Source of the DNA: Ascidiella aspersa
Lineage: Eukaryota
Reading direction: 5' to 3'
DNA length: 64,000 nucleotides
Assembly: GCA_963924565.1 (NCBI GenBank)
Contig: OZ004607.1
Location: 25,234,001-25,298,000 of the forward strand
Part shown: positions 1-64,000 of the stretch, piece by piece
How the letters are laid out: the number at the start of each line of letters is the position of its first letter
Position numbering within the stretch: the first letter of the stretch is position 1
Program-made: the position numbers and the translations under genes
Notes under the pieces: model-generated
What the model saw: only the letters and a program-made list of their open reading frames with translations
The model's database searches: none
What the model was told of the DNA's origin: nothing

Positions 1-796
1 TACTTTAAAATCAAACCAGTTAAACTTTAATAAATGAATCATAAACCTAAATATTGCTTTACTTACAACATTCCAGTATTATCCATCTCACTGGCTTTAC
101 TCGAAATTAGAATTACTGGGAAATAATAGCAAAAATATAGAAACTACAAAAGTATCCAAACTAACAACAATAGAACGAATCGTTAAGAAATACGGTTGAA
201 AATTGTATTTGAGGAGAGCGTCAAATGATTGGAATTTTGACCACAGGCAAGCGCCGGTTTGTTATTATTTAAAGGGAAGAATTCAGATTTTTCGCAGGGA
301 GGTTGATATTAATATTATTATTTTAGAATCATAACTAATTTAAACGAAACCTATTACCCTAAATGTGTTATACGTAGTACAAGAAACTTTTAATCGTATA
401 TAAGTAGGTTTTAAATATGTAGCCTATATTTAATAAGAGGTATTTTTGATAAGTTTGTGTGGGCGAAAATGCTAATGCACAAAAGCTATTAAATGGAAAG
501 AAACTTTAATGACGAGATATTGCATTTAAAACGTCACTAAGTTATCAAGAAACATCATGTAAAATAGAAAAACAAACAACGCAACCCATTCAAATTTTAA
601 AAATCGTTGGACTATTCCCTTTAAGATTTCTTTATTTTAGTGCCACGTGCTTCGTACAGAAACGGCTATAAAACCCTGTACTTTTAGCGTGGAGTTATTC
701 ATTTTGCCCTATAGTTAATTTTGTTCGTTACAGAGTTTATTACTTTATGCTGATTTTCATCGTTCTAATTTGAAGGTGATCTTGGATTTGTCTACG

Positions 797-3700
797 ATGG
801 AACATTTGCGAATTGTGTAAGTGCAAAAAAAAAAGTTTTCAATCTACATATCATGTTTTTATATTTGTAGTTGTTAAATTAAATTGGCAGTTCTTCGTAA
901 ACCATTTCCGCAAGTAACTGTATTTATGTTTTATTTACTTAGGTTTTTGTTTGCCCTGCTGTCACTGACAATCCGGTGTAGAGGTAAGTTACCAAAGGAA
1001 ATTGTTCCTGTATATTTAATCGCGTGTTCGCATTATTTTTTTTTGCAGGCCACGATAGTGACACTGAACACGTTCATGAAGAAATCGGTGATTTACCAAC
1101 TGCCCAATTTAACGAAACTGCCGACGATAATGTTCTTCGCTCTGCATTGGGTAAAACTTTTTAATGATTGTTCACTTAATTTTAGCGGAAGTCTACGCCG
1201 AAATTGTTTTGTGTTTTATAGACGTGGTTGAGCAAGAGAACGTGCCCGAAGACGACGGAATAGAAGCTCGAATGGCTGTAGATTGTCCAAGCACGGTTGT
1301 GTGCGGTCCTGGACAGCAATGCACTATGCACCTGTGAGTAGCCTCTACCTTGTTTTTAGTACCTAATATTGCAATCCAAAACTATATGTCGATTTTCTTC
1401 CAAGGGGCTTTCCTAACTGCTTCGTTCCAAACTCTGCGTGCAGCACCATTCCCTGTGCAAATGGGGGAAGCTGCATAAACAACATGTAAGAAATATTTGT
1501 TTCGGAGTTCAAAATTTTTTATTAGGAGTTTCTATAGATTTCGTGTATTCACAGTTGTCAGTGCCCCTTTGGTTATAGCGGCCACCACTGCAAGACTGCG
1601 CCCGGTGGTTGCCATTCTGGAAGCTGTCAAAACGGCGGTTACTGTGTTTACCAAGCGAACGCCCAATCGCCCATGTAAGATTTCATCGTTTAATCTTTTC
1701 GCTTCGCTTACTTCGTGTGTCTTTAAGTAGTAACGTCTAAAGTTAACGTCTAAAATTATGCTTTAGATGTAGTTGTCTGCCTGGTTTCAGCGGAAGTTCA
1801 TGCGAAACTTACACCCCGTTGTGTAATGCTGCTACTTGCCTAAACGGCGGTAAATGCCTTTACAATGCAGCGACGGCGTCCTACAGCTAACTAAACCTAA
1901 TTGTTGCAGTAAAGCCCGCCCTACCAAGCCTTTAATGTCCCCTATTCCTCAGCTGCCAGTGTGTCGGTCCATGGACAGGGCCGAACTGCGCCACTTCCTC
2001 AACAAGACTATCGTCAGATCCTTGCCAACAGAACTTGTGCCAGGGCGACTGCAACTGCCAACCATCTTGCAAGCACGAGAACGGTTACGTTTGCATCTCT
2101 GCTAAAGGTTTTCTCGGAAGACATTGCACCATTCGTATGTGAACCTTAATTTCATTTTTGGTTTTTCTATCTCTGTTTTTGCGCTATGGCCGTACTTTTG
2201 TTTGCAGCGGTACCAGAACTCCTGTGCTCTGCCCAACAGATCACCGTGGATATTTCTAACGAGTTTTACAACGAATGGGATTTGTCGCAGGCCAATAGCT
2301 ACATTTACATGGCTCCCACTTCCGATTCCCCAGCAAGTCAATTGCAGGAGTGTAGAGGTTGCTTTTATTAAAACATTGTAGATTATATATCCTTCCAGTA
2401 CCCCTAAAAAACACCCCCATATCTTTTCAGCACGATTAGTCGGATCCTCCTACCGAATCACACTAAGCCACCCGTTCACCCAATGCGGAACTGTACCTAC
2501 AACTAGTGGTACGACATTTGGTGGCTCCACTGGCGCCAGCGTACTGTTCACGAATAACATTTGGATCAACAAGAACTTAGTCGGAGCCTTCGACATGCCG
2601 TTTGCCGTGATTCGCGTGCAGTGTGTCTACTCGGATTTGTATTCGGTGTACACTTCGCTTCGACCAGTGTTAGTACCTTGCATATTGCATAGTGTTTTTC
2701 TACTTAGTCACTTTAATGTTTTTTTAGCATGCAAGACCCAGTGCGGTTGACTGACAGCATGTCATACGAAGTAATTTCCACACTGTGCAAGACTTCAACA
2801 TGCAACGCAGTCTGCCCTGCGAACTTGGTCATGCAGCCCTCCGCTGTCTACACAGTGGGACAAATTTTGCACCTCGGTTTCGGGATTAAGCACATTCAGC
2901 CAGTAATAACTATTACGCAACGGTATTTTTTTCTAAAATGAGTACCCGTTTTAAAAAATACTGTTCCAGGTTGAGCTCGACGACGCTACTACGAACGCTC
3001 CTTTCGTTCATCACGTCACTATTTCCTGTTCGACTGCTGCCACTTCTCAAACTAGTTTACTTAACTTATACGAAAATGGGTATTAGTTTGCTGCCAACGG
3101 TTTGGCTTTACGAAAGTTTTAATCTGCCTAATTAAAAAATTATGTAAAGGTGCCCCACAAACCATGGAACTGCGTTGAACAGCAAGTTAAATTCCAATTT
3201 AATCGGGAAAAACCTTTGCCTCTCTTTCCGCCTACCACGAATGAGAAGTTGCGGTGAAATGTTCATCGAGATTCGCTTTCAGATATGCCACGACAGTACT
3301 ATTTCACGGGTAAGCACTAATTATCTTTTACAAATGTACGAATCTTTTTCGCCTCCCCATTACTGTAGGTCTGTTCCGATGGTTCGATAGTGCAAACATG
3401 CCCCACTAAGTACGGCCGCAGACGCCGTTCAATTCAAGGTGCTGGTAAGCCCGTACTGATTGGTCCGATTTACATTCTTGAGCCTACCGAGGGAACCGAT
3501 CATTTGACGTTTTTGGCGGACTACTCGGATTTCGTCATCGATGGCATAAATGCAACTAGAGTTGATCAACGCTTTCCGGAGACTTCCTTTTCACCGGCCT
3601 CGCCCACAGAAACCACAATCAGCCGTTCAAACAATCCAGGTAATCCATTTGAGTATATTTTCAAAAATATTGGAACTGCAGTTAATAACAAACCATTTTT

Positions 3701-3829
3701 TTTTCAGACCTTCCTCTACTATTTTTTGTGGTCAGTTTATTCCTTCTGTTCCTTGCTTTCCTCGTTACAACAGTGCTCTTCCTGTATCGCAAACGCTCGT
3801 CACCAAAAATGCATGGTCTAGCAATGTGA
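797..3829 (+). CDS. EGF-repeat and zona pellucida (ZP) domain type-I membrane protein (uromodulin / ascidian vitelline-coat-protein-like), about 15 exons
   Basis: Manual splice, approximate exons 797-816, 943-983, 1049-1150, 1222-1333, 1405-1485, 1555-1674, 1767-1886, 1953-2134, 2208-2357, 2431-2668, 2728-~2902, 2970-3079, 3150-3309, 3369-~3640, 3708-3829. Product: signal peptide MEHLRIVFLFALLSLTIRCRG; acidic spacer; EGF repeats (CSTIPCANGGSCINNICQCPFGYSGHHC; CHSGSCQNGGYC..CSCLPGFSGSSC; CNAATCLNGGKC..SCQCVGPWTGPNC; a fourth atypical repeat); ZP-N (LLCSAQQITVDI..FTQCGT..FTNNIW..QCVY); ZP-C (YTVGQILHLG..ENGCP); furin site RRRRS; EHP-like IGPIYI; TM LLFFVVSLFLLFLAFLVTTVLFLY; short tail. AATAAA at ~3903. 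Confidence 0.88.
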
Positions 3830-4639
3830 TGCTATGCTGTTCACATTTTTTCTTTTGCATCGTCAAAACCACATAGTTGTTGGTTGTATTTTTATTTATT
3901 AAAATAAACTTAATTTGACTAATTTAGATGTCCTTTGTTCATCGCATTCCAATAGCGTTTTATTTTAAGGCGGGCTGTTCATTCCAGAGCAACTAAATAA
4001 GAGCTTTTTGGTCGTGAGTAAAACAAAAGTAGAATTGTTACGTTTTAGAGTTTAAATGATGTTTTGTGCTGATTTTCGGCATGTAAACAACGAAAGAATT
4101 AGGGCTGGTAGGGCAAGCAATTGGTGTAAAATCTTTTTTAAACCAGTAATTCAGCACGTTTCATGACATGACTATAGTATTTTTTTGGAAATCAATCCAA
4201 CGTCTCGCAAAGTCTTGTTGAAAGTAAATAACTCGAAATGCAAAAAATTTGGATATTTGGGCATTTTTAAGCGTCATCACTTTTTTGAGAAAAGAGGACA
4301 TAATGCAGGCCTAATGTAGACAGTCTTATCTTAACCATCGCGCTTGTACCCTTTAGAGCTTTAATAAAATTTTATTGTACCCCTATGTACAATCGCTAAA
4401 GTAAATAAAATTATTAATTTCTACCTTGCGTGTTAAATGCATGTATAGTTCAACAGTATTTATAACACGCAAATAAATAGTCAATTTACTAATGGCTTTT
4501 GGTTGTTGCTTTTCGTGAAATACGCATTCTTCACAAATGTGTAAAACAGCGCATAATTTTACACTGCATTTCGTACCCCCTGCTTTGGTTCTTCGTACCA
4601 CCGGGGGTACACTTAACCACTCTACCTTCTACTCTTAAC

Positions 4640-4916
4640 CAGGGTTATCGACCGGGGTGCCACGGGCGCCCTGGTAATGCTCGGAGGTGCCGATAGGTAG
4701 GCCCATTTGAGAATTTGTAGAATCTGATATTTGCTCATTTGGTAAGCTTTTTGATACAGCTATTTGTGAACGATCAAATGACATATTCCTGTTTTAAGTT
4801 GATTGTGTTGTCTCAGTTCCATTTATAGTGTCATTGCAGTAAAATACTCGGGGTGCCGAAAATATATTTATTATATTTAAGGGGTGCCGTAGTCCCCAAA
4901 AGGTTGAGAATCGCTG
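4640..4916. mobile_element. Degenerate MITE, same family as 38678-38938
   Basis: Ends CAGGGTTATCGACC and GGTTGAGAATCGCTG; repeated GGGGTGCC(G) motifs; 3' end GGGTGCCGTAG..AAAAGGTTG shared with the 38.9-kb copy. Confidence 0.6.
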
Positions 4917-6223
4917 CCGTAGAATGTAGTACCGAAAGTATCTTGTTCAAGCGTAACTTTCATTTCGCCGCCGGCAAAAGCGCACGAAAAAAGCAAGCTG
5001 AAGCGGTAGGCGCCATAGCTTCAACTTAACATAAACAACGCGATCATAATAATCCAACCATTCTGCAGTGGTTAGGGCGGTTGGCAGTGTTATTTCGGAT
5101 TTGCTAGGCATTTATGTGAAATATCACAATAGGTTTTAGTGTATCGGAAACTGGTTTTGCTGATTGTGAATTAGGGTATTTTGTGTGGCGTGCATTTGTG
5201 TAGGGTATTTAGGTTAACCAAACTAAGATATTATATTTTGAGCTTGTAAAGCATGAGCTAACATTATTGAAAAATGAAGAAAGCCGCCTAACAGCAAGCT
5301 TAAGCATCAGTTTTTATCTATAAGGAAGGTGTATGTAAGATACTATGGTACACCATGGCCTGACCAAACCATTACCGCAAAAGTGTTTACAAATCACGTA
5401 GGCTGCATTGTTTTGAGCACAATGGCGTCTTACGACTTGCAGTGGACCGTAAAATTTCCAGTGTTCTTACCCGACCACCCAATAGCATTTGATTACTTTT
5501 TACAAATGGTCGGACAGCTGTTGCAAACGTGACCGGAAAATGATTAAAGAGTTTCAAGCAAGTTCAGCGTAATCTGGGCCGGAAACCATTGAACTTTACG
5601 TTTTTTGTCACGCAATACATCCGAGCAAATCGACGATTGATTCGTCAGTTGTTAACAATTAAATTTGTTGATGTTGTTGATGCAGCTTATTCCCGTCAAA
5701 ATTACATAAAATTGACCAATAATGCGATTTTGGTCCGTTATGGGACTTTAAATTAAAGATAAAAAAGCCTCAGTAGATATGTACTTTATGAATGCCCGTT
5801 TTAGAGTTTACTACTTTAATGGGTGCTTTTTGATAAAGGATGATCGTATTTGGTCAGCCAAGTTAACTATGATGTCCTAAATGCTATTTTTGTGGGCAAA
5901 CATTCTGCTCTACATATAGGAAGTGCTACATAACGACATGCTGCTTCCTGTGTTATTGTTTTAGTCAACCCCAGCAGATATCGAATACCTCCCCTACAAT
6001 TACCATGTGCAGGCTAGGCCCTAGGAGGGCAATGTACATAAAACGAAGCGATTCCTGCGTTTTTGTTCGTTTAATTGACGCACTATTGCACATGAAGGTT
6101 TTAAGATATTTAAGCGCCAAGTTGGCTTATTCTGAATTGACCTAAGAGAGAGACAGAGAGAAAGTGCAGCAGATTTGTATAAAATATTAGTTCCGCTGAT
6201 TTGCAGACGGGATATTTAAAATC

Positions 6224-9200
6224 ATGGAGGAAACACGGAAGCTAAAGACCGAAGACGTTGAAACGCTGACTGCCTCCGATCTCCCAAAGGTATATAGTAT
6301 ACTATTGTATGTCTGTTAATGTTTTTAAACGCCTTCTTAAATTTGTGTAAGGTCCGACAACAGAGGTATATACACAGTTAACCTTGACAAACAATTTCAC
6401 TTAAAAAACGATATTTTAATTAAAATGACGATAATCCGAATAGTTTGAAAGATGGCGTATTAGTTTAAAATCATATATACTTACATCGCTGATTTTGCGA
6501 GCCTATAAAACAACCAATTGTTTAGAATGGTTAGCTGGTTTATGTTCGACCATTATCGTTATGAAGGTGACACTTCTTTTTTGCAAGGGACATATTCAGG
6601 CCATATCATGTTGTGAAAACGTGTTTAACATTTAAAGACATATCAGTACGAATTTTAAATAATTGTTTATAGACGTCCATCCCGCAGTCGGTTATTGACG
6701 GATGATAACTATAAAATGAACAAATATGGGTTGTTAAAGATTTTACAGTACTATAATAATATATTTTTTCTAATCCTGAAGCTCCGTGACTGAAAGACGG
6801 CCTGTGTTGTAGGGCCTACAATGTTAAATCTTCTCTTCATGGTCACGTTTTCCTACGGAAGCTTCTGTTTGTATGAAGCCTAGAAACGTTTCGCTCGTTT
6901 TAGTTTTCACCTGTTTAAAACCAAGCCTTGTCCGCCTTTTGCGTGACAAAGCACAGAATTTGAGGTAGAACCGGATAGTTTGTCATAAGCAAGTTTTCCA
7001 CGGCTGCTGATTCTCAAAGCCTCATATACAATATAAAATGTATTCGAGCTCGATTCACCTGAGATATGCTGATTCGTTTCTAGTTTTGGCCTTTTTTGTT
7101 TCATTACATTAAAGTATATGTCCATCACTAGTGTAGCAAAAAATGCAAGAATATCGCGAACAACGACCCAGTTTTGTTGTACACAGAATCGAAACTCAAC
7201 GCTGTGCTATTACATCATACTGATGACGCACGTGACGCTGTTTCTGCAACTCGGGATATTAACCACATCACTAAACCCGGCCACCCCGGCGCTTAGACGA
7301 TTTTTTAACAAAACCTACACGGTGAGCGGTAACCACAAAGTTGTAATGCAATGGAAGAATAATTATACAGCCATGACAGTGTTGAAAGCGTATTTTATTT
7401 GGTAATAAAACCAACGTTGCCCGTTCTGTTATCTTAGTTTGGTATTTTGTAGTGTTGATTTGATGTTGCTATTGCATTTTAGTTGTGGTATAGTGTTAAT
7501 TTAAATATACACACAACGCAACTTGAAATAAAAAAAAACTGGTCAATATTTAAACAACTCATATAACAGCTTTATTTTTCGACTTGGTCTACACGGTCGT
7601 TAAAGGTCGACAGTGGCATCCACGCATGCAACGATTTAGCTTATGCTACTTATTTCCACTACAGGACAGATATTCTGAAGCAGCGTCAGACAGCACGATA
7701 ACCCTTCTTATCACCCTAACGCTATGCATGCTTCTGGCTGGTGCTATACTGGGTTCTGTCGCCACAATGTAGGGAAGTTACTTGTTTTATGAATAAAGTA
7801 TTTTTCTAATACGGAAAATATATCGTTGCTGCTGAATTAATGGTTTCACTATTTTAAAACCATATAGCCTATAGGCCTACTTTTGTGGGAAAGTATGTTT
7901 TCCGACGACTTTACAATTACGATTACTGTTTTTTACGCTGTGTGTACACACTGTATACAGTTTGACCATACTTTGTATAGCGTTTATTGTCACCCAACAT
8001 AAACCTGAAAGCGGATTTTTTTATTTAATAGCCGGATGTCTCACAAATGTAAGTTTTTTAATCAAGGTGTTTTGCAATGAGAACCTCCAGACGCTGTGCC
8101 TTAATTTGGTTCCACGTACTCACTTTGCTTTCCATTGTACTCATGAGCCCGATCACGTATTACACAGGGTCGTATGAGGCGATCATCGTCGGTCGGTTTA
8201 TCAACGGATTTGCTAGAGGCTTTGGAATGAGTAAGTTCGACAAAAACCTGTTTGTTCAGGTTTTGCATTTTAAACAACCTGGTGTCATTTGTTTGAAAAT
8301 TTCGCACACGCATAGGAGCAAGTAGTACGGAAAACATTTATTACAGTATAAGCTTACGAATGCTAAGAGGGACGAGGCCGACTAAAGAAGTTTATTAGAG
8401 ATTAACACTTTTTTTCCCAGTAAAACCTCAAAAATGATTTAGTGGCAATCTAGTGATGTTCAATATCGGGATTCGGTTGTGCCAGCGCAATGTGAAGACG
8501 ACAATGTAAAACGCAAGCATGGTGGGTTATGTAATTAAGGATCAGGTCCTTGGTTAAGGGATAGTGGTTTAAGTGTTATTACCTGCCCAAGATATTACGC
8601 TACTTACTATATGTTTGATTCCAAAGCCGCACGTGCTCTTAACGCAATAGTTCTCTTACGGATATACGGTGAATATAAGTTCAGTGAGTTATTTCACACT
8701 TTTAACTAAATATTTGTGCACACCACTGACAATGCAAAAATAAGATAATGCTATCGGGTTAGGTGGCATCTGAAGCGTATATTCAACAACTCACTTTCTA
8801 TTAAAGTTCACTCTTGTTTACTGCCCGAAAGCTTATCATGCGTGAAAAAGTTAACCGTGAAACCGCCAGGGGTTTTCACATTTTTCTTTACTGATGGGTT
8901 GAATGCTTTGCCTTTCAAAATGCTGAAAAACGTTTTCTGAGCAAATCGTATTATAAACTTTGTGCAACAAAGTAGTTGAAAAAACACAGAAAGACACGCC
9001 GGTATTCATTATATTATGGGGAAAATGTTTGTTTGCTTTGCACTTCAGCAATCAATACTAAAAACAGTGGTTTAGGAATGTGCTATTTAGCAAGCAACTT
9101 ATACAAGATATTTGTGGGTTATTGTGTGACTCTTTAAAATCCTTAAAGGCTAAGCGTTATTGACGTTAAATAGTAGAAATTCCCTTTGACACTATTTCAA

Positions 9201-12200
9201 CCATCTGGTTGTTTCTAGGCAAAACTATAGTTTTGGATATATACTTCTTTAATATAAAATACTAACTTGTAACTGAGGGGCAATAGTAAACACCCATTTG
9301 CCTAAATAGGGCCCGTGCGTCTCATGTATAGTCTCGGCACATTCAAATGTGAACGTCCTATTGATTCGTACGTGACAATAAAGATTACCTTTCGCCGATA
9401 AAACCAAACCCTGTTGATCTACAGAGCCTTTTGGAACCGCGAAGCAGCTTGTATTTACGGATCTTAGTCAGCAACGTTATAGGGAAAAATGTGTCGAATA
9501 AACATGATTCAATCGATTTACATGTGTGCAGTGGGTCCACCCTATATACGTTGTGTAGTCTACAACTGAAAGACCGCCCGGCTACGTGCGACCACCGGCG
9601 TAACTCCACTAAAAGCCGAATTTCCGCTACCGTCTGACAATTGCCAACACTGCTGTAATAGCTTTACAAATTACTTGAATCCTGCAATATCCCTGTGATG
9701 TACCACCGCAAACTGTTCGCAATTACATTGCGATTCATTGTTAAATATAGACGAAAATAAGGTTTTGTGTTAAAAGCGCTCTTGGTCTCCCCGGTTACAC
9801 TCTCAAAAAACATTTTTAATAACGAAAAACGCTGTGATTTTTAATTTAACACTTGCAAAACGTTGCATTCTGAAACAAATTTTGCCGTAATAAGCGAGGT
9901 CTTTCAGAATTGCCCCTAAACGTAGTCGTATTGTTAAGGAGTGATATAGCAAAGCTTCTCTATGGCGTTTATATTTGATGACAACCAAAGCATGAAGAGA
10001 AAGCGTTAGTTTTTATCAAAATTGTTTTGCGTGGTTTTGTATCCATTATAAAAAAAGTCCAGATAATTAGATACATGGACACCAGAACTGAATGACCAGC
10101 CTACATTAGTTAATTAACCCTCGATATGAATCTGAACCATATGAATATATGAAGTGATGAGTGTGTTCTTTTTCTGAACGACTAATATAGAGTTTTTTGT
10201 TTAGCCCATCTGTGATGCCGTGGTCTAGCCATACTAAAATAGCTAAACGTTGTGCTTCCTATAATACACCACTCTTTGTCGAGAAAGTTCATAAGCTCTT
10301 GCGTTCCATACTTTTCTTCCAGCATGGCAAGACGCTTTATAGCGCTTTTTATTCTTTGCATTGCAAGCTCTGTTCAGTCATTTACGTGAAATACACAGAG
10401 ACAAAGAGTTATATACCGATTGATAGTTCCTTGACATGGATAAAATGATTGAGTTTAACGTTAGGCCTCAGTCTTGCAACAAACAAAAGCCCAAAGTTAA
10501 GCGTAAATAGGAGATCCGATGCTAACTCCTAACGTTTGAAGCACTAAGTAGTGAAAATCACCTTTGTGTCACTTGGGTTTGCGATACCGATACAGGCTGT
10601 CTATACCTTGATGATTGTAAATGTTTAAATTATGGCCTATAAACTGTACTTTAAACCAAGGCTGCAATCGCGCTCGGTTCGCTCGCCAGGTGTGCCAACA
10701 CTGAGCTAGATTAACTTTAAATGTTAGCGCGTTCCCTCAAAGTAGTTTTATTAGTTTTATTACTTCGTTAGTAGTATGGATGACGACGTGTGAACTCGAA
10801 TTTAAACCAACCAAACGCTTTTATTCGCTCCTTGCGCCAACACTACAGCCTTCTTAAATGTTATTACGATCGGAGGTCCGGCTGATTCACAATTGTTTTA
10901 ACATGAAAATAACACAATTCTTAGTTATCATTTTGTGCGGCCCGCAGAGATCTTTCTGAGTTTGGTTTTGGCCCGCGACTAGAAAAAGGTTGCCGACCCC
11001 TGCTGTAGAGTTATGGCTGAACTCGGGACTCGACGAAATCGCACATGTGAGCGGAGTTGAACCCGGAATCGGGAGTCGGCCTCGGGTTTATTTTTTGGCC
11101 AGATTAGAACTCGGGAGTCGGACTCGGCTAATTTTTAACCGACTCCGCAACCCTGCTTTAAACTGAAGCTAACTGTACTTAACGTAGCTCTATATACAAG
11201 AAAAATTACAATTGACAATTATAAAACAATATTTTAATATAAAGCGGGTAAAAGGCACAGTATATAAGAAATCAGACGCGTCATATATAAGAATCAGACG
11301 CGTCAACACGATAATCCTTCTCCCGTGGTAGTTAAGCGCACCTGGGTTGGCCCTATACTCTTTACTCGAGGGTTTGCGCGGCCGCGGCGCATAAAACCTT
11401 CTAAATAAAGCTTTTCCTTTGATAGTTATTTTACTGGGAATATACTGGTACACCAGTCCAAACAGTATCAACTAACGGACAATAATAGTTGGAGGCTTTG
11501 ACAATAAAACGCACAGTTTAGTTTACACGTTCTGCGGGTCTGCGGGTGCAACCAAATGTTCTTCTTTCGACAAAGAACCTTATAATAATGTTGTTTAAAT
11601 GGGCCATACTATAATATCCAACTTACTTTAAAATCACTATTATTGAAGTTTTTAACCTGCTTGGACTAAAATATGGTGTATTTAACCTTACAAAACAAAA
11701 TCTAATCTTGCTGAGATCCCTTGAACCGTGCCCACTGCCCATTATTCACTTTTTATATACTTTATAGATATCGTGACTTTGTATGTGACTGAAACGTCGT
11801 GCAGAGAGAATATGTCACTGTCTCAAAGTCCACCAGGTTGGTTGGTGCCGCTTGGATTCGTAATTGGGACCGTCACTGGACATCCGAAGGTTGTCTATTT
11901 TTTTTAAATAATTTATTTTTTATAATACCTAATGATGTTATGTTGTTATAGCTAAATCGACAAGTTATATAGTAAGAATAATATTATTGAAGAATGCTTT
12001 AAACATAAAAGCGAAGTCATAAAATGTGTGTCATAATTTTATATTGCTTTTCAAAGAGGTTAAATGTTTCTAATTGGTCATTGACCATTAACATACCGTG
12101 AAAGTCACTAACTGCAGGTTTTTACGTTATACTTCGTCGATGTACATTAAGTAATGTTTTTTTACGGATCCGAAGTAAACTAATGTTACTGGAAATAATT

Positions 12201-15200
12201 AGGTAAAATTAACGAATGTGAAAATCAAGTTTCCAATGATACCAACTACTGATTTGAAATTTGTATAGCTATTAGCAGTTAAAACAGGAAAGAAAGTAAA
12301 ATTATAACTAGGCAAATGTGTTCAAAAAGTTAGCTAACTATGGGTAATTCAACCATTTGACTACTATGAAGTTTGGATCTACTTCATTTTTACTTTTGAA
12401 CTATTATTATAGGTACTCGGCAGCGACAGCCTATGGCCGGTGTTGGTTGCTTACCCCGGACTACTGTCTGTATATTACCTCGCCAACGCATATTGGGTTC
12501 CAATCACCCCAGCTTACCACCTGCGAAGAAACGATGGAAGCAAGGCATATTCGTCTCTGCGTAAACTACGGGGATCCAATAAGGTTTGTTGTTGACAGTG
12601 ATAAAATATACGACAGTGACAAAAAATATTAAAATTAAATCCTTCTAAAAAAACTCCAATGAGTTTGAATGTTCAGCATTTATAATACCACACTATTGTT
12701 TAATAAGGCGCCTAGTGCGCTTTTACATAAGCCCACAATTGCCTTACGCATAATTTATAATTATATGATTATGTTTTACGCCCGATACAGGCTGTGGTTG
12801 ATGCAGAGTTCCAGGAAATGTCAAAACAATTGATCCGGGGTTCTGAGCAAAGTATGATTTCATTTGGCGAACTGCTGTGCAATCCCGTATACAGGAGACA
12901 GCTCTTCACTGCATGTGTCATCCTGGCCAACTTTCAGACGATAGGCTTCATAGTTGTCATGCTTTACAGGTGCGACGACTTGTGTGTCACCATGGATTTA
13001 AACTGTTGGTTGATCTTTTATTTAGCTTTTAAGGCTCCCAATACTAATAGCAAATTGGTGGATGACTTCACTACGTCACGTATCCAGCAGCAAATTTAAG
13101 TTTTACCATAGGTGCCCCTTTCGGTCTTGCATTTTACTTGAAGTTGAAAAATACTTTATTAAATATAATTTTTTAGAATGCAATTTTCCAGAAATACATT
13201 ACGATGAAAATAACGATATACTATATTTTGTATATATATATTTTTTAGCAGTACCACCCAAGAGGTGATGCATTCGATGTATTAATAAAGTTGAATTAAT
13301 GACGTGTTATAGTAGATTTTCATCTCGTAACAACTTAAATATTGCTATAACAAATTCACTTTGTAACTTTGTATACACAGTCACACGATTTTTATTTAAA
13401 CTGTATCAGCAACTAACTACAAAGTTAGTGATTTAAAAGCCGTTTTTTGTCTGGATAATCAACTGTAAGAAGCACTAATTTATCCGGTTGTTTTAAACTG
13501 CAGTGATTCCATGTTCATAGCTGCCGGAATGCCTGCTGATAAAGCCACATTTCCATCCATTGGCGTGTGCGTCGAAACTGTCTTGGTTGCACTCGTCGGG
13601 GTAAGTTCAAGCCTGCTTCAATTGTTGTATGTCTTAAGATGTAAGTCAAATTGTCTGATCTTTGTACCTTGAATTTTGATTGGTTACGTTACTTTTAAAG
13701 TTTTAAAAATAAGACAAACTTTTTTGGCAGTATTTTTACCAGTTGTGGACAATTTCTGTCGTTTACGAAACGTTTTTGAGTTGTAACCCGAATATTTTAA
13801 GAGAAAAATGGATTTCCAATGATTTATCATAACACTGATCCTCCCAAATAGTATGCAAAACAATCTGAGCAGGCCAAATAAAGCAAATATCGATCATTCT
13901 ATTTCATGACGATTTTCTTAGAGATTTGAAGAACTTTTACATTTGCACATCTATAGCATGGTTTATCTCAGTATAGTTAACGTTTAGTTAGAGCAGCGGT
14001 TCCCAAACTGGGGTCCGCGGACCAAATGGGGTCCATACAGCACTTTCGGAGGGTCCGCAATATATCGCGCTGCTAGAAAGTATTGTTTTACAGTTTTCAC
14101 TGTGACTTTAGGCTAAACGCCCTGACCCTTTCCAAGATGCAACATCAGTCAAATTGATCTGGTTATGTAAACCTTTTTGCGTGAAATGATAACGTCTTTG
14201 TAATTTAGCGATTGGAAAGTATGCAACATCTCTCTTACGCGAACATTCTACGCTTAAAGTGTAGTCTTCTAATTCAAATTTATGTCAAATACGCAAATTT
14301 TTCGCGCTTCGCGCACATCGTTTTTCCCAGTCTCTTAACATTTGATTTTATTTGCGCTCATGATCGACGACAGAAGCAAGTTTCTGAGGCTTATGTCTTT
14401 TGATGCTACTTTGTGACGTTAGCTTTAAACATTTCTTGTCCCGACCAAACGAAAAACGTTGATCGTCTCCTGGTACGCATGTAGCCTACTTTATGTGGCC
14501 CGCAAAGAATAGGCAAAAAATATTGTGGCCCGCGATGCAGTCAACCGTGGACCACCCTGAGTTAGAAGGTTGTTACATTAGAAAGAATTGTGACTGCACC
14601 AGTGTACTAAAAGAAACGTGGGTCAACTGACCTTTGGAATTTTATAGGGCCGCGAAATATCAAAATAATTGCAACGGGTCCGCGAGTCAAAATTTTTACA
14701 AAAATTTGGGAACCGCTGAGTTAGAGGCAATTAACGTACACTTCCTTACCTTCCTATACAGAGCTTTATGATACAAAAATTCGACATCCGACGGCTTCTT
14801 ATCTCGGGCAACTGTATCATCGTGGTATCTTGCATTGTGCTCAGTCTAAGCCAGTCACTTCGTCATATCCACACTGCCATGCCTTACGTATACATAGCCG
14901 CCACCTTTGTCTACATATTTGGGTAAGTAGAAAATATGAATAGCCCAATATATTAACATAAAACCGATGTCAACGCAAAGAGTGAAGTACAATTGTCCTC
15001 ATTCAAATATAAGAACCGCTAAGACACCTGATAGTAATTTCGGAAAGTTGCTGGTTTTGCAGGTTAAGTATAACAAAAATACCGTGATAATTAGTAAATT
15101 AAGAAACGTATTAGGTTTGAACCCAATTAAATACTATTATTCGTAAAAATAAATAAGCTAGGTGCAGTAACGCCATCACTCATATTATTTTTACCCATCA

Positions 15201-16334
15201 CGAATATTATTTTTACTTCAGATATATTTGCTAGCATTACTTGAAAAAAATCTCGTAGTTTGTGTTTTGTTGCAGGGTGGGTACAGGGCCAATGCTAGTG
15301 TCCTTTCCGATGATGGTTCAAAGCATCAACAAATTTCCAGAAGCTCGTGCCCCAATTCTAATTGTAGCCGGGACTATGTTCTGGGTCGCTGGGGCTGCTG
15401 TCGGATTTTCGGCCCCGTATTTATTTGTAAGTATTGACGACCTAGCACCAGGGCCGCGGAGTCGGTTAAAAATAACTCGAGTCCAATTCTTAAGCCCGAC
15501 TCCGGCTAAATATATGATTTCGTCGAACCTCGAGTCCGGCTACGACTTTACATATTAAGTTGGATTTGTAGCAATCCTATTATAAGACGGTCATCTACTC
15601 AAAATACATCGTTGTAAACTATCCAACATTTTCTTTTCACGTGTAGGCCTACAGTTTAAAGTTGGCGGCTATTTCAGTTTTAAGGGGGACAGGGTTGTTT
15701 TACGTGGTCTTACTCGCGTCCCGAGTCCCGAATACGACTCCGCAGCCCTACCTATAGCATACAAAACTACATTGCCTATAGAAGACATATGTTTTATAAC
15801 GTTTAAAGAATCTTTTTACAGTCTGTTTTATCGGTAGCCAAGGGTTCGAAGTCTAATCCTACTATGTACGGCCCCTGAAATGTGTCCTGTGGGTTTATGT
15901 TCTGACATTTTTTTTGCATTCGTTAAAGACTTTAGAAAACTTTTTTTCAGCTTTTGTTAACTGAATGAGAATATGACTCTGTTTTGAATGTCATGGTTGA
16001 AACTTAACAAACGATTAGACGTGCTAGTTGTGTTATTGTTTCGTACATGTGGAACCACGATAATATGTGTATAGGACAGGTATTGGACACCATTTGCTAT
16101 TAAACGGATTAAAAACTAATTGGGCCCCGTAGTCTTTCCACGCTTATGTATGATGAATTTCTGTTTAACAATCATGGTTCTCATAAAGCTGCGAAGCAAA
16201 TTCAGTTTTCCATACATCTTGTGTATTTATTTTTCCTGTAGAAAGCATTCGATGGGTTTGCTTGGCTTGTTTACGCATTAATAACAACCTTAGTCACTGT
16301 CTACTTCATCTACGTTCTAAAGCCGACCAGATGA
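6224..16334 (+). CDS. Divergent sugar-porter (SLC2A/GLUT-like) MFS transporter, 11 exons
   Basis: Approximate exons 6224-6289, 7186-7321, 7664-7768, 8067-8230, 11768-11890, 12413-12582, 12791-12969, 13504-13600, 14762-14922, 15276-15427, 16242-16334 join in frame. Twelve hydrophobic segments with GLUT landmarks: TSLNPATPALRRFFNKTY (N-glycan loop 1), IIVGRFINGFARG (TM4), LYVTE, LGSDSLWP, LRKLRG, LLCNPVYRRQL, GTGP (TM10), FWVAGAAVGFSAPYL. Confidence 0.85.
10870..11155. mobile_element. Two adjacent MITE remnants
   Basis: GGCCCGC repeats end in AAAAGGTTGCCGACCCCTG (~11003). They are followed by GGAGTCGG/GACTCG repeats ending in GACTCCGCAACCCTG (~11155). Confidence 0.6.
13994..14718. mobile_element. 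hAT-type MITE in a GLUT-like gene intron
   Basis: 14-bp perfect TIR CAGCGGTTCCCAAA/TTTGGGAACCGCTG and perfect 8-bp TSD AGTTAGAG (13986-13993, 14719-14726). It contains an internal second MITE end at ~14525-14559. Confidence 0.88.
15449..15750. mobile_element. GGAGTCGG-repeat MITE just after GLUT-like exon 10
   Basis: Imperfect TIR CAGGGCCGCGGAGTCG / CGACTCCGCAGCCCTA with internal CCGACTCC and CGAGTCC repeats; related to the 11.0-11.15 kb element. Confidence 0.65.
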
Positions 16335-17839
16335 GCTCAACGACCGCATTTAATAAGGAATATGACAAGCTTAAGCGTTGACCTGAATGATAAAGCTGTT
16401 TTTACTCTAACGGAAGCAAAATGTTGCACACATTTATAAAACTATTTTAGTAAATTATTTTTTTCTCAAACAATCTTCACAATTTACGTTTAAACATGCC
16501 CGCTATGTGTATTTTACTGTTGTTAAATCGTTAAACCGCATTTATGGCCTTGGCCTTAAACTGACCTATAGTGTCCTGGCTTCTTTAGCTATTATAGTCT
16601 TCTTTTATCAATTTAACATTAATTTCCGATTTGTAGAATGACCACTGCCTATATCGCTTTACTATAGCCTACTTTTGTTTTATTTTATCTGTGTCGTATG
16701 TTTTTTCGCTTCAAAAAATTAAACTTAAAGCAACATTTAATTGGTTGCTAGTCTTCCCACATTATTTAACCAAACGCAACACATGAATGTTTTACAAGTT
16801 GTTCAAAAAACAATTGACGTCTAAAAGGGCTACTATGTGTCCTTTTAAGGAGGTTTTGTCCTCTTTCGGAAAGAAAATGAATGGTCCTCCAAAGATACTA
16901 AAGATGCCCTAAAGTCTTTTTTTGATTTTGCAATTGATTCTTTTTTTAACATTGTTGTGTTGAAATCTGTCTTTTCGGCATGATACCTAAGTCAAGTAAA
17001 AGTTTTCGGCGACAGCATGTATAGTTCGTTTTGACAAAAGAAAGAAACCACTAAATAATAAGGCTCTGCACTCTAAATCTGGCAAACAAATTTGTTTTGG
17101 TGTATTTTCTACTGTTACCTTTGTGAATATATGTGTATATTTTTGCCAAAAAAAGTTGATCAATTCTGTTAACTTAAAACTCTAATTGCATTGCACTTGT
17201 TATCGAAATTGTCCCCTTTTTGCCGGTTAAAATGTGGCTATAAAAACTGGTTGTTTTCATTTTACTTGCTTGTTAAAATGTGCAATTATTGTTTATAAAT
17301 CTTAAACGTAAAAAAATATTTCTTTGTCGTCTGCAAACCATTGGGATGCAAACCATTTCGGAAAACTTAATTTTATTATTATATTACATTAGTATTTATC
17401 TGAGGAAGGTTGTTTGTATTACAATGGGCCACGAATAGAATTTCAAGGGGTCCGCCACATAAAATTCTTTAACAATGCTTGAAACCACTGGTTTAGATCA
17501 TAAATACTGGTGAACAAGTTGTGACACACCAACAGGGTGTAAAATCTTGCCTTTCACGGTGGCGAATCAGAGAATAATAAAGGCTTCTAAAGAACACGGT
17601 GAAAATAAAACTCTCTCTAACATTGCACTTTGTATTTTAATTTTGGAATTTAATTTTGGAACACCAACTAAGATAAATTTATGGAACAACTGCCTTTTGA
17701 TTTGGCATAAAAGTTGATTGGGTTTCGAGCGTATGTTCAACATCTCAGGGCTTCCGTACAGATGGAAAATCATTGTTCTGTAGTTTTGAGGCGCTAATGT
17801 TTTGGTAGTTATAAGTCTGTTTCAAAATTACAACTTTTG

Positions 17840-17868
<29 letters not shown>
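17840..17868 (+). repeat. Poly(A) tract (29 nt)
   Basis: Direct reading. Confidence 0.9.
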
Positions 17869-17871
<3 letters not shown>

Positions 17872-18171
17872 GTGCATTTCCTGTATTATTCGTAGACCTA
17901 CTAAATTTATTTCGTACTGACAGTGACTTTGGAAAAAAGTGCACGTAAAAACATCAGGTTACATAGCGGTACATCTGGTATGGCCTCGCCTCCACTTGTA
18001 TACCACAGAACATGAAATAAATTGCAAACAAGTGCCTGACAATTAATATTTGTTACGTCACAAGTAAATTAAACTTTGTATGATTAACAGTGTGTATATA
18101 ATACTGGTGTAAAACAAATGATAAAAAAATCAGCCTAGGGGCCAAGATGTGAATTCAAGATATGGGGAGTT

Positions 18172-21100
18172 ATGAATCCGACAAAGGTTTCCGGAAACTG
18201 CCCAACCTCTCAGCGTAAGTAAACTTGAAAAGACGTGTTCGTTTGTTTTTTTTATACGAGATTAATGAAAAGAGTCTGATAACAATTGTTTTTTTATAGA
18301 AAAACATTTTATAGGCGCGTATGATCTTTTTAGATTGTCACAACCAAACTTTGCCAAACCGAATCTGAGAGATGCGTGCTACAGTAAATTCCACGACGCC
18401 CACAAACTTCGTCACTGGGACGGAACAAGCGTTTTAAATAGTAAGTTGTTTGGTATGAGCGAATTACTAACGTAGCACCGGTTTATTTTTCGCATTGTGA
18501 TTATAAATATTATGACTAGTTAGTCGTTTTAAAACGCAAACAGTTTATCCGAAAAGTTTGTCTTTAAACTAAAGGCGATTAATTTTTTTCCACGATAGAG
18601 GAAGGGCTGACCCACCTAACGATGATACGTTGCAATTTTTTCTGGCAAACGATTTCGTTAATGTTATTCCTGTTATTGATTTCACGACTAGCGTATATAT
18701 AACGTTAGTTTAGTTTCGGTGGGCAAACATACATAAAGTGCATCGAAAATGGACTTATTGTCATTCTTTCTTTTTCTTTTTTTTTTAAAGCTTGTGATTT
18801 TTTGACTATACATACTGACTTTGTCACATGGACGCTTGTGTTTGAATACCTTACATAAGTCTACCTGTAGCCTACCACTGAAATACCTCGACCAGTAGTA
18901 CATTGATAAAAATAAATGTAAGATTTGACCTTTTCCAAAAAAGGCCAAGGCCGTGTTCGTAGCCTGCTTTATGCTTCCCCGTTAGATGCCAGCCTCACAT
19001 CACAAGAAAGCTTGTCCAAGCGACTGTCGTCGCGGGAGTTGCTTCGTCGAGCGAGCGTAAGCAGTCGTCAAAGGTTACCCAAGGTCGAACTGGCCTTCGG
19101 GTTGACCGACATCGACACGGAAAGTTTCCCACCTGTCAAAAGTTCCCGGGGCTTTCGAGGGGTGCTTTCTCGCGACTCCAGTCACGTAAAAGCGGCCTCC
19201 ACCCGAAAGCACATTGCCATGCGAGTATACGGCGACCAGATGTCGCTGATACAGAAAGACGTTCAGGTTTGTGCCCTTATTAAATAGGAACAGCACCTCA
19301 CGCAAATTCAGGCACCTTCTAAATCCCATTGCAATGATTATCATGATTAGGCCGACTAGCTGCGGTAATAACCTTGACACCTGGTGTGATCCTACAGCTA
19401 GGGGGGCGTCAAATGGTTCTCTACTGCAATATTTAACTTTTAGTGTACGGTAGTGACTTTATTAGTTCATGCTATCGTTTAGGTTATTTTTGCTTTTATG
19501 CTATTATTTGCTTGATAAGTTTTAGCTACTACTTTTTTAATATGTTTTCAGTACCCAAATCGCTTTTATTTAGCCTATGTGTGGTACTTTTACGACCGAT
19601 TTGGGTTACGATTAGTCATAACAATTTGTTGCAGTTTATGTATATCTCTAGGTATCAGGTCGCGTCCAAACATTATATTTTCTATGTGCATACCATTGCA
19701 TAATGTAACTTTAGTAAACATATACACATGACGAATAAGTCATGGTTCAATTTAAGATAGAGGTAAAAGTTTGTTCGCTTCTTCGAAATAGTTCTTCTTC
19801 ATCTTTTCTATATCTGAAAACATCCAAACTTAGACTTTTTCTGTTCGTGCTCGTTTATAATGTTTTAACGAAATGTGCATCGCATTGTGTGTTACAGACT
19901 TTGAAACAAGATAAACGTATTGTATAATTGTTGCGCTTCGGGTGAACTTTTACGTATAGTTATTCTATACACCCTTATAATCGTAACAACACAGCTTGTT
20001 CAAAACCTTTATATCGAGCACTATTTCAATGAGCAACTTGTATACCCCACATGCGTCATGCCTCCATCAGGAATTAACTAAAGTATTTTTATATTGCCAG
20101 TCTAACTCTAAAGATATGTAATCGACAACAACTGAATTGCTATAAATATAATGCTTGTTTAGTATTTGATGAGGGCGCAAGGCACAAGAAAATTAGAAAA
20201 AGGGTGCGATTCAAAAACGGTTAAAAAACACTGAAAGACGCTTATAAAACGGAAAAGGTCTTTACATAAACGTTTTTCCTGGCAATAATCTATGCTAAAA
20301 ACCGGCCATACAAATTTTTACACGTAAAAAGCAGCAGAAAAATAGTTTCGCTTATATGGAATTTCTTTAAAACATATTTGGTCTATTTTGATTTTTAGGA
20401 AGCTTCAACGATAGGCGTTAACTCTTTCATTGGCGATAAAGGAAGGATGCATTGCAGTTTGCCGTCGCTTCCAGCCACTAGGACACTAACCGCTAATAAA
20501 ACGCCTAGCTGTGGATTGGGAAAGTTTCCATTTGAGAACCAGTCTTTTGTCGATCTATGCAAAAACACAGCTTTCACGCCCAGATTGCCCTTCAACAGCC
20601 AGGTGTCGTTTAAGTCAACCACATGCTTTATGCCAAAGGTAAAACACTTTTTATACATGACAATATTTGCTTCTAGTTTGTATCCGTCCATTTCAACAGT
20701 TAGGGGTGCCAAATGGAAAATTCGTTAATTTAAATAACCACTTTAAACTTAAATTTTAGGAATATAGCCTACAATAAGAATTTATACAATTCAAACTTTT
20801 ATTTATCTATTGCTGGATAGTAACGTATGAAAACACAGGCTGTTGAACGTGTCCCTACTCCAAACGCTAAAATTAAGAACGCTAAAATTAATGAATTTAT
20901 TGATTAAATTAATCATTGGTTTATGTCTTGATTTTAACACTATCTTTTAATTTTCTCTCAGGATACCTCACATCAGGAACTGAATTGGAGAAGTTCTCGC
21001 TATGGTGCAACAGAAAATAAATCCACCGCTTTTTTTGCAACTTCCTCTTTAAACAGTTTAGTTTCAGTCGCAACGATAGGTAAATGTATTTTTTGTAATG

Positions 21101-24100
21101 TTATTTCGCGTAAATAACATCTGTTGTTTTACTACTATTTAATATACCTTATAACAGCGTCTTGCAAAAAGTCTTAAATTATTTTAAAAAGGCAAAAAAA
21201 CACAATATGGCACCAAACAGGCGACATTACCAAAGATTGAACAGAACTTACATACAAAGAAAACTGCAGAAAGTCACGAACAAAACGGTATGTTGATACT
21301 TTTTTATGATGTCCTATGCGAGTAGGCTTACCAGGTAAAACCGAAAATATACTCATGAAATTGTCGCATAACGACACATGGTTATATGCGGCATTTGATA
21401 GGACTTTAGTACAAATCATCCAGACTATGATATAGTATAGGGTATGTTTTAGTAAATATAGTTTAAACTTGCAGTTAAGTCATCAAGCTATGAAAATGAA
21501 AAACGCCAGCCAATTGCTGAACAGACGGCTGACAATGAATGTGATTCACTGACATCTTCAACTACATATGTTACCGCGGACGAGGAAGATTCTTGGTTAA
21601 CATCAGATCTCATAACAGCAAATGAAGATACCAAATCCTTCGAGAGAAATGGTAGGTATTTGTGATTACGGATAACTGTTGTCAGAGGCAGATCAAGGAT
21701 TTTAGTTTGAAGGACATAACAATGTTTAGAGATGACGTCATAAGGATATATAATAACATGACGTGGGAAAACAATCTATCTTCAAAACACGCTCTGTTCT
21801 CTGTCAATATGCAAGTAAATTTTACGCTAATCGTTCGAAGCTCACAAAATAGGTTATATTGTTTAAACTGTATACTTTATATTTAGAGGATGCGTAACGC
21901 ATTAGGCCCAATACTTAGATTCGCATAATGTTAGATATAATGTCTCTTTTAAATTTGGCATACATTCCGCTTTATAGAGTTTATGAGTTCGCATAACGCA
22001 ACATGCAATAGTATGCACAACTCGATTAGGCTCGAAATTTACCCTTAGATCAAGTGTTATAGGCATTTTATTAAGGAAATATGTCCGGCTGCGATGCGTG
22101 ATACCAAATGTGGTATACTTGTCCGATACTAAGGAGCTGTCGGTGACGATCATATTTTGCTAAGTAACCTGGAAAGCATTCACTTTTTTTTAATTTTGCT
22201 TGTTTGCCCGTAATAATGAGATTATTCAGTGTCGGGTCAGAATAAAATAGGAGGTGCACATTTAAATTCCGAAATGTTAGTTACCCCATAATTCGTGAAT
22301 TCAAATGCTGTTTGGTGTCGTATAATGTTCATTGATCGAAACATATATGTTTATTTGTCAAAAAATATATTAATTCGCTTCGTTAACCAAGACAAAGCTG
22401 CAACAACACAAAGACATATGGTGCTGTCGCTATTATGATAAAAGTACTAACCTATTTACGGATCGAAATAGTTTTACGAATCGATTATCGCAGACTTCCC
22501 TAAAACCGGTTTAACAACAATTCAGAACGCAAGGAAAGAAAAGGCTTCCTGGCCAAGGCAAACGCATCTGATGACACTCTACCTTACCTGATTAACCAAG
22601 ACACGCCAAGCTGGGAAGAACCGAGTAGGAACATAAACAAAACTAAACTTCCCCCGCTGAACGCTGTTTTTCGTGAGTCGATGAATAATGACGCCGATGA
22701 CGAAGACGACTCGAAGACGTCCGATTTATTCAAGTACCGTTGTCGCGCGTCACGAGACGAGAGAAAACGTCGCGAAATTGACGCAACGGAGGGTAAGAAG
22801 TCCACGCGCGTTGACCTTAAATTCGCATCGCAATACGTCGTAGGGAATAATCGCAGTAGTAATTTTAATTTCTGTATCTGAGGGGCACAATTGTTTTAGT
22901 CTGAACCCTTTTCATTTATTGAAACGTTAACAGCGATAAACAGAACGGGCTTTGTATTAGTTTTGACATTTGTAAAGAAATAAAGTTATTATTCCTTACA
23001 GCTTACACTTTTGTGTAAATTTAAGTGCGCCAATACTCGCAAAACTTGAAACTGGTCGGGCAACCCTTAGTTAGAAAAGTTCGGCGCTCCACATAACTTT
23101 ATTATTTTCCAGTTACTCCAGATTATATGTGCCCAAAGAAACATATATCAATTCATATAGTTCTACGGCACTAATTTGACTAGAATAACTTTTCTTTTAT
23201 TCAAAATGAAATGTTTAATTTGTTTATTAATATGGTTTCTCGTACTTCCTAATAGACAATACTGTTTGCATTTGATAACTTTAGTGGTATTTACTTAGTG
23301 GACCACAATAAAAATAACATTTTCGTATAGATAAAACAAGGCTGTACATCGCTACTCCAATCTAACAACCGATCTACCACAGGTGACTGATTTAACCCTT
23401 TTGTACAACTTTTAATACGCAGAGAAAAATCTCAATGTAGATTACCAGGAAGGCGATGAGACCAACGATCACGAAAAACAATACAAGAAGTTTGCTCGAT
23501 CGAGACGAAAGCATGGAAAGAAAAGTCGATCACGTAATAATTTGAAAACAAACATTTATTGCGATTCTTCATTTCACTGGTTCAAAATACCTATTTTTCC
23601 CGTAAAAACTTGTTTTAGTTATAATATAACTGCATGTGTTTTTTCGTAATAGGCTCACCTCAAGTTACTTCATCGTCGTCTTCCACAACTCTACTTGGAT
23701 CTTCCAAGAAAGTCAAAGCGAAACGAAAGCCAAGGAAAAAAAGGCAATGTCTGTCAGAAGGTATAAGTACAAAGCATTTAAACATTGCAAGATTAAATGC
23801 GTTAAAAAAACCTTTGGTCTACCCCTTTACGGTTTATAAATCGAAAAGGGGAGCTTGTAAGCACTTTAAACACATTTGTTTACTTCACAACATATCGTTC
23901 GTCCGGTGTTCCGTAGAATCGAATATTTTTTTTAACCGCCTAACTGGCTGATTAAAAATAAATTGATACCAACGGCGGTAACTTCATCTGCCTCTGTTGT
24001 TGGTTAAGGTTTTCTATATCAAATTGCCGGACCCTGGTGTTTTCGTGATTTTATAAAACTATGTATAGTGGCCCTGAAATGCGTTGTTAGTTAAAATTTA

Positions 24101-24473
24101 TAATTTGCAAATCGTGCTTTTTACAGGAAATTCGCCTACGATAATTTTACTTTTGTTTAAACGTATAGACTTCATGGACTTATTTTCTATTTCACGAAAC
24201 TTTAAGAGATGAAATAATCGACGGAAATGCCAATGAAAAATACTGTATACAGTTTTCGCACAAATTACTTTAAAACGCAAAACTGTCACAATATTTTGTC
24301 GTGCTAATCGGCCTAATTACTTGTCTAAGTGTGTGCATGACTGTACAGTTGTACACCGACTAATTGGCGTATTCATTTTAGAAAACTTATCGCACAACAA
24401 TAAAGAAGGAAACGCAAAGTACGACCCTTATCCACAAGATGGCGACAATGAGCTCGAAACCAGTGAGCTGTGA
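18172..24473 (+). CDS. Uncharacterised hydrophilic, low-complexity multi-exon protein
   Basis: Series of AG/GT-bounded open blocks at about 18172-18214, 18300-18440, 18599-18656, 18945-19266, 20399-20638, 20962-21079, 21475-21651, 22526-22792, 23331-23382, 23423-23533, 23653-23760 and 24382-24473 (ends ..DNELETSEL*). Ser-rich, acidic and basic tracts; AATAAA at ~24555. Several junction phases are uncertain and no domain was recognised. Confidence 0.6.
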
Positions 24474-27400
24474 CGGAACTTTGGAAACGTTAGCGGCAAA
24501 TAAGAACGCGGGGTTTCCCTTGACCACCTAAACATGATTTTATTAGTGAAAATCAATAAAAATCAATTGATTAATTACAAAAGAGCACTTTATGACTGTA
24601 GTGCGTGCATTTTATTTAGTTTCTGTAAGAAAAAGATTGGAGCTGTTGAGATCAATATCACGAGATTAGAAAATAAACGTATTTATTCCACTTGGAAAAC
24701 AATTGCTTTAAAACTAAATTAATGCAATTTGAAAATACGGAAACAGTGCTTTTGAACACTATTATCATTTCCTCACATTTTGTCTTAATTGTGCTTATAC
24801 GATTGCCGGATGAGGAAAGGTTTCCAGTTGGTGACTTTGGAAAAACAATAAACCCTCGTGCGTAAATACGAGAGTCTTGAAACTTATTTGGCCCTGGTCG
24901 TATGCCATGAAAGTATATTGGTAGACCGGTCGTAACTTTTCCAGTTAGAGCCGCCGAGAATGTTTGCTAAAGTGTGTTTGTATGGGTGGTTCGAATAGGA
25001 CCAAAATGTACATTATAGAAAGGTTACCTGGAGATCTAGTACAAATTTGCCATGACCCGCAAGCTTGAACGTATACTGCACTGTGGGCGTCAAAGATTAT
25101 AATTGGCATAAAATCGAAACTGCTAATCAACGAATGTCATCAAGTTTCGCATTGGAAAGCAATGTTGTAATCATCGATCGATCGATCGCTTTACCAATAC
25201 TTTTTGGCTTCGCGGCATTTAACCACCCCAATCTATAATATATACCTTATGTGCCGAGCCCGATCGTTACTTGCAACGACGCGCTATCCATTTCCTTTTA
25301 CCTTAACTAATTGTGCCAAGCGCTTTTTACAGCGACTGCATCGAACGACAAGAAAATCGGTGGCCCGTCGTAAGAGGCTTAACAAATGAGGCTAATCGAA
25401 CGACGGCAGAGAGCGAATTAAACCATCACGTGTTTATTAAATCACCTGGGCGGGTCTGCCTGGTCGCAGGCGAGTTTTACGTCGGAATGTAAATTATGTT
25501 ACTAAAGTTTTCTTTTTAGGAGAAAATTTTAAGAGGTTTTGCATCCTTAGTAGAAAATCCGAAAATACCGCACTTTACGGCTAATGGATAAAATAAGGAT
25601 TGTTTTGTTTAGATAAAGGATGAGATTGTCCGATAGCATTGCGGTGCGGAGAATAGCTATTGAGGTTTATGGCAGTTTACTTATCAACCAAGTTTTACAT
25701 GACTACCCGCCCAAGTCAAGCCAGAGCGACATCACAAGCCAACCCACTCGTAATGTAAACTGCATCGTAATCGTACAGTAGCAGTGGCTTTGAAGATCAC
25801 GGCCAGTACTACCGGCAATAGCATAGGTCACCTGTAAAATGATAGGTATTTGAGCCAAAGAAACTGCGCGCCTTGAGTCGAAATGCTAAGCCTAAAAACG
25901 TTAAAAAATTATACGTCAATTGTCCCTTTCATCAACATTCTTGGCCTTGTGTAAACGACGCGGAATCGTTTTATCTTGAAGCGAAGTATGAGCATGAAAC
26001 AACAAGACAGTAAGCAAAAATAATAAAAGCTAAGAAATGTGAGTTATAAATATATTTACATTTTTCTTATATATTAATACTTAGCTGGAACCGCGCATTA
26101 GATGAGCGTAATAAAATAAATGGCGTTGCCAAAAAGCCGTATCGACTTTGTACTCGACTATAATCCAACTAATATGTTTGCACCTGCGCGGTTCGTTATT
26201 GGAATGATAAAGTACAAGCTTGACATTTGCACGGCCAATCAGGCATCATAAAAAGGGTTACCGATGCTGGCAGGAGAAGGACTTACAGTTATTTCTTGCT
26301 GATGGATGTTAGGCAGAATGAGAACACGAGTGGGCTAATAGCGCAAAGTCGCAGTTTCAGTATATCGATGAAAAGTATATATCGATGGAGTTACCGTGAT
26401 CGCCGCCAGATAAAATTGCACATGCAAACGGCAGGTTAGAGCCTCGATGTAAGAAGTACGCCCAAATCGATTGTGGTCTTGTCGAGACCTGCTAATCATG
26501 CTTTTGTTTGTTTTTTCTATAATATTGATAAATGCACGTGAAAAAAGTTTTAACTTCGTTGCCAATCCAGAAATTTTTATTCAGTCTATACTTACATCTT
26601 ACTGTGTTAATCGTGAGGCTGTGGATATGTTACTCGGAGTTATTTTAAACAAATTTAGTTTGGTATTAAGAAGAATAAAACAAGTTGTTGCTGTATAGAA
26701 CGATCTTAAGCTGTATTGAACGTTCCTAAGTTTATTTTCACAGGTGATGCAACATATACGAATATTACGTTAAACCAGCGTAGTTAAACTTAATATTTTG
26801 TCCGTTTTATGAGACTGAATGTCGATGTAGATTCACCAAAAAACTTTTTCGCTTAAATTCCGTTTTTCGGCAGTCGGTGTAATAAACAAGCGACTGCTGT
26901 CTGTCGAGTGGGAATTTTATTTCAAATGGTTTGAAATGGATTAGAGCCCGGTCAGTTTTGCTGGTCAGTTTACATCTTATTTACCTGCGCTTTACTAATA
27001 ACTTGAGTTTGAATACACAGACATATTGGAGGCATTCGGTCTCGGTTTCGCGTCATGGGAAAATGTCCGGCTGCGCTTAAATTGGTCCGCGGACCAATAG
27101 GGCCCCAGAGAGACTCTAATAATCGAAACATGCCGTTTAGTTGCAGTTTAACGTCAATATTGTTAATTATTCCACGAAAGACCATCCTAATTAATTTACT
27201 GAAGGTCATTACGGCATCACTTTATAGAGTAGATGTAAACACTGGGTTTAGGCTATATAAAGATGTTAGAACGCCGGAAAATAAATTTTAGATAACGCAA
27301 CAGTTTAATCGCACAACAGTATAGGTTATCGCCACAAATTGATATAATGTGTGGGGAAAGTTGCTCTGGTGCTCTCCTTTTTATTTTGCGAATAAGTAGT

Positions 27401-28764
27401 GAGGGGTGCATAGCAACCTCGTCACATTAAGATGGTGAGCTTATCTATTTCAAACACATGGACACTTCTTTTTTTATGTAAGATTCGTTTGGTTGATAAC
27501 AGCGCAATTTTTTGTAAAGCCCGCAATCATGAGTCGTTTCCTGTAACTGTGATGCAATTGTAATGCCTACCATCGTGAAGATCTCTGTCACGAAGGAACC
27601 CTGTGTTTCTCGATCGCTTGCTTTTGAGAAATTCGACAAAAATACACCTGGAGGGCCTGAAGGCATTCAGCACCCGATTAGGGCGTGTTCTGTTAAATCT
27701 CGTGGTTTGTAACCGCTTTGTCATACTAAAGGCCTTGTTTGGTTTTTGTTTAATTCATTTTTAAATTTATTTGTTCCGTTCGGTTAAAATAACAGTGGGA
27801 CTGGGAAAACAAAGACCTAAACAAGATCGTTAAAACATTTATACCTGTCTTAAAGTAGTTCAAAATATCATACAGACTATGTTTTGTAATTAACAAACAT
27901 GACTCCGGAACATTGTTAACGTGTTAACGATGCACGAAGAGTAAACGCTTTATTGTATTTAACAAATAAAGGGGTATTGTGGTCCATAAACCTCCATGCA
28001 ATGCATGGCGTACACCTTAACAGAACTAAATTATCAAATTCTTCGTTACTGCGTGATGTTGTTTGTTTTAGCAATCTGTTTAAATTTGGATTAAAAATTT
28101 ATGTAAAACAGCCCGTTTTAACTCAATACAGATCCACTGGCCGTAATTGATTTAATACGAAGGTTAAGATACATTTTGTATTTTGGTGAAAAGTGGCATG
28201 GTTATAAACCGAAAACAGACAATATATTGTTAAAGTCATGTGTAACTATTTGCGTATTTTATTTTTTACCTAACTGTAAAGGGACAGTTTGTGTCTTTAA
28301 CTCTGGACATGCTGCCAGGTCTAATGACCTGTTATTTGCTATATAGTTGTGATCGTTCGTAACCGACGACACCCATCCGTGTTACACAATTTATATTATG
28401 CTAGCGCTGGTAGTCTTCTAAGAAAATTTTGACACACTTGTTATAGAGAAGCACATGCATACAATATTTGTGTTTTATTCAACTATATACAATGTTTGTT
28501 AACTTATATATGCGTAACGGAGTGTCACAGAGTACCTACACGAATCGAGCAAATGGGGTTGAAAACCGAGTTTCAGAAAATTACCCAAAATTTTGACTAC
28601 GAAAAAACTGGGTTGCATTTTTTGTAATTACAGCATATTACATCCACCGTTCTGTGTTTCAGAAACAATATTACCGGTTATTCTTAACCAGTTTAGGCTT
28701 TTTAATACAAATTCACAACTCTGTGGACAAAAAGTTTCACAGCTCTAGTTACGAGTAAATAGTG

Positions 28765-31700
28765 ATGTCTGCTCTAAACGCTACTGTGCCATACTTCGGT
28801 ACCACGTTGCCCAACAACAAATTTGATGACGTAACGTCCAATGCTACGACGGCTATTACATTAGCGGGAGCGGGGGATGCAGAGTGTCGAATCCAAGTCG
28901 CGAACTATCACATTTGCACGATGACCCTGTGCGTTGACGTACGAACAAGTAAGTTGTAAATATTTAAACGGTTGTTAACGCCTAAAGGAACAAACCGTGC
29001 TTGTTTGCAAAAGCACAATGCAAACCAGCGTAAAGCGTAATATTCATCTTGTTTGCCTGTTTCAAATCTACATGTACATAAAATCAACTCGAATACCTAC
29101 TTAAAGCGAAATAATAATACAAAAAAGTGTTCAGTAATGTAAAATCGGACAAGAACAACTGAATAAAGTTAAGACCGTTTCGCAACTAAATCAAGTATGT
29201 CCATAGGGACAAATTTTTTTTTTTAATGTTTGTTAGCATTTTTTTGATTTTTTGACAAACTTGTTTAATTATCTCCAAACCTCTAGTCTAGATTAAGACA
29301 AACTGCATAACACAGTAAAAAAGATAAAACTGTTAAGCACGTAAAGAGCTATTATGGTCTAAGGACATTTCGTTGGATCTAAAAAATATATGTACGCATT
29401 AATTTAAAATATTTGTAGACAATCTGCCACTTAACGGCACAATCCTGACGTAATTTGCAATAATTACTGCAGCGGATCAGTGTATTGTACCCGGTCAATA
29501 GACGGCTTATCTTAATGAATCCACTCAAAAATACATATTCCTCAATAGACAATTTTTAAACAAACAATGACTAAACTTATCTTTCTGGGTTTTTTTGCGG
29601 TATTGCCTGCTAGCATTGTTTTACACTTTTTCATCATAAAGTATAGCCACCAGAAACGGAAACATTTTATTTGAACTTTAAATCAGCTACACGCTGAGGA
29701 GCCGGTGGACCCTGGTCGAGAGCTGCACGTTTGATGTCCTTTTAAAAGTATCACGAACCACTTAAAATGTGTTATTTAAAATGTTATTTTTTTTCTGTCT
29801 CCTAATGGAAGTTAATGTCTCATGCTGTAAAGTAAAATTTACCGTCGAGAAAATAAGTTTTTCAAGCCCAGTACACAAATAAACCACGAACCATTTTTAA
29901 ATGGCATAATTAATTAATTTATCAATCAGCTACAAATTTAAAAACTTTTACTGAACCCAATAAACGCTTCTGGATTTCTTAGGAGCCGATGGACCCCTGG
30001 CGACAGCTTTGAATAATGTCAAGCCTTGAATCTGAGTTTAAATTTTGCTAGTTTTACCTATTGGCCATTTTACATCGCATTAGCAGGCTATGCTGAGTAA
30101 GGAGTTTCTACTTAAATGTAAATAAAGCATTCTACTACTATTATAAAAATTGTCTAAAATTGTACTCGGTTTTAAAACGTTGAATATATTCGATGTAAAA
30201 CCGTTGGTATAACAAAGGTTTGTAAACAATTTATACGACATACACCTTACAAACTTTTTAGTAATTTGCAGGCCAATATACTATTATTATCAACAATATG
30301 TACAGTACTAATCTCATGTATATTTGCAATATTTATAAATTTTTGCAACTATTTTTTCGTGCAAAAATACAAAACTGGGTAAAAAAATTGGCAAGTGAGG
30401 TATCGAATGAAGTAATATACCAGCAAAGGATCTTTTATTCGTTGCTTCACAGACGCAACCGCGAAAATGGATATACACTGCCACCCAGTGGGAGTTGGCG
30501 TGCTTTTCACCGCCTTTGCCCTCCTTATGATGAGCATCGTCCTTGGCAACCTGCTTATCATGTACGTCATGATTGCTTCGAGGTCAGTGCGGAACACTCA
30601 CGGCATCATCAAGTGCTCATTAGCATTAGCAGACCTACTGCAAGGTTGGTTAAAAAAACTAACAAGCATATTAAGCAATCAGGGCGGATCCAAGGGGGTG
30701 AAAAACTTGGCCATGGCCCCCTAAGCTGTATTTTTGCCTATATTTTAACTAAGCAAATTCAAAAATAGTCGCGCTTACGCTACGTTTGAGTCTGGTGGTG
30801 TTGTTGGAATGTCTTGGCTCCTTTTATAAAATTGTTTTAGCCCAAATGCGCTGTGCGTCGTATCGCAACATCGAAAAAAAAACGTTTGGGCAACTTAAAC
30901 GAAGGCGTTTTGCGCTTTTTTTGCGAATCGATTACATCGTTATAGCTTTTGTATTGAAAGTAACACCTGTCCAATTTAAAACTATAACCTAATAAACGAA
31001 GTGTATTGTGTTCATAAAGTGATACTTGCACGATTACCGCATTATGTAATGTGACGTTATGACGTAACTTTTTGACGTCATCTCTGGCAAAATTGTTATT
31101 TCCCCCCAAACAAAATTCCTAGATCCGCGCCTGTAGGCAGTACGTTCCTACAAAAAAAATAAAATAACGAAGCGGTTTTTGGTAACCATAAAAACACTCT
31201 ATTCTAACCCGATGGTCATGTTTTAATAATTATAAACAATGCAAAACACACCTGTTATTGCAACATCTGTCGATTTGTATAGAAATAACTTTAAAATGAG
31301 CTATGATGCTTGTTGACTCCAAATAGTGATTTTATGTTTGACAGAAGCGGGTCCACGATTTTTCTTTGGGTGCACAAGCGCGAGAATTTTTTTCATTTAT
31401 GTAGTTTTAGCTGAACTTGTCACTATAATTTCAATGTTGTGTAAAATAGATATGGCGTAAAACAATCGTGCTAAGCGCAAAAATGCTTTTATATCTAATG
31501 CAGTGGTTGTTAACCTTTTTTCAGCCGCGCCCCCCTTTGGTAATTTTTCTCATGCCTTGCGCCCCCCTATGAAAATATTTCGACATTTTGCAATTAAATA
31601 TCACTGAGAAAACAGGAAAATAGTGAAGGGTGTTGTTGGTCGCGCGAAGCGCGAAAAATTTTGAGTTTTATTTGGTCGAATTGGCTAAACTGCAACCGAA

Positions 31701-34700
31701 GAGGCGTTTCGCATTGGGCACACAACAAATTGCGCGAGCACATTGATTTTATCGAGCTAATTTTGACAAACGTGTTGCGAGGGCATTGACTCCACAGTTG
31801 TAAGAGTTGTATGATGTCGGGCGCAAAAAATGTCAAGCGCAAATATTAAACATTGCGTTATCGTGTTTCAAAAGATGTAACGACACACAATACAACGGCA
31901 ATATTGCAAAAACAATATAGTTTCGCCCAAAAAATGTTCGACTCCCCTGTTGCTATAGCCTGTTATCATATATAAAATATGGATAAAAAATAGTCCGTAA
32001 GGGCGATAGCTTTTATCGTTTATCTACAAGTTAATTTAATAGGGCGGTGATACCGTAAGGGAAGAAAATGTTTGCGGTTTTAATGTTAAATTTGGCAAAA
32101 AACAGAGTTTGTATGTAGGAATTATGCCTAACCCTAACGAAACCATTAAAATCATTGCAAAAAGTTAAAATATTGAAGTCGAGCTCGCGCCCCCCTTAGA
32201 ATTTTCTTTTGCCTTTATACATACGTTGCATTCGGATTTAATTGGATGTTTCTAGCCAAACGTCCCTGCGCGTAACATATGCGAAAATCAACATATACAT
32301 TTTTTGAGATTTGCGCTAGCGCTTTGCCGCCCAACTTTATAACGTCATATCGAAAAGTTTCAAGGCTACCATGTCTAAACCAAAATCCTTGATCCGCCCC
32401 TAATTCTCAAATATGTTTTAAGAACTACAATTGTTCACTTAATTCTCTGCAATATCATTAATCGTGCAATGTGTACATTGTAGCACTACGTCAATTCCAA
32501 ATTGAGCTCATCATAACTTACAGGTGCGATCGCAGTACCAATCGCAGCATACACCTACGTTCATTTTTTCTTTCTCCCTGGGCCCTACAGCAGAGAGACT
32601 TTAATTGAAGGTGGATTGACGTTCATAAAGGTCTACAGACTCTTCACCTTTTTTTTCGTTCTCTCCAACACCTTGAGCCTTCTTAGGTGAGATGAACAAA
32701 TTGTGTTATAAAAAAATCAAGAATTTTCATCACTAACGGAAAGTAATCAAAAAATGTAAAGGTTTTTGAAACAGCATAAGGTATCGACAATAAAGAGGTT
32801 TGAATGCACTGCAATGTAGTTATATTAGAGGAAACTAGTAACCGGGTATTTACACAAAATATTGCCGCAGTTTAATTCTGTAACGTAGAATGATATTTTG
32901 CTTTCCGGTCATACGGATATTAACCGACACCGACATTTTTTGACAAAACAATAACTGATTTACGAGGTTGGGCTGCATATTAAATTAGTTAAAACAGCGA
33001 CTAAGATAAACTAGTTTTACGTTCCGTTGAGACCTGTTTTGATGGAGATGGAGCGACTTGTATAGCCTAAAGCCCTAAACCTACACACTAATACATAGGC
33101 AATCCATGTGTATTGTGTATCAAATTACGTGGCACATAAAGCCAAAGAAAATCATACATTTTGTTTGTTACCATAAAACCCAATGCGATTAGAGTCGGTC
33201 AGTTACTTGATCAACTTCTTACTATTAAGAAGTTAAAACAACCAAAATAGATAAAATTATTTGACATTTGGCGATTTACTCAGCTTGATACTTCTGAGCA
33301 CGGACCGTTTCATGGCTATATGCTATCCACTACGTTATCACGCCGGTGAACTGATGACGCACGGCCGCGCCAAGCTGTGTGTGATACTCACCTGGATGAT
33401 TGCCTTCGGGTTAGCCCTATTCTTCGAAGAAACTCTTGGAAGCGAACTTCAGGGATTGGTAGACAGCAGGTGGAGTAGGCCTATTGAAAAAATAACGTTG
33501 GTTTAATCTTTCGTTTCGTTTTGGACTGAGTATGGATGCAGCAATATTTACTATATATTACATTTAGAAAATTAGGATCACTAAAATAAATATCCGTTGT
33601 TGCCAAGATTGAATAGGGATTAGCACCAGTTTAACGCTATATGTCGTCATAAATTGGTATAATAAAATATTACCTGACTATTGCGTAGTTAATCCTTGCG
33701 GTACATATTGTTGTACTAAGCCGGCGTAAGCTTGCTGAACCCTCGAAATATAAATTAAATATAATAGATTGAAACCACGATGGTATACAAAAAGCAAAGT
33801 AATGTTTCTCATATTCTACATATTACTAGCAAAAAAAAAGGAAAACAATAAACAATTTAGCTCAAAATTAAATTTCAAAACTAAAAACATTATAGAAATA
33901 AAGATAAATTTGGGACAGCGCAATATATTGTTTGCTAATTGACCTTTTAGAGCAATAAAACTTAAATTAGGAAATCATCATCGTCATGATAAACATGGTT
34001 CGGAATAAGACCAAAATAGGACTAACAAATATAGTCGGAATACGGTCGAAATTGGAATAAGACCGAAACCTTTTAAAATATTACCCCGCCAGAATGAGAC
34101 CTTGAATTTAAAACAATATTTAACTAACATCAAAGCCCAAAACTAATTCAGTAATGCAATTAAACTTTGAATGTATTTAAATAGTAAAACTCAGTTGTTG
34201 TTTTTTGTTTTTTTGTTTTTTTTTTGGGGGGGGGATTGATCTGGTTCCCTCGCTTTAGATGTCGTAGTAGATTACCGAACATAACTCTTTAATGCAAGCT
34301 TTCGTATTAGTTTCAACATTCCGAGCTGCCAAAGTTTTGAATAAAACTTTATAATGGGCTTATTTATTCTTAACATAAATGTAATAAGTGATTGCTGAGA
34401 AAAAGATACCCCTCAAAAGCTAAAAAAGCCTTAGCTAGTTTTATTTGACATTATCAAATCAATTTTGAGTTATCGCGAAAAGCGTTACTCGTTGTTTAAA
34501 TTATATTTATTCTTCTGTATAACAACTGCATATCTAAATTTACAATCATTCCTGATATAAACATATAAACGTACAATTTTAGCCTAGCACCGAGACCAAC
34601 TTTTTACATGATCACAAGGCACAAACAATCAAATCCATATTTATGTGGTAGAATACATTGCAATCATAATCTAATCGAAAACCTAATAAGGGTAGTATAA

Positions 34701-37251
34701 TTAATATTTCAATAGTTAAATGAAGTTTTTTCCATCTAATACATTTAAAGTGCCCGGATGGGTAAAAACATTTACAGAAAGTAAAATAAGACAAAACGAA
34801 CAAGCCTAAAAAATACGCACGTTTTTCAAAAAAACAAAACAAATTATCTAAGACACTGTAACCTCCTCCAAAATAAGAACAAATCTTCCAAATTACCGAC
34901 AGAATGTAAACCCTGTCTAAACGTAATTGAGTGCAATTGAAAGTAAAATTTTAAAGGTTTCGTCATTTATAGTAATTTAACCTTTATTGTGCCTAAATGC
35001 AGGTTAGTTTATAACGTGGCAAACTACTTATTAATCTGTTTAAAATAATTCTACTTTCCAGCTATGTCCACAGAGTCGTTAAGGCGATGTCGATAATATT
35101 TGGAGTCTTGTACATGATTACCATATTTCTGCTTGCTGCAACTGTGCGAAACAGGTGAAAGGGATTTGGTTTTGGAATAGATCAGAAAAATTGAGTCGTA
35201 CCATAAAGTCACAACAGCGTAATTTTACTGTATCAACGAGGAAATCCAAATAATATAAAATTTCCCATGCTTCAAAACATGTACATTATTATGAAACCAA
35301 AATAATATAAATACATCCGTTTGGCTTACGGGAAGGGGTAGACAAATGTGTTTATCCTGCTTATATTTCTTTGCATCGATAGGTACATTTGAGTAAAATG
35401 TATTTAAAATTATACGTAATTTACTCCAAAACTGCCATGTATAATAAATGAGATTGTCACCGTATTATCTTCCGTATTTCTTATTTGAAAACGAAAAAGC
35501 GATTTGTTTAATTTCTTTGTATGCCGCAAGCTGAAAAATGTATGAGAGTCAGTCAGGGCTGGATTAACCTTTAAGCAAAACAAGCACTTTGTTAGGGTAC
35601 GAAGGAAAGGGACACATAAATTTTCATATTCCAATTTCCAATGGTGCCTCAGTGTGGAACAATTCGAGTAAATCAGACGACTCAGACTTCAATAGTAGCC
35701 CGGTTGAAATTAATTTTTGCTTATTTATCTTTCCAAAGTGTTACCTTAAACCCCCTCTTCATCTAAAACAAAATTCACGTAAATTACTCATATCTTGACC
35801 CTAGATTATATTTTGAAAGACACATATAAGACACCATTTTAAATTGCTTAGGGCCCCTAAAAGACATTATCCGAGCCTAGAACCACTGATTTCGTTGTAT
35901 CTGTTTCATAGCATGTGTATCGTTTGGTGATTTGTAAATATTTACTTTAAAATACTTTTTCCTAAATACTATTTTGGTGGTTTACAAAACGCTAATTTTT
36001 TTATCAAGCTTCAAGACTATCCGGTCGATGCAAAGACTAAACGCATTAAACACAGTTCGGCCGCGTGAGAGTGTTGCGGAGGCAGGCAAAGTCGTCAACA
36101 TCGAATTGAAATTCGCCAAAACCGTCGGTTTGATGGTTGTTTTCTTCACGATGTCTATCACCCCCTATGTTATATTAAAAATGGTGGGTGCAGTTACTTG
36201 TGAACTTTATGATGTGACACCTTTGTTTAAAATTTTATTAATAAAATGTTTGTTATCTGTTCCACAAAGCAGAGCTGCGAAACTGGGGGAGTGTTAAATC
36301 TATTCCAATTGTGTATCTTTTGACTTTTGATTTGCGAAATGCTGAAACTAATGCCATATAGCAGTGGTCGGCAATCGCCGGTCCGCGAGGAGTTCGTTAC
36401 CGGTCCGCAGCAGGGTTGCCAGATTAAAATTTTGATTTAAAGAAAAAACGTGAAATAAGTCAAAATTAAATCTAGTTTTCTATTCAAAACACATTAACTT
36501 TCGTTTAAAAACATACTCCATGATTGATTAATATAATACACATCTCTACTAGTATTAAGCACTCGTGAGGTTCAAAACAAACCATTGTGCTGTGGACATT
36601 TGTTGTTTTTTTAAGGCCGGTCCGCGGAAAAATTTTAGTTTCAAACCGGTCCGCAGGGCCAAAAACGTTGCCGACCCCTGCCATATAGGATAGCTAATAA
36701 GCAATAATAGTTGCTACAACCAAATGTAATCTATTTTTTCTTTGTATGTATTCAGATCGACTCGGACAATTATTACCTGGAAATGGTGTTCGAATACCTG
36801 ATGTACACCAACAGCTTGTGGAACGTTTTCATCTATAGCCTGAGGTGTCGCGATTTCCAGCTTTCCATGATCCGCTTGCGAGCCACAAGGACAATCATGG
36901 CCTATGTGTGCAAAGCTACACTGGCCGATCTGCAGTACGATGTACCGATGATAAGCAGAACAGCGTCCAACGTCACCCAAACCATACCGGCAAAGGGGTA
37001 AATTATTTGTACCATATAGTGTCAGTCCTACGCATTCTTAGTTTGGTAAATGCAAACATATGAAAAACGTTCGAAACGTGTTCTATTGCTTTTACAGAAC
37101 GCCGCCCGTTAACAACAACGTCAAGAGAGTTCTCTACCAAGCAAACACTAGCTCTCCAAGCACTCATACCCTGGCCTCCATTACGTCAGTGGTAGGGCGA
37201 GAGGCAACCACGCTTTTAAGTAATCAACAAGAAAGAGTGGAGACTTGCTGA
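28765..37251 (+). CDS. Orphan rhodopsin-family (class A) GPCR, about 7 coding exons
   Basis: Approximate exons 28765-28948, 30453-30645, 32524-32687, 33284-33469, 35062-35154, 36009-36183, 36756-36997, 37098-37251. N-glycosylated N-terminus; TM1 GN; TM2 SLALADL; TM3 DRFMAICYPLRY; TM4 W; TM5; TM6 KFAKTVGLMVVFFTMSITPY; TM7 NSLWNVFIYSLR; helix-8 F. Confidence 0.9.
30680..31133. mobile_element. MITE with GGCGGATC termini in a GPCR intron
   Basis: Begins CAGGGCGGATCCAAGG and ends CCTAGATCCGCGCCTG. A similar end (CCTTGATCCGCCCCT) occurs at ~32390. Confidence 0.6.
36362..36680. mobile_element. hAT-type MITE in a GPCR intron
   Basis: TIR CAGTGGTCGGCAA / TTGCCGACCCCTG, subterminal GGTCCGC repeats and perfect 8-bp TSD CCATATAG. 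Confidence 0.88.
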
Positions 37252-38677
37252 AAAACGCCATCAAAAAGCAAGACCCGTCTTCAGTGTGAAAAAGGGGTTT
37301 AAAAGGGATGTTTCCTATTATTTTTAACATCAATATTTTTTAGGCCAATTATTAAAAACGTAGGCTATTTCAACTTGATGGAAACAAAATTTATAATCTG
37401 ACGCGATTTGTAATTAATATTTAATTTTCCAACAGGATGCATAAACCTTATAGGTGTAAGTATTTTTTTATTTGTTTATTAAATTGTAAATCGTTAAAAA
37501 TCCAGCAAGAGCGATATGTTGTTCGTCTTCATTATGCTTTCAAACTGTTTCGAGCCTTGTTTATCAAAACAAAGAAACAATTATAGTGGTCAGGTACTGA
37601 TCGAATTTTACCTTTCGGCTTTTTTCGCACTCCCTTTTTCCGACTACTCGAAAGACAAAAAAGACAAAAGTAGCCATAGTTATTTTCATAAAAGTTTCGC
37701 GATTCCCTAAAACGTTTTGCGAACACGGAGTATTACAACGAATACAGTGTGCATGTATGGAATTTCCAATGCCCAAATATTTTGAAGCGTTTTTGTATGG
37801 AACTTTTGTGTAGAATATTTAACTGCTTCTTTCTTTCATTTGTATTCTAATAACTGTTTCGCCAAGGTATATAATACAAAAAAATTTTTACACGTATTTA
37901 TGACTTAATTATTGCGTATTTGTGACAAGGTATGCATTCCCGATAGAAATTCCTGTTATATGCCAATGAAAAACAAAAAAACGTTAATGGTAAGCCATGC
38001 TTACCACTAATAAATTTTGCTAACAAAAGTTGTTGTAAAATCGTAATGTCCAGTTGCCTTACGCTGGAAAATGTATATGTTCACTTTTTTACAATTTTTT
38101 GGTCTTCGTTTTCCGGCCATTTCCTCTAAATTATCGATTTTTGCAAAGTTATTGACATAAAAAAGGTTAAACTACCCAAATTGGTAAAATTGTCCTATTT
38201 TCTGCTAAAACATGCTTTTATTTTGCTAACACGTGCTTTAATTTATAAGCAATAACTTAACTAGAAAATAACAAAAAAACAGCGTATAACAAGCTTGTTG
38301 TTTTATGTTCAAAAATTTAGACAAATAACTTATTTTTTTAAAAAGGCTAAATGAAAACACTTAATTTCAACTCGACTCATGTGACTCCATGACTCTAGTC
38401 TAAATCAGGTAATTTGTCCAAAAGACTTTAGTCAAGTCAAGCCATTCTACCGAAACGACACAAGTCAAGTAAAATTATTTTAAGACAGAGACTTAAGTTC
38501 ACTTTAGTAAAGTCATTAGCATCATTACACCTCTGGCAAGATTTATCCATTTAACAATGGACGCACATACAAACTTTTTTAATGTAATTAAAGCACTTAC
38601 ATTTAAGCAAATTATTTTGCAGTTAAATTAAGGTCATTTTGCCCGACAGAAAGAAGGAATTGACTTACACCTTAAAC

Positions 38678-38938
38678 CAGTGGTTCTCAACCGAGGTCCC
38701 GCGGCACTATAAGGTGCCATTTTTACCGCTCAACAGAGTCAAGAGATATTTCAAATTATTTAGGAGTACCAAAGATTCAAAAAGTTATTTCAACCTTGTT
38801 GAGCAGTTAATGTGCTGTTGAAATCTCGTTTATTGTAACGTTGCAGTTAACCACTCAGCAAAAATAGGACCAAAGGTGCCGCGAACTATTTGTAATTTCT
38901 GCAGGGTGCCGTAGCTCAAAAAAGGTTGCGAAAGACTG
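38678..38938. mobile_element. hAT-type MITE
   Basis: Ends CAGTGGTTCTCAACC and GGTTGCGAAAGACTG, subterminal GGTGCCG repeats, near-perfect TSD CCTTAAAC/TCTTAAAC. Confidence 0.75.
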
Positions 38939-40309
38939 TCTTAAACCATTAGAACGCTGAATGTCTACCAGGCAGTAGCCTATGTTGTTGTCTGGTGTTT
39001 GACATATAAGATCGCACAAGCAAACTGGAAAACAACAAATTAATATACAAGCGATATATTCTACCAGAAAAACGTTTTGTAGCATGTTCAAACGATTATT
39101 ATGTATTCAGCATATACCAACCGGCTTAAAGTAAGAACTAAATATACAGTGAACCGTCGGACTAAAAGTGTGACACACCTTGTTAGATTTCGGTTACCCA
39201 TCGTTATATCAGTTTAAGTTGACTGCGGCTGCCCACATGCTTAGCCAATACGCATTGTTAACGACGTGCGTGTACGTATGTACGTACGTACGCATTGTGC
39301 AATCGGTGGTGAAACAATGATGTGAATACGAGCTTAAAGCTTTCATGTGATCTAGAAAGACCGCGACAGGAAAGTTAATGCAGCTAAGCAATCGATTTAA
39401 ATCGGTTGAGTGCTACACCGTTAAAACAGGCACACTCAACTCGTAAATAGTTGCGCTGCTCTGCTGTGGTTAATATGTCTGTATAAGAAATGAGCCTATA
39501 GTCCGATGTTTACCTTACCAAATTAAGTTTGTATAAGTTTTTTTTACATTATTGAGTATTGTTTTAGCTACGATATAAAGCTTTCTGTTAAGTTATGTGA
39601 AGGTTGTTTAATATATTACAAAAAAGTCTTCTTTTTTTATGCAGCCTAATTACACTTTCTTTTGTCAGTCGTGTACTATCTTGGACAAATACCGCGAAAG
39701 CACCAAGAGTAAACTTTCGCTTTAGGCAACTTATTATATAAATCACAGGTTAACCAAAGTCTTAATTTGCACTTACAAATCTGTCAACTGATATAATGGT
39801 TGTAACTTTGCTCTATTAGTCGCAAGAATAAGGTCCTAAATTGTAGTGTAGTACAATTATGTTGTACTATAAGTATCTTACGAAGAAATCCCAGAAGAAA
39901 AATGGTGTTTCACGTAATGTAGCGCAAAGAATGACGATAACATAAGATGCGTTATTCAGTCACCCTAGTTTTTTTTTTTTCAGATAGACTGTGTTCGTGG
40001 ATTTTGAAATTCAGTCATGATATTTTTTGTTAAAAACTGATTTTTAGGCCTAAATTGGTCCACTTTTTAGAGGTATATGGCCACCTAATACACATTGGTG
40101 AAACACGCAGTGGCTGAACATGCACGCAGCGTACCCTCCCTCAAAGAAACAGCACAAGACTCCCACGGGACTAATCGATTGAGTTCAAACCGGAAGTGCG
40201 TAGTCTATAGTGCCTTGCTTGCTTTTTTAAAGCTGATTGTGCAAAATGTTATTTCAGCGTTTTATTTTTGCTATCCTAAAAGTATTTTTTTAGGTTCGCC
40301 ATATTTAAT

Positions 40310-41226
40310 TGCAAAAAAGATTGCGCCATAGTTTGGCATACATTTTCCAGGAAGCCAAGCTCGGTGCACGAACAAAGCAACCCTGGTGAAGCATTTTAGG
40401 ATTGAGAAAAAAGCAACAGCCTACTGAATAAAATACCTGACAAAACAAAACCAAACTGATTGGAAAAGCTAAAAAGTAAAGTTGAAATCTCCAAAAGAAA
40501 TATACTTGAATTCAACGTGGTAAATTTACTTCCTTGATTGCGGGTCTTCTATGATATTGTCAACGAAAACTCGGTGGTTTGCCTTCCGATAATTGTGTCA
40601 AACGTGGTCAAAGCTATGTTCGACGAAACCGAATTCGGCAACACCAGCACCACCGCGACCCCCAGCGGTAACAGTATAATAGTAGTCGGGGCGATAAGTG
40701 GCGCTGCTGTGCTGTTGCTAATTCTGGCTTCTGGATTGGCTGTGTATTTCTTTCAAGCAAAACGAACCGAAAGGCGTCTGAGGCAAGCGGGTGTGAGGCG
40801 ATCGAACTATTACCGCAACAACGCCGCAAGCATGCGGGAAATCGCTGAACACAACAGATCACAAACCGTCGACGATGACCCGGCGTCGCCCGAATCTTTG
40901 AATTCATGTGAGTAAGCTTGAATAAATACCAGCAACAGCATGCAAAAATAAAATGATAAAATAAAGTGTGCGAGGCATAAAGAGAAAAGCTGGTAAACGT
41001 TTACGTTTTGAACAGCACAGTATTATCTGTCTTATGATATTTTAAGGCAACCTATCATCATTAAAAGTTTCTTATTCCTATTTTGTTAGAAATTCACAGT
41101 TGCAAATCTTACAGTGTTAAACAAATATTAAGTTTAAACATTTGATATTTATTTTTGACTTCGCAGAACCGCTATTAACATTTTACCAGGAAAAGAAGAA
41201 TGCCGACTGAAAGATCATTTTCGGTG
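40310..41226 (+). pseudogene. Probable decayed paralogue of the CTLD-TM receptor genes (stalk, TM and tail open; lectin domain disrupted)
   Basis: ORF 40538-40915 has a Thr/Ser stalk (GNTSTTATPSG), a TM (IIVVGAISGAAVLLLILASGLAVYFF) and a basic tail like its neighbours. Upstream, TTC CAG GAA GCC AA GCT CGG TGC ACG AAC AAA GCA ACC CTG GTG reads FQEA-(frameshift)-RCTNKATLV, and TAC TGA ATA sits where YWI/YWV is expected. A possible last exon starts at 41167. Confidence 0.55.
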
Positions 41227-41419
41227 AATTCTCCGCAGGCCGGCTTGTGAATATTTTTTTGTTATTAGCTGCGCGATACACGTTACATTTAGCTTTGCAC
41301 TATTTCGTTATTTCACTAAATAAAAGCTGACGAAACAAAATTGCATGTTCTGCTATGTTCAACGTTTGATAACAAAATCCTAATCTATGAAACTTAAACT
41401 TTAATTAAAGTGAAATAAT

Positions 41420-41520
41420 AAAAAATATTATTAAAACAATATTTATTTTTTTAAATATTAATAAAAATAATATTTATTTATTAATAAAAATAATATTTAT
41501 TTATTAATAAAATAATATTT
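41420..41520. repeat. AT-only minisatellite (~22-bp unit TTATTAATAAAAATAATATTTA)
   Basis: Three to four tandem near-identical units read directly. Confidence 0.75.
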
Positions 41521-44500
41521 TTTTTTTTTTAAATAATTTGAAAATATATTAGTAACTTTACCCTAATTTCCGTTTTGTTAACCACCAATTTTTGCGGTTT
41601 ACAGAATTATAAACGAGCAGTAATGAGAAAGCTGGGCGATGCCTGTATTAAAGCTGAGTGATGCCGCAAGTAAAAAGTTTTGCAGAAATTCATGTGAGAA
41701 ATTAGATTCCACAGTGGCACTTGAAGCGAGACTATTAAAGTTTTGCATTGTGTAGATTAAACTTATATCGAATTTCAAGCCATGCTTTCCTAGAACAGTG
41801 TATCATATACGTAGCCACATAAACATTTATAAAACCATTTGAACAACAAAAGCCTCTTAAAGTGCCAACAAATGGCACGGCAAAATCTTAAATGCACAAA
41901 CGACAGCAAAACAACCTACTTTTCGTGGCATTTAAGAAGATAAATTTTCGGAAAAGATTACGGCTAGCATTACTATTTCCACTTAAGATAATGTTTAACA
42001 TTTGATTTACCCTGCATACACCGTGCGTTATTTTGACTGAGATCATTTGTTTTACAAAATGAATCCAGACGCACTGATACATGGGATGGATAGAAACCGA
42101 CAACATTCCAGTGAAATGTTTTGCGCGAATAAAATGTCGTGTACCGGGAACATTCACTAAAATATGAACGAGTTTCGACAACCGGATCTGAGGCAAAATA
42201 GCAACGCGTTTCACGCAAGCTGATGTTAACTCGCTATATATAAAGTTGCTAAGTCAGATATTTGCATAAGCGTGTATGTACTTTGGTTTAACGAGTTCAC
42301 TGTGGTCGATTTAGAAGTACATCTTTGCGAAGTACTAAAGCGGCAGCAAAGTGCCTTAAGAAATAAACTATTATTACGTTACAAACACAGATACAGAAGC
42401 TTTCGATCTAGGTAGAGTATAGTGAGCAATTCTAAACCTTTTTATATCCACAAAAAATGACATAATTACTAACGTTAAAGTCATATTACCACAATTTTCA
42501 TGTAAAAACCTCGGTTGTGTTCTTGGGTAATGTGAGTGAGAGTAAGTCTGTGGAATTTTGCCTTTACCTATATAAGTGGTAACTATGTCGTATTACAGCG
42601 CTGTTAGAACAATTAAGAAGTTACATATACGAGTCATACATGCACAACCGAACACTCCAATTGACTCATCAAACCATGCGTCCTCTTATTGGAGGGTAGG
42701 GTGTGTGGTATTTTACTAAAGTTTTATTGTGGTGAATGTTGGCAGTGCTGGATAAACAAAATTACAATGGGCGACATTGTAAGAACTAAATAATTACGCA
42801 GGTAAATTACTTCGCGATTTTGAGCTTAAAACAGAACCAGCATTTAAAGTTTAGCAATATGGTCTTGATTCAGGGTTTCTCAACAGGGGGACATGAGCCC
42901 TAAGGACCCATAGTAACCCAATTAAGAGTTACCAAAACTTTTAATTTAAAAGGTTTAAAATGTCACTTGTGCTGAGCGGCGATAACTTTCCTGCTGTACA
43001 AAAAACGCCGACTCTCTATTTAGTTGCTGGTCAATGGATCAAGTAGCATAAGGGACTGCTTCGCTTTTTTTGTTTTAATGCCTTTTACTCTTACCTGATG
43101 ACGTTTATAACCTGATGGGTTTTATAGCTTTCCATCGACAAAAACGTGTTGAAAAGCCGTGGTATGAATATAATATTGATGAATACAAAACAACACTTAG
43201 TAAATCATATTTTGCATTGTTCGTGCCTCACTCTGAACATTACATCGGCTGCAAACAAATGGTATCGTTTTTGCTGCTTGTGTTTCATGCTGTATATAAC
43301 ACAATTATAAGCCGACACAAACGGTATCCACCGGAAATTACGCTTAATGAGGGTTATAGCAGCCGGTGCGCCGCTAGAGCAAAAAACAACACATCATTGT
43401 TGTAAGAACAAGCTAAAGCGCGTTTGATAGAATAACTACGTATAGACAAATGTGAAATCTCAATGCGTTGAGCGTAATTTTTCTTCGGAAGTGTTTGTCG
43501 CAAAAGAAAATTGTTACACTGAAATATTATGGCTTGATAAAACTTGACATGTCGGTGTTCGCAACGGCAGTAATGAGGCCGCTGACATCACACTGCATGA
43601 TGACGTGTCGCTTTAGGGAGGTCACAGTGTATAGTGAATAATAGGCGAAAGTATACGTTCACCAACAATGGCACGGGTGCTAACTAATATCGCGAAAAAG
43701 CGGCGGATGTACGAAGCTAATAAACCTGTGTGATATGTGAGCCATCTGCATAATAACTGTCATGTCAGTCCTTACACAACTGCATAGCATACGGCAAGTT
43801 AAGACAGGATGGGCGCAATGTGCTTTAAGTCTATTGACAGCTTAATACGGAACAATAGATCACCTCAGCTTACTCTCCTTTTAATTCAAATGTTCGCTAA
43901 AAATAGTTCCAGTAAAGAAGTTAACCAAGTTTATGAATATTTTTTGTAAAAAATTAGGTTTCCTATTAGTAAGAGATACGAAGTTAACAAAGGACTACAG
44001 TTTTGTATATGGTCTGGATTAGCAAAATTTCACATGAACAGCAAGACATATTTTATATGTGGCTTGAGATGTTAACTGTTTGTCTGGAATGGTGTGGTTA
44101 GTAATAACAATAGGCAGTTGCTCTTAAGTAATGTTGAACACTTGATACCTAATTTCGATAGCCAATCATGTGGGCGAAAAGTACGGCCGTCTGATGTAAT
44201 ACTAAATGACGTAATTACTCGGACAAAATACTCCTAATCAAACTTAATAATTTGAAACATACGAATGAAATGTTTTTAGGTTGTCAAACCAAAATTTGCT
44301 TTTGTGTTAAAAAAGGAAACAGACTTATTTGGTTTTGGATCGGCACGGATACCACCTTAGCATCAGACGTATTGCCTATGATTCGATGTTTTTGAAAAAT
44401 ACAAATCAGTAATTTAAAAGTACACCACCGGGTTATAGTTTTGCACTAACCCATTTGCACAAGTTGACATAAGTATATGTAAAAGTGATTTTCTGTTTAC

Positions 44501-45161
44501 ACAAAGTATGACTATATAAAAAAGTGTTGTATGCAAACACGTTGTTGGCCCATTGTTTGATTAGCTTGTCTAAAGTGCTTCTGTTAGATACCAATTTATT
44601 ACGTTATTTGTAGACGAATTTCTTAACCTTATTGGTAAAAATGCGATACAAGCATTTGCAAAAATGTTTACCTTTAAAGGAATTATAATTCAGAAAAAAC
44701 TGGTTACACATATAGGGACCAGGAGTTTAAGGGAAATGTCACCGTTTTACTCTTAAGAAAACGTCATGGAATCCTATTAGTCATACCCCGTATTGTAGCA
44801 AGAGTTATTTTTGTGTTTTGCTCGTGCGCTAAATCAACTGCTTAAATCATGTCAACGCGTCAGTGGCAGTCGCTTGGTAATGCTACAGTTTTAAGTGCTT
44901 TTTTTCTTAATTTTTCAAAAGCGTTTAGAGTGATTATTTTTAAATGTCAAATCCATTTTTATTTAACAAAGAAATTCGGCACAGGCTAACCGCGTGTTTC
45001 TGAGCTATGTAAACAAGTATGCCGTCTGTTATGATACTGTAAACGGTACATTTGATGTTCACTAAACGAGTAATTTATCCGTATTGCACAAATACATTAT
45101 AAATATATTTTGTTTTTGAGCTTAAAAGCATAAAACAGAGTGCTAAGGAAAAAGCTAAAGA

Positions 45162-46995
45162 ATGTCTTGCAACGTAGTTTGCCGACTAAACGGATTTGAC
45201 TATCTTTTTAAAGAAGATAATTTTAAACAGTACAGAGATGCCGAAAACGAATGCAAGAAAACTGCTGGAGGGGACATTACCCTTGTTAACAACAAGCAGA
45301 TTGAAGAAAAACTCCAAGAATGTTGCACTTTAAACAGAGATTACTGGGTAAAAACAAGCACAACAACAACAAATAACTGCTACCGCTTGCAAATAACATC
45401 GACGGCTACATCGACATCATTAGATGACTGCAATTTTTCGAGACGATATATATGCCAGGTTCCTTACATTGAAACCACACTCGCTGCTACAACCGGTACA
45501 ACAACCGCACTCTCAACTACAGTACCCGGGACAAATGCAACTGTTGGTATCACAACTTCCGGAACGTCAATCGAGACACTCACTGACGCTACGGCCATGA
45601 ACGCCGGCGCCGTTATGGGGGCGATCTTCGCCGTCCTACTCTTGATTACGCTGGTCTTGGTGATATATCATTATCGCGTCCGTCGACTGACCAGACAGGA
45701 TTTCACAAAATCTGGAATGAAGACATGCGTCGTCGGCTGTTGCCCATCTCGAAAGAAAACCAAACCCGCGGATCTAAATCAGACTACTCCACAAGAAGAC
45801 CATGGATATTACAGGTGCGTGGGTTATGGTAAGGGAAAGACAAAATATAAGAGACTCCAGCAATAAGGTTTAAATATGGTTGAGATCAACGTCAGAATAA
45901 ACACTTTAAAATAAGACTAAACACCTAAGTCAGAGTAAGACCTTCATCGGAATAAGACCTAAACTGCCATAACAAGGCTTCAAACAATAGCACTACTATC
46001 TTTTGAAGCACACAACCCATTGTCCACTCAAACCCTAATCAAGAGAAAATAGTTCAGCGGCGTTGTGTTTAGTCCACCGCAACTAGAAAATAAAGTATAA
46101 ATGTTAGTAGGTTAGAGAAGTGACTCTAAATATATACAAACCCTTGCCAAAATCTCGCTACACCATTAGCAAAATGCTTCAGCTAACATTACGCACACCG
46201 TTCTAGTTCATGTCATTATTATAACAAGTCAATTCCAAGTCAAGTCAAAGACATAAAAACAAAAACGTTAAAATATTAAAATTAAAATTGGTAGGCCTGT
46301 CCGATTGTGATATTCAACTAAACTAAAAAGTAGCAATACTGCAACATGACAAGCAATATTTTTTTTTATTTTGTAAAACATATTTAAATGAAAATACTTA
46401 ATTTCAACCCAAGTAAAGTGATTTTGCCTGAAGACTCTATCAAGTCGTTTGAAAAAAGGACTTAAATGTACTCAAGTCATTACAGCACTGCGGCATTCAT
46501 TAGCCGGATTAGAGTATTAAAACATTGTCCCTGTTTGTTTAGTTAAATCAAAAAACCTTTATATTGTTGTATTGCAGTATTCAACTTCACGAAACCAATC
46601 AGGTGGCCAACTCGGAATACAGTTTCATTACCGACGTTGCAAGTAGGCCCCAATCCTTAAATCAGACACCGGACTTGGCGTCAAGTCGTCGCATTACCTC
46701 GCCTCCTCCACCGCCTCCACCGGCTGGAGCCCTTCTTCAACTAAGCGCCCCCTACGAGAACCTAAATGGCAATGAAGGCCAGCGTACGAGCGTTGACCTT
46801 AACTTCAGCAGTTCTTTCCCTCTGTCAACCGTACAGCAACCAGAAATTGGATCGGGGGTGACATATACGACGTTGCTTGGCGCGGCGGACGACGAAAGCG
46901 CAGAGGGAAGTGGAGTGTCCTATTCAACAATAACCAGGGTTATGAACCAGCCCCCTGCGGACGAGTACGCAACTGTGAATAAAGTAAGACGATGA
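45162..46995 (+). CDS. C-type-lectin-like domain, mucin stalk, single TM, multi-tyrosine (ITIM-bearing) receptor; exons 45162-45814 and 46578-46995
   Basis: CTLD pattern YLF..KQYRDAENEC..GGDITLV..YWV..NC..DDCNFSRRYICQ; Thr-rich stalk; TM AVMGAIFAVLLLITLVLVIYHY. A phase-2 GT-AG intron joins GYYS|IQ. The tail contains SEYSFI, a poly-Pro run, PYENL, VTYTTL, VSYSTI and EYATV. Confidence 0.85.
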
Positions 46996-48165
46996 CGCAC
47001 AAGCCAACAGAGTTTGAAACGTCGCGTAGCTCGTACAAGGAAGTAGGAAACAGCAATCAAGGGATTTCCAACTGCGTGATTGATTTTGTAAATTGTTTGC
47101 TCAGAGTCGGTGGTGCTCTAAAGCAGTGTTTCTTAGACGTTTTTTAGTTATAGTTTCGTTTACCCCGACCAAAATTCTGCATTTCATTCACAACAAATAT
47201 GACTGTAATATCTATATATAACGATGTTTTATAAGAACGCGTACACATGGGAGTACGCAAATAAAATTTCGGTCCACGAGCAGGTTCATTTTACTGGCAC
47301 CTTGATGATTGTCTGTATAACATTGATTTAAACAAATCGTTGCTAACGTTTTTGTAACGGGCGAAAAAAGTTTAAGCTTACTTACTGCAGCGTTTAAACG
47401 ACCTCGCTGCCCATGCCTATGACTTCCAGCTGGACATTAGCATAACTACTGTTATTTATATTAGAATGTTAATATAAATATAAATCTTTTCACCGCCACC
47501 AACGTTTTGTTTTGACAATATTTTCTCTCCCTTGGAAGTCTTTATGGTTTGACAGTAAGAAAAATAACATTGCTTTGCATGATCAAGTCGTTATAAAAGT
47601 AACCTTTAGAAATGTTCAAGTGAAACTGTTCAAATACATATAAGCATTCACGCGAGTCGTGAAAAAATAACAATCGATTGGTTGATTTTAACAACGTTTA
47701 ATTTAGAGGAGACGTGACACCTTAAAGCACACAGTTTATTGAATTTATAAATATGATTTTAGACAAGGGAACTTTAATGTTCTTATTTTGTCCTTCGCGC
47801 CCTCCTTGCTAACCCTTCACAACCCCCCTATACCTCCCCACTCCCCAGGGGTGCGTTTATCCACACAAAATTTGTCAGAGTTTACAAAATATTGCGTTTA
47901 CGTTGTACGCCATTTGGTACCGGGATTACGTGTTTGTCTTAAATGTCACACAAGTCGAACAAATAATGCTCCCAGGCGGGTCATATCCTCAACATACTTT
48001 GATTATGCACCAGGAAACTTACTCGAATATCACACAATAAACCTTCCCAAGAATAATTTGATACCAATTTAGACCAAACCTTTATGGTTTCTTATAATGT
48101 GTTTAACCACGCAAAATTTAGATAGATCTCGCAAAGTTTCGCGTTTATTATGCAGTACTTCAAAC

Positions 48166-48330
48166 AATAGTAAGCAATATAAATCAAAAACAGCTCCTCT
48201 GGTAATTGTAATTGTTAACCAACGTTTCGGCAACCTATACAAGCCGCCTTCGTCAGGGTGAATCGGATTCAGGAGCTGTTTTTGATTTATATTACCATGC
48301 CTGGTAGCAACAGTTTAAATAGTAAGCAAT
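48166..48330 (-). mobile_element. Short truncated Penelope-like retroelement insertion (pLTR remnant)
   Basis: 13-bp direct repeat AATAGTAAGCAAT at 48166-48178 and 48318-48330. Perfect 23-bp inverted repeat at 48176-48198 and 48271-48293 encloses the hammerhead. Confidence 0.72.
48218..48259 (-). ncRNA. Minimal type-I hammerhead ribozyme motif (Penelope-like-element type)
   Basis: Minus strand reads ACC-CUGACGA-A-GGCGGC-UUGUAUAG-GUUGCC-GAAA-C-GUU-GGU. This gives both core boxes (CUGANGA and GAAA), stem II GGCGGC/GUUGCC, a palindromic AACGUU stem III, cleavage triplet GUU and a 3-bp stem I ACC/GGU. Confidence 0.8.
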
Positions 48331-48425
48331 GTTTGTTTTTAAAGGGAATTCTTCGTACGTTTGACGCCGTTTGGTACCGGGATTAAGCATTTGCTTGAAT
48401 GTCACGCTATCGCCCGCAGAAAATT

Positions 48426-49674
48426 AGGGGCGCCTGCAGAAAATTTTCCAGGGGGGAGAAATCAGGGGCGTAACCAGAAAATCAAAAAGGAGGGTCATGA
48501 ATTTTCAACTTAGGGAATTCCCCTATTCTTCGTATAACGTTAATGAATAATGACGTTATAAAACAGTGACAGTATGACGTCATAGAATGGTGATTGCAAG
48601 ACGTCATAAGAAAACTAATCAGAAACAGCCAAATACGATCAGCAAAAGCGACCACGTGCGTCGTTAACAATCCTGTCAGGCGCCAGCTGCGAAACCACAG
48701 TGTGCAATCGTTAACTTCAGGCGAAAAAATAAACCAAGACCGTGAAATATATGTGATTAATTGTGGTAATATCATACATAATTCGACTATCAGCAGCGCA
48801 GTTTTCAAGTTCCATGAACGGAACTAGCGCTAAATTACAAGCACGCCTTTCACCACGTGCAATACTAAACGAAGATCGGTTTTCCCAGGTGTTATCATGT
48901 CACGTTTAGCGCAACAATTGCGCCGAGCTGTGTGCCAAGTCAGCTAAATTACAAGCTGTGGTTGAGGGGAAAAAAGTTGTGTCCATTGCACACTTAGCAC
49001 GTGGTCTCAAAATATGCTTAAAGAGCATAATTTTGCGTTAACCATCATTACATAAAAGTGAATACTTTGGAACGCGCACGACAGTCTCCATTATACCTCC
49101 TTTTAAGAATCTGCTTCAGTTGAACAAATGTCGATGTTACACCAACATCGGATATTAGCGCAGAGACCGAACAGCGAGGAACATCAACATACTGCGCCTA
49201 ATTTGACGTTTTTTAGCAAGAAAAAAGAAAGAAGGTTTGACTTAGCGTTGTCAGTTGTCGAATACACCCTTGCTTATTAGTCAACCTAAACAAATAACGA
49301 AGAGAAAAACTATCCAGGGTTTACGGTCGACCAAACAAAAGACAAAAAACGGCGTTTTGCGCTCGATTTTGGTTTCGCATTAGATTAAGTTGCGTGACCC
49401 ATTTACTTAAAAAGCACGCCGCTTCTAGCAGTTTGTTAAACCATGACAAAAACGAACAAAAAACGATAATATAATTTACAAAAATAGCGGGTAATAACTC
49501 CCGGCCCCCTGAATACGCCACTGGGGCGATGGATAATGGATAATATTTTTAAACTTCATAAGTGATACATATTACACTTAATACTAATAAACAAATAATA
49601 CTAAGAATCGCATTTTGAAATTCCAGGGGGGGGGGGGCAAGTGCCCCCCTTGCCCCTCCGTGCGGGCGCCCATG
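48426..49674. mobile_element. Nested MITEs: outer GGGCGCC(C/T)GCA-ended element interrupted by an inner element at 48463-49523
   Basis: Outer ends GGGGCGCCTGCAGAAAATTTTCCAGGGGGG and CCGTGCGGGCGCCCATG. Inner TIR CAGGGGCGTA / TACGCCACTG. Confidence 0.65.
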
Positions 49675-50452
49675 CCCCTAGGGGTGAATTGATAGCAAGG
49701 GGGTACAAACTAAAAATTATTTATTTATTAACAAATTGTTTGAACGAATATTTATTTTTAACTACATTTTCGTCGTAACTGACACTCATTATTTTATTCC
49801 TACCACTTAAGCTTAATCTTTTCTTCTCAGTGGTATTAATATTATATTGCCGTTTTTTCTATTAAGTTACAGTAACCCGAATGTGGCAGTATACACTGTA
49901 GCTATAGTCTTGTTAAGCAACCAACTTTTACTATATGAAGGTAATTTTTTTCGCGCTGTGCGTGAAAGTTTTTAACGATTTAGGAAGTTTGAAATAAACA
50001 TTTTCAGCTCTTAGGCGCCGTGCACGCTATATAGTATATGTTTTGCTGTGTGAAATAATTTATTCTAGAATGCCAATGAACTATTAAACAATCTGCAACT
50101 CACCTTAACACAGTTCGTAATCGTGACACTGTAAACAACTGTTTGTGTTCAACACGCTAATTTACTTAGAACAATTTAATAAATAGACATATAACATTTG
50201 CGAAAAACTTTTTCAATCATGTAATAAAAACAGACAGCATTATAATTTTGGGCATTGCCTTGTGTTCCATAAAGATCAAGACGGTGGCTTCCTGAAAGCT
50301 GAAAATATACAACATAGGTTGGATAAATAAAAAAATATATTGTGAAACAGTTGAAATATTCACTATGCAGTGTGCACTGGCCTAACCTGTATGCTTTTTG
50401 TCAGTCGTCTACCTCAGCTGTGATCTAGTGTACACTTGGGTAGCCTATACAG

Positions 50453-50694
50453 CAGTGGTGAGCAAACTTATTCTAGTATGGTGCCAAAACCACACAAGAA
50501 AAGTCTTCGCGGGACGTTAAATTTAACTGGTAATTATATTGTGAAAATGTATAACTTTTATCCTTAAACACGCTAAAAGCTTAAACACCATATTAGCGAG
50601 ACGTCGAAATATTTTCGCGTACATGTAGTCAAAATAGCCTAATAATATGAAAAATGGCCTCCTTCTCGGTTTATACGTTTATTGCCCACCACCG
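50453..50694. mobile_element. Old hAT-type MITE
   Basis: Ends CAGTGGTGAGCAA and TTGCCCACCACCG; degenerate TSD CTATACAG/GTATGCAG. Confidence 0.5.
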
Positions 50695-51673
50695 GTATGC
50701 AGTATATTCGGTTGAAGAGTACTTGTTTAGACTAATTGTGCCAAGGGACGTGGCCCAAATGTTTTAAGAGCCCCTGGTTTAAATAAAATTTTATATTTTG
50801 CACACACCTGACAATAGCAATAACGGTAAAAAGCTTTTAATAAAAACCATTATTTGTAATATTGAATCACTCTGTACATAACAGGAAACTGTTCACTGTT
50901 GCTCGTTAGGGCTTACTAACGCATATCGTGACAAGGAAATAAAAAGTGCCAAAGTGAAAGCTTAGGCCAGGTTTTGCAAATTTGCTTGTTTTAATGCAAC
51001 TTGCAGTACAATTTGATAAAAATAGCATGGATAGACGACTAGACGTTGATTAAAAATGTTATACTGACAATGCTGCATAGTAATTTTTATACGTAAGACT
51101 TAGGTAATGTACCTTACCCGTATAGTGGTTAGAGTAAACTCGTTAGACAGGCTATATAGCTCAGCTTAGCTACCATTTGTTTAATTGCAACTATAGTTTA
51201 GGCAAAACTAAAGTTGACCATATATATGTCATCGTATAACAGATATCACATAAAATGTCAGAATAAGTTAAATCATTCACCGCGTCACTTTACTTACGTA
51301 TTGCGTTTTGACCTTCAGCGTATTGCGCTTTTCATCTTGTGTGTCACATTGCCAAAATGTGAATATCCGACTTTCTAAACATACACTTGCACGGCCGACG
51401 TCCCTGTATGGCGACTGTTTTCTGATTTGTCAACAAAATGATTCTATTTCTTGGTCCGGATTTACAAAATTAATATAGTCGTGGTCGAGTATTAAACATG
51501 GTACTCGTGCGGAGTTTGAGTAGCGTACTCATGTTAAATACGTGTGCAGTTGTATTTACACAAAATTCGTCAATGTTAAGTTTGGGGAAGAAAAATGCTT
51601 CAAATGTTATGTGTTGATTAGGCCTGGAACCGAGCAAATATTTCGTCTTGTTTGTTAAACTAAATTTTATGAA

Positions 51674-52659
51674 ATGGAAATGGAGTGCAAGGTATCCAAC
51701 ACGACCTATGTTTTCAGAAGTGCTAAAAATTTCTCTGATGCCGTACAAGATTGTCAACGAATCCCAAGCGGAAATATTGCTTTCATGAAATGTAACGACC
51801 CCCGTAAAATAAGGGAAAAATGCATGCCAATCGGACAATTTTGGGTAACTTTTGAAGATGTACCACCGGACAACGAGTTGTGCTACAAGTATGAGCCAAA
51901 ATATCTTACGAAAAGTATAAGCGATTGTGCATACCGAATGGATTACATTTGCCAATACCACACAAATGCATCAACTACAACTAGACCTACAGCCGCACTA
52001 AACAATCAGACAGATAACACAGGCCAAATCGTAGCGGGTCTTGTGGTTACCATGTTGATTGCTCTGATGTTGGCTGTCTCGTGTTACTTTTATCGCAAGA
52101 AACGAGATGGTCAAGAGATTAAATGGCTGCAGAAATTTTGGTTCGGATCAAAAAAGTCTGATCCAACCTTTTCTGTGGAAAATGCTGTTGTTGAAGGGTA
52201 AGTTATCAAAAAGTCACGAACTAATGACAGACAAAAATGACAAAGTCCAAAGAACGCACAAATTAAGATTTATTTAAATATAAAAAAATCGGATTACCTG
52301 TATGGTTAAAATACAATATCATGTCTTCACAGTGTGTACAAGGCGCTTATACTGAATTAATTTTCCACAGGACCGGCCAATCGATTCAAATCGAAATTAT
52401 TGACGAAATGGAGACGCAAAACAGTGCCACTGCTAGTGACACAACACAAGACACAAACGACCAAGAAAAGGGTCATGAGGAAGAAAACCATGATAAATCG
52501 ATTGTAGGCGCAGAGCCAGATTACGTCGACATTAATGAAATTCAACAGGCGGTAGTCAGCAACGACCACGCTGACACGACGATAAAGGCAGAAACTCCGC
52601 GTTACAGCGTGGCCGAGAAAGAGGGTGGCGAAGCCATCTACACAGCAATAAAAAAATAA
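51674..52659 (+). CDS. Second CTLD-stalk-TM receptor paralogue with tyrosine-motif tail; exons 51674-52198 and 52371-52659
   Basis: YVF..KNFSDAVQDC..SGNIAFM..FWV..LC..SDCAYRMDYICQY; stalk; TM IVAGLVVTMLIALMLAVSCYFY then RKKR. Phase-2 intron in the tail, as in the 45162 gene. Tail motifs PDYVDI, PRYSVA and C-terminal AIYTAI. Confidence 0.85.
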
Positions 52660-52738
52660 TTTTAAATATCTGTCGAAGGAAAACTTTACATTGTTGTAAC
52701 CTGTTAAATAAGTGACGACTGGCAAGTGCATAGATAAA

Positions 52739-53147
52739 CAGTGTTGCAATTGCTTAAGTCAATGACTTGAATTGACTTAAGTGCATTTAAGTCGCTGTTT
52801 TTGCTTGACTTGAATCGCTTTGGTAAAATGACTTGACCTAATTCAAGTCTATTGGACAAATGGCTTAACTTGAACTCAAGTTTATGAGTCAAGTTACTTA
52901 TGTTGGAATGAAAATATTTCGTTTAACATTTTATTATAGCTTCTATTTATCTTATTTGCATGTAACACGATTATCGAGTTTGCCAATTTTAGTGGAATAG
53001 TTTTATTTTATACCAGCGATTTGGCTTGGAGATGACTTGCTCTAAAAATCACTTAACTTGGCCAACGGTCGGCAATTGGACTGAGACTTAGCTTGTTTTG
53101 TTTATTTTGAAAAAACTTCATTTTATAATGACTTGTTTACAACACTG
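52739..53147. repeat. GACTTGA/TCAAGTC-repeat dispersed element (related copies at ~38370-38535 and ~46205-46490)
   Basis: Ends CAGTGTTG and CAACACTG, with many internal GACTTGA-like units. The inverse TCAAGTC arrays recur at the other two sites. Confidence 0.6.
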
Positions 53148-55057
53148 AATATATGGGATTTCGTTAGTTTATAATTACACATGTTCTTGTTGTTTTTCTT
53201 TATGTAAATATACCTACTTTGAATTCAAAATTCACGTTATAAATTTGTTTTCGGGTTTCAGATACAAAATACAACTTGAAAAAAAGGCCAAAAGTAGTGA
53301 CACACTTAAAGTTTGTGGTTTTTACAACTGTGTTAGACAATAATGCTTTGTAACGTTGGGAATTGGTCCGTTAACGATGTGCTTAGGGTTTTCAATATAA
53401 TCGTTGGTTTTTCAGTTTGAAAAAAAAACAACTTAAAAACTTCAACGCAAATAAAAATTTTACGCAAATCTTTTAACGCAAGCGCTTGTATCGCTATCGC
53501 CAACCACTGAGTGCTTCGACCTTTAAATCAAACAAATGTTTTGCATTTATTTGATCAGTTTTGTGGGAAGACACTTTGTTTTTTCTTAACCGTTACCGAA
53601 CCTTTTTGTAAAATTTCAAGGAAGAATAAACCCGAAAATTAGGACGTTATACGTGAAACTTAACCGGACCCAAAATTGTTAAAAAGCGGTCTTAGCATGA
53701 CGTCACAACTTACATTTGAAAGTTAGCACTTCTGAACAAGTGCAGCTAACTTTTTTTCCAAGCAAGGTTTGGCGCGGCAAAAATAGTATCCCTGTTGCAA
53801 TCCTATAAATAAAATAGACCGTGTAGAAAAAAAAGTTTTAACTTGCAATCCTGGAAATAAAAAAAATAACGCGAAAATAATAAAAAAATGCATATTTATT
53901 AAGTGAAACTGTACATTTTTGTTGTTCAGAAAGTTGAAAATTAGCTGCATTTTATTGACTCACAGTTCAAGGTTTACCACAAGCTATTTATATTTAACCC
54001 GAATTCGAATTTGGTCACCCCGTTTTAAAGCAACTTTGGTCAATCCGGAACTTAACCAGATTCTGGGTTAATGATCCTGGACAGAAGCCACTTATTTTAA
54101 CACGCTATTGCATAGCCCATATTTGCTTTAAAATTTGTTTTTCTATGAGCGACAACTCAAGCTACTATTCTTAGACGACTGACTCACTCCCAAGCGAATT
54201 AAAACGATTCGTTACTTTAGCAAAGATAAAAATCTAGCTGCACCTTATTTGAAGGTTAAGTTAAATGGCCTGATATAGTTTAAACGAAATTCTGTTGGAA
54301 TTACCACCTATAAACTCAATAATCCCAAAGTGGTTAATAGCTAAGAAACCACCGCAAGTTTTCGCTATGACTTATCTTGCGTGCTTTAAAAGCAACACCA
54401 GCATGAAAACACACAGAAAAATATTTTCGGCATCGTGTTTATTCACCAACGGTAAAAAGCATATGCAATCAAAAAAATCGAAGTTAAACACACCCGCGTC
54501 AAGCTGAAGCAGCCCTGGCGGTATTTCGAGCGAGCAATGAACGCGCGAGCGTCAAAGCACCGACATAAAATCCAAACGAATCTGTTGATAATATTTTTCA
54601 AGCTCGAAGGCAACAAAAATCATTACGCGCAAACAAGCACAATTAAAGCTAAAATCTCTACCGGACCTGGAAGACAAAATTAGAATGATATCAGAGGGTG
54701 GTTGACCTCAAACAAATTAGTCCACGAATAAGCTTTTAATCTTGGGCGCAACTGGCAAAAACTAGCATAAAACAAGCGACAATGTAATTTGTGACTTGGC
54801 ACTATGCGGTGCCTATAAATAATTCGCCTTTAGTCACTTTTGGTTGTAACAAAAACTGCTCACAAACTTTAAAGAAAATTGCAAGTGCAATTCCAGGCGC
54901 CTAATAATGCTACGAATCAGTTAGTCAGTCGCCTTCGATCTCCCGGCCCAAGGTTTGCTCATGGTGAAACCCGCCGCCCGCTTCGTCGCTTCTCTTCGGA
55001 GCGAAAGCGACACCCAGCGGTTACGTGAGTCCTTTTACGCAGCTGCTAGAGGGTGCG

Positions 55058-58000
55058 TCATTCGGCGTAGGTGTGATCGTCGTCGTTCACGCTGAAGTGA
55101 AAACTGCTCCCGGCGTTGACGGAAGAGGAAGCTCCAGCGGCTGCAGAGGAGGACGGGGAGGTGAGGGGATTGCTCCCAGAAGTCGAGGAAGACGGGTTAC
55201 AGGTGTTGTCGACCAGCTTGCGACAAATGGGACAGGTGTTGTGCTGAGAAAAACATATTAAAATTGTTAAAATTAGATAGACCGACATATCGGTTTACCG
55301 CTAATATCGGTCGTGATTTGGCTTCTACTGATATATCGGTATCGGTAAATGTATGCCGATACTTTGGTCGATATTTTAGTAAAATAATATGATATAATTT
55401 TTCTGTAGAACAAAAATTGAACCATTTTTTGATCAGAGAAAATTGGGTTTTAGAATCATGCCAAGTAAATATGCAAAATAATAGTTTAATAAAAATTAAT
55501 AAAGGTATACAATTAAAAGGGTATTTGGATTTTATTTTCAATTAAATCAAGTTTCGAATATTTCCAAGGTATATAAAAACCAATCGGTATCGGTTGACAA
55601 ATATGTGAAAAATCGGTATCGGGCTAAAAAAGTGATGTCAGTCGATATCTAGTTAAAATACTTATAAAAAAGTTTGTAATATTATTGGAGTTATAGGCGT
55701 GATGTGTGACGAATCGTGGAGTCCATTGTCTTACCAGTTTCAGCCAAGGTTCTATGCAGGGAATATGAAAGAAGTGGTTGCAGGGAAGTTTCTTGGCCTT
55801 TTCGCTACATCCAAACGCTTCCATGCAAACTGAACAGTCCTTGCCAGACTCTGCCAAAACAAAAAGAATCAGGGTAAAAAACTAACTCAACAAAATGTTT
55901 GAAAATGTAAATAGATGTAGTTGCTGCAATTTATGTATATTGGCGTGTAATTGTTTTTCGCCCATTGAGATAAAAATATTCCCTGTACTCTGCCTTATGA
56001 AGATAGCTGGGAATGAGCATAAATAAACAATAAAAAAGGATGAGACATCGCTTGGCAAAAAAATGAGACGTTGCTTGGCGGCAAACCCAAAAGTTTTGGG
56101 CACAAACTTTTCGCGTTTATTCGAGTTCACAGCAAGGTCGAGAGGTAAACAACAACACAAGAGATAAACTCGCCGGCGTTCAGCGGGCGCTGGTGATAAA
56201 CAAACGCAGAGACGGGCGAGCGCGAAGTCAGACACTAAAAGCGCAAAGGTCGCTTGCAGAGGCGACCAACCACAAAATGTGTTGGAGGTTGGAACAACAC
56301 CAAATCTATGTTTTTTGTTTTCATGGCTGCATTGGCGACCTCGTACTAAGCATGAATTTTTAAGATCATTTTTTTTAATCGTTTACTATCATGGAAAATG
56401 CATGTGAAAAAAGCAAAAAAAAAAAACGCCATGCGTTAATGTACGTGATCATAAAATTAAACGTATAATTTCTGCGTAGTAAGGGTTTGTGTTTGCAGGA
56501 GATAAAACCATAAAAATACGTTAGAATTTAGTTTAACTCCTAATTTGTTTTATTTTAACAAACGCAGGACCTAGTGTTTAACAAAAAAAGAAAAGCAAGC
56601 CGGGAATTTTTAAAGATTAATACTCCTCTTCTATATTTGTTTACATCATTTCCGCCGAACCCAGTTTAAAGCGTTCTCCCATAAACAATCTCGTCCTGGT
56701 CGGAGAAAAACGTGCAGCGGTCGGGTGTTTTCTCGCCAACAGAAGCACGCCATGGCTGCGACGGACCGGCCAAGGTGAAAAGTTCGAATCCTATGACTTC
56801 TCGGAAACGCCAGAGCCAGGCGAGGTGGTTCCGAAACGCCACAAACGTAAACATTTCTGAGAGCGAGCGATTCTCTCGCCCTCTGGCCGCCATATGTCGA
56901 TCGCGCGCGGGCGAGAGAATAGAAATAGCGCAGCGCGGTTTCAGTTGTAAAGCGCAACTGTAGCGAGAGTGAGCCCTCGTCCGCGCGTCATTGTGGCTTC
57001 ACGATTCCGAATCGGTATGTGGACGCAGCTTGTTGACAAAAGAGAAGACCCCCTCCCGTATTTCAGGAGAATCCCGCGGCGTTGAAAGTACGGTTCAAGA
57101 GTTGGAAGTGCGGTTTTAGGCGATGTTCTACTAGATAACGACTATACGTCCTGAAATTCCTGATGCAAGTCTCTTGTTCCCCATTATTTAGTAATCGTGC
57201 CCTTTGCACACCCTGTTAAGTTTTCTGAAATTGCGTCGACGACGCTTAGCATAGAATTTTGTGTCGCAAAAAGCTGAACTTTTCAGGTCATTGTTTGACA
57301 CGTAATAAACAACGAAGAGCGATCGGCGGTTTTCGAGATGGCGGTTGGTGATAAGCTGAAAAGCCGCGTCTCGGGTCATAAGTTACGCAAGGCGGCGACT
57401 GTCGTCGTGATATTCACACAGAACCAGCCACGAGATCGGAAATAACGATAATAATCTTGACATTTCGGTCAAAGATGCGCAACTTGTGGAGCCATAATTG
57501 CTTAATGGGTAAACTAAACAGCGAACACACAAAGTCAGTCAACACAGCTATGAAAAGGCTACTACTTTCCATTAAATTTTAAACGCAGACAATTATTAGG
57601 GCGAACAGTTTAATTTGTTCGCATCACATATATTAACACCTAGTTAAAAATTCGATTTAGACTGCAGAGCACCGAGGAGTGGTGATGCGGCTTCTGCGAA
57701 CGGCCAGGAGAACTTATCCACTTAAGCCGTGACCGTAATTGGCGTGGTGAGACGTCTTGAAATAACCCAGGTTTCATTAGAAAAAAATAAATCCGATTTA
57801 GACCACATAGAGACATGCCTGAGCCTGGATTGGCCACAATGAAGACGTTGGTCGCCCAATCACGTCAATATGTAAAAATATAATAGGCGCATTTAACGGT
57901 GAGCGTATTAATTTGCGAAATATATATATATCGTTATTTTTTTTTTTACATATATTTACTCTACAACTTCCACCAGTAGAAATTAACGACCTGTCTTTCT

Positions 58001-59664
58001 GTTTACATGTAATTCTCGTCTTAACAAATATATACTTTTTCTTGCCAGTGCGAATATGTTCTAACCCTCCTCTTGGTGCCTGGACCCGCGGCGATTTTAA
58101 ACCGCCGACAAACATATGGCGATTTGTGACGCGAAAAAGCACAAGCTGTTCACCTTTGAGCGAACTTTAGTTGATATGCGATACCGGTAACGGCTCTATA
58201 GATCGGCAGTTTAGGACATTTGTTTGTGTCGCTATGTCAACACAATCTACAAAAATGGTGTGGGGCGGGGGATTGGCGTCCAGCGTGCTCATACGCAAAC
58301 TTTCGAAATGACTTTCCTATACAATTTCCTACATTATCAAAACATCCCCTAAACGCCCGAAGCGATTGTTTACAGTCTAAAAAAACACGACACGTCTTGA
58401 AAAAACGTAAACGAATTGCGCGCAAAACGCCGGCAAGCTTAGAAGAAAGTAGGAAACCGAGAAAGCAATAAGCAAAATAAAAGCTGGCGCTTGACCCTTG
58501 TGCAACCCGCTTGGTGAACTCTGGCCGACCCCGAGAGCGCGTCTAGCAGGGTTCACGCGGCGGTCGCGCGCAACGAAACACCCGAGAAAGGCGAACGCAC
58601 CTTCTCGGCGTGCCTTTTCGGGTGAGGTGACGTATAGGCGAGAGCGCAAGAGGCGTTGTAGAGATGGCGGCGCGAAGAAGCGATCATCCGTAAACAGGCT
58701 GGCGGATTTGCGAGCGACCCGCGAGTGAACCGGCACCTTGCTGGGGTCGCGCAGAGTTCAGGGCGCGCGAGTCAATTCGCTCCAAGCGGGGAAAAGCGAT
58801 CTTCTGTTGGCAAGGGGCTCTGACGACGGGACCGGAGACTGGCGTTTTGTGGGCTCGCTTGCGCGTAACACGAACTCCGCTCTCACAACGAAAATTAACT
58901 GATGTTCGATTAGGTTTCTAAACGGTACCCGAAATATAAGATTGCAGACCTCGTTATACAAGATTTATTCGAAATAATAGACTGTTCACGCAACATAAAC
59001 TGGACAATTGAACTGCACATTTATTTCCAACATGACAAATTTTCAAACGAATCGATTTTGGCCTGAATTGTATTTTTGGCGCGTTGATTTAAGTTGCACA
59101 GTACAGTGAACACTCATTGTGGTTTGCCAACTAAATCCGTCTATTGACATTTAACTTTACTACGATCGGATCGGAGCATACACAAAATACTACGCGCCGT
59201 TCAACGTAAATTTCTTGTTTGTCAATTTAAAGTTAAACTTTAACGAATGTCTCAAAGCGGTCGTTGTTTAACAACTATATCCAGCTTGCACATTTATGGA
59301 ATACTTTGCAGGCAATGCAGTTTTATAAACACGAAAAAAACTTTACAAGGTATGTTATACACCAGTTGATAATTAAAATGACGGTTGATTAGCATACAAC
59401 CCACGTCGTGGTAAAAAGTGCTCACTATATTGCACAGAACGTATGAAAATAAAAAAACATATTTCACTGTACTTTTACTTATGGAAAACTGTACTTATAG
59501 AAAATTCTACTTTTACTGTACAGAAAATTCTAGCGTGTTTGTTGTCGTAATATAAAAAAGCAGGACTTACCAACGTGTGTTTGGTCGATCTCGATGGTCG
59601 GGAGGTCTTTGATGGCGCGGTCACTGGCCGGTGGCGGACCTGCACTCTCCAGTTGACCCAATAA
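55058..59664 (-). CDS. RNF115: RNF115/RNF126-like RING-H2 E3 ubiquitin ligase, last three coding exons (59664-59571, 55850-55735, 55243-55058); 5' exons not identified in this window
   Basis: Spliced product [72 protein letters not shown] followed by a Ser-rich tail. The LLGQLE.GPPPA motif before a C3H2C3 RING is characteristic of RNF115/RNF126. The two vertebrate paralogues cannot be told apart here. Confidence 0.88.
55276..55625. repeat. ATCGGTATCGG-repeat MITE-like element in the last intron of the RNF115-like gene
   Basis: Clusters of (AT)ATCGGT and CCGATA units at both ends of an AT-rich core. Confidence 0.55.
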
Positions 59665-62600
59665 CTGTAATACAGCAGAGATGCGTTCAAGACAGTCTGG
59701 TACTGAAACCATTTTGGTCTGTGCTAAATAAATCCTTGGTGATTCGGCAAACGGTGATTACGCTGTTCTTTTGGCTGACGTTTAAATCCTAATGATGAGC
59801 GAAGCAGGGCGAGTCGCCGGCTTTCCGGATTTACTGCCTTTTTCTCGGCGCCTTTTTTCCCAGAGCAGAGTCTCAAGGTCAGCGTCGAGCTTTGCAAGGT
59901 CAAACCTTATTTGGCTGAGCGGAGCGAGACGCCAAAATATCGCCTAAAACTACCGTTAAACAGACCTGGCCTGGAAAACAAGAGAATTGTACCTCAAGGA
60001 AGAAGGAAAGGGTGGTGTGACGCATCGAAGTAAGCTAACGGCAGGGAAATTTGATACCCCAGGCTTCAAAACGAATTACCTCATCACAAAATACCGTCGA
60101 TGATTTCATTGAGGTACATGCAAATTTTGTTCAGAAACAAAAAATGGACCAATGACGCGGTTTCGTATACAAGCACTTGTCAAATATAAAACTCAGTGTG
60201 GCAAATTTAATTTAGGCTGTATCTCATGCATAGCGACCTATAAAAATTTACCTCGCGGTGAACTTAAAAACGGCTTACAATAAGAGAAACAATATGTTGA
60301 AGGCAAAGTAAGTCTAACTGGAGGTTCATTAGGGTGGCAGTTTTTGTAATAGTCTATAAATATATATTCTAAGAGCATATAACGCAGTGTCCTTTTTTTG
60401 AACGCCACACGAACCCCTTTATTAGTACAACACGCGAATAAAGACATACTGAATTTAGTTATTGAAAAAACACAAATCTCAATTTTCGCTTAATATTTGG
60501 TTAAAATTGCATTACGACACGAACGCGAGTTGTATTAAAGCGACTGCAAAGCGGTGAACTATATCTAAACAAAAACAAACACCATCTTAGCGCGAACTCT
60601 GAGGATTAATCTATTAGTTGACCTGCAAGGAGAGTTAAAGCCGAAATGAAACGCAAACCATAACAACCGTATACGCGATTCGAATCTACGAAGTACACAA
60701 ACTAGATTATGTGGCTTGAAACGGCGTCGAAACCTATTCTAGAGCCTGTTACTATGTTCACGTAAAGTCGGGCGCTGTCACGTTTTTCCAGTTTAAAGTC
60801 CGTTAATGCTAGGCAATCATATACACTTACCACAAATTACACAACGAATTATTTTGACTATTTTCCGATGTGCTTAAATAGTGCATGCCGTTATCCAAAC
60901 ACCTCTTTAGTTCTCTGATTAGTAGAAAGTTAATTTGGTCAAAAGATCAAAACTATGGTATACGTAACCGATATAAATAACCGCATAGGTTTGTCATTCA
61001 ACGCCTTCTGACCGAGGCATCACGACTGGCTAACATCAACAAACTCTACACTCTCTACCTTCAATATCTCGCTTAACCCAAAACATAATGCGCCCACTGA
61101 TAGAAATCTGCGCCAGCTAAACGTGAACACAAGCAAAGCAAGACTGCACCGACTGATCAGCAGCATTGTGCTGCGCTTCACTCGCTCAAGTATGAGAGGC
61201 TCGCTTTTCGATAGACTGTACGCCACACTATCAGTGCACGACAAGCTGCCCTTCGCCTGAACCCGTCGCGCCATTAGGAAAGGACGAAAACACGCTCTGC
61301 TCGCGCTTGCTAATAACCGAAGTATCTACACAATGGGACAGTGCTTTCGCAGCAGTTTCAGTGTCGCTTGCAGGTCTTTCTTTTATACAACAAACCACGT
61401 ATTTTCTTTTATACAATAAACCAAGTTGTAAAGAACAGGTTGGTCTATGTCTACAACGCTATTTTACGATTGTACAGAGCTTTGACAAAGCGAGCTGCCC
61501 TGTATCTGTGTCAAAACCACAGACGAGCAGGAACGAAGCCGCGCGTGAAATTGTGCTCCATCTTGCAAGGTCAAATCAGGGACAGCACAACCCGCGTATC
61601 GATTTTTTGTTGAAGTGCCGAACTTCAATACGCCGTATATATATCCTTCATCAATATACTACTACCTTTTTCAATCTGCATAGGGTATGCTTAACAAGTA
61701 AATTATTTGTCAATGCATATAGCATTGTTACTAACTAAAAAAAATGGAAAGGTAATGAGGTTCTATTTATCATCATGCTGTTGTGGAGAATATTGTGTTT
61801 ACGCTGCTTTACTAATTTAATTTAATACACAGCGGTTTACCTCGGAAGCTACGTGCAGCACAGCTGCGGATAACAACCTAGTAAATAAAGAAGGAATTTC
61901 AAAGGGTGCTCGCCGGGCACTCACATGCGCACTGTGTGGAACGTGACGTCATTGCGGTGGGGTAGATATTGAAGAGTGCTTGTGTTTCACTTCCGTTTGT
62001 TTGTTTCGATCGAAATACTGACGTTAGTGCTTGCTGAAAGTCTTTATAGTATATATGGAATTCGCGTAAGAAAAGTGTGATTAAATGTAATGCCAAAGCT
62101 GTGTTCGTAGGCGGGCGTTTATAACTCCTGTTATTACTCCATTTGTTGTTTCGATCTCTATGCTGTATCTAATAATAATGCAATAATTCTTAAAGGAATC
62201 ATGGACCGGCAATAGGTCTACACTCTACTCTACACTGTGGCCTTAAGCAGAAAGAAAATCATCAACGTCGTTTGATTAAGAAGGAAGTAAAGCACAATCA
62301 TGAAATGACGAAGAATATTTTAGTCTGTGAGCTCGTGTGTGAGATTTGGGTTGAAATTAGAGTTCAACAGTTTGATGCTAAATTTACGGCACAGAGATGC
62401 ACCTGTGTGATCAAAGTATCATGCTATTTAAAACACTTCGACCATTCGGTTTAAAAATATATCTTGGTTGACAAAGGCTCTGAAAGCGGAAACGTACCAC
62501 TAATAAAAAATACTACTCCGCAGCCCAAACGCCTTGCAATTGTGCCGGATTTAGGGGTGCGTCATTGACTAAAACTATTTTTAATGGGCCGCAACAAAAA

Positions 62601-64000
62601 ACAACAAATAACTCAACGTTGCTTGATGACCACTGCAATATTCGTGTATAGCGTAAATTAAATTGTCAAGATGACAAAGCGCGTGTAACAAGCTCCCCTT
62701 AAGTGGGTGTTCAACTTTTAAACAAGGTCAAGTGTGTTGCGCAACGCTGTACTCATACAAAACTATCTTGCGGGCGAGTTGGCTTGTCAGGTCAAGTTGA
62801 CAATTTAAGGTACTCGATTCCTTCAACAGACACTCGCGGTGGTTTTCAAGAACAGAGTCCCTTGTTGCTATACTCGAAAACTGTAAGGGCGAAAGCCAAG
62901 ACGTTTAAACGAGGATGTGATTAACAAGCCCTTAACTCCGAAATTCTAATCGACAGACGTTTAGTTTAGAAGAATGGTAAACTGATTAGAACAAGCTACC
63001 AAGACCATAGTCAAAACTCCTCGTAACTATACTACTTTATGCAATTCGAATTAAAAATCCGTCATAGAGTCCTTACGGTGGCTAAACATGGATGTATTAA
63101 AAGTTTAGCGATATTTTTGGACTTTTGTCATACAATATTTTAACCTCGACAATAAAAGAAATAAACTTGCGTATGCTGTACCCCAAATTTCGATTCCTTT
63201 AAAAGCGAAGATAAAAAGTAAGTCAGTAGGAAAACATTTTATTTTAAGACGTTATCTTTTAAGAAGTAGCCACAAAAATTCCTCTACTGACAAAGTTCAA
63301 GTGCGCCCGACACATGCCTGCGAATTCTATGCTAAAGCACCAAGGTCACGCAAAGGACAAAATTTGAGCGAAAACAGACATAGGAGATAGATTGACGGTC
63401 CGACTACGCCTTGCCTAATTCGGCGCTCTTTGTTGTAAACAAGGCAAATATATTAAGGCATCGTAGAAAGAGCCAAGGGTACCAAAAGTATTTGAAGAAA
63501 AACCGGTTTGTATTTTATTAGACAGTTTTTTCTCAAAAACTTTCATTTGTATATTATTTAAAACATTTGCGTACTATTTTGAGTTCTTATATTGACGCGT
63601 CCGTTGGGTCAGCCGCGCTTCAGATATTATCTGCATGTCAATTTGGTGAAAGTTAGATTCTTCAGTATTCCAAAAATACAAATGGACTGATACTCTTCAG
63701 TGAAAAAGCGTGATGTTTTTCTGATTTACAAATGCGATATGCCACCAAGCAACAGGGCATAAATAGAAGCAATTATAATTGACGATAAAGTCGCAACTAT
63801 CTTGATATAAAATACTTCATATAAAAGTAGTTACGTAAGCTATTAAAAAACAATACGTTTTGCGACAGCAATTGTTCCTTCGTTAGGCAAACAGACAAAT
63901 TGTGAAATATGCGACTTCGTGGCACGTTTGCCCACAAAGGTGAGCCACTGGTAGTTGTCGTTGTGTCATTTTTTAATTACAGAGACTCGGAGGTCTTTTA

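Follow-up and report, generated by a model that had tools for sequence, protein, structure and literature searches.

A leaderless family of C-type-lectin-like receptors with tyrosine-motif tails in a tunicate gene cluster

The origin of lectin-type and tyrosine-motif immunoreceptors in chordates is a standing question, and no living group is closer to vertebrates than the tunicates. In the vertebrate receptors NKG2A, Ly49, and CLEC12A, which have type II topology, the ITIM lies in the cytoplasm at the N-terminus, and the C-type-lectin-like domain (CTLD), long loop included, is at the C-terminus. Layilin, chondrolectin, and CD302 are conserved single-copy vertebrate genes whose products have a signal peptide, one long-form CTLD, one transmembrane (TM) helix, and a C-terminal cytoplasmic tail. 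Many CTLD endocytic receptors use YxxPhi motifs for internalization and recycling. PAG/Cbp, which belongs to the LAT/LIME/SIT class, has a very short ectodomain of about 16 aa. The human Cbp/PAG peptide ISAMpYSSVNK has a Kd of 0.5–1 uM for the Csk SH2 domain (PMC5071372), and in the tunicate Botryllus schlosseri the tails of the FcoR receptors carry ITIM, hemITAM-like, and C-terminal '[A/D]VYxxV' core motifs (PMC12582321). The family described here brings a concrete, testable gene set to this question.

The window, a 64-kb stretch of Ascidiella aspersa DNA, holds within 12 kb three units on the same (+) strand, genes A, B, and C, which hold three of its five longest ORFs, including the longest; a Pfam search with the remaining ORFs of the window gave no match. 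Gene B (45162–46995) and gene C (51674–52659) are homologous (E 2.6e-5, 27–28% identity), with spliced frames of 357 and 271 codons and intact splice sites. The three-gene cluster proposed in the initial annotation largely holds, with these two genes intact; gene A keeps only a stalk, a TM helix, and a juxtamembrane region. All searches and fold predictions were run on single exons, with exons joined solely for reading-frame tests. A profile search for the family recovered 25 relatives among 1.84 billion representatives, and the two named members, both from Clavelina lepadiformis, are annotated just as uncharacterized or CTLD-containing. A word-indexed protein search with gene B exon 1 gave no match, the same search with the family alignment returned three close ENA relatives and nothing else, and a literature search by accession numbers found no paper. 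Genes B and C, together with the truncated gene A, belong to a real and so far uncharacterized tunicate family of single-pass membrane receptors.

Translation, fold prediction, and hydropathy bear out the layout first noted for B and C: a CTLD, a Thr-rich stalk, a single TM helix, and a tail. In gene B the compact CTLD (aa 1–102, 45162–45467), supported by alignments, PDB profiles, and Foldseek, starts M-S-C at the initiator ATG, with an in-frame stop two codons 5' of it. The stalk (45468–45602) contains a NAT sequon and leads into the TM helix (45603–45668; Kyte-Doolittle 19-aa maximum 3.07), which is followed by RVRRLTR. The juxtamembrane cytoplasmic region (45669–45814) carries CVVGCC at 45726–45743 and, at the exon end, EDHGYY at 45795–45812. 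Frame analysis places an intron (GTGCGT...TTGCAG) at 45815–46577, the donor cag/GTGCGT at 45815 joining the acceptor exon at 46578, and a junction of this type reproduces the 396-aa annotated Clavelina homologue. DNA-run read depth reveals a high-copy repeat inside this intron at about 46125–46522. The tail exon (46578–46995, stop 46993–46995) contains SEYSFI (46612), PPPPPPP (46702), and PYENL (46750), and more distally VTYTTL (46858), VSYSTI (46915), and EYATVNK (46963).

The gene C CTLD (aa 1–97, 51674–51964; AF2, Foldseek, and VIA-align) starts M-E-M-E-C. Translation and hydropathy place its Thr-rich stalk, with NAS and NQT sequons, and TM helix at 51959–52093, the helix itself spanning 52028–52093 and being followed by RKKRD. 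The intron (GTAAGT...TTCCACAG) lies at 52198–52370; its consensus donor agg/GTAAGT at 52198 joins the exon at 52371, and the acceptor keeps the tail frame open. Other frame-keeping donor/acceptor pairs have weaker donors, and a nearer acceptor at 52333 was rejected, as it shifts the frame and leads to a stop after 9 codons. The acidic tail exon (52371–52659) holds PDYVDI (52519), PRYSVA (52600), and the C-terminal AIYTAIKK (52636), and gene C is without the EDHGYY motif. In both genes, then, the ectodomain and TM helix share one exon and a phase-2 intron falls in the tail, as originally described; these introns are the sole strong donor/acceptor pairs that keep frame, and the same phase is found in the tail intron of paralogue D and of the 396-aa Clavelina gene.

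The modeled ectodomain of genes B and C is a true CTLD. Both retain a Cys/aromatic framework (C7, Y14-x-F16, A27-xxx-C31, C55, W62-V63, C73, C90, and Y96-I-C-Q99) with all six framework Cys residues, and C31/C98, C73/C90, and [YF]WV are invariant across the family alignments A1–A3. The domain is probably held by three Cys pairs. The two ectodomains have otherwise drifted far apart, and B–C identity is 25–28%, in line with the divergence first reported. The AF2 model of gene C, built on an 18-row alignment that supersedes an earlier run on 4 sequences (pLDDT 55), reaches a pLDDT of 88.9 and a pTM of 0.79, and its element order, beta0-beta1-alpha1-alpha2-beta2-beta3-beta4-beta5, is that of the double-loop alpha/beta CTLD fold. 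Foldseek gives 23 matches at E<=1e-3 with this model, all CTLDs among the matches listed. VIA-align gives Z scores up to 11.3, the best 50 matches all being CTLDs, and superposes 88–94 of the 97 residues at 2.1–2.8 A. The low-confidence model of gene B shows the same element order, its top Foldseek matches are CTLDs only, and a PDB profile search with gene B yields 18 matches, mostly CTLDs. Pfam Lectin_C (PF00059) scores gene B at 15.5 bits (E 0.029), under the gathering cut-off of 22.6, and returns no match with gene C. The longer homologues P0004, P0006, P0008, P0010, P0017, and P0020 match PF00059 over its full length at 28–34.6 bits, and these connect by profile to B and C.

In the alignment, B, C, D, P0001, and P0014 lack about 35 residues of the beta2-beta3 stretch, and in the gene C model the beta2-beta3 linker has just 8 residues. 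In true C-type lectins this long-loop region goes with the EPN/QPD and WND Ca2+/sugar ligands. Because the long loop is gone, a Ca2+/sugar site is unlikely in B and C, and the compact CTLD would rather serve as a protein- or glycan-recognition scaffold. The ectodomain tree is poorly resolved; the compact forms lie together to one side of a branch supported at just 74/64, and gene C sits on a very long branch.

All 11 of the family genes examined begin ATG-x(1-3)-Cys, and in 8 of the 11 an in-frame stop lies no more than 10 codons 5' of this ATG. The N-terminal hydropathy maximum is at most 1.13 in the family, compared with 3.23 in a secreted relative, and the Clavelina RefSeq and ENA gene models begin at the identical Met. 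The family, B and C included, lacks a signal peptide, which the initial annotation did not mention. An upstream signal-peptide exon was considered and rejected: candidate acceptors between the stop and the ATG do not keep one phase across paralogues and are missing from gene C. These AG dinucleotides may be acceptors for SL trans-splicing. In both B and C the Thr-rich stalk with its N-glycosylation sequons is followed by one TM helix and then a basic cluster. From the positive-inside rule, the stalk sequons, and the Tyr motifs after the TM helix, we infer an N-out/C-in (type III) topology with placement at the cell surface. The orientation opposite to that of NKG2A, Ly49, and CLEC12A is thus upheld at the level of a predicted topology, the CTLD preceding the TM helix and the basic flank and Tyr motifs following it. 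It is unusual for a 150-aa N-terminal domain to cross the membrane without a signal peptide, which counts against the reading favored below.

The tails had been described as ITIM-type. This holds for gene B, with three sites of the consensus (I/V/L/S)xYxx(I/V/L) (p 0.0004 vs shuffles), and for paralogue D, with two (p 0.03), and it fails for gene C, whose tail has 0 sites when scanned for the strict consensus. Each of the 5 Tyr residues in the gene B tail exon lies within a YxxPhi motif (p 0.0002 vs shuffles), as do 2 of the 3 in the gene C tail and the junction YYSI. Since each ITIM here doubles as a YxxPhi sorting signal, these motifs cannot separate signaling from endocytosis. The family may instead comprise endocytic, scavenger, or adhesion receptors, in which the CTLD would capture a glycan, matrix component, or microbe and the YxxPhi motifs would be AP-2 sorting signals rather than SH2 sites. 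The YxxPhi content of B, the combination of YxxPhi with zero ITIMs in C, and the mucin-like stalk with a single CTLD all fit a capture receptor. However, the loss of the sugar-binding loop argues against capture of this kind, the polyproline run and YENL of gene B are typical of adaptor docking, and the conserved flanks exceed what YxxPhi requires: an acidic stretch leading up to GYY, V/S at -2, and N-K after YATV. We regard the endocytic explanation as possible though on balance unlikely.

Conservation in the tail is strongest in EDHGYYS[IV] near the membrane and in Y[AT]x[VI][NK]K at the C-terminus. P0001 and the Clavelina g3/P0004 type carry exactly EDHGYY, and P0014 has the near-identical ENHGYY. 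The gene B and Clavelina g3 tails align collinearly (E 0.009); both contain EDHGYYS[IV], SxYS[FY][IV]T[DE]V, NPY/APY, and a C-terminal YATVNK. The same A. aspersa genome also has a related sister subfamily (hhalign probability 96.7%, E 3e-10), whose tails repeat DVYSVVNK. The unit Y[AS][TV]VNK occurs 3–7 times in these tails, a tandem arrangement that again goes beyond sorting signals. The sequences to compare with the Csk site are YATVNK in gene B, YTAIKK in gene C, and 3–7 copies of YSVVNK in the sister subfamily. By analogy, Y[AT]x[VI][NK]K looks closer to a Csk-SH2 site than to an ITIM, a resemblance in a short motif rather than homology. Candidate partners are encoded in the genome, which has an SHP-type locus (SH2-SH2 followed by PTP exons, C4:19908433-19927669) and two Syk-type tandem-SH2 tyrosine kinase genes.

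On this evidence we favor, with a probability of roughly 0.5, leaderless CTLD receptors in N-out/C-in orientation whose tail is a Tyr-phosphorylation scaffold that damps signals through SH2 proteins. The protein would start Met-x-Cys, lead straight into the CTLD, and continue through an O/N-glycosylated Thr stalk and the TM helix into a disordered tail. The predicted scaffold would comprise the acidic EDHGYYS[IV] across the splice junction, close to the membrane; in gene B, ITIM-consensus sites, a polyproline run, and a YxN site; and the C-terminal Y[AT]x[VI][NK]K, like the Csk-SH2 ligand of PAG/Cbp. Ligand would drive receptor clustering, a Src-type kinase would phosphorylate the tail Tyr residues, and the phosphorylated tail would dock an SHP-type phosphatase and/or Csk through SH2 domains, giving a net damping signal. 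Phosphorylation, the SH2 partners, the inhibitory polarity, and any immune role are what we infer from the motifs; the B/C family may act as immune-type signaling receptors, possibly inhibitory ones. A more specific version, which we consider rather improbable, is that a CTLD was put onto the N-terminus of a leaderless PAG/LAT-like adaptor, making an analogue of the NK-type receptors with inverted topology. Ligand recognition would be joined in one polypeptide to a docking scaffold for Csk and an SHP-type phosphatase, with the acidic GYYS[IV] as a possible Syk site, and the CTLD-less units, gene A and the short-ectodomain ORF of the Clavelina cluster, would be the bare adaptor form.

Gene A bears on this last point and on the decay proposed for the third copy. 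Its open frame (40538–40907, + strand) has a Thr/Ser stretch, an NTS sequon, a TM helix (40676–40753), and a basic juxtamembrane region, and the family HMM matches it at 40538–40912 over profile positions 165–236 (E 5.7e-4, within the window). Translation from an internal ATG at 40616 would yield a protein that lacks the CTLD and has an ectodomain of about 20 aa. The donor GTGAGT at 40908 is phase 1; a search in all phases gave nothing convincing as a tail exon, and using the tails of B, C, and D as tblastn queries revealed none for gene A. Upstream, at 40283–40537 (+ strand), three-frame translation read by eye suggests putative decayed ectodomain remnants (C-x3-C and ARC..ATLV..IEKK spread over different frames, interrupted by several stops, and without an ATG). 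The family HMM run over this region detects no CTLD remnants, so they are the weak part of the assignment. Gene A is truncated, and the putative CTLD remnants are visible by eye and not statistically detectable.

If decay extended to the whole cluster, the open frames of B and C might persist in silent copies without present function. The RNA run X5, of which about 6% was read, gave 16 reads, nearly all on the gene B intron repeat and all partial alignments. About one sense-strand fragment (45114–45330) falls on gene B exon 1 and settles neither the 5' end nor the splice of the gene. Such a near absence of reads on gene B weighs against the favored reading and fits silence, as do the truncation of A, the extreme divergence of C with its loss of EDHGYY, and an in-frame stop in one subfamily-2 (sister-subfamily) copy. 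However, this view of RNA covers about 6% of a single run, and the long spliced frames of B and C, their splice sites, and their six framework Cys are intact, their tail motifs are common to Clavelina, and the SNPs are synonymous-biased. We therefore consider wholesale silence improbable.

The initial annotation had proposed allorecognition or self-recognition determinants under birth-and-death evolution. Tandem duplication is supported: Clavelina lepadiformis has a comparable cluster, with three genes and a CTLD-less unit alongside a homologous neighbor gene, and a truncated copy is present here. This parallel cluster in a colonial ascidian, the low B–C identity, the very long branch of gene C, and the similar motifs in the tails of Botryllus allorecognition co-receptors all agree with an allorecognition role. 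In contrast, the family is small in the genome, with just four intact genes in the B/C subfamily (B, C, and two near-identical copies on another chromosome), and the locus neighbor gene is conserved in Clavelina. The polymorphism check likewise went against the proposal. In the one second haplotype seen, 653 bp of gene B exon 1 carry 3 synonymous and 2 conservative changes; SNP density equals the intergenic level (about 8 per kb), and replacements are without excess, a pattern unlike that of an allorecognition gene. The short pieces from run X4 have 0–1 differences each from the window and so allow no cross-species comparison. These observations leave the allorecognition reading very improbable.

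Were the favored topology and SH2 docking true, ITIM/Csk-type inhibitory logic would have been repeatedly recruited onto unrelated chordate ectodomains, the family would be a rare case in which a reverse signal anchor exports a large folded ectodomain, and CTLD long-loop loss would be documented inside one family. Were the motifs sorting signals, this would be an ordinary lineage-specific family of endocytic lectin-like receptors. The predicted CTLD orientation is opposite to that of NK receptors, and the tail motifs are common to Botryllus co-receptors and the vertebrate Csk-docking site.

Comparison with known systems places the family beside several of them. The single-copy orthologue alternative fails for layilin, chondrolectin, and CD302, which are absent among the family relatives found; one CTLD, one TM helix, and a C-terminal tail are common to both, whereas the B/C family is leaderless, compact, clustered, and fast-evolving. 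Link modules and the intimin/invasin domain also have a CTLD core without the long loop, but here loop loss took place within a family that retains the loop in other members, and the structural matches of gene C are canonical CTLDs, not Link modules. With Botryllus FcoR the family shares clustered tunicate receptor genes and a tail core motif, seen as AVYATV in Clavelina g3 and DVYSVV in the sister subfamily; FcoR ectodomains are of the immunoglobulin superfamily, unlike the CTLD here, and FcoR genes, some of them highly polymorphic, are paired with fester-family genes. Like PAG/Cbp, the proteins are leaderless with a single TM helix and, by prediction here, N-out, with Cys just past the membrane (CVVGCC in gene B) and a long, Tyr-rich disordered tail in which one site matches Y-S/A-x-V-N-K. 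Gene A and one Clavelina ORF would give short-ectodomain versions, whereas B and C have a 100-aa CTLD plus stalk (a 150-aa ectodomain in gene B), and a Pfam search for PAG homology (E<=10) returned no PAG match. Finally, NK-type group V receptors (CD94-NKG2A, CLEC12A, Ly49, KLRG1) are structural matches at Z 10–10.6 and likewise combine tandem gene clusters, a CTLD without a Ca2+ sugar site, and ITIM-type cytoplasmic Tyr motifs (here in B and D, not C). There is no sequence-level orthology and no type II orientation here; theirs is a C-terminal CTLD with the long loop, and the tunicate receptors carry theirs at the N-terminus with the loop deleted.

Of the open frames in the 64 kb, the longest and two more of the top five fall in the region of genes A, B and C, all on the + strand; the initial annotation had likewise placed the three genes on one strand. 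In gene B, exon 1 (45162–45814, +) encodes in turn a Cys-framework domain of 102 aa, a Thr-rich stalk bearing an NAT sequon, a single transmembrane (TM) helix (45603–45668), its basic flank (RVRRLTR), and a juxtamembrane region that ends in EDHGYY at the exon boundary. A phase 2 intron (cag/GTGCGT at 45815 to ttgcag/ at 46578) precedes the tail exon, which runs from 46578 to a stop at 46995. Gene C follows the same plan, with exon 1 at 51674–52197 (+), a phase 2 intron (agg/GTAAGT at 52198 to ttccacag/ at 52371) and a tail exon from 52371 to a stop at 52659. A nearer acceptor at 52333 was rejected, as it shifts the frame into a stop after 9 codons. The claimed layout, with ectodomain and TM in one exon and a phase 2 intron in the tail, is therefore borne out for B and C. 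Also as claimed, the ectodomains are diverged on a common Cys/aromatic framework; the two genes match with E 2.6e-5 and 27–28% identity, and C7, Y14-x-F16, A27-xxx-C31, G37, C55, W62-V63, C73, C90 and Y96-I-C-Q99 are invariant. Single exons served as queries for all searches and folds, and exons were joined only in scripts testing reading frames; no N runs were encountered.

Within this genome the B/C subfamily consists only of B, C and the paralogues D1 and D2 on chromosome C3 (C3:23786219–23805925). The latter, separated by 19 kb, share 99.5% identity across 3.36 kb that takes in non-coding DNA. The pair reflects either recent segmental duplication or duplication in the assembly. A sister subfamily shares the leaderless plan of C-type-lectin-like domain (CTLD), stalk, TM and tail (hhalign probability 96.7%, E 3e-10). 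Its genes are single-exon, with NPGIVTQS stalk repeats that vary in number, and form clusters of two tandem copies at C8:7940137–7946099, one with an in-frame TAG (L019), and three at C3:38296574–38320279. Outside this genome, named relatives come only from the ascidian Clavelina lepadiformis, where they are annotated as 'uncharacterized protein' or 'C-type lectin domain-containing protein'. In that species, 15 kb of a single strand hold three family genes plus a stalk/TM/tail unit that has no CTLD. On its upstream side, this Clavelina cluster is preceded by a gene (L045:2824–3333) similar to an unannotated open frame without a Pfam match that lies upstream of the window cluster (18925–19287, +; 38% identity over 64 aa, E 2e-8). 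This suggests conserved microsynteny, and with such a neighbor the locus looks old, with turnover inside. Separately, a cellulose-synthase (PF03552) match at C5:19610700–19611167, which exceeds the cut-off and lies within an open frame of 647 aa, fits a tunicate genome, as do the ascidian relatives.

Gene A had been described as a decayed copy. Truncation is evident, since the open frame (40538–40907, +) covers stalk, TM and juxtamembrane region, and among the window's six-frame pieces the family profile matches over these parts only (E 5.7e-4). Its donor, GTGAGT, is phase 1, and a search for a tail exon found none. That the missing part was a CTLD is weakly grounded: the upstream fragments visible by eye lie in differing frames, are interrupted by stops and have no ATG, and the family profile did not detect them among the six-frame pieces. 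The counterpart of gene A inside the Clavelina cluster (L045:14157–14877) is annotated with a 193-aa product that starts ∼20 residues before the TM, has a Tyr-motif tail exon and contains no CTLD.

The CTLD fold proposed for these ectodomains is supported. Pfam gave E 0.029 for gene B and no match for the gene C ectodomain. A profile of this genome's four ectodomains retrieved 18 PDB sequences, mostly CTLDs, with weak E-values, and 25 relatives among 1.84 billion representatives, most of which have the B/C layout; six relatives exceed the Pfam Lectin_C gathering score across the whole model (28–34.6 bits). AlphaFold2, given an 18-row alignment, modelled the ectodomain of gene C confidently (pLDDT 88.9, pTM 0.79), in the element order beta-beta-alpha-alpha-beta-beta-beta-beta. 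Foldseek matched this model to 23 PDB chains at E<=1e-3, CTLDs throughout among the matches listed, and VIA-align against 48,161 chains gave Z up to 11.3, the best 50 being CTLDs throughout, with 88–94 of 97 residues superposed at 2.1–2.8 Å. The long loop of a CTLD carries the Ca2+/sugar site. In the alignment this beta2-beta3 loop of ∼35 residues is missing in B, C, paralogue D and two foreign members, and is kept in the remaining family members. By sequence, therefore, B and C are compact CTLDs and not C-type lectins in the strict sense.

All members examined begin with an ATG and 1–3 residues before the first framework Cys (MSC, MAC, MPC, MEMEC etc.), and in 8 of 11 an in-frame stop lies <=10 codons upstream. 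For the Clavelina members, ENA and RefSeq models begin at the same Met. A hydrophobic core is absent from the first 30 residues, where the Kyte-Doolittle 10-aa maximum is <=1.13; a secreted relative that does have a leader reaches 3.23. An upstream leader exon was considered and rejected, as acceptors between stop and ATG are phase-inconsistent across paralogues and absent in gene C. Judged from these starts, the family is without a signal peptide. In D1/D2, an upstream in-frame ATG adds 19 residues (MKVLNLFKLFGIRLHLCQA) ahead of the family-typical M-S-C start. Several features indicate an N-out, C-in topology: a basic cluster follows the TM, the N-flank is acidic or neutral, and there are sequons and a Thr-rich stalk. 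Oriented in this way, the TM would be a type III reverse signal anchor exporting an N-terminal domain of 120–340 aa, which would be unusual.

All five tyrosines of the gene B tail exon lie in YxxPhi motifs (p 0.0002 against composition-preserving shuffles, as for all tail motif values). The main rival reading, an endocytic or adhesion receptor, would take these as sorting signals. The same exon holds three sites of the inhibitory tyrosine motif (ITIM) consensus, SEYSFI, VTYTTL and VSYSTI (p 0.0004), together with YENL and a heptaproline run. The tail of paralogue D has two ITIM-consensus sites (p 0.03), whereas that of gene C has none, only PDYVDI and AIYTAI, so the ITIM-type tails initially ascribed to the cluster hold for B and D but not for C. 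By BLAST the B, C and D tails do not align to one another. The B tail is collinear with that of Clavelina gene 3 (24% identity across the exon, E 0.009 in a small database). Islands common to both tails coincide with the tyrosine motifs: EDHGYYS[IV], which spans the splice junction, SxYS[FY][IV]T[DE]V, [AN]PY, Yxx[IV] and a C-terminal YATVNK. Gene C ends in AIYTAIKK, and sister subfamily C-termini carry 3–7 tandem copies of T[DA]DVYSVVNKP. Silent decay of the gene copies is unlikely given this conservation across species and the intact frames, splice sites and framework residues. A further exon (C7:27543308–27543622) encodes a Ser/Thr-rich stalk, a TM and a further tyrosine-repeat tail, with four tandem VDNVLYGVSKVND repeats, and has no recognizable ectodomain.

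The stretch is covered by two DNA runs of this species, and one of these carries another haplotype, which differs in B exon 1 at five sites, by three synonymous changes, N44S and V190I, at the density of the flanking intergenic DNA. In this one haplotype the variation is unlike that of a hypervariable recognition gene. A role as allorecognition determinants, as suggested initially, is possible but improbable. RNA from ∼6% of one run (X5) gave 16 reads on 41150–47100, nearly all on the gene B intron repeat, and about one sense-strand fragment at the 5' end of exon 1 of gene B. That repeat (46125–46522) is high-copy, with a DNA-run word depth of 530–2670 versus 50–116 in the flanks.

The evidence is solid for architecture, fold, family and conservation of the motifs. 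B and C are likeliest cell-surface recognition receptors whose tails would be phosphorylated on tyrosine and dock SH2 proteins. Damping is suggested both by the sites of ITIM consensus and by the C-terminal site of Csk type, and a Syk-type arm could be contributed by the acidic GYYS[IV] site. The genome contains an SH2-SH2 ... PTP gene on C4 and two intronless tandem-SH2 tyrosine kinases of Syk/ZAP-70 architecture on C1 (601 and 606 aa; L047:1119–2924 at 3.416 Mb and L048:1123–2943 at 31.716 Mb). We also observed very large arrays of tyrosine-phosphatase-domain exons (C6 ∼29.0–32.6 Mb; C8 8.24–8.48 and 24.2–24.5 Mb), with at least 159 matches and 150 of 491 first-look candidates scored. Since several adjoin stalk/TM-like exons, the arrays may represent an expanded family of receptor-type PTPs.

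Csk and SHP2 are binding partners of the EPIYA-A/B sites of CagA and of the Bep motifs, and pY-[T/A/S]-x-[M/I/V/R] is the sequence favored by the SH2 domain of Csk. The family's C-terminal YATVNK-class motif closely resembles the ligand for this domain in human Cbp/PAG, where the peptide ISAMpYSSVNK binds with a Kd of 0.5–1 uM (PMC5071372) and the Csk site is named as YSSV (PMC3492796). It is also identical or close to EPLYATVNK in BepE and EPIYAKVNK in CagA, motifs of tyrosine-phosphorylated bacterial effectors (PMC2999339). ITIMs, hemITAMs and, at the C-terminus, a '[A/D]VYxxV' core motif occur in the fester co-receptors of Botryllus, which expresses ITAM/ITIM pathway genes (PMC12582321). 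The B/C family does not belong to the NK group V lectin receptors, as its predicted topology is opposite, nor to the layilin, chondrolectin or CD302 groups, and it shows no homology to PAG. In its predicted working, it most resembles ITIM- or Csk-recruiting immunoreceptors and transmembrane adaptors.

Follow-up and report, generated by a model that had tools for sequence, protein, structure and literature searches.

A predicted single-pass receptor of the ascidian Ascidiella aspersa with a loop-less lectin-like domain and two conserved ITIMs, probably inhibitory

The window, i.e. the whole stretch of DNA analysed here, covers 64,000 nucleotides of the genome of the ascidian Ascidiella aspersa (contig OZ004607.1, positions 25,234,001 to 25,298,000) and carries a two-exon gene, gene A, together with a tandem paralogue, gene B, that lies 4.7 kb further downstream (Table 1). 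With the GT at 45815 as donor and the AG before 46578 as acceptor (14 of the 20 upstream bases are pyrimidines), gene A has a predicted product of 356 aa, the longest obtained when 18 AG sites from 46400 to 46700 were compared, and this product ends in a tail of 186 aa in which six of eight tyrosines stand in a YxxI/L/V context. The joining of 45814 to 46578 had already been proposed in a preliminary description made from the letters of this DNA, and it is supported at the sequence level by relatives, since the same intron position and phase 2 are found in L017, a metagenome contig carrying a distant relative, and in both paralogues on C3 (L008 and L009); gene B has an intron of the same phase. 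When the genome (308.6 Mb, 75 contigs) was searched, exon 2 gave a single strong match. In line with its ascidian origin, this genome holds one exon that scores above the cut-off for glycoside hydrolase family 6, known among animals as a tunicate trait; none of 14 control genomes gave such an exon. In an RNA run of which about 6% of the raw reads were read, the mean depth was 0.45 over 44942-45475 and 0 over both 45476-46009 and 46544-47077, the latter including the exon 2 region, and the 15 joints listed from it (there were 274 others) included none at 45814/46578. One contig of run X2 differed from the window in 17 letters across 46496-47930.

Table 1. Position of gene A, its predicted parts and motifs, and gene B in the window (a slash marks the exon junction)
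Feature	Position	Strand	Remarks
Gene A exon 1	45162..45814	+	235-aa open frame; ATG at 45162; encodes lectin-like domain, stalk, membrane helix and first part of tail
C-type lectin-like domain, about residues 1-101	45162..45464	+	predicted from AlphaFold and VIA-align; 8 Cys; long loop missing
Ser/Thr-rich stalk	45465..45608	+	from sequence; low pLDDT across residues 110-143; N-glycosylation sequon at residue 125
Membrane helix, about residues 150-168, then basic cluster	45609..45695	+	predicted; hydropathy 3.07; flank charge -2 / +4
Junction motif EDHGYYS/I	45795-45814 + 46578-46581	+	completed by splicing; ENHGYYS/I in L017; P0001 and P0002 have EDHGYY in the corresponding position
Gene A intron	45815..46577	+	GT-AG, phase 2, 763 bases
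Gene A exon 2	46578..46995	+	150-aa open frame; remaining cytoplasmic tail and stop codon
SEYSFI	46612..46629	+	ITIM/ITSM-consensus match; no counterpart in L017
Heptaproline PPPPPPP	46702..46722	+	no counterpart in L017
PYENL (YxN)	46750..46764	+	chance level; no counterpart in L017
ITIM 1, GSGVTYTTL	46849..46875	+	conserved island; 7/9 residues identical in L017
ITIM 2, GSGVSYSTI	46906..46932	+	conserved island; old repeat of ITIM 1
Terminal PADEYATV	46954..46977	+	PADxYA retained in L017
Gene B, tandem paralogue	51680..52659 (exons 51680-52197, 52371-52659)	+	matches exon 1 of gene A with E 1.3e-4

Several other features were noticed in the window. Just 5' of the receptor cluster, a Pfam 7tm_1 match marks a multi-exon rhodopsin-family GPCR (30416-37000, +), and the stretches 2382-3818, 8062-15555 and 55061-59757 hold exons with ZP-N and sugar-transporter matches that are weak and below the cut-off and, on the minus strand, a RING finger that exceeds it. 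Genes A and B are separated by a very high-copy repeat (48146-49747) with a contig depth of about 100,000-340,000 as compared to 50-130 for unique DNA, and smaller repeats lie at 38000-39067, 46010-46543 and 52418-53485. Upstream of gene A, a short frame (40616-40915, +) begins with a Met and some 20 residues that include an N-glycosylation sequon; a hydrophobic helix follows, then a cluster of basic residues and a tail in which SNYYRNN provides a YxN. This frame has neither a lectin domain nor a signal peptide and resembles a small membrane adaptor. Homologues of the adaptor LAT are reported to be missing from ascidians in the excerpts available of PMC12582321.

The outer domain of gene A is predicted to adopt a C-type lectin-like fold, on which a profile search, Foldseek and VIA-align agree. 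The AlphaFold model has a pLDDT of 84-97 across residues 1-100, and its domain aligns with mannose receptor CRD-4 at Z 14.1 (rmsd 2.2, 96 aligned). Foldseek returned 142 matches at E<=0.001, and all 38 of those listed are C-type lectin-like; a profile of the receptor family, whose domains share the invariant residues C31, W62, C73, C90 and C98, led in the PDB to mannose-receptor and NK-lectin domains. Taken alone, gene A scores 15.5 bits against Pfam Lectin_C, below the cut-off of 22.6. Measured between the conserved Trp and the last Cys, the span amounts to 37 aa in gene A, 35-41 aa in five of the 12 family sequences (gene A included) and 69-75 aa in the other seven. Since the family thus contains both looped and loop-less members, the long loop was likely lost independently of the known compact CTLDs, which in the excerpts of the review PMC9630629 are the Link and bacterial domains only. 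Link modules (CD44/LYVE-1) and bacterial CTLDs lack the long loop as gene A does, and LYVE-1 is among the Atlas feature matches for the family protein P0003 (score 0.81), yet no Link module is found among the 50 VIA-align rows listed for gene A. None of the Ca/sugar-site motifs EPN, QPD and WND is present in gene A, which as such does not qualify as a Ca-dependent sugar-binding lectin.

Judged from the flank charges, the protein would be oriented N-out and C-in, and in all 12 family sequences the membrane flank is more positive on the C-side. No signal peptide was found in gene A, where the N-terminal hydropathy peak reaches 0.01 compared to the much higher value of the membrane helix. With a single helix, a positive C-side and no signal peptide, the predicted protein has the features of a type III (reverse signal-anchor) protein, and it likely inserts via its one membrane helix. 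What is unusual about gene A is, besides the loop-less domain, that no signal peptide precedes a disulfide-rich outer part of 150 residues, and the question arises whether it could be an ordinary type I protein with a signal peptide encoded in an upstream exon. The 5' end of gene A is predicted from genomic DNA, the database relatives begin at a start codon by construction, and in the C3 genes an AG precedes the ATG by three bases and the frame is open upstream. However, in-frame stops lie one codon (gene A; a TAA at 45156-45158, shortly 5' of the ATG) and three codons (L017) ahead of the ATG, the sole AG between the gene A stop and the ATG has only 5 pyrimidines among its 20 upstream bases, and the T-rich AG at 45119-45120 precedes the stop. 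Moreover, a Met stands 1-3 residues ahead of the first Cys, itself at residue 2-4, in 12 of 12 family sequences (with P0018 trimmed to an internal Met), so that we regard a type I origin as rather improbable.

Gene A apparently belongs to an undescribed family of lectin-like receptors, all members of which have the same order of parts. The tail of gene B holds three tyrosines (PDYVDI, PRYSVA and AIYTAI) and neither HGYY nor a strict ITIM or YxN. The two near-identical paralogues on C3 have tails unrelated to that of gene A, each with the ITIM matches SQYASV and VTYAEL, a YxxI across the same junction and no YxN. They lie in a stretch of about 19 kb that was recently duplicated in tandem (C3:23785000-23812000, L008-L011) and in which each receptor copy adjoins a fucosyltransferase exon (Pfam PF00852) and a proline-rich exon. 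Weak genome matches on C4, C6, C7, C8 and C9 (E 0.03-0.8) were left out of the paralogue count. In other assemblies, the family comprises seven of the nine matches of an exhaustive protein search, the omitted ones being P0005 (a flatworm protein of 1,926 aa with multiple CTLDs) and P0006 (a stalk/helix match only), and two further proteins; P0020, one of five matches of a further search, was omitted as it has two ordinary CTLDs. P0010, P0011 and P0013 are cluster mates of P0003 and P0007 and were represented by them. A word-based protein search with exon 1 gave no match, which is a weak negative. The exon-1 frames of P0001 and P0002 end in EDHGYYR and that of P0003 in ENHGYYR, as expected if the frame read on into the same intron, for which P0003 alone provides the DNA basis. 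The members of the pairs P0004/P0008, P0007/P0018 and P0013/P0019, all of which retain the long loop, share the size of their longest contig, suggesting tandem clusters in another assembly. In the family tree, none of the nine inner branches is starred. No description of the family was found in a search of full-text literature, which mostly did not extend to subscription papers; a survey of ITIM/ITAM proteins of Ciona by Azumi in 2003 reportedly exists and may list relatives.

Scored as (S/I/V/L)xYxx(I/V/L), the ITIM consensus is matched three times in the tail of gene A, as the preliminary description had counted, and this exceeds expectation: at least three ITIMs in exon 2 arose in 21 of 20,000 composition shuffles (mean 0.27), and at least six YxxI/L/V in the whole tail in 5 of 20,000. 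In genomic DNA, at least three matches occur in 17 of 2,058 windows of 138 codons, a set that includes the one of gene A. Two further claims held as well, namely that all the listed tyrosine motifs and the heptaproline share one tail, since they lie in one frame, and that GYYSI is formed across the splice, where the predicted joint in phase 2 yields HGYYS/I in gene A and also in L017. The same description took ITIM 1 and ITIM 2 for an internal duplication with tyrosines about 20 aa apart, a spacing compatible with tandem-SH2 binding. The repeat is indeed present, with units alike at 6 of 9 residues and 16 of 27 bases and tyrosines 19 residues apart; the spacing, however, is not fixed, being 13 residues in L017, and is thus weak evidence for tandem-SH2 binding within one molecule. 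Published examples that we consulted have a wider spacing, with 31 residues in GAB1 (PMC12132298, excerpts). A degenerate DNA pattern for GSGVxYST matched the genome once, at ITIM 2. A Pfam LacI match on the tail (E 0.0016, below the cut-off) was dismissed as chance. The preliminary description did not mention that the junction motif sits in a conserved acidic context, that the lectin domain is loop-less or that a signal peptide is missing.

The conservation of the tail was assessed in one relative, P0003, which sits on the two metagenome contigs L016 and L017. In exon 1, L017 and gene A are 29% identical and share the GT at which the exon ends; the tail exon of L017 follows 4.1 kb further downstream, behind a pyrimidine-rich AG. 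Exon 1 of L017 finds gene A with E 1.6e-12, and its tail has gene A as sole match (E 0.002), the two being reciprocal best matches. Compared with the gene A tail, the L017 tail exon scored best among 426 open frames of that contig (98, with 37 for the next and a maximum of 61 in 2,000 shuffles), and the local alignment covers the last 45 residues alone, i.e. the stretch from ITIM 1 over ITIM 2 to PADxYA. Four islands are common to both tails, namely HGYYS/I (five of six residues identical), the two ITIMs of the form GSGVxY[T/S]T[L/I/V] and the terminal PADxYA. In the ITIM 1 block, six of the seven identical residues are encoded by a different synonymous codon, and from ITIM 2 to the end 14 of 28 residues are identical, seven of them with synonymous changes, so that the identity is held at the protein level, which supports an inhibitory core. 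The terminal tyrosine of L017 is followed by Ala at +3 and is therefore not a YxxI/L/V motif there. The internal ITIM repeat is present in both species (in L017, the units are alike at 6 of 9 residues and 17 of 27 bases), and the duplication thus likely predates their split. Taken alone, the ITIM counts are borderline in the L017 tail (6% of shuffles) and in the C3 tails (4%). Among the 426 frames of L017, the two exons of the gene were the only ones to match the window or its flanks, and a neighbouring gene common to both loci was thus not found; with this and a family tree in which no inner branch is starred, the orthology of gene A and L017 rests on their reciprocal best match. A word-based search with the tail alignment found no longer proteins bearing this tail, again a weak negative. 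As to conservation in orthologues, which the preliminary description had named as a check on its motifs and whose lack it had said would speak against them, two of the three ITIM-consensus matches, ITIM 1 and ITIM 2, stand, and SEYSFI, YxN and the heptaproline fall for want of a counterpart in L017.

Possible signalling partners are encoded in the same genome. On C4, tandem SH2 exons are followed by phosphatase exons, and one of the SH2 exons matches PTPN11 best. Two intronless frames of 606 and 608 aa combine tandem SH2 with a tyrosine kinase (C1:3416104-3417921, L035; C1:31715617-31717440, L036); the one that was compared matches SYK/ZAP-70, and the two are possibly retro-copies. Tyrosine-phosphatase exons gave 159 genome matches, most of those listed being on C6 and C8, where they form large tandem arrays (about 28-32.6 Mb and about 8.2-8.5 Mb, respectively). 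Homologues of SHP-1, SHIP, SYK and Src are expressed in Botryllus (PMC12582321, excerpts), and ITIM-bearing C-type lectin receptors assemble with SHP-1/2, although the motif alone does not predict inhibitory output (PMC9630629, excerpts).

From our point of view, gene A is best explained as a predicted single-pass ascidian receptor with a loop-less lectin-like domain that is inserted via its helix and is probably inhibitory via the two conserved ITIMs; its expression, topology, phosphorylation, partners and inhibitory output are what we infer. Since two inhibitory-type tyrosine motifs are retained in a distant relative, gene A likely works as an immune brake. As the long loop with the canonical site is missing, the outer domain would need neither calcium nor sugar and would bind a ligand that is a protein or lies on a cell surface. 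Upon clustering of the receptor, a Src-family kinase would phosphorylate the C-terminal tyrosines, and the two ITIMs, probably assisted by the tyrosine of the terminal PADxYA, would recruit and open the tandem-SH2 phosphatase of the SHP2 type encoded in this genome, which would damp nearby kinase signalling. The membrane-proximal, splice-completed EDHGYYS/I may represent a second conserved docking or priming site. The YxN, the proline run and SEYSFI are likely lineage-specific, to judge from the comparison of the two tails, and would lie outside the conserved mechanism.

It is, however, also conceivable that the tail serves an activating or dual function, with the junction motif as hemITAM or a wide-spaced C-terminal ITAM recruiting a SYK-type kinase and the ITIMs acting as built-in limiter. 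The two SYK-type tandem-SH2 kinases encoded in the genome make an activating use of the tail possible, EDHGYY is present in three and ENHGYY in one of the 12 family sequences with a similar acidic Y/F-Y end in four more, and ITIM 2 and the last tyrosine lie 15 residues apart in gene A as in L017. An ITAM consists of two YxxL/I motifs with a spacing of 6-8 residues, whereas the spacers between the YxxI/L/V motifs in the C-terminal part of gene A measure 15 and 11 residues and that between the ITIMs of L017 measures 9. The Gly preceding the tyrosine matters in motifs of the Dectin-1 type (PMC9630629, excerpts), and FcoR3/4 of Botryllus combine an ITIM with the hemITAM-like ADDVYAIL (PMC12582321, excerpts). 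Phosphorylation of a hemITAM, however, requires acids at -2, -3 and -4 (PMC3576117, excerpts), of which the junction motif has two in gene A (E-D-H-G-Y) and one in L017 (E-N-H-G-Y), with Ile at +3. As the junction motif falls short of the three acids and the best-conserved pair of motifs conforms to the ITIM consensus, we keep an activating role as a rival reading and hold it to be unlikely.

Still less probable is that the tyrosines remain unphosphorylated and work in trafficking, as clathrin-adaptor sorting signals of an endocytic or adhesion molecule with a lectin-like domain. YxxI/L/V is the AP-2 signal and GYxxI a lysosomal signal, so that six tail tyrosines and GYYSI, respectively, would fit, and the nearest fold and feature matches listed include domains of the endocytic mannose receptor. 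The conservation nevertheless takes in the Val at -2 and the preceding GSG, for which the ITIM consensus accounts and which sorting would not need, and the C3 paralogues, different as their tails are, again end in VxYxxL. Of the scaffold that the preliminary description had envisaged, in which one tail unites the inhibitory ITIMs with adaptor functions for Grb2 (YxN) and SH3/WW/EVH1 domains (polyproline), the inhibitory core stands with the conservation of ITIM 1 and ITIM 2. The adaptor motifs are present in gene A, and lineage-specific motifs can be functional; at least one YxN in exon 2, however, arises in 29% of 20,000 shuffles and is hence at chance level, the YxN and the proline run are missing from L017, and the tails of gene B and the C3 paralogues hold no YxN, so that the conserved YxN of a Grb2-recruiting adaptor tail is not found here. 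We thus consider such a scaffold to be most improbable of all.

An inhibitory receptor of this kind would share its logic with several known systems, and its signalling is not of a new kind. The vertebrate ITIM and hemITAM lectin-like receptors (DCIR, MICL/CLEC12A, CD72 and KLRG1; CLEC-2 and Dectin-1) likewise have one CTLD, one helix and tyrosine motifs in the tail, and the domains of CD72, CLEC12A and LLT1 are among the top fold matches listed for gene A (Z 12-13, identity 10-21%). Group V receptors are, like gene A, without a Ca/sugar site, but the cytoplasmic tail of the vertebrate receptors is short and N-terminal (PMC9630629, excerpts), whereas gene A would carry a long C-terminal multi-motif tail and a domain without the long loop. 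The type II order of groups II and V and of the NK complex is not that of gene A, whose CTLD precedes the helix, with the basic cluster and the tail behind it; owing to this reversed order of parts, gene A is no member of the vertebrate ITIM lectin receptors, although it would probably work in the same way. Similarly, layilin and the type I receptors of group VIII have a lectin domain, a stalk, a helix and a C-terminal tail, and layilin is the third Atlas feature match for P0003 (score 0.87), which we take as a lead. Layilin, however, has a signal peptide and the full long loop and binds talin, and gene A lacks a hydrophobic N-terminal segment and has the in-frame stop ahead of its ATG. Among ascidian proteins, BsCD94-1 and CiCD94-1 are membrane proteins with a CTLD, in CiCD94-1 without carbohydrate binding, but they are type II proteins (PMC5465252, excerpts), the reverse of an N-terminal CTLD with a C-terminal signalling tail. 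The FcoR proteins of Botryllus are single-pass and have long tails in which ITIMs occur alongside hemITAM-like and core tyrosine motifs, and their C-terminal ADDVYAIL and [A/D]VYxxV resemble, by motif description, PADEYATV of gene A and PADVYAVA (PMC12582321, excerpts). They differ in having a signal sequence, three Ig domains plus sushi and 520-610 aa (PMC12065747 and PMC12582321, excerpts); the Ig-sushi-Ig-Ig ectodomain is not found in gene A, which has one CTLD and a stalk.

ITIM-bearing proteins as such are known in ascidians (PMC5465252 and PMC12065747, excerpts). FcoR is the sole ascidian ITIM family that we found described in detail, and it is of the Ig type, with gene A as a lectin-type counterpart. 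One could speculate that gene A stands for an undescribed family of ascidian immune receptors that reached the logic of the NK lectin receptors independently, with a reverse topology that dispenses with a signal peptide, a loop loss of its own, one tail that unites an activating motif assembled by splicing with a brake of tandem ITIMs, and tandem paralogues with different tails as paired receptors; in this full form, the idea is tentative and rather doubtful. Gene A sits in the likely sister group of the vertebrates, its motifs pass a conservation test, and genes similar to SHP2 and SYK are present in the same genome. As such, it makes testable whether receptors that use a lectin domain to work as a brake are older than, or arose in parallel to, the vertebrate NK complex.
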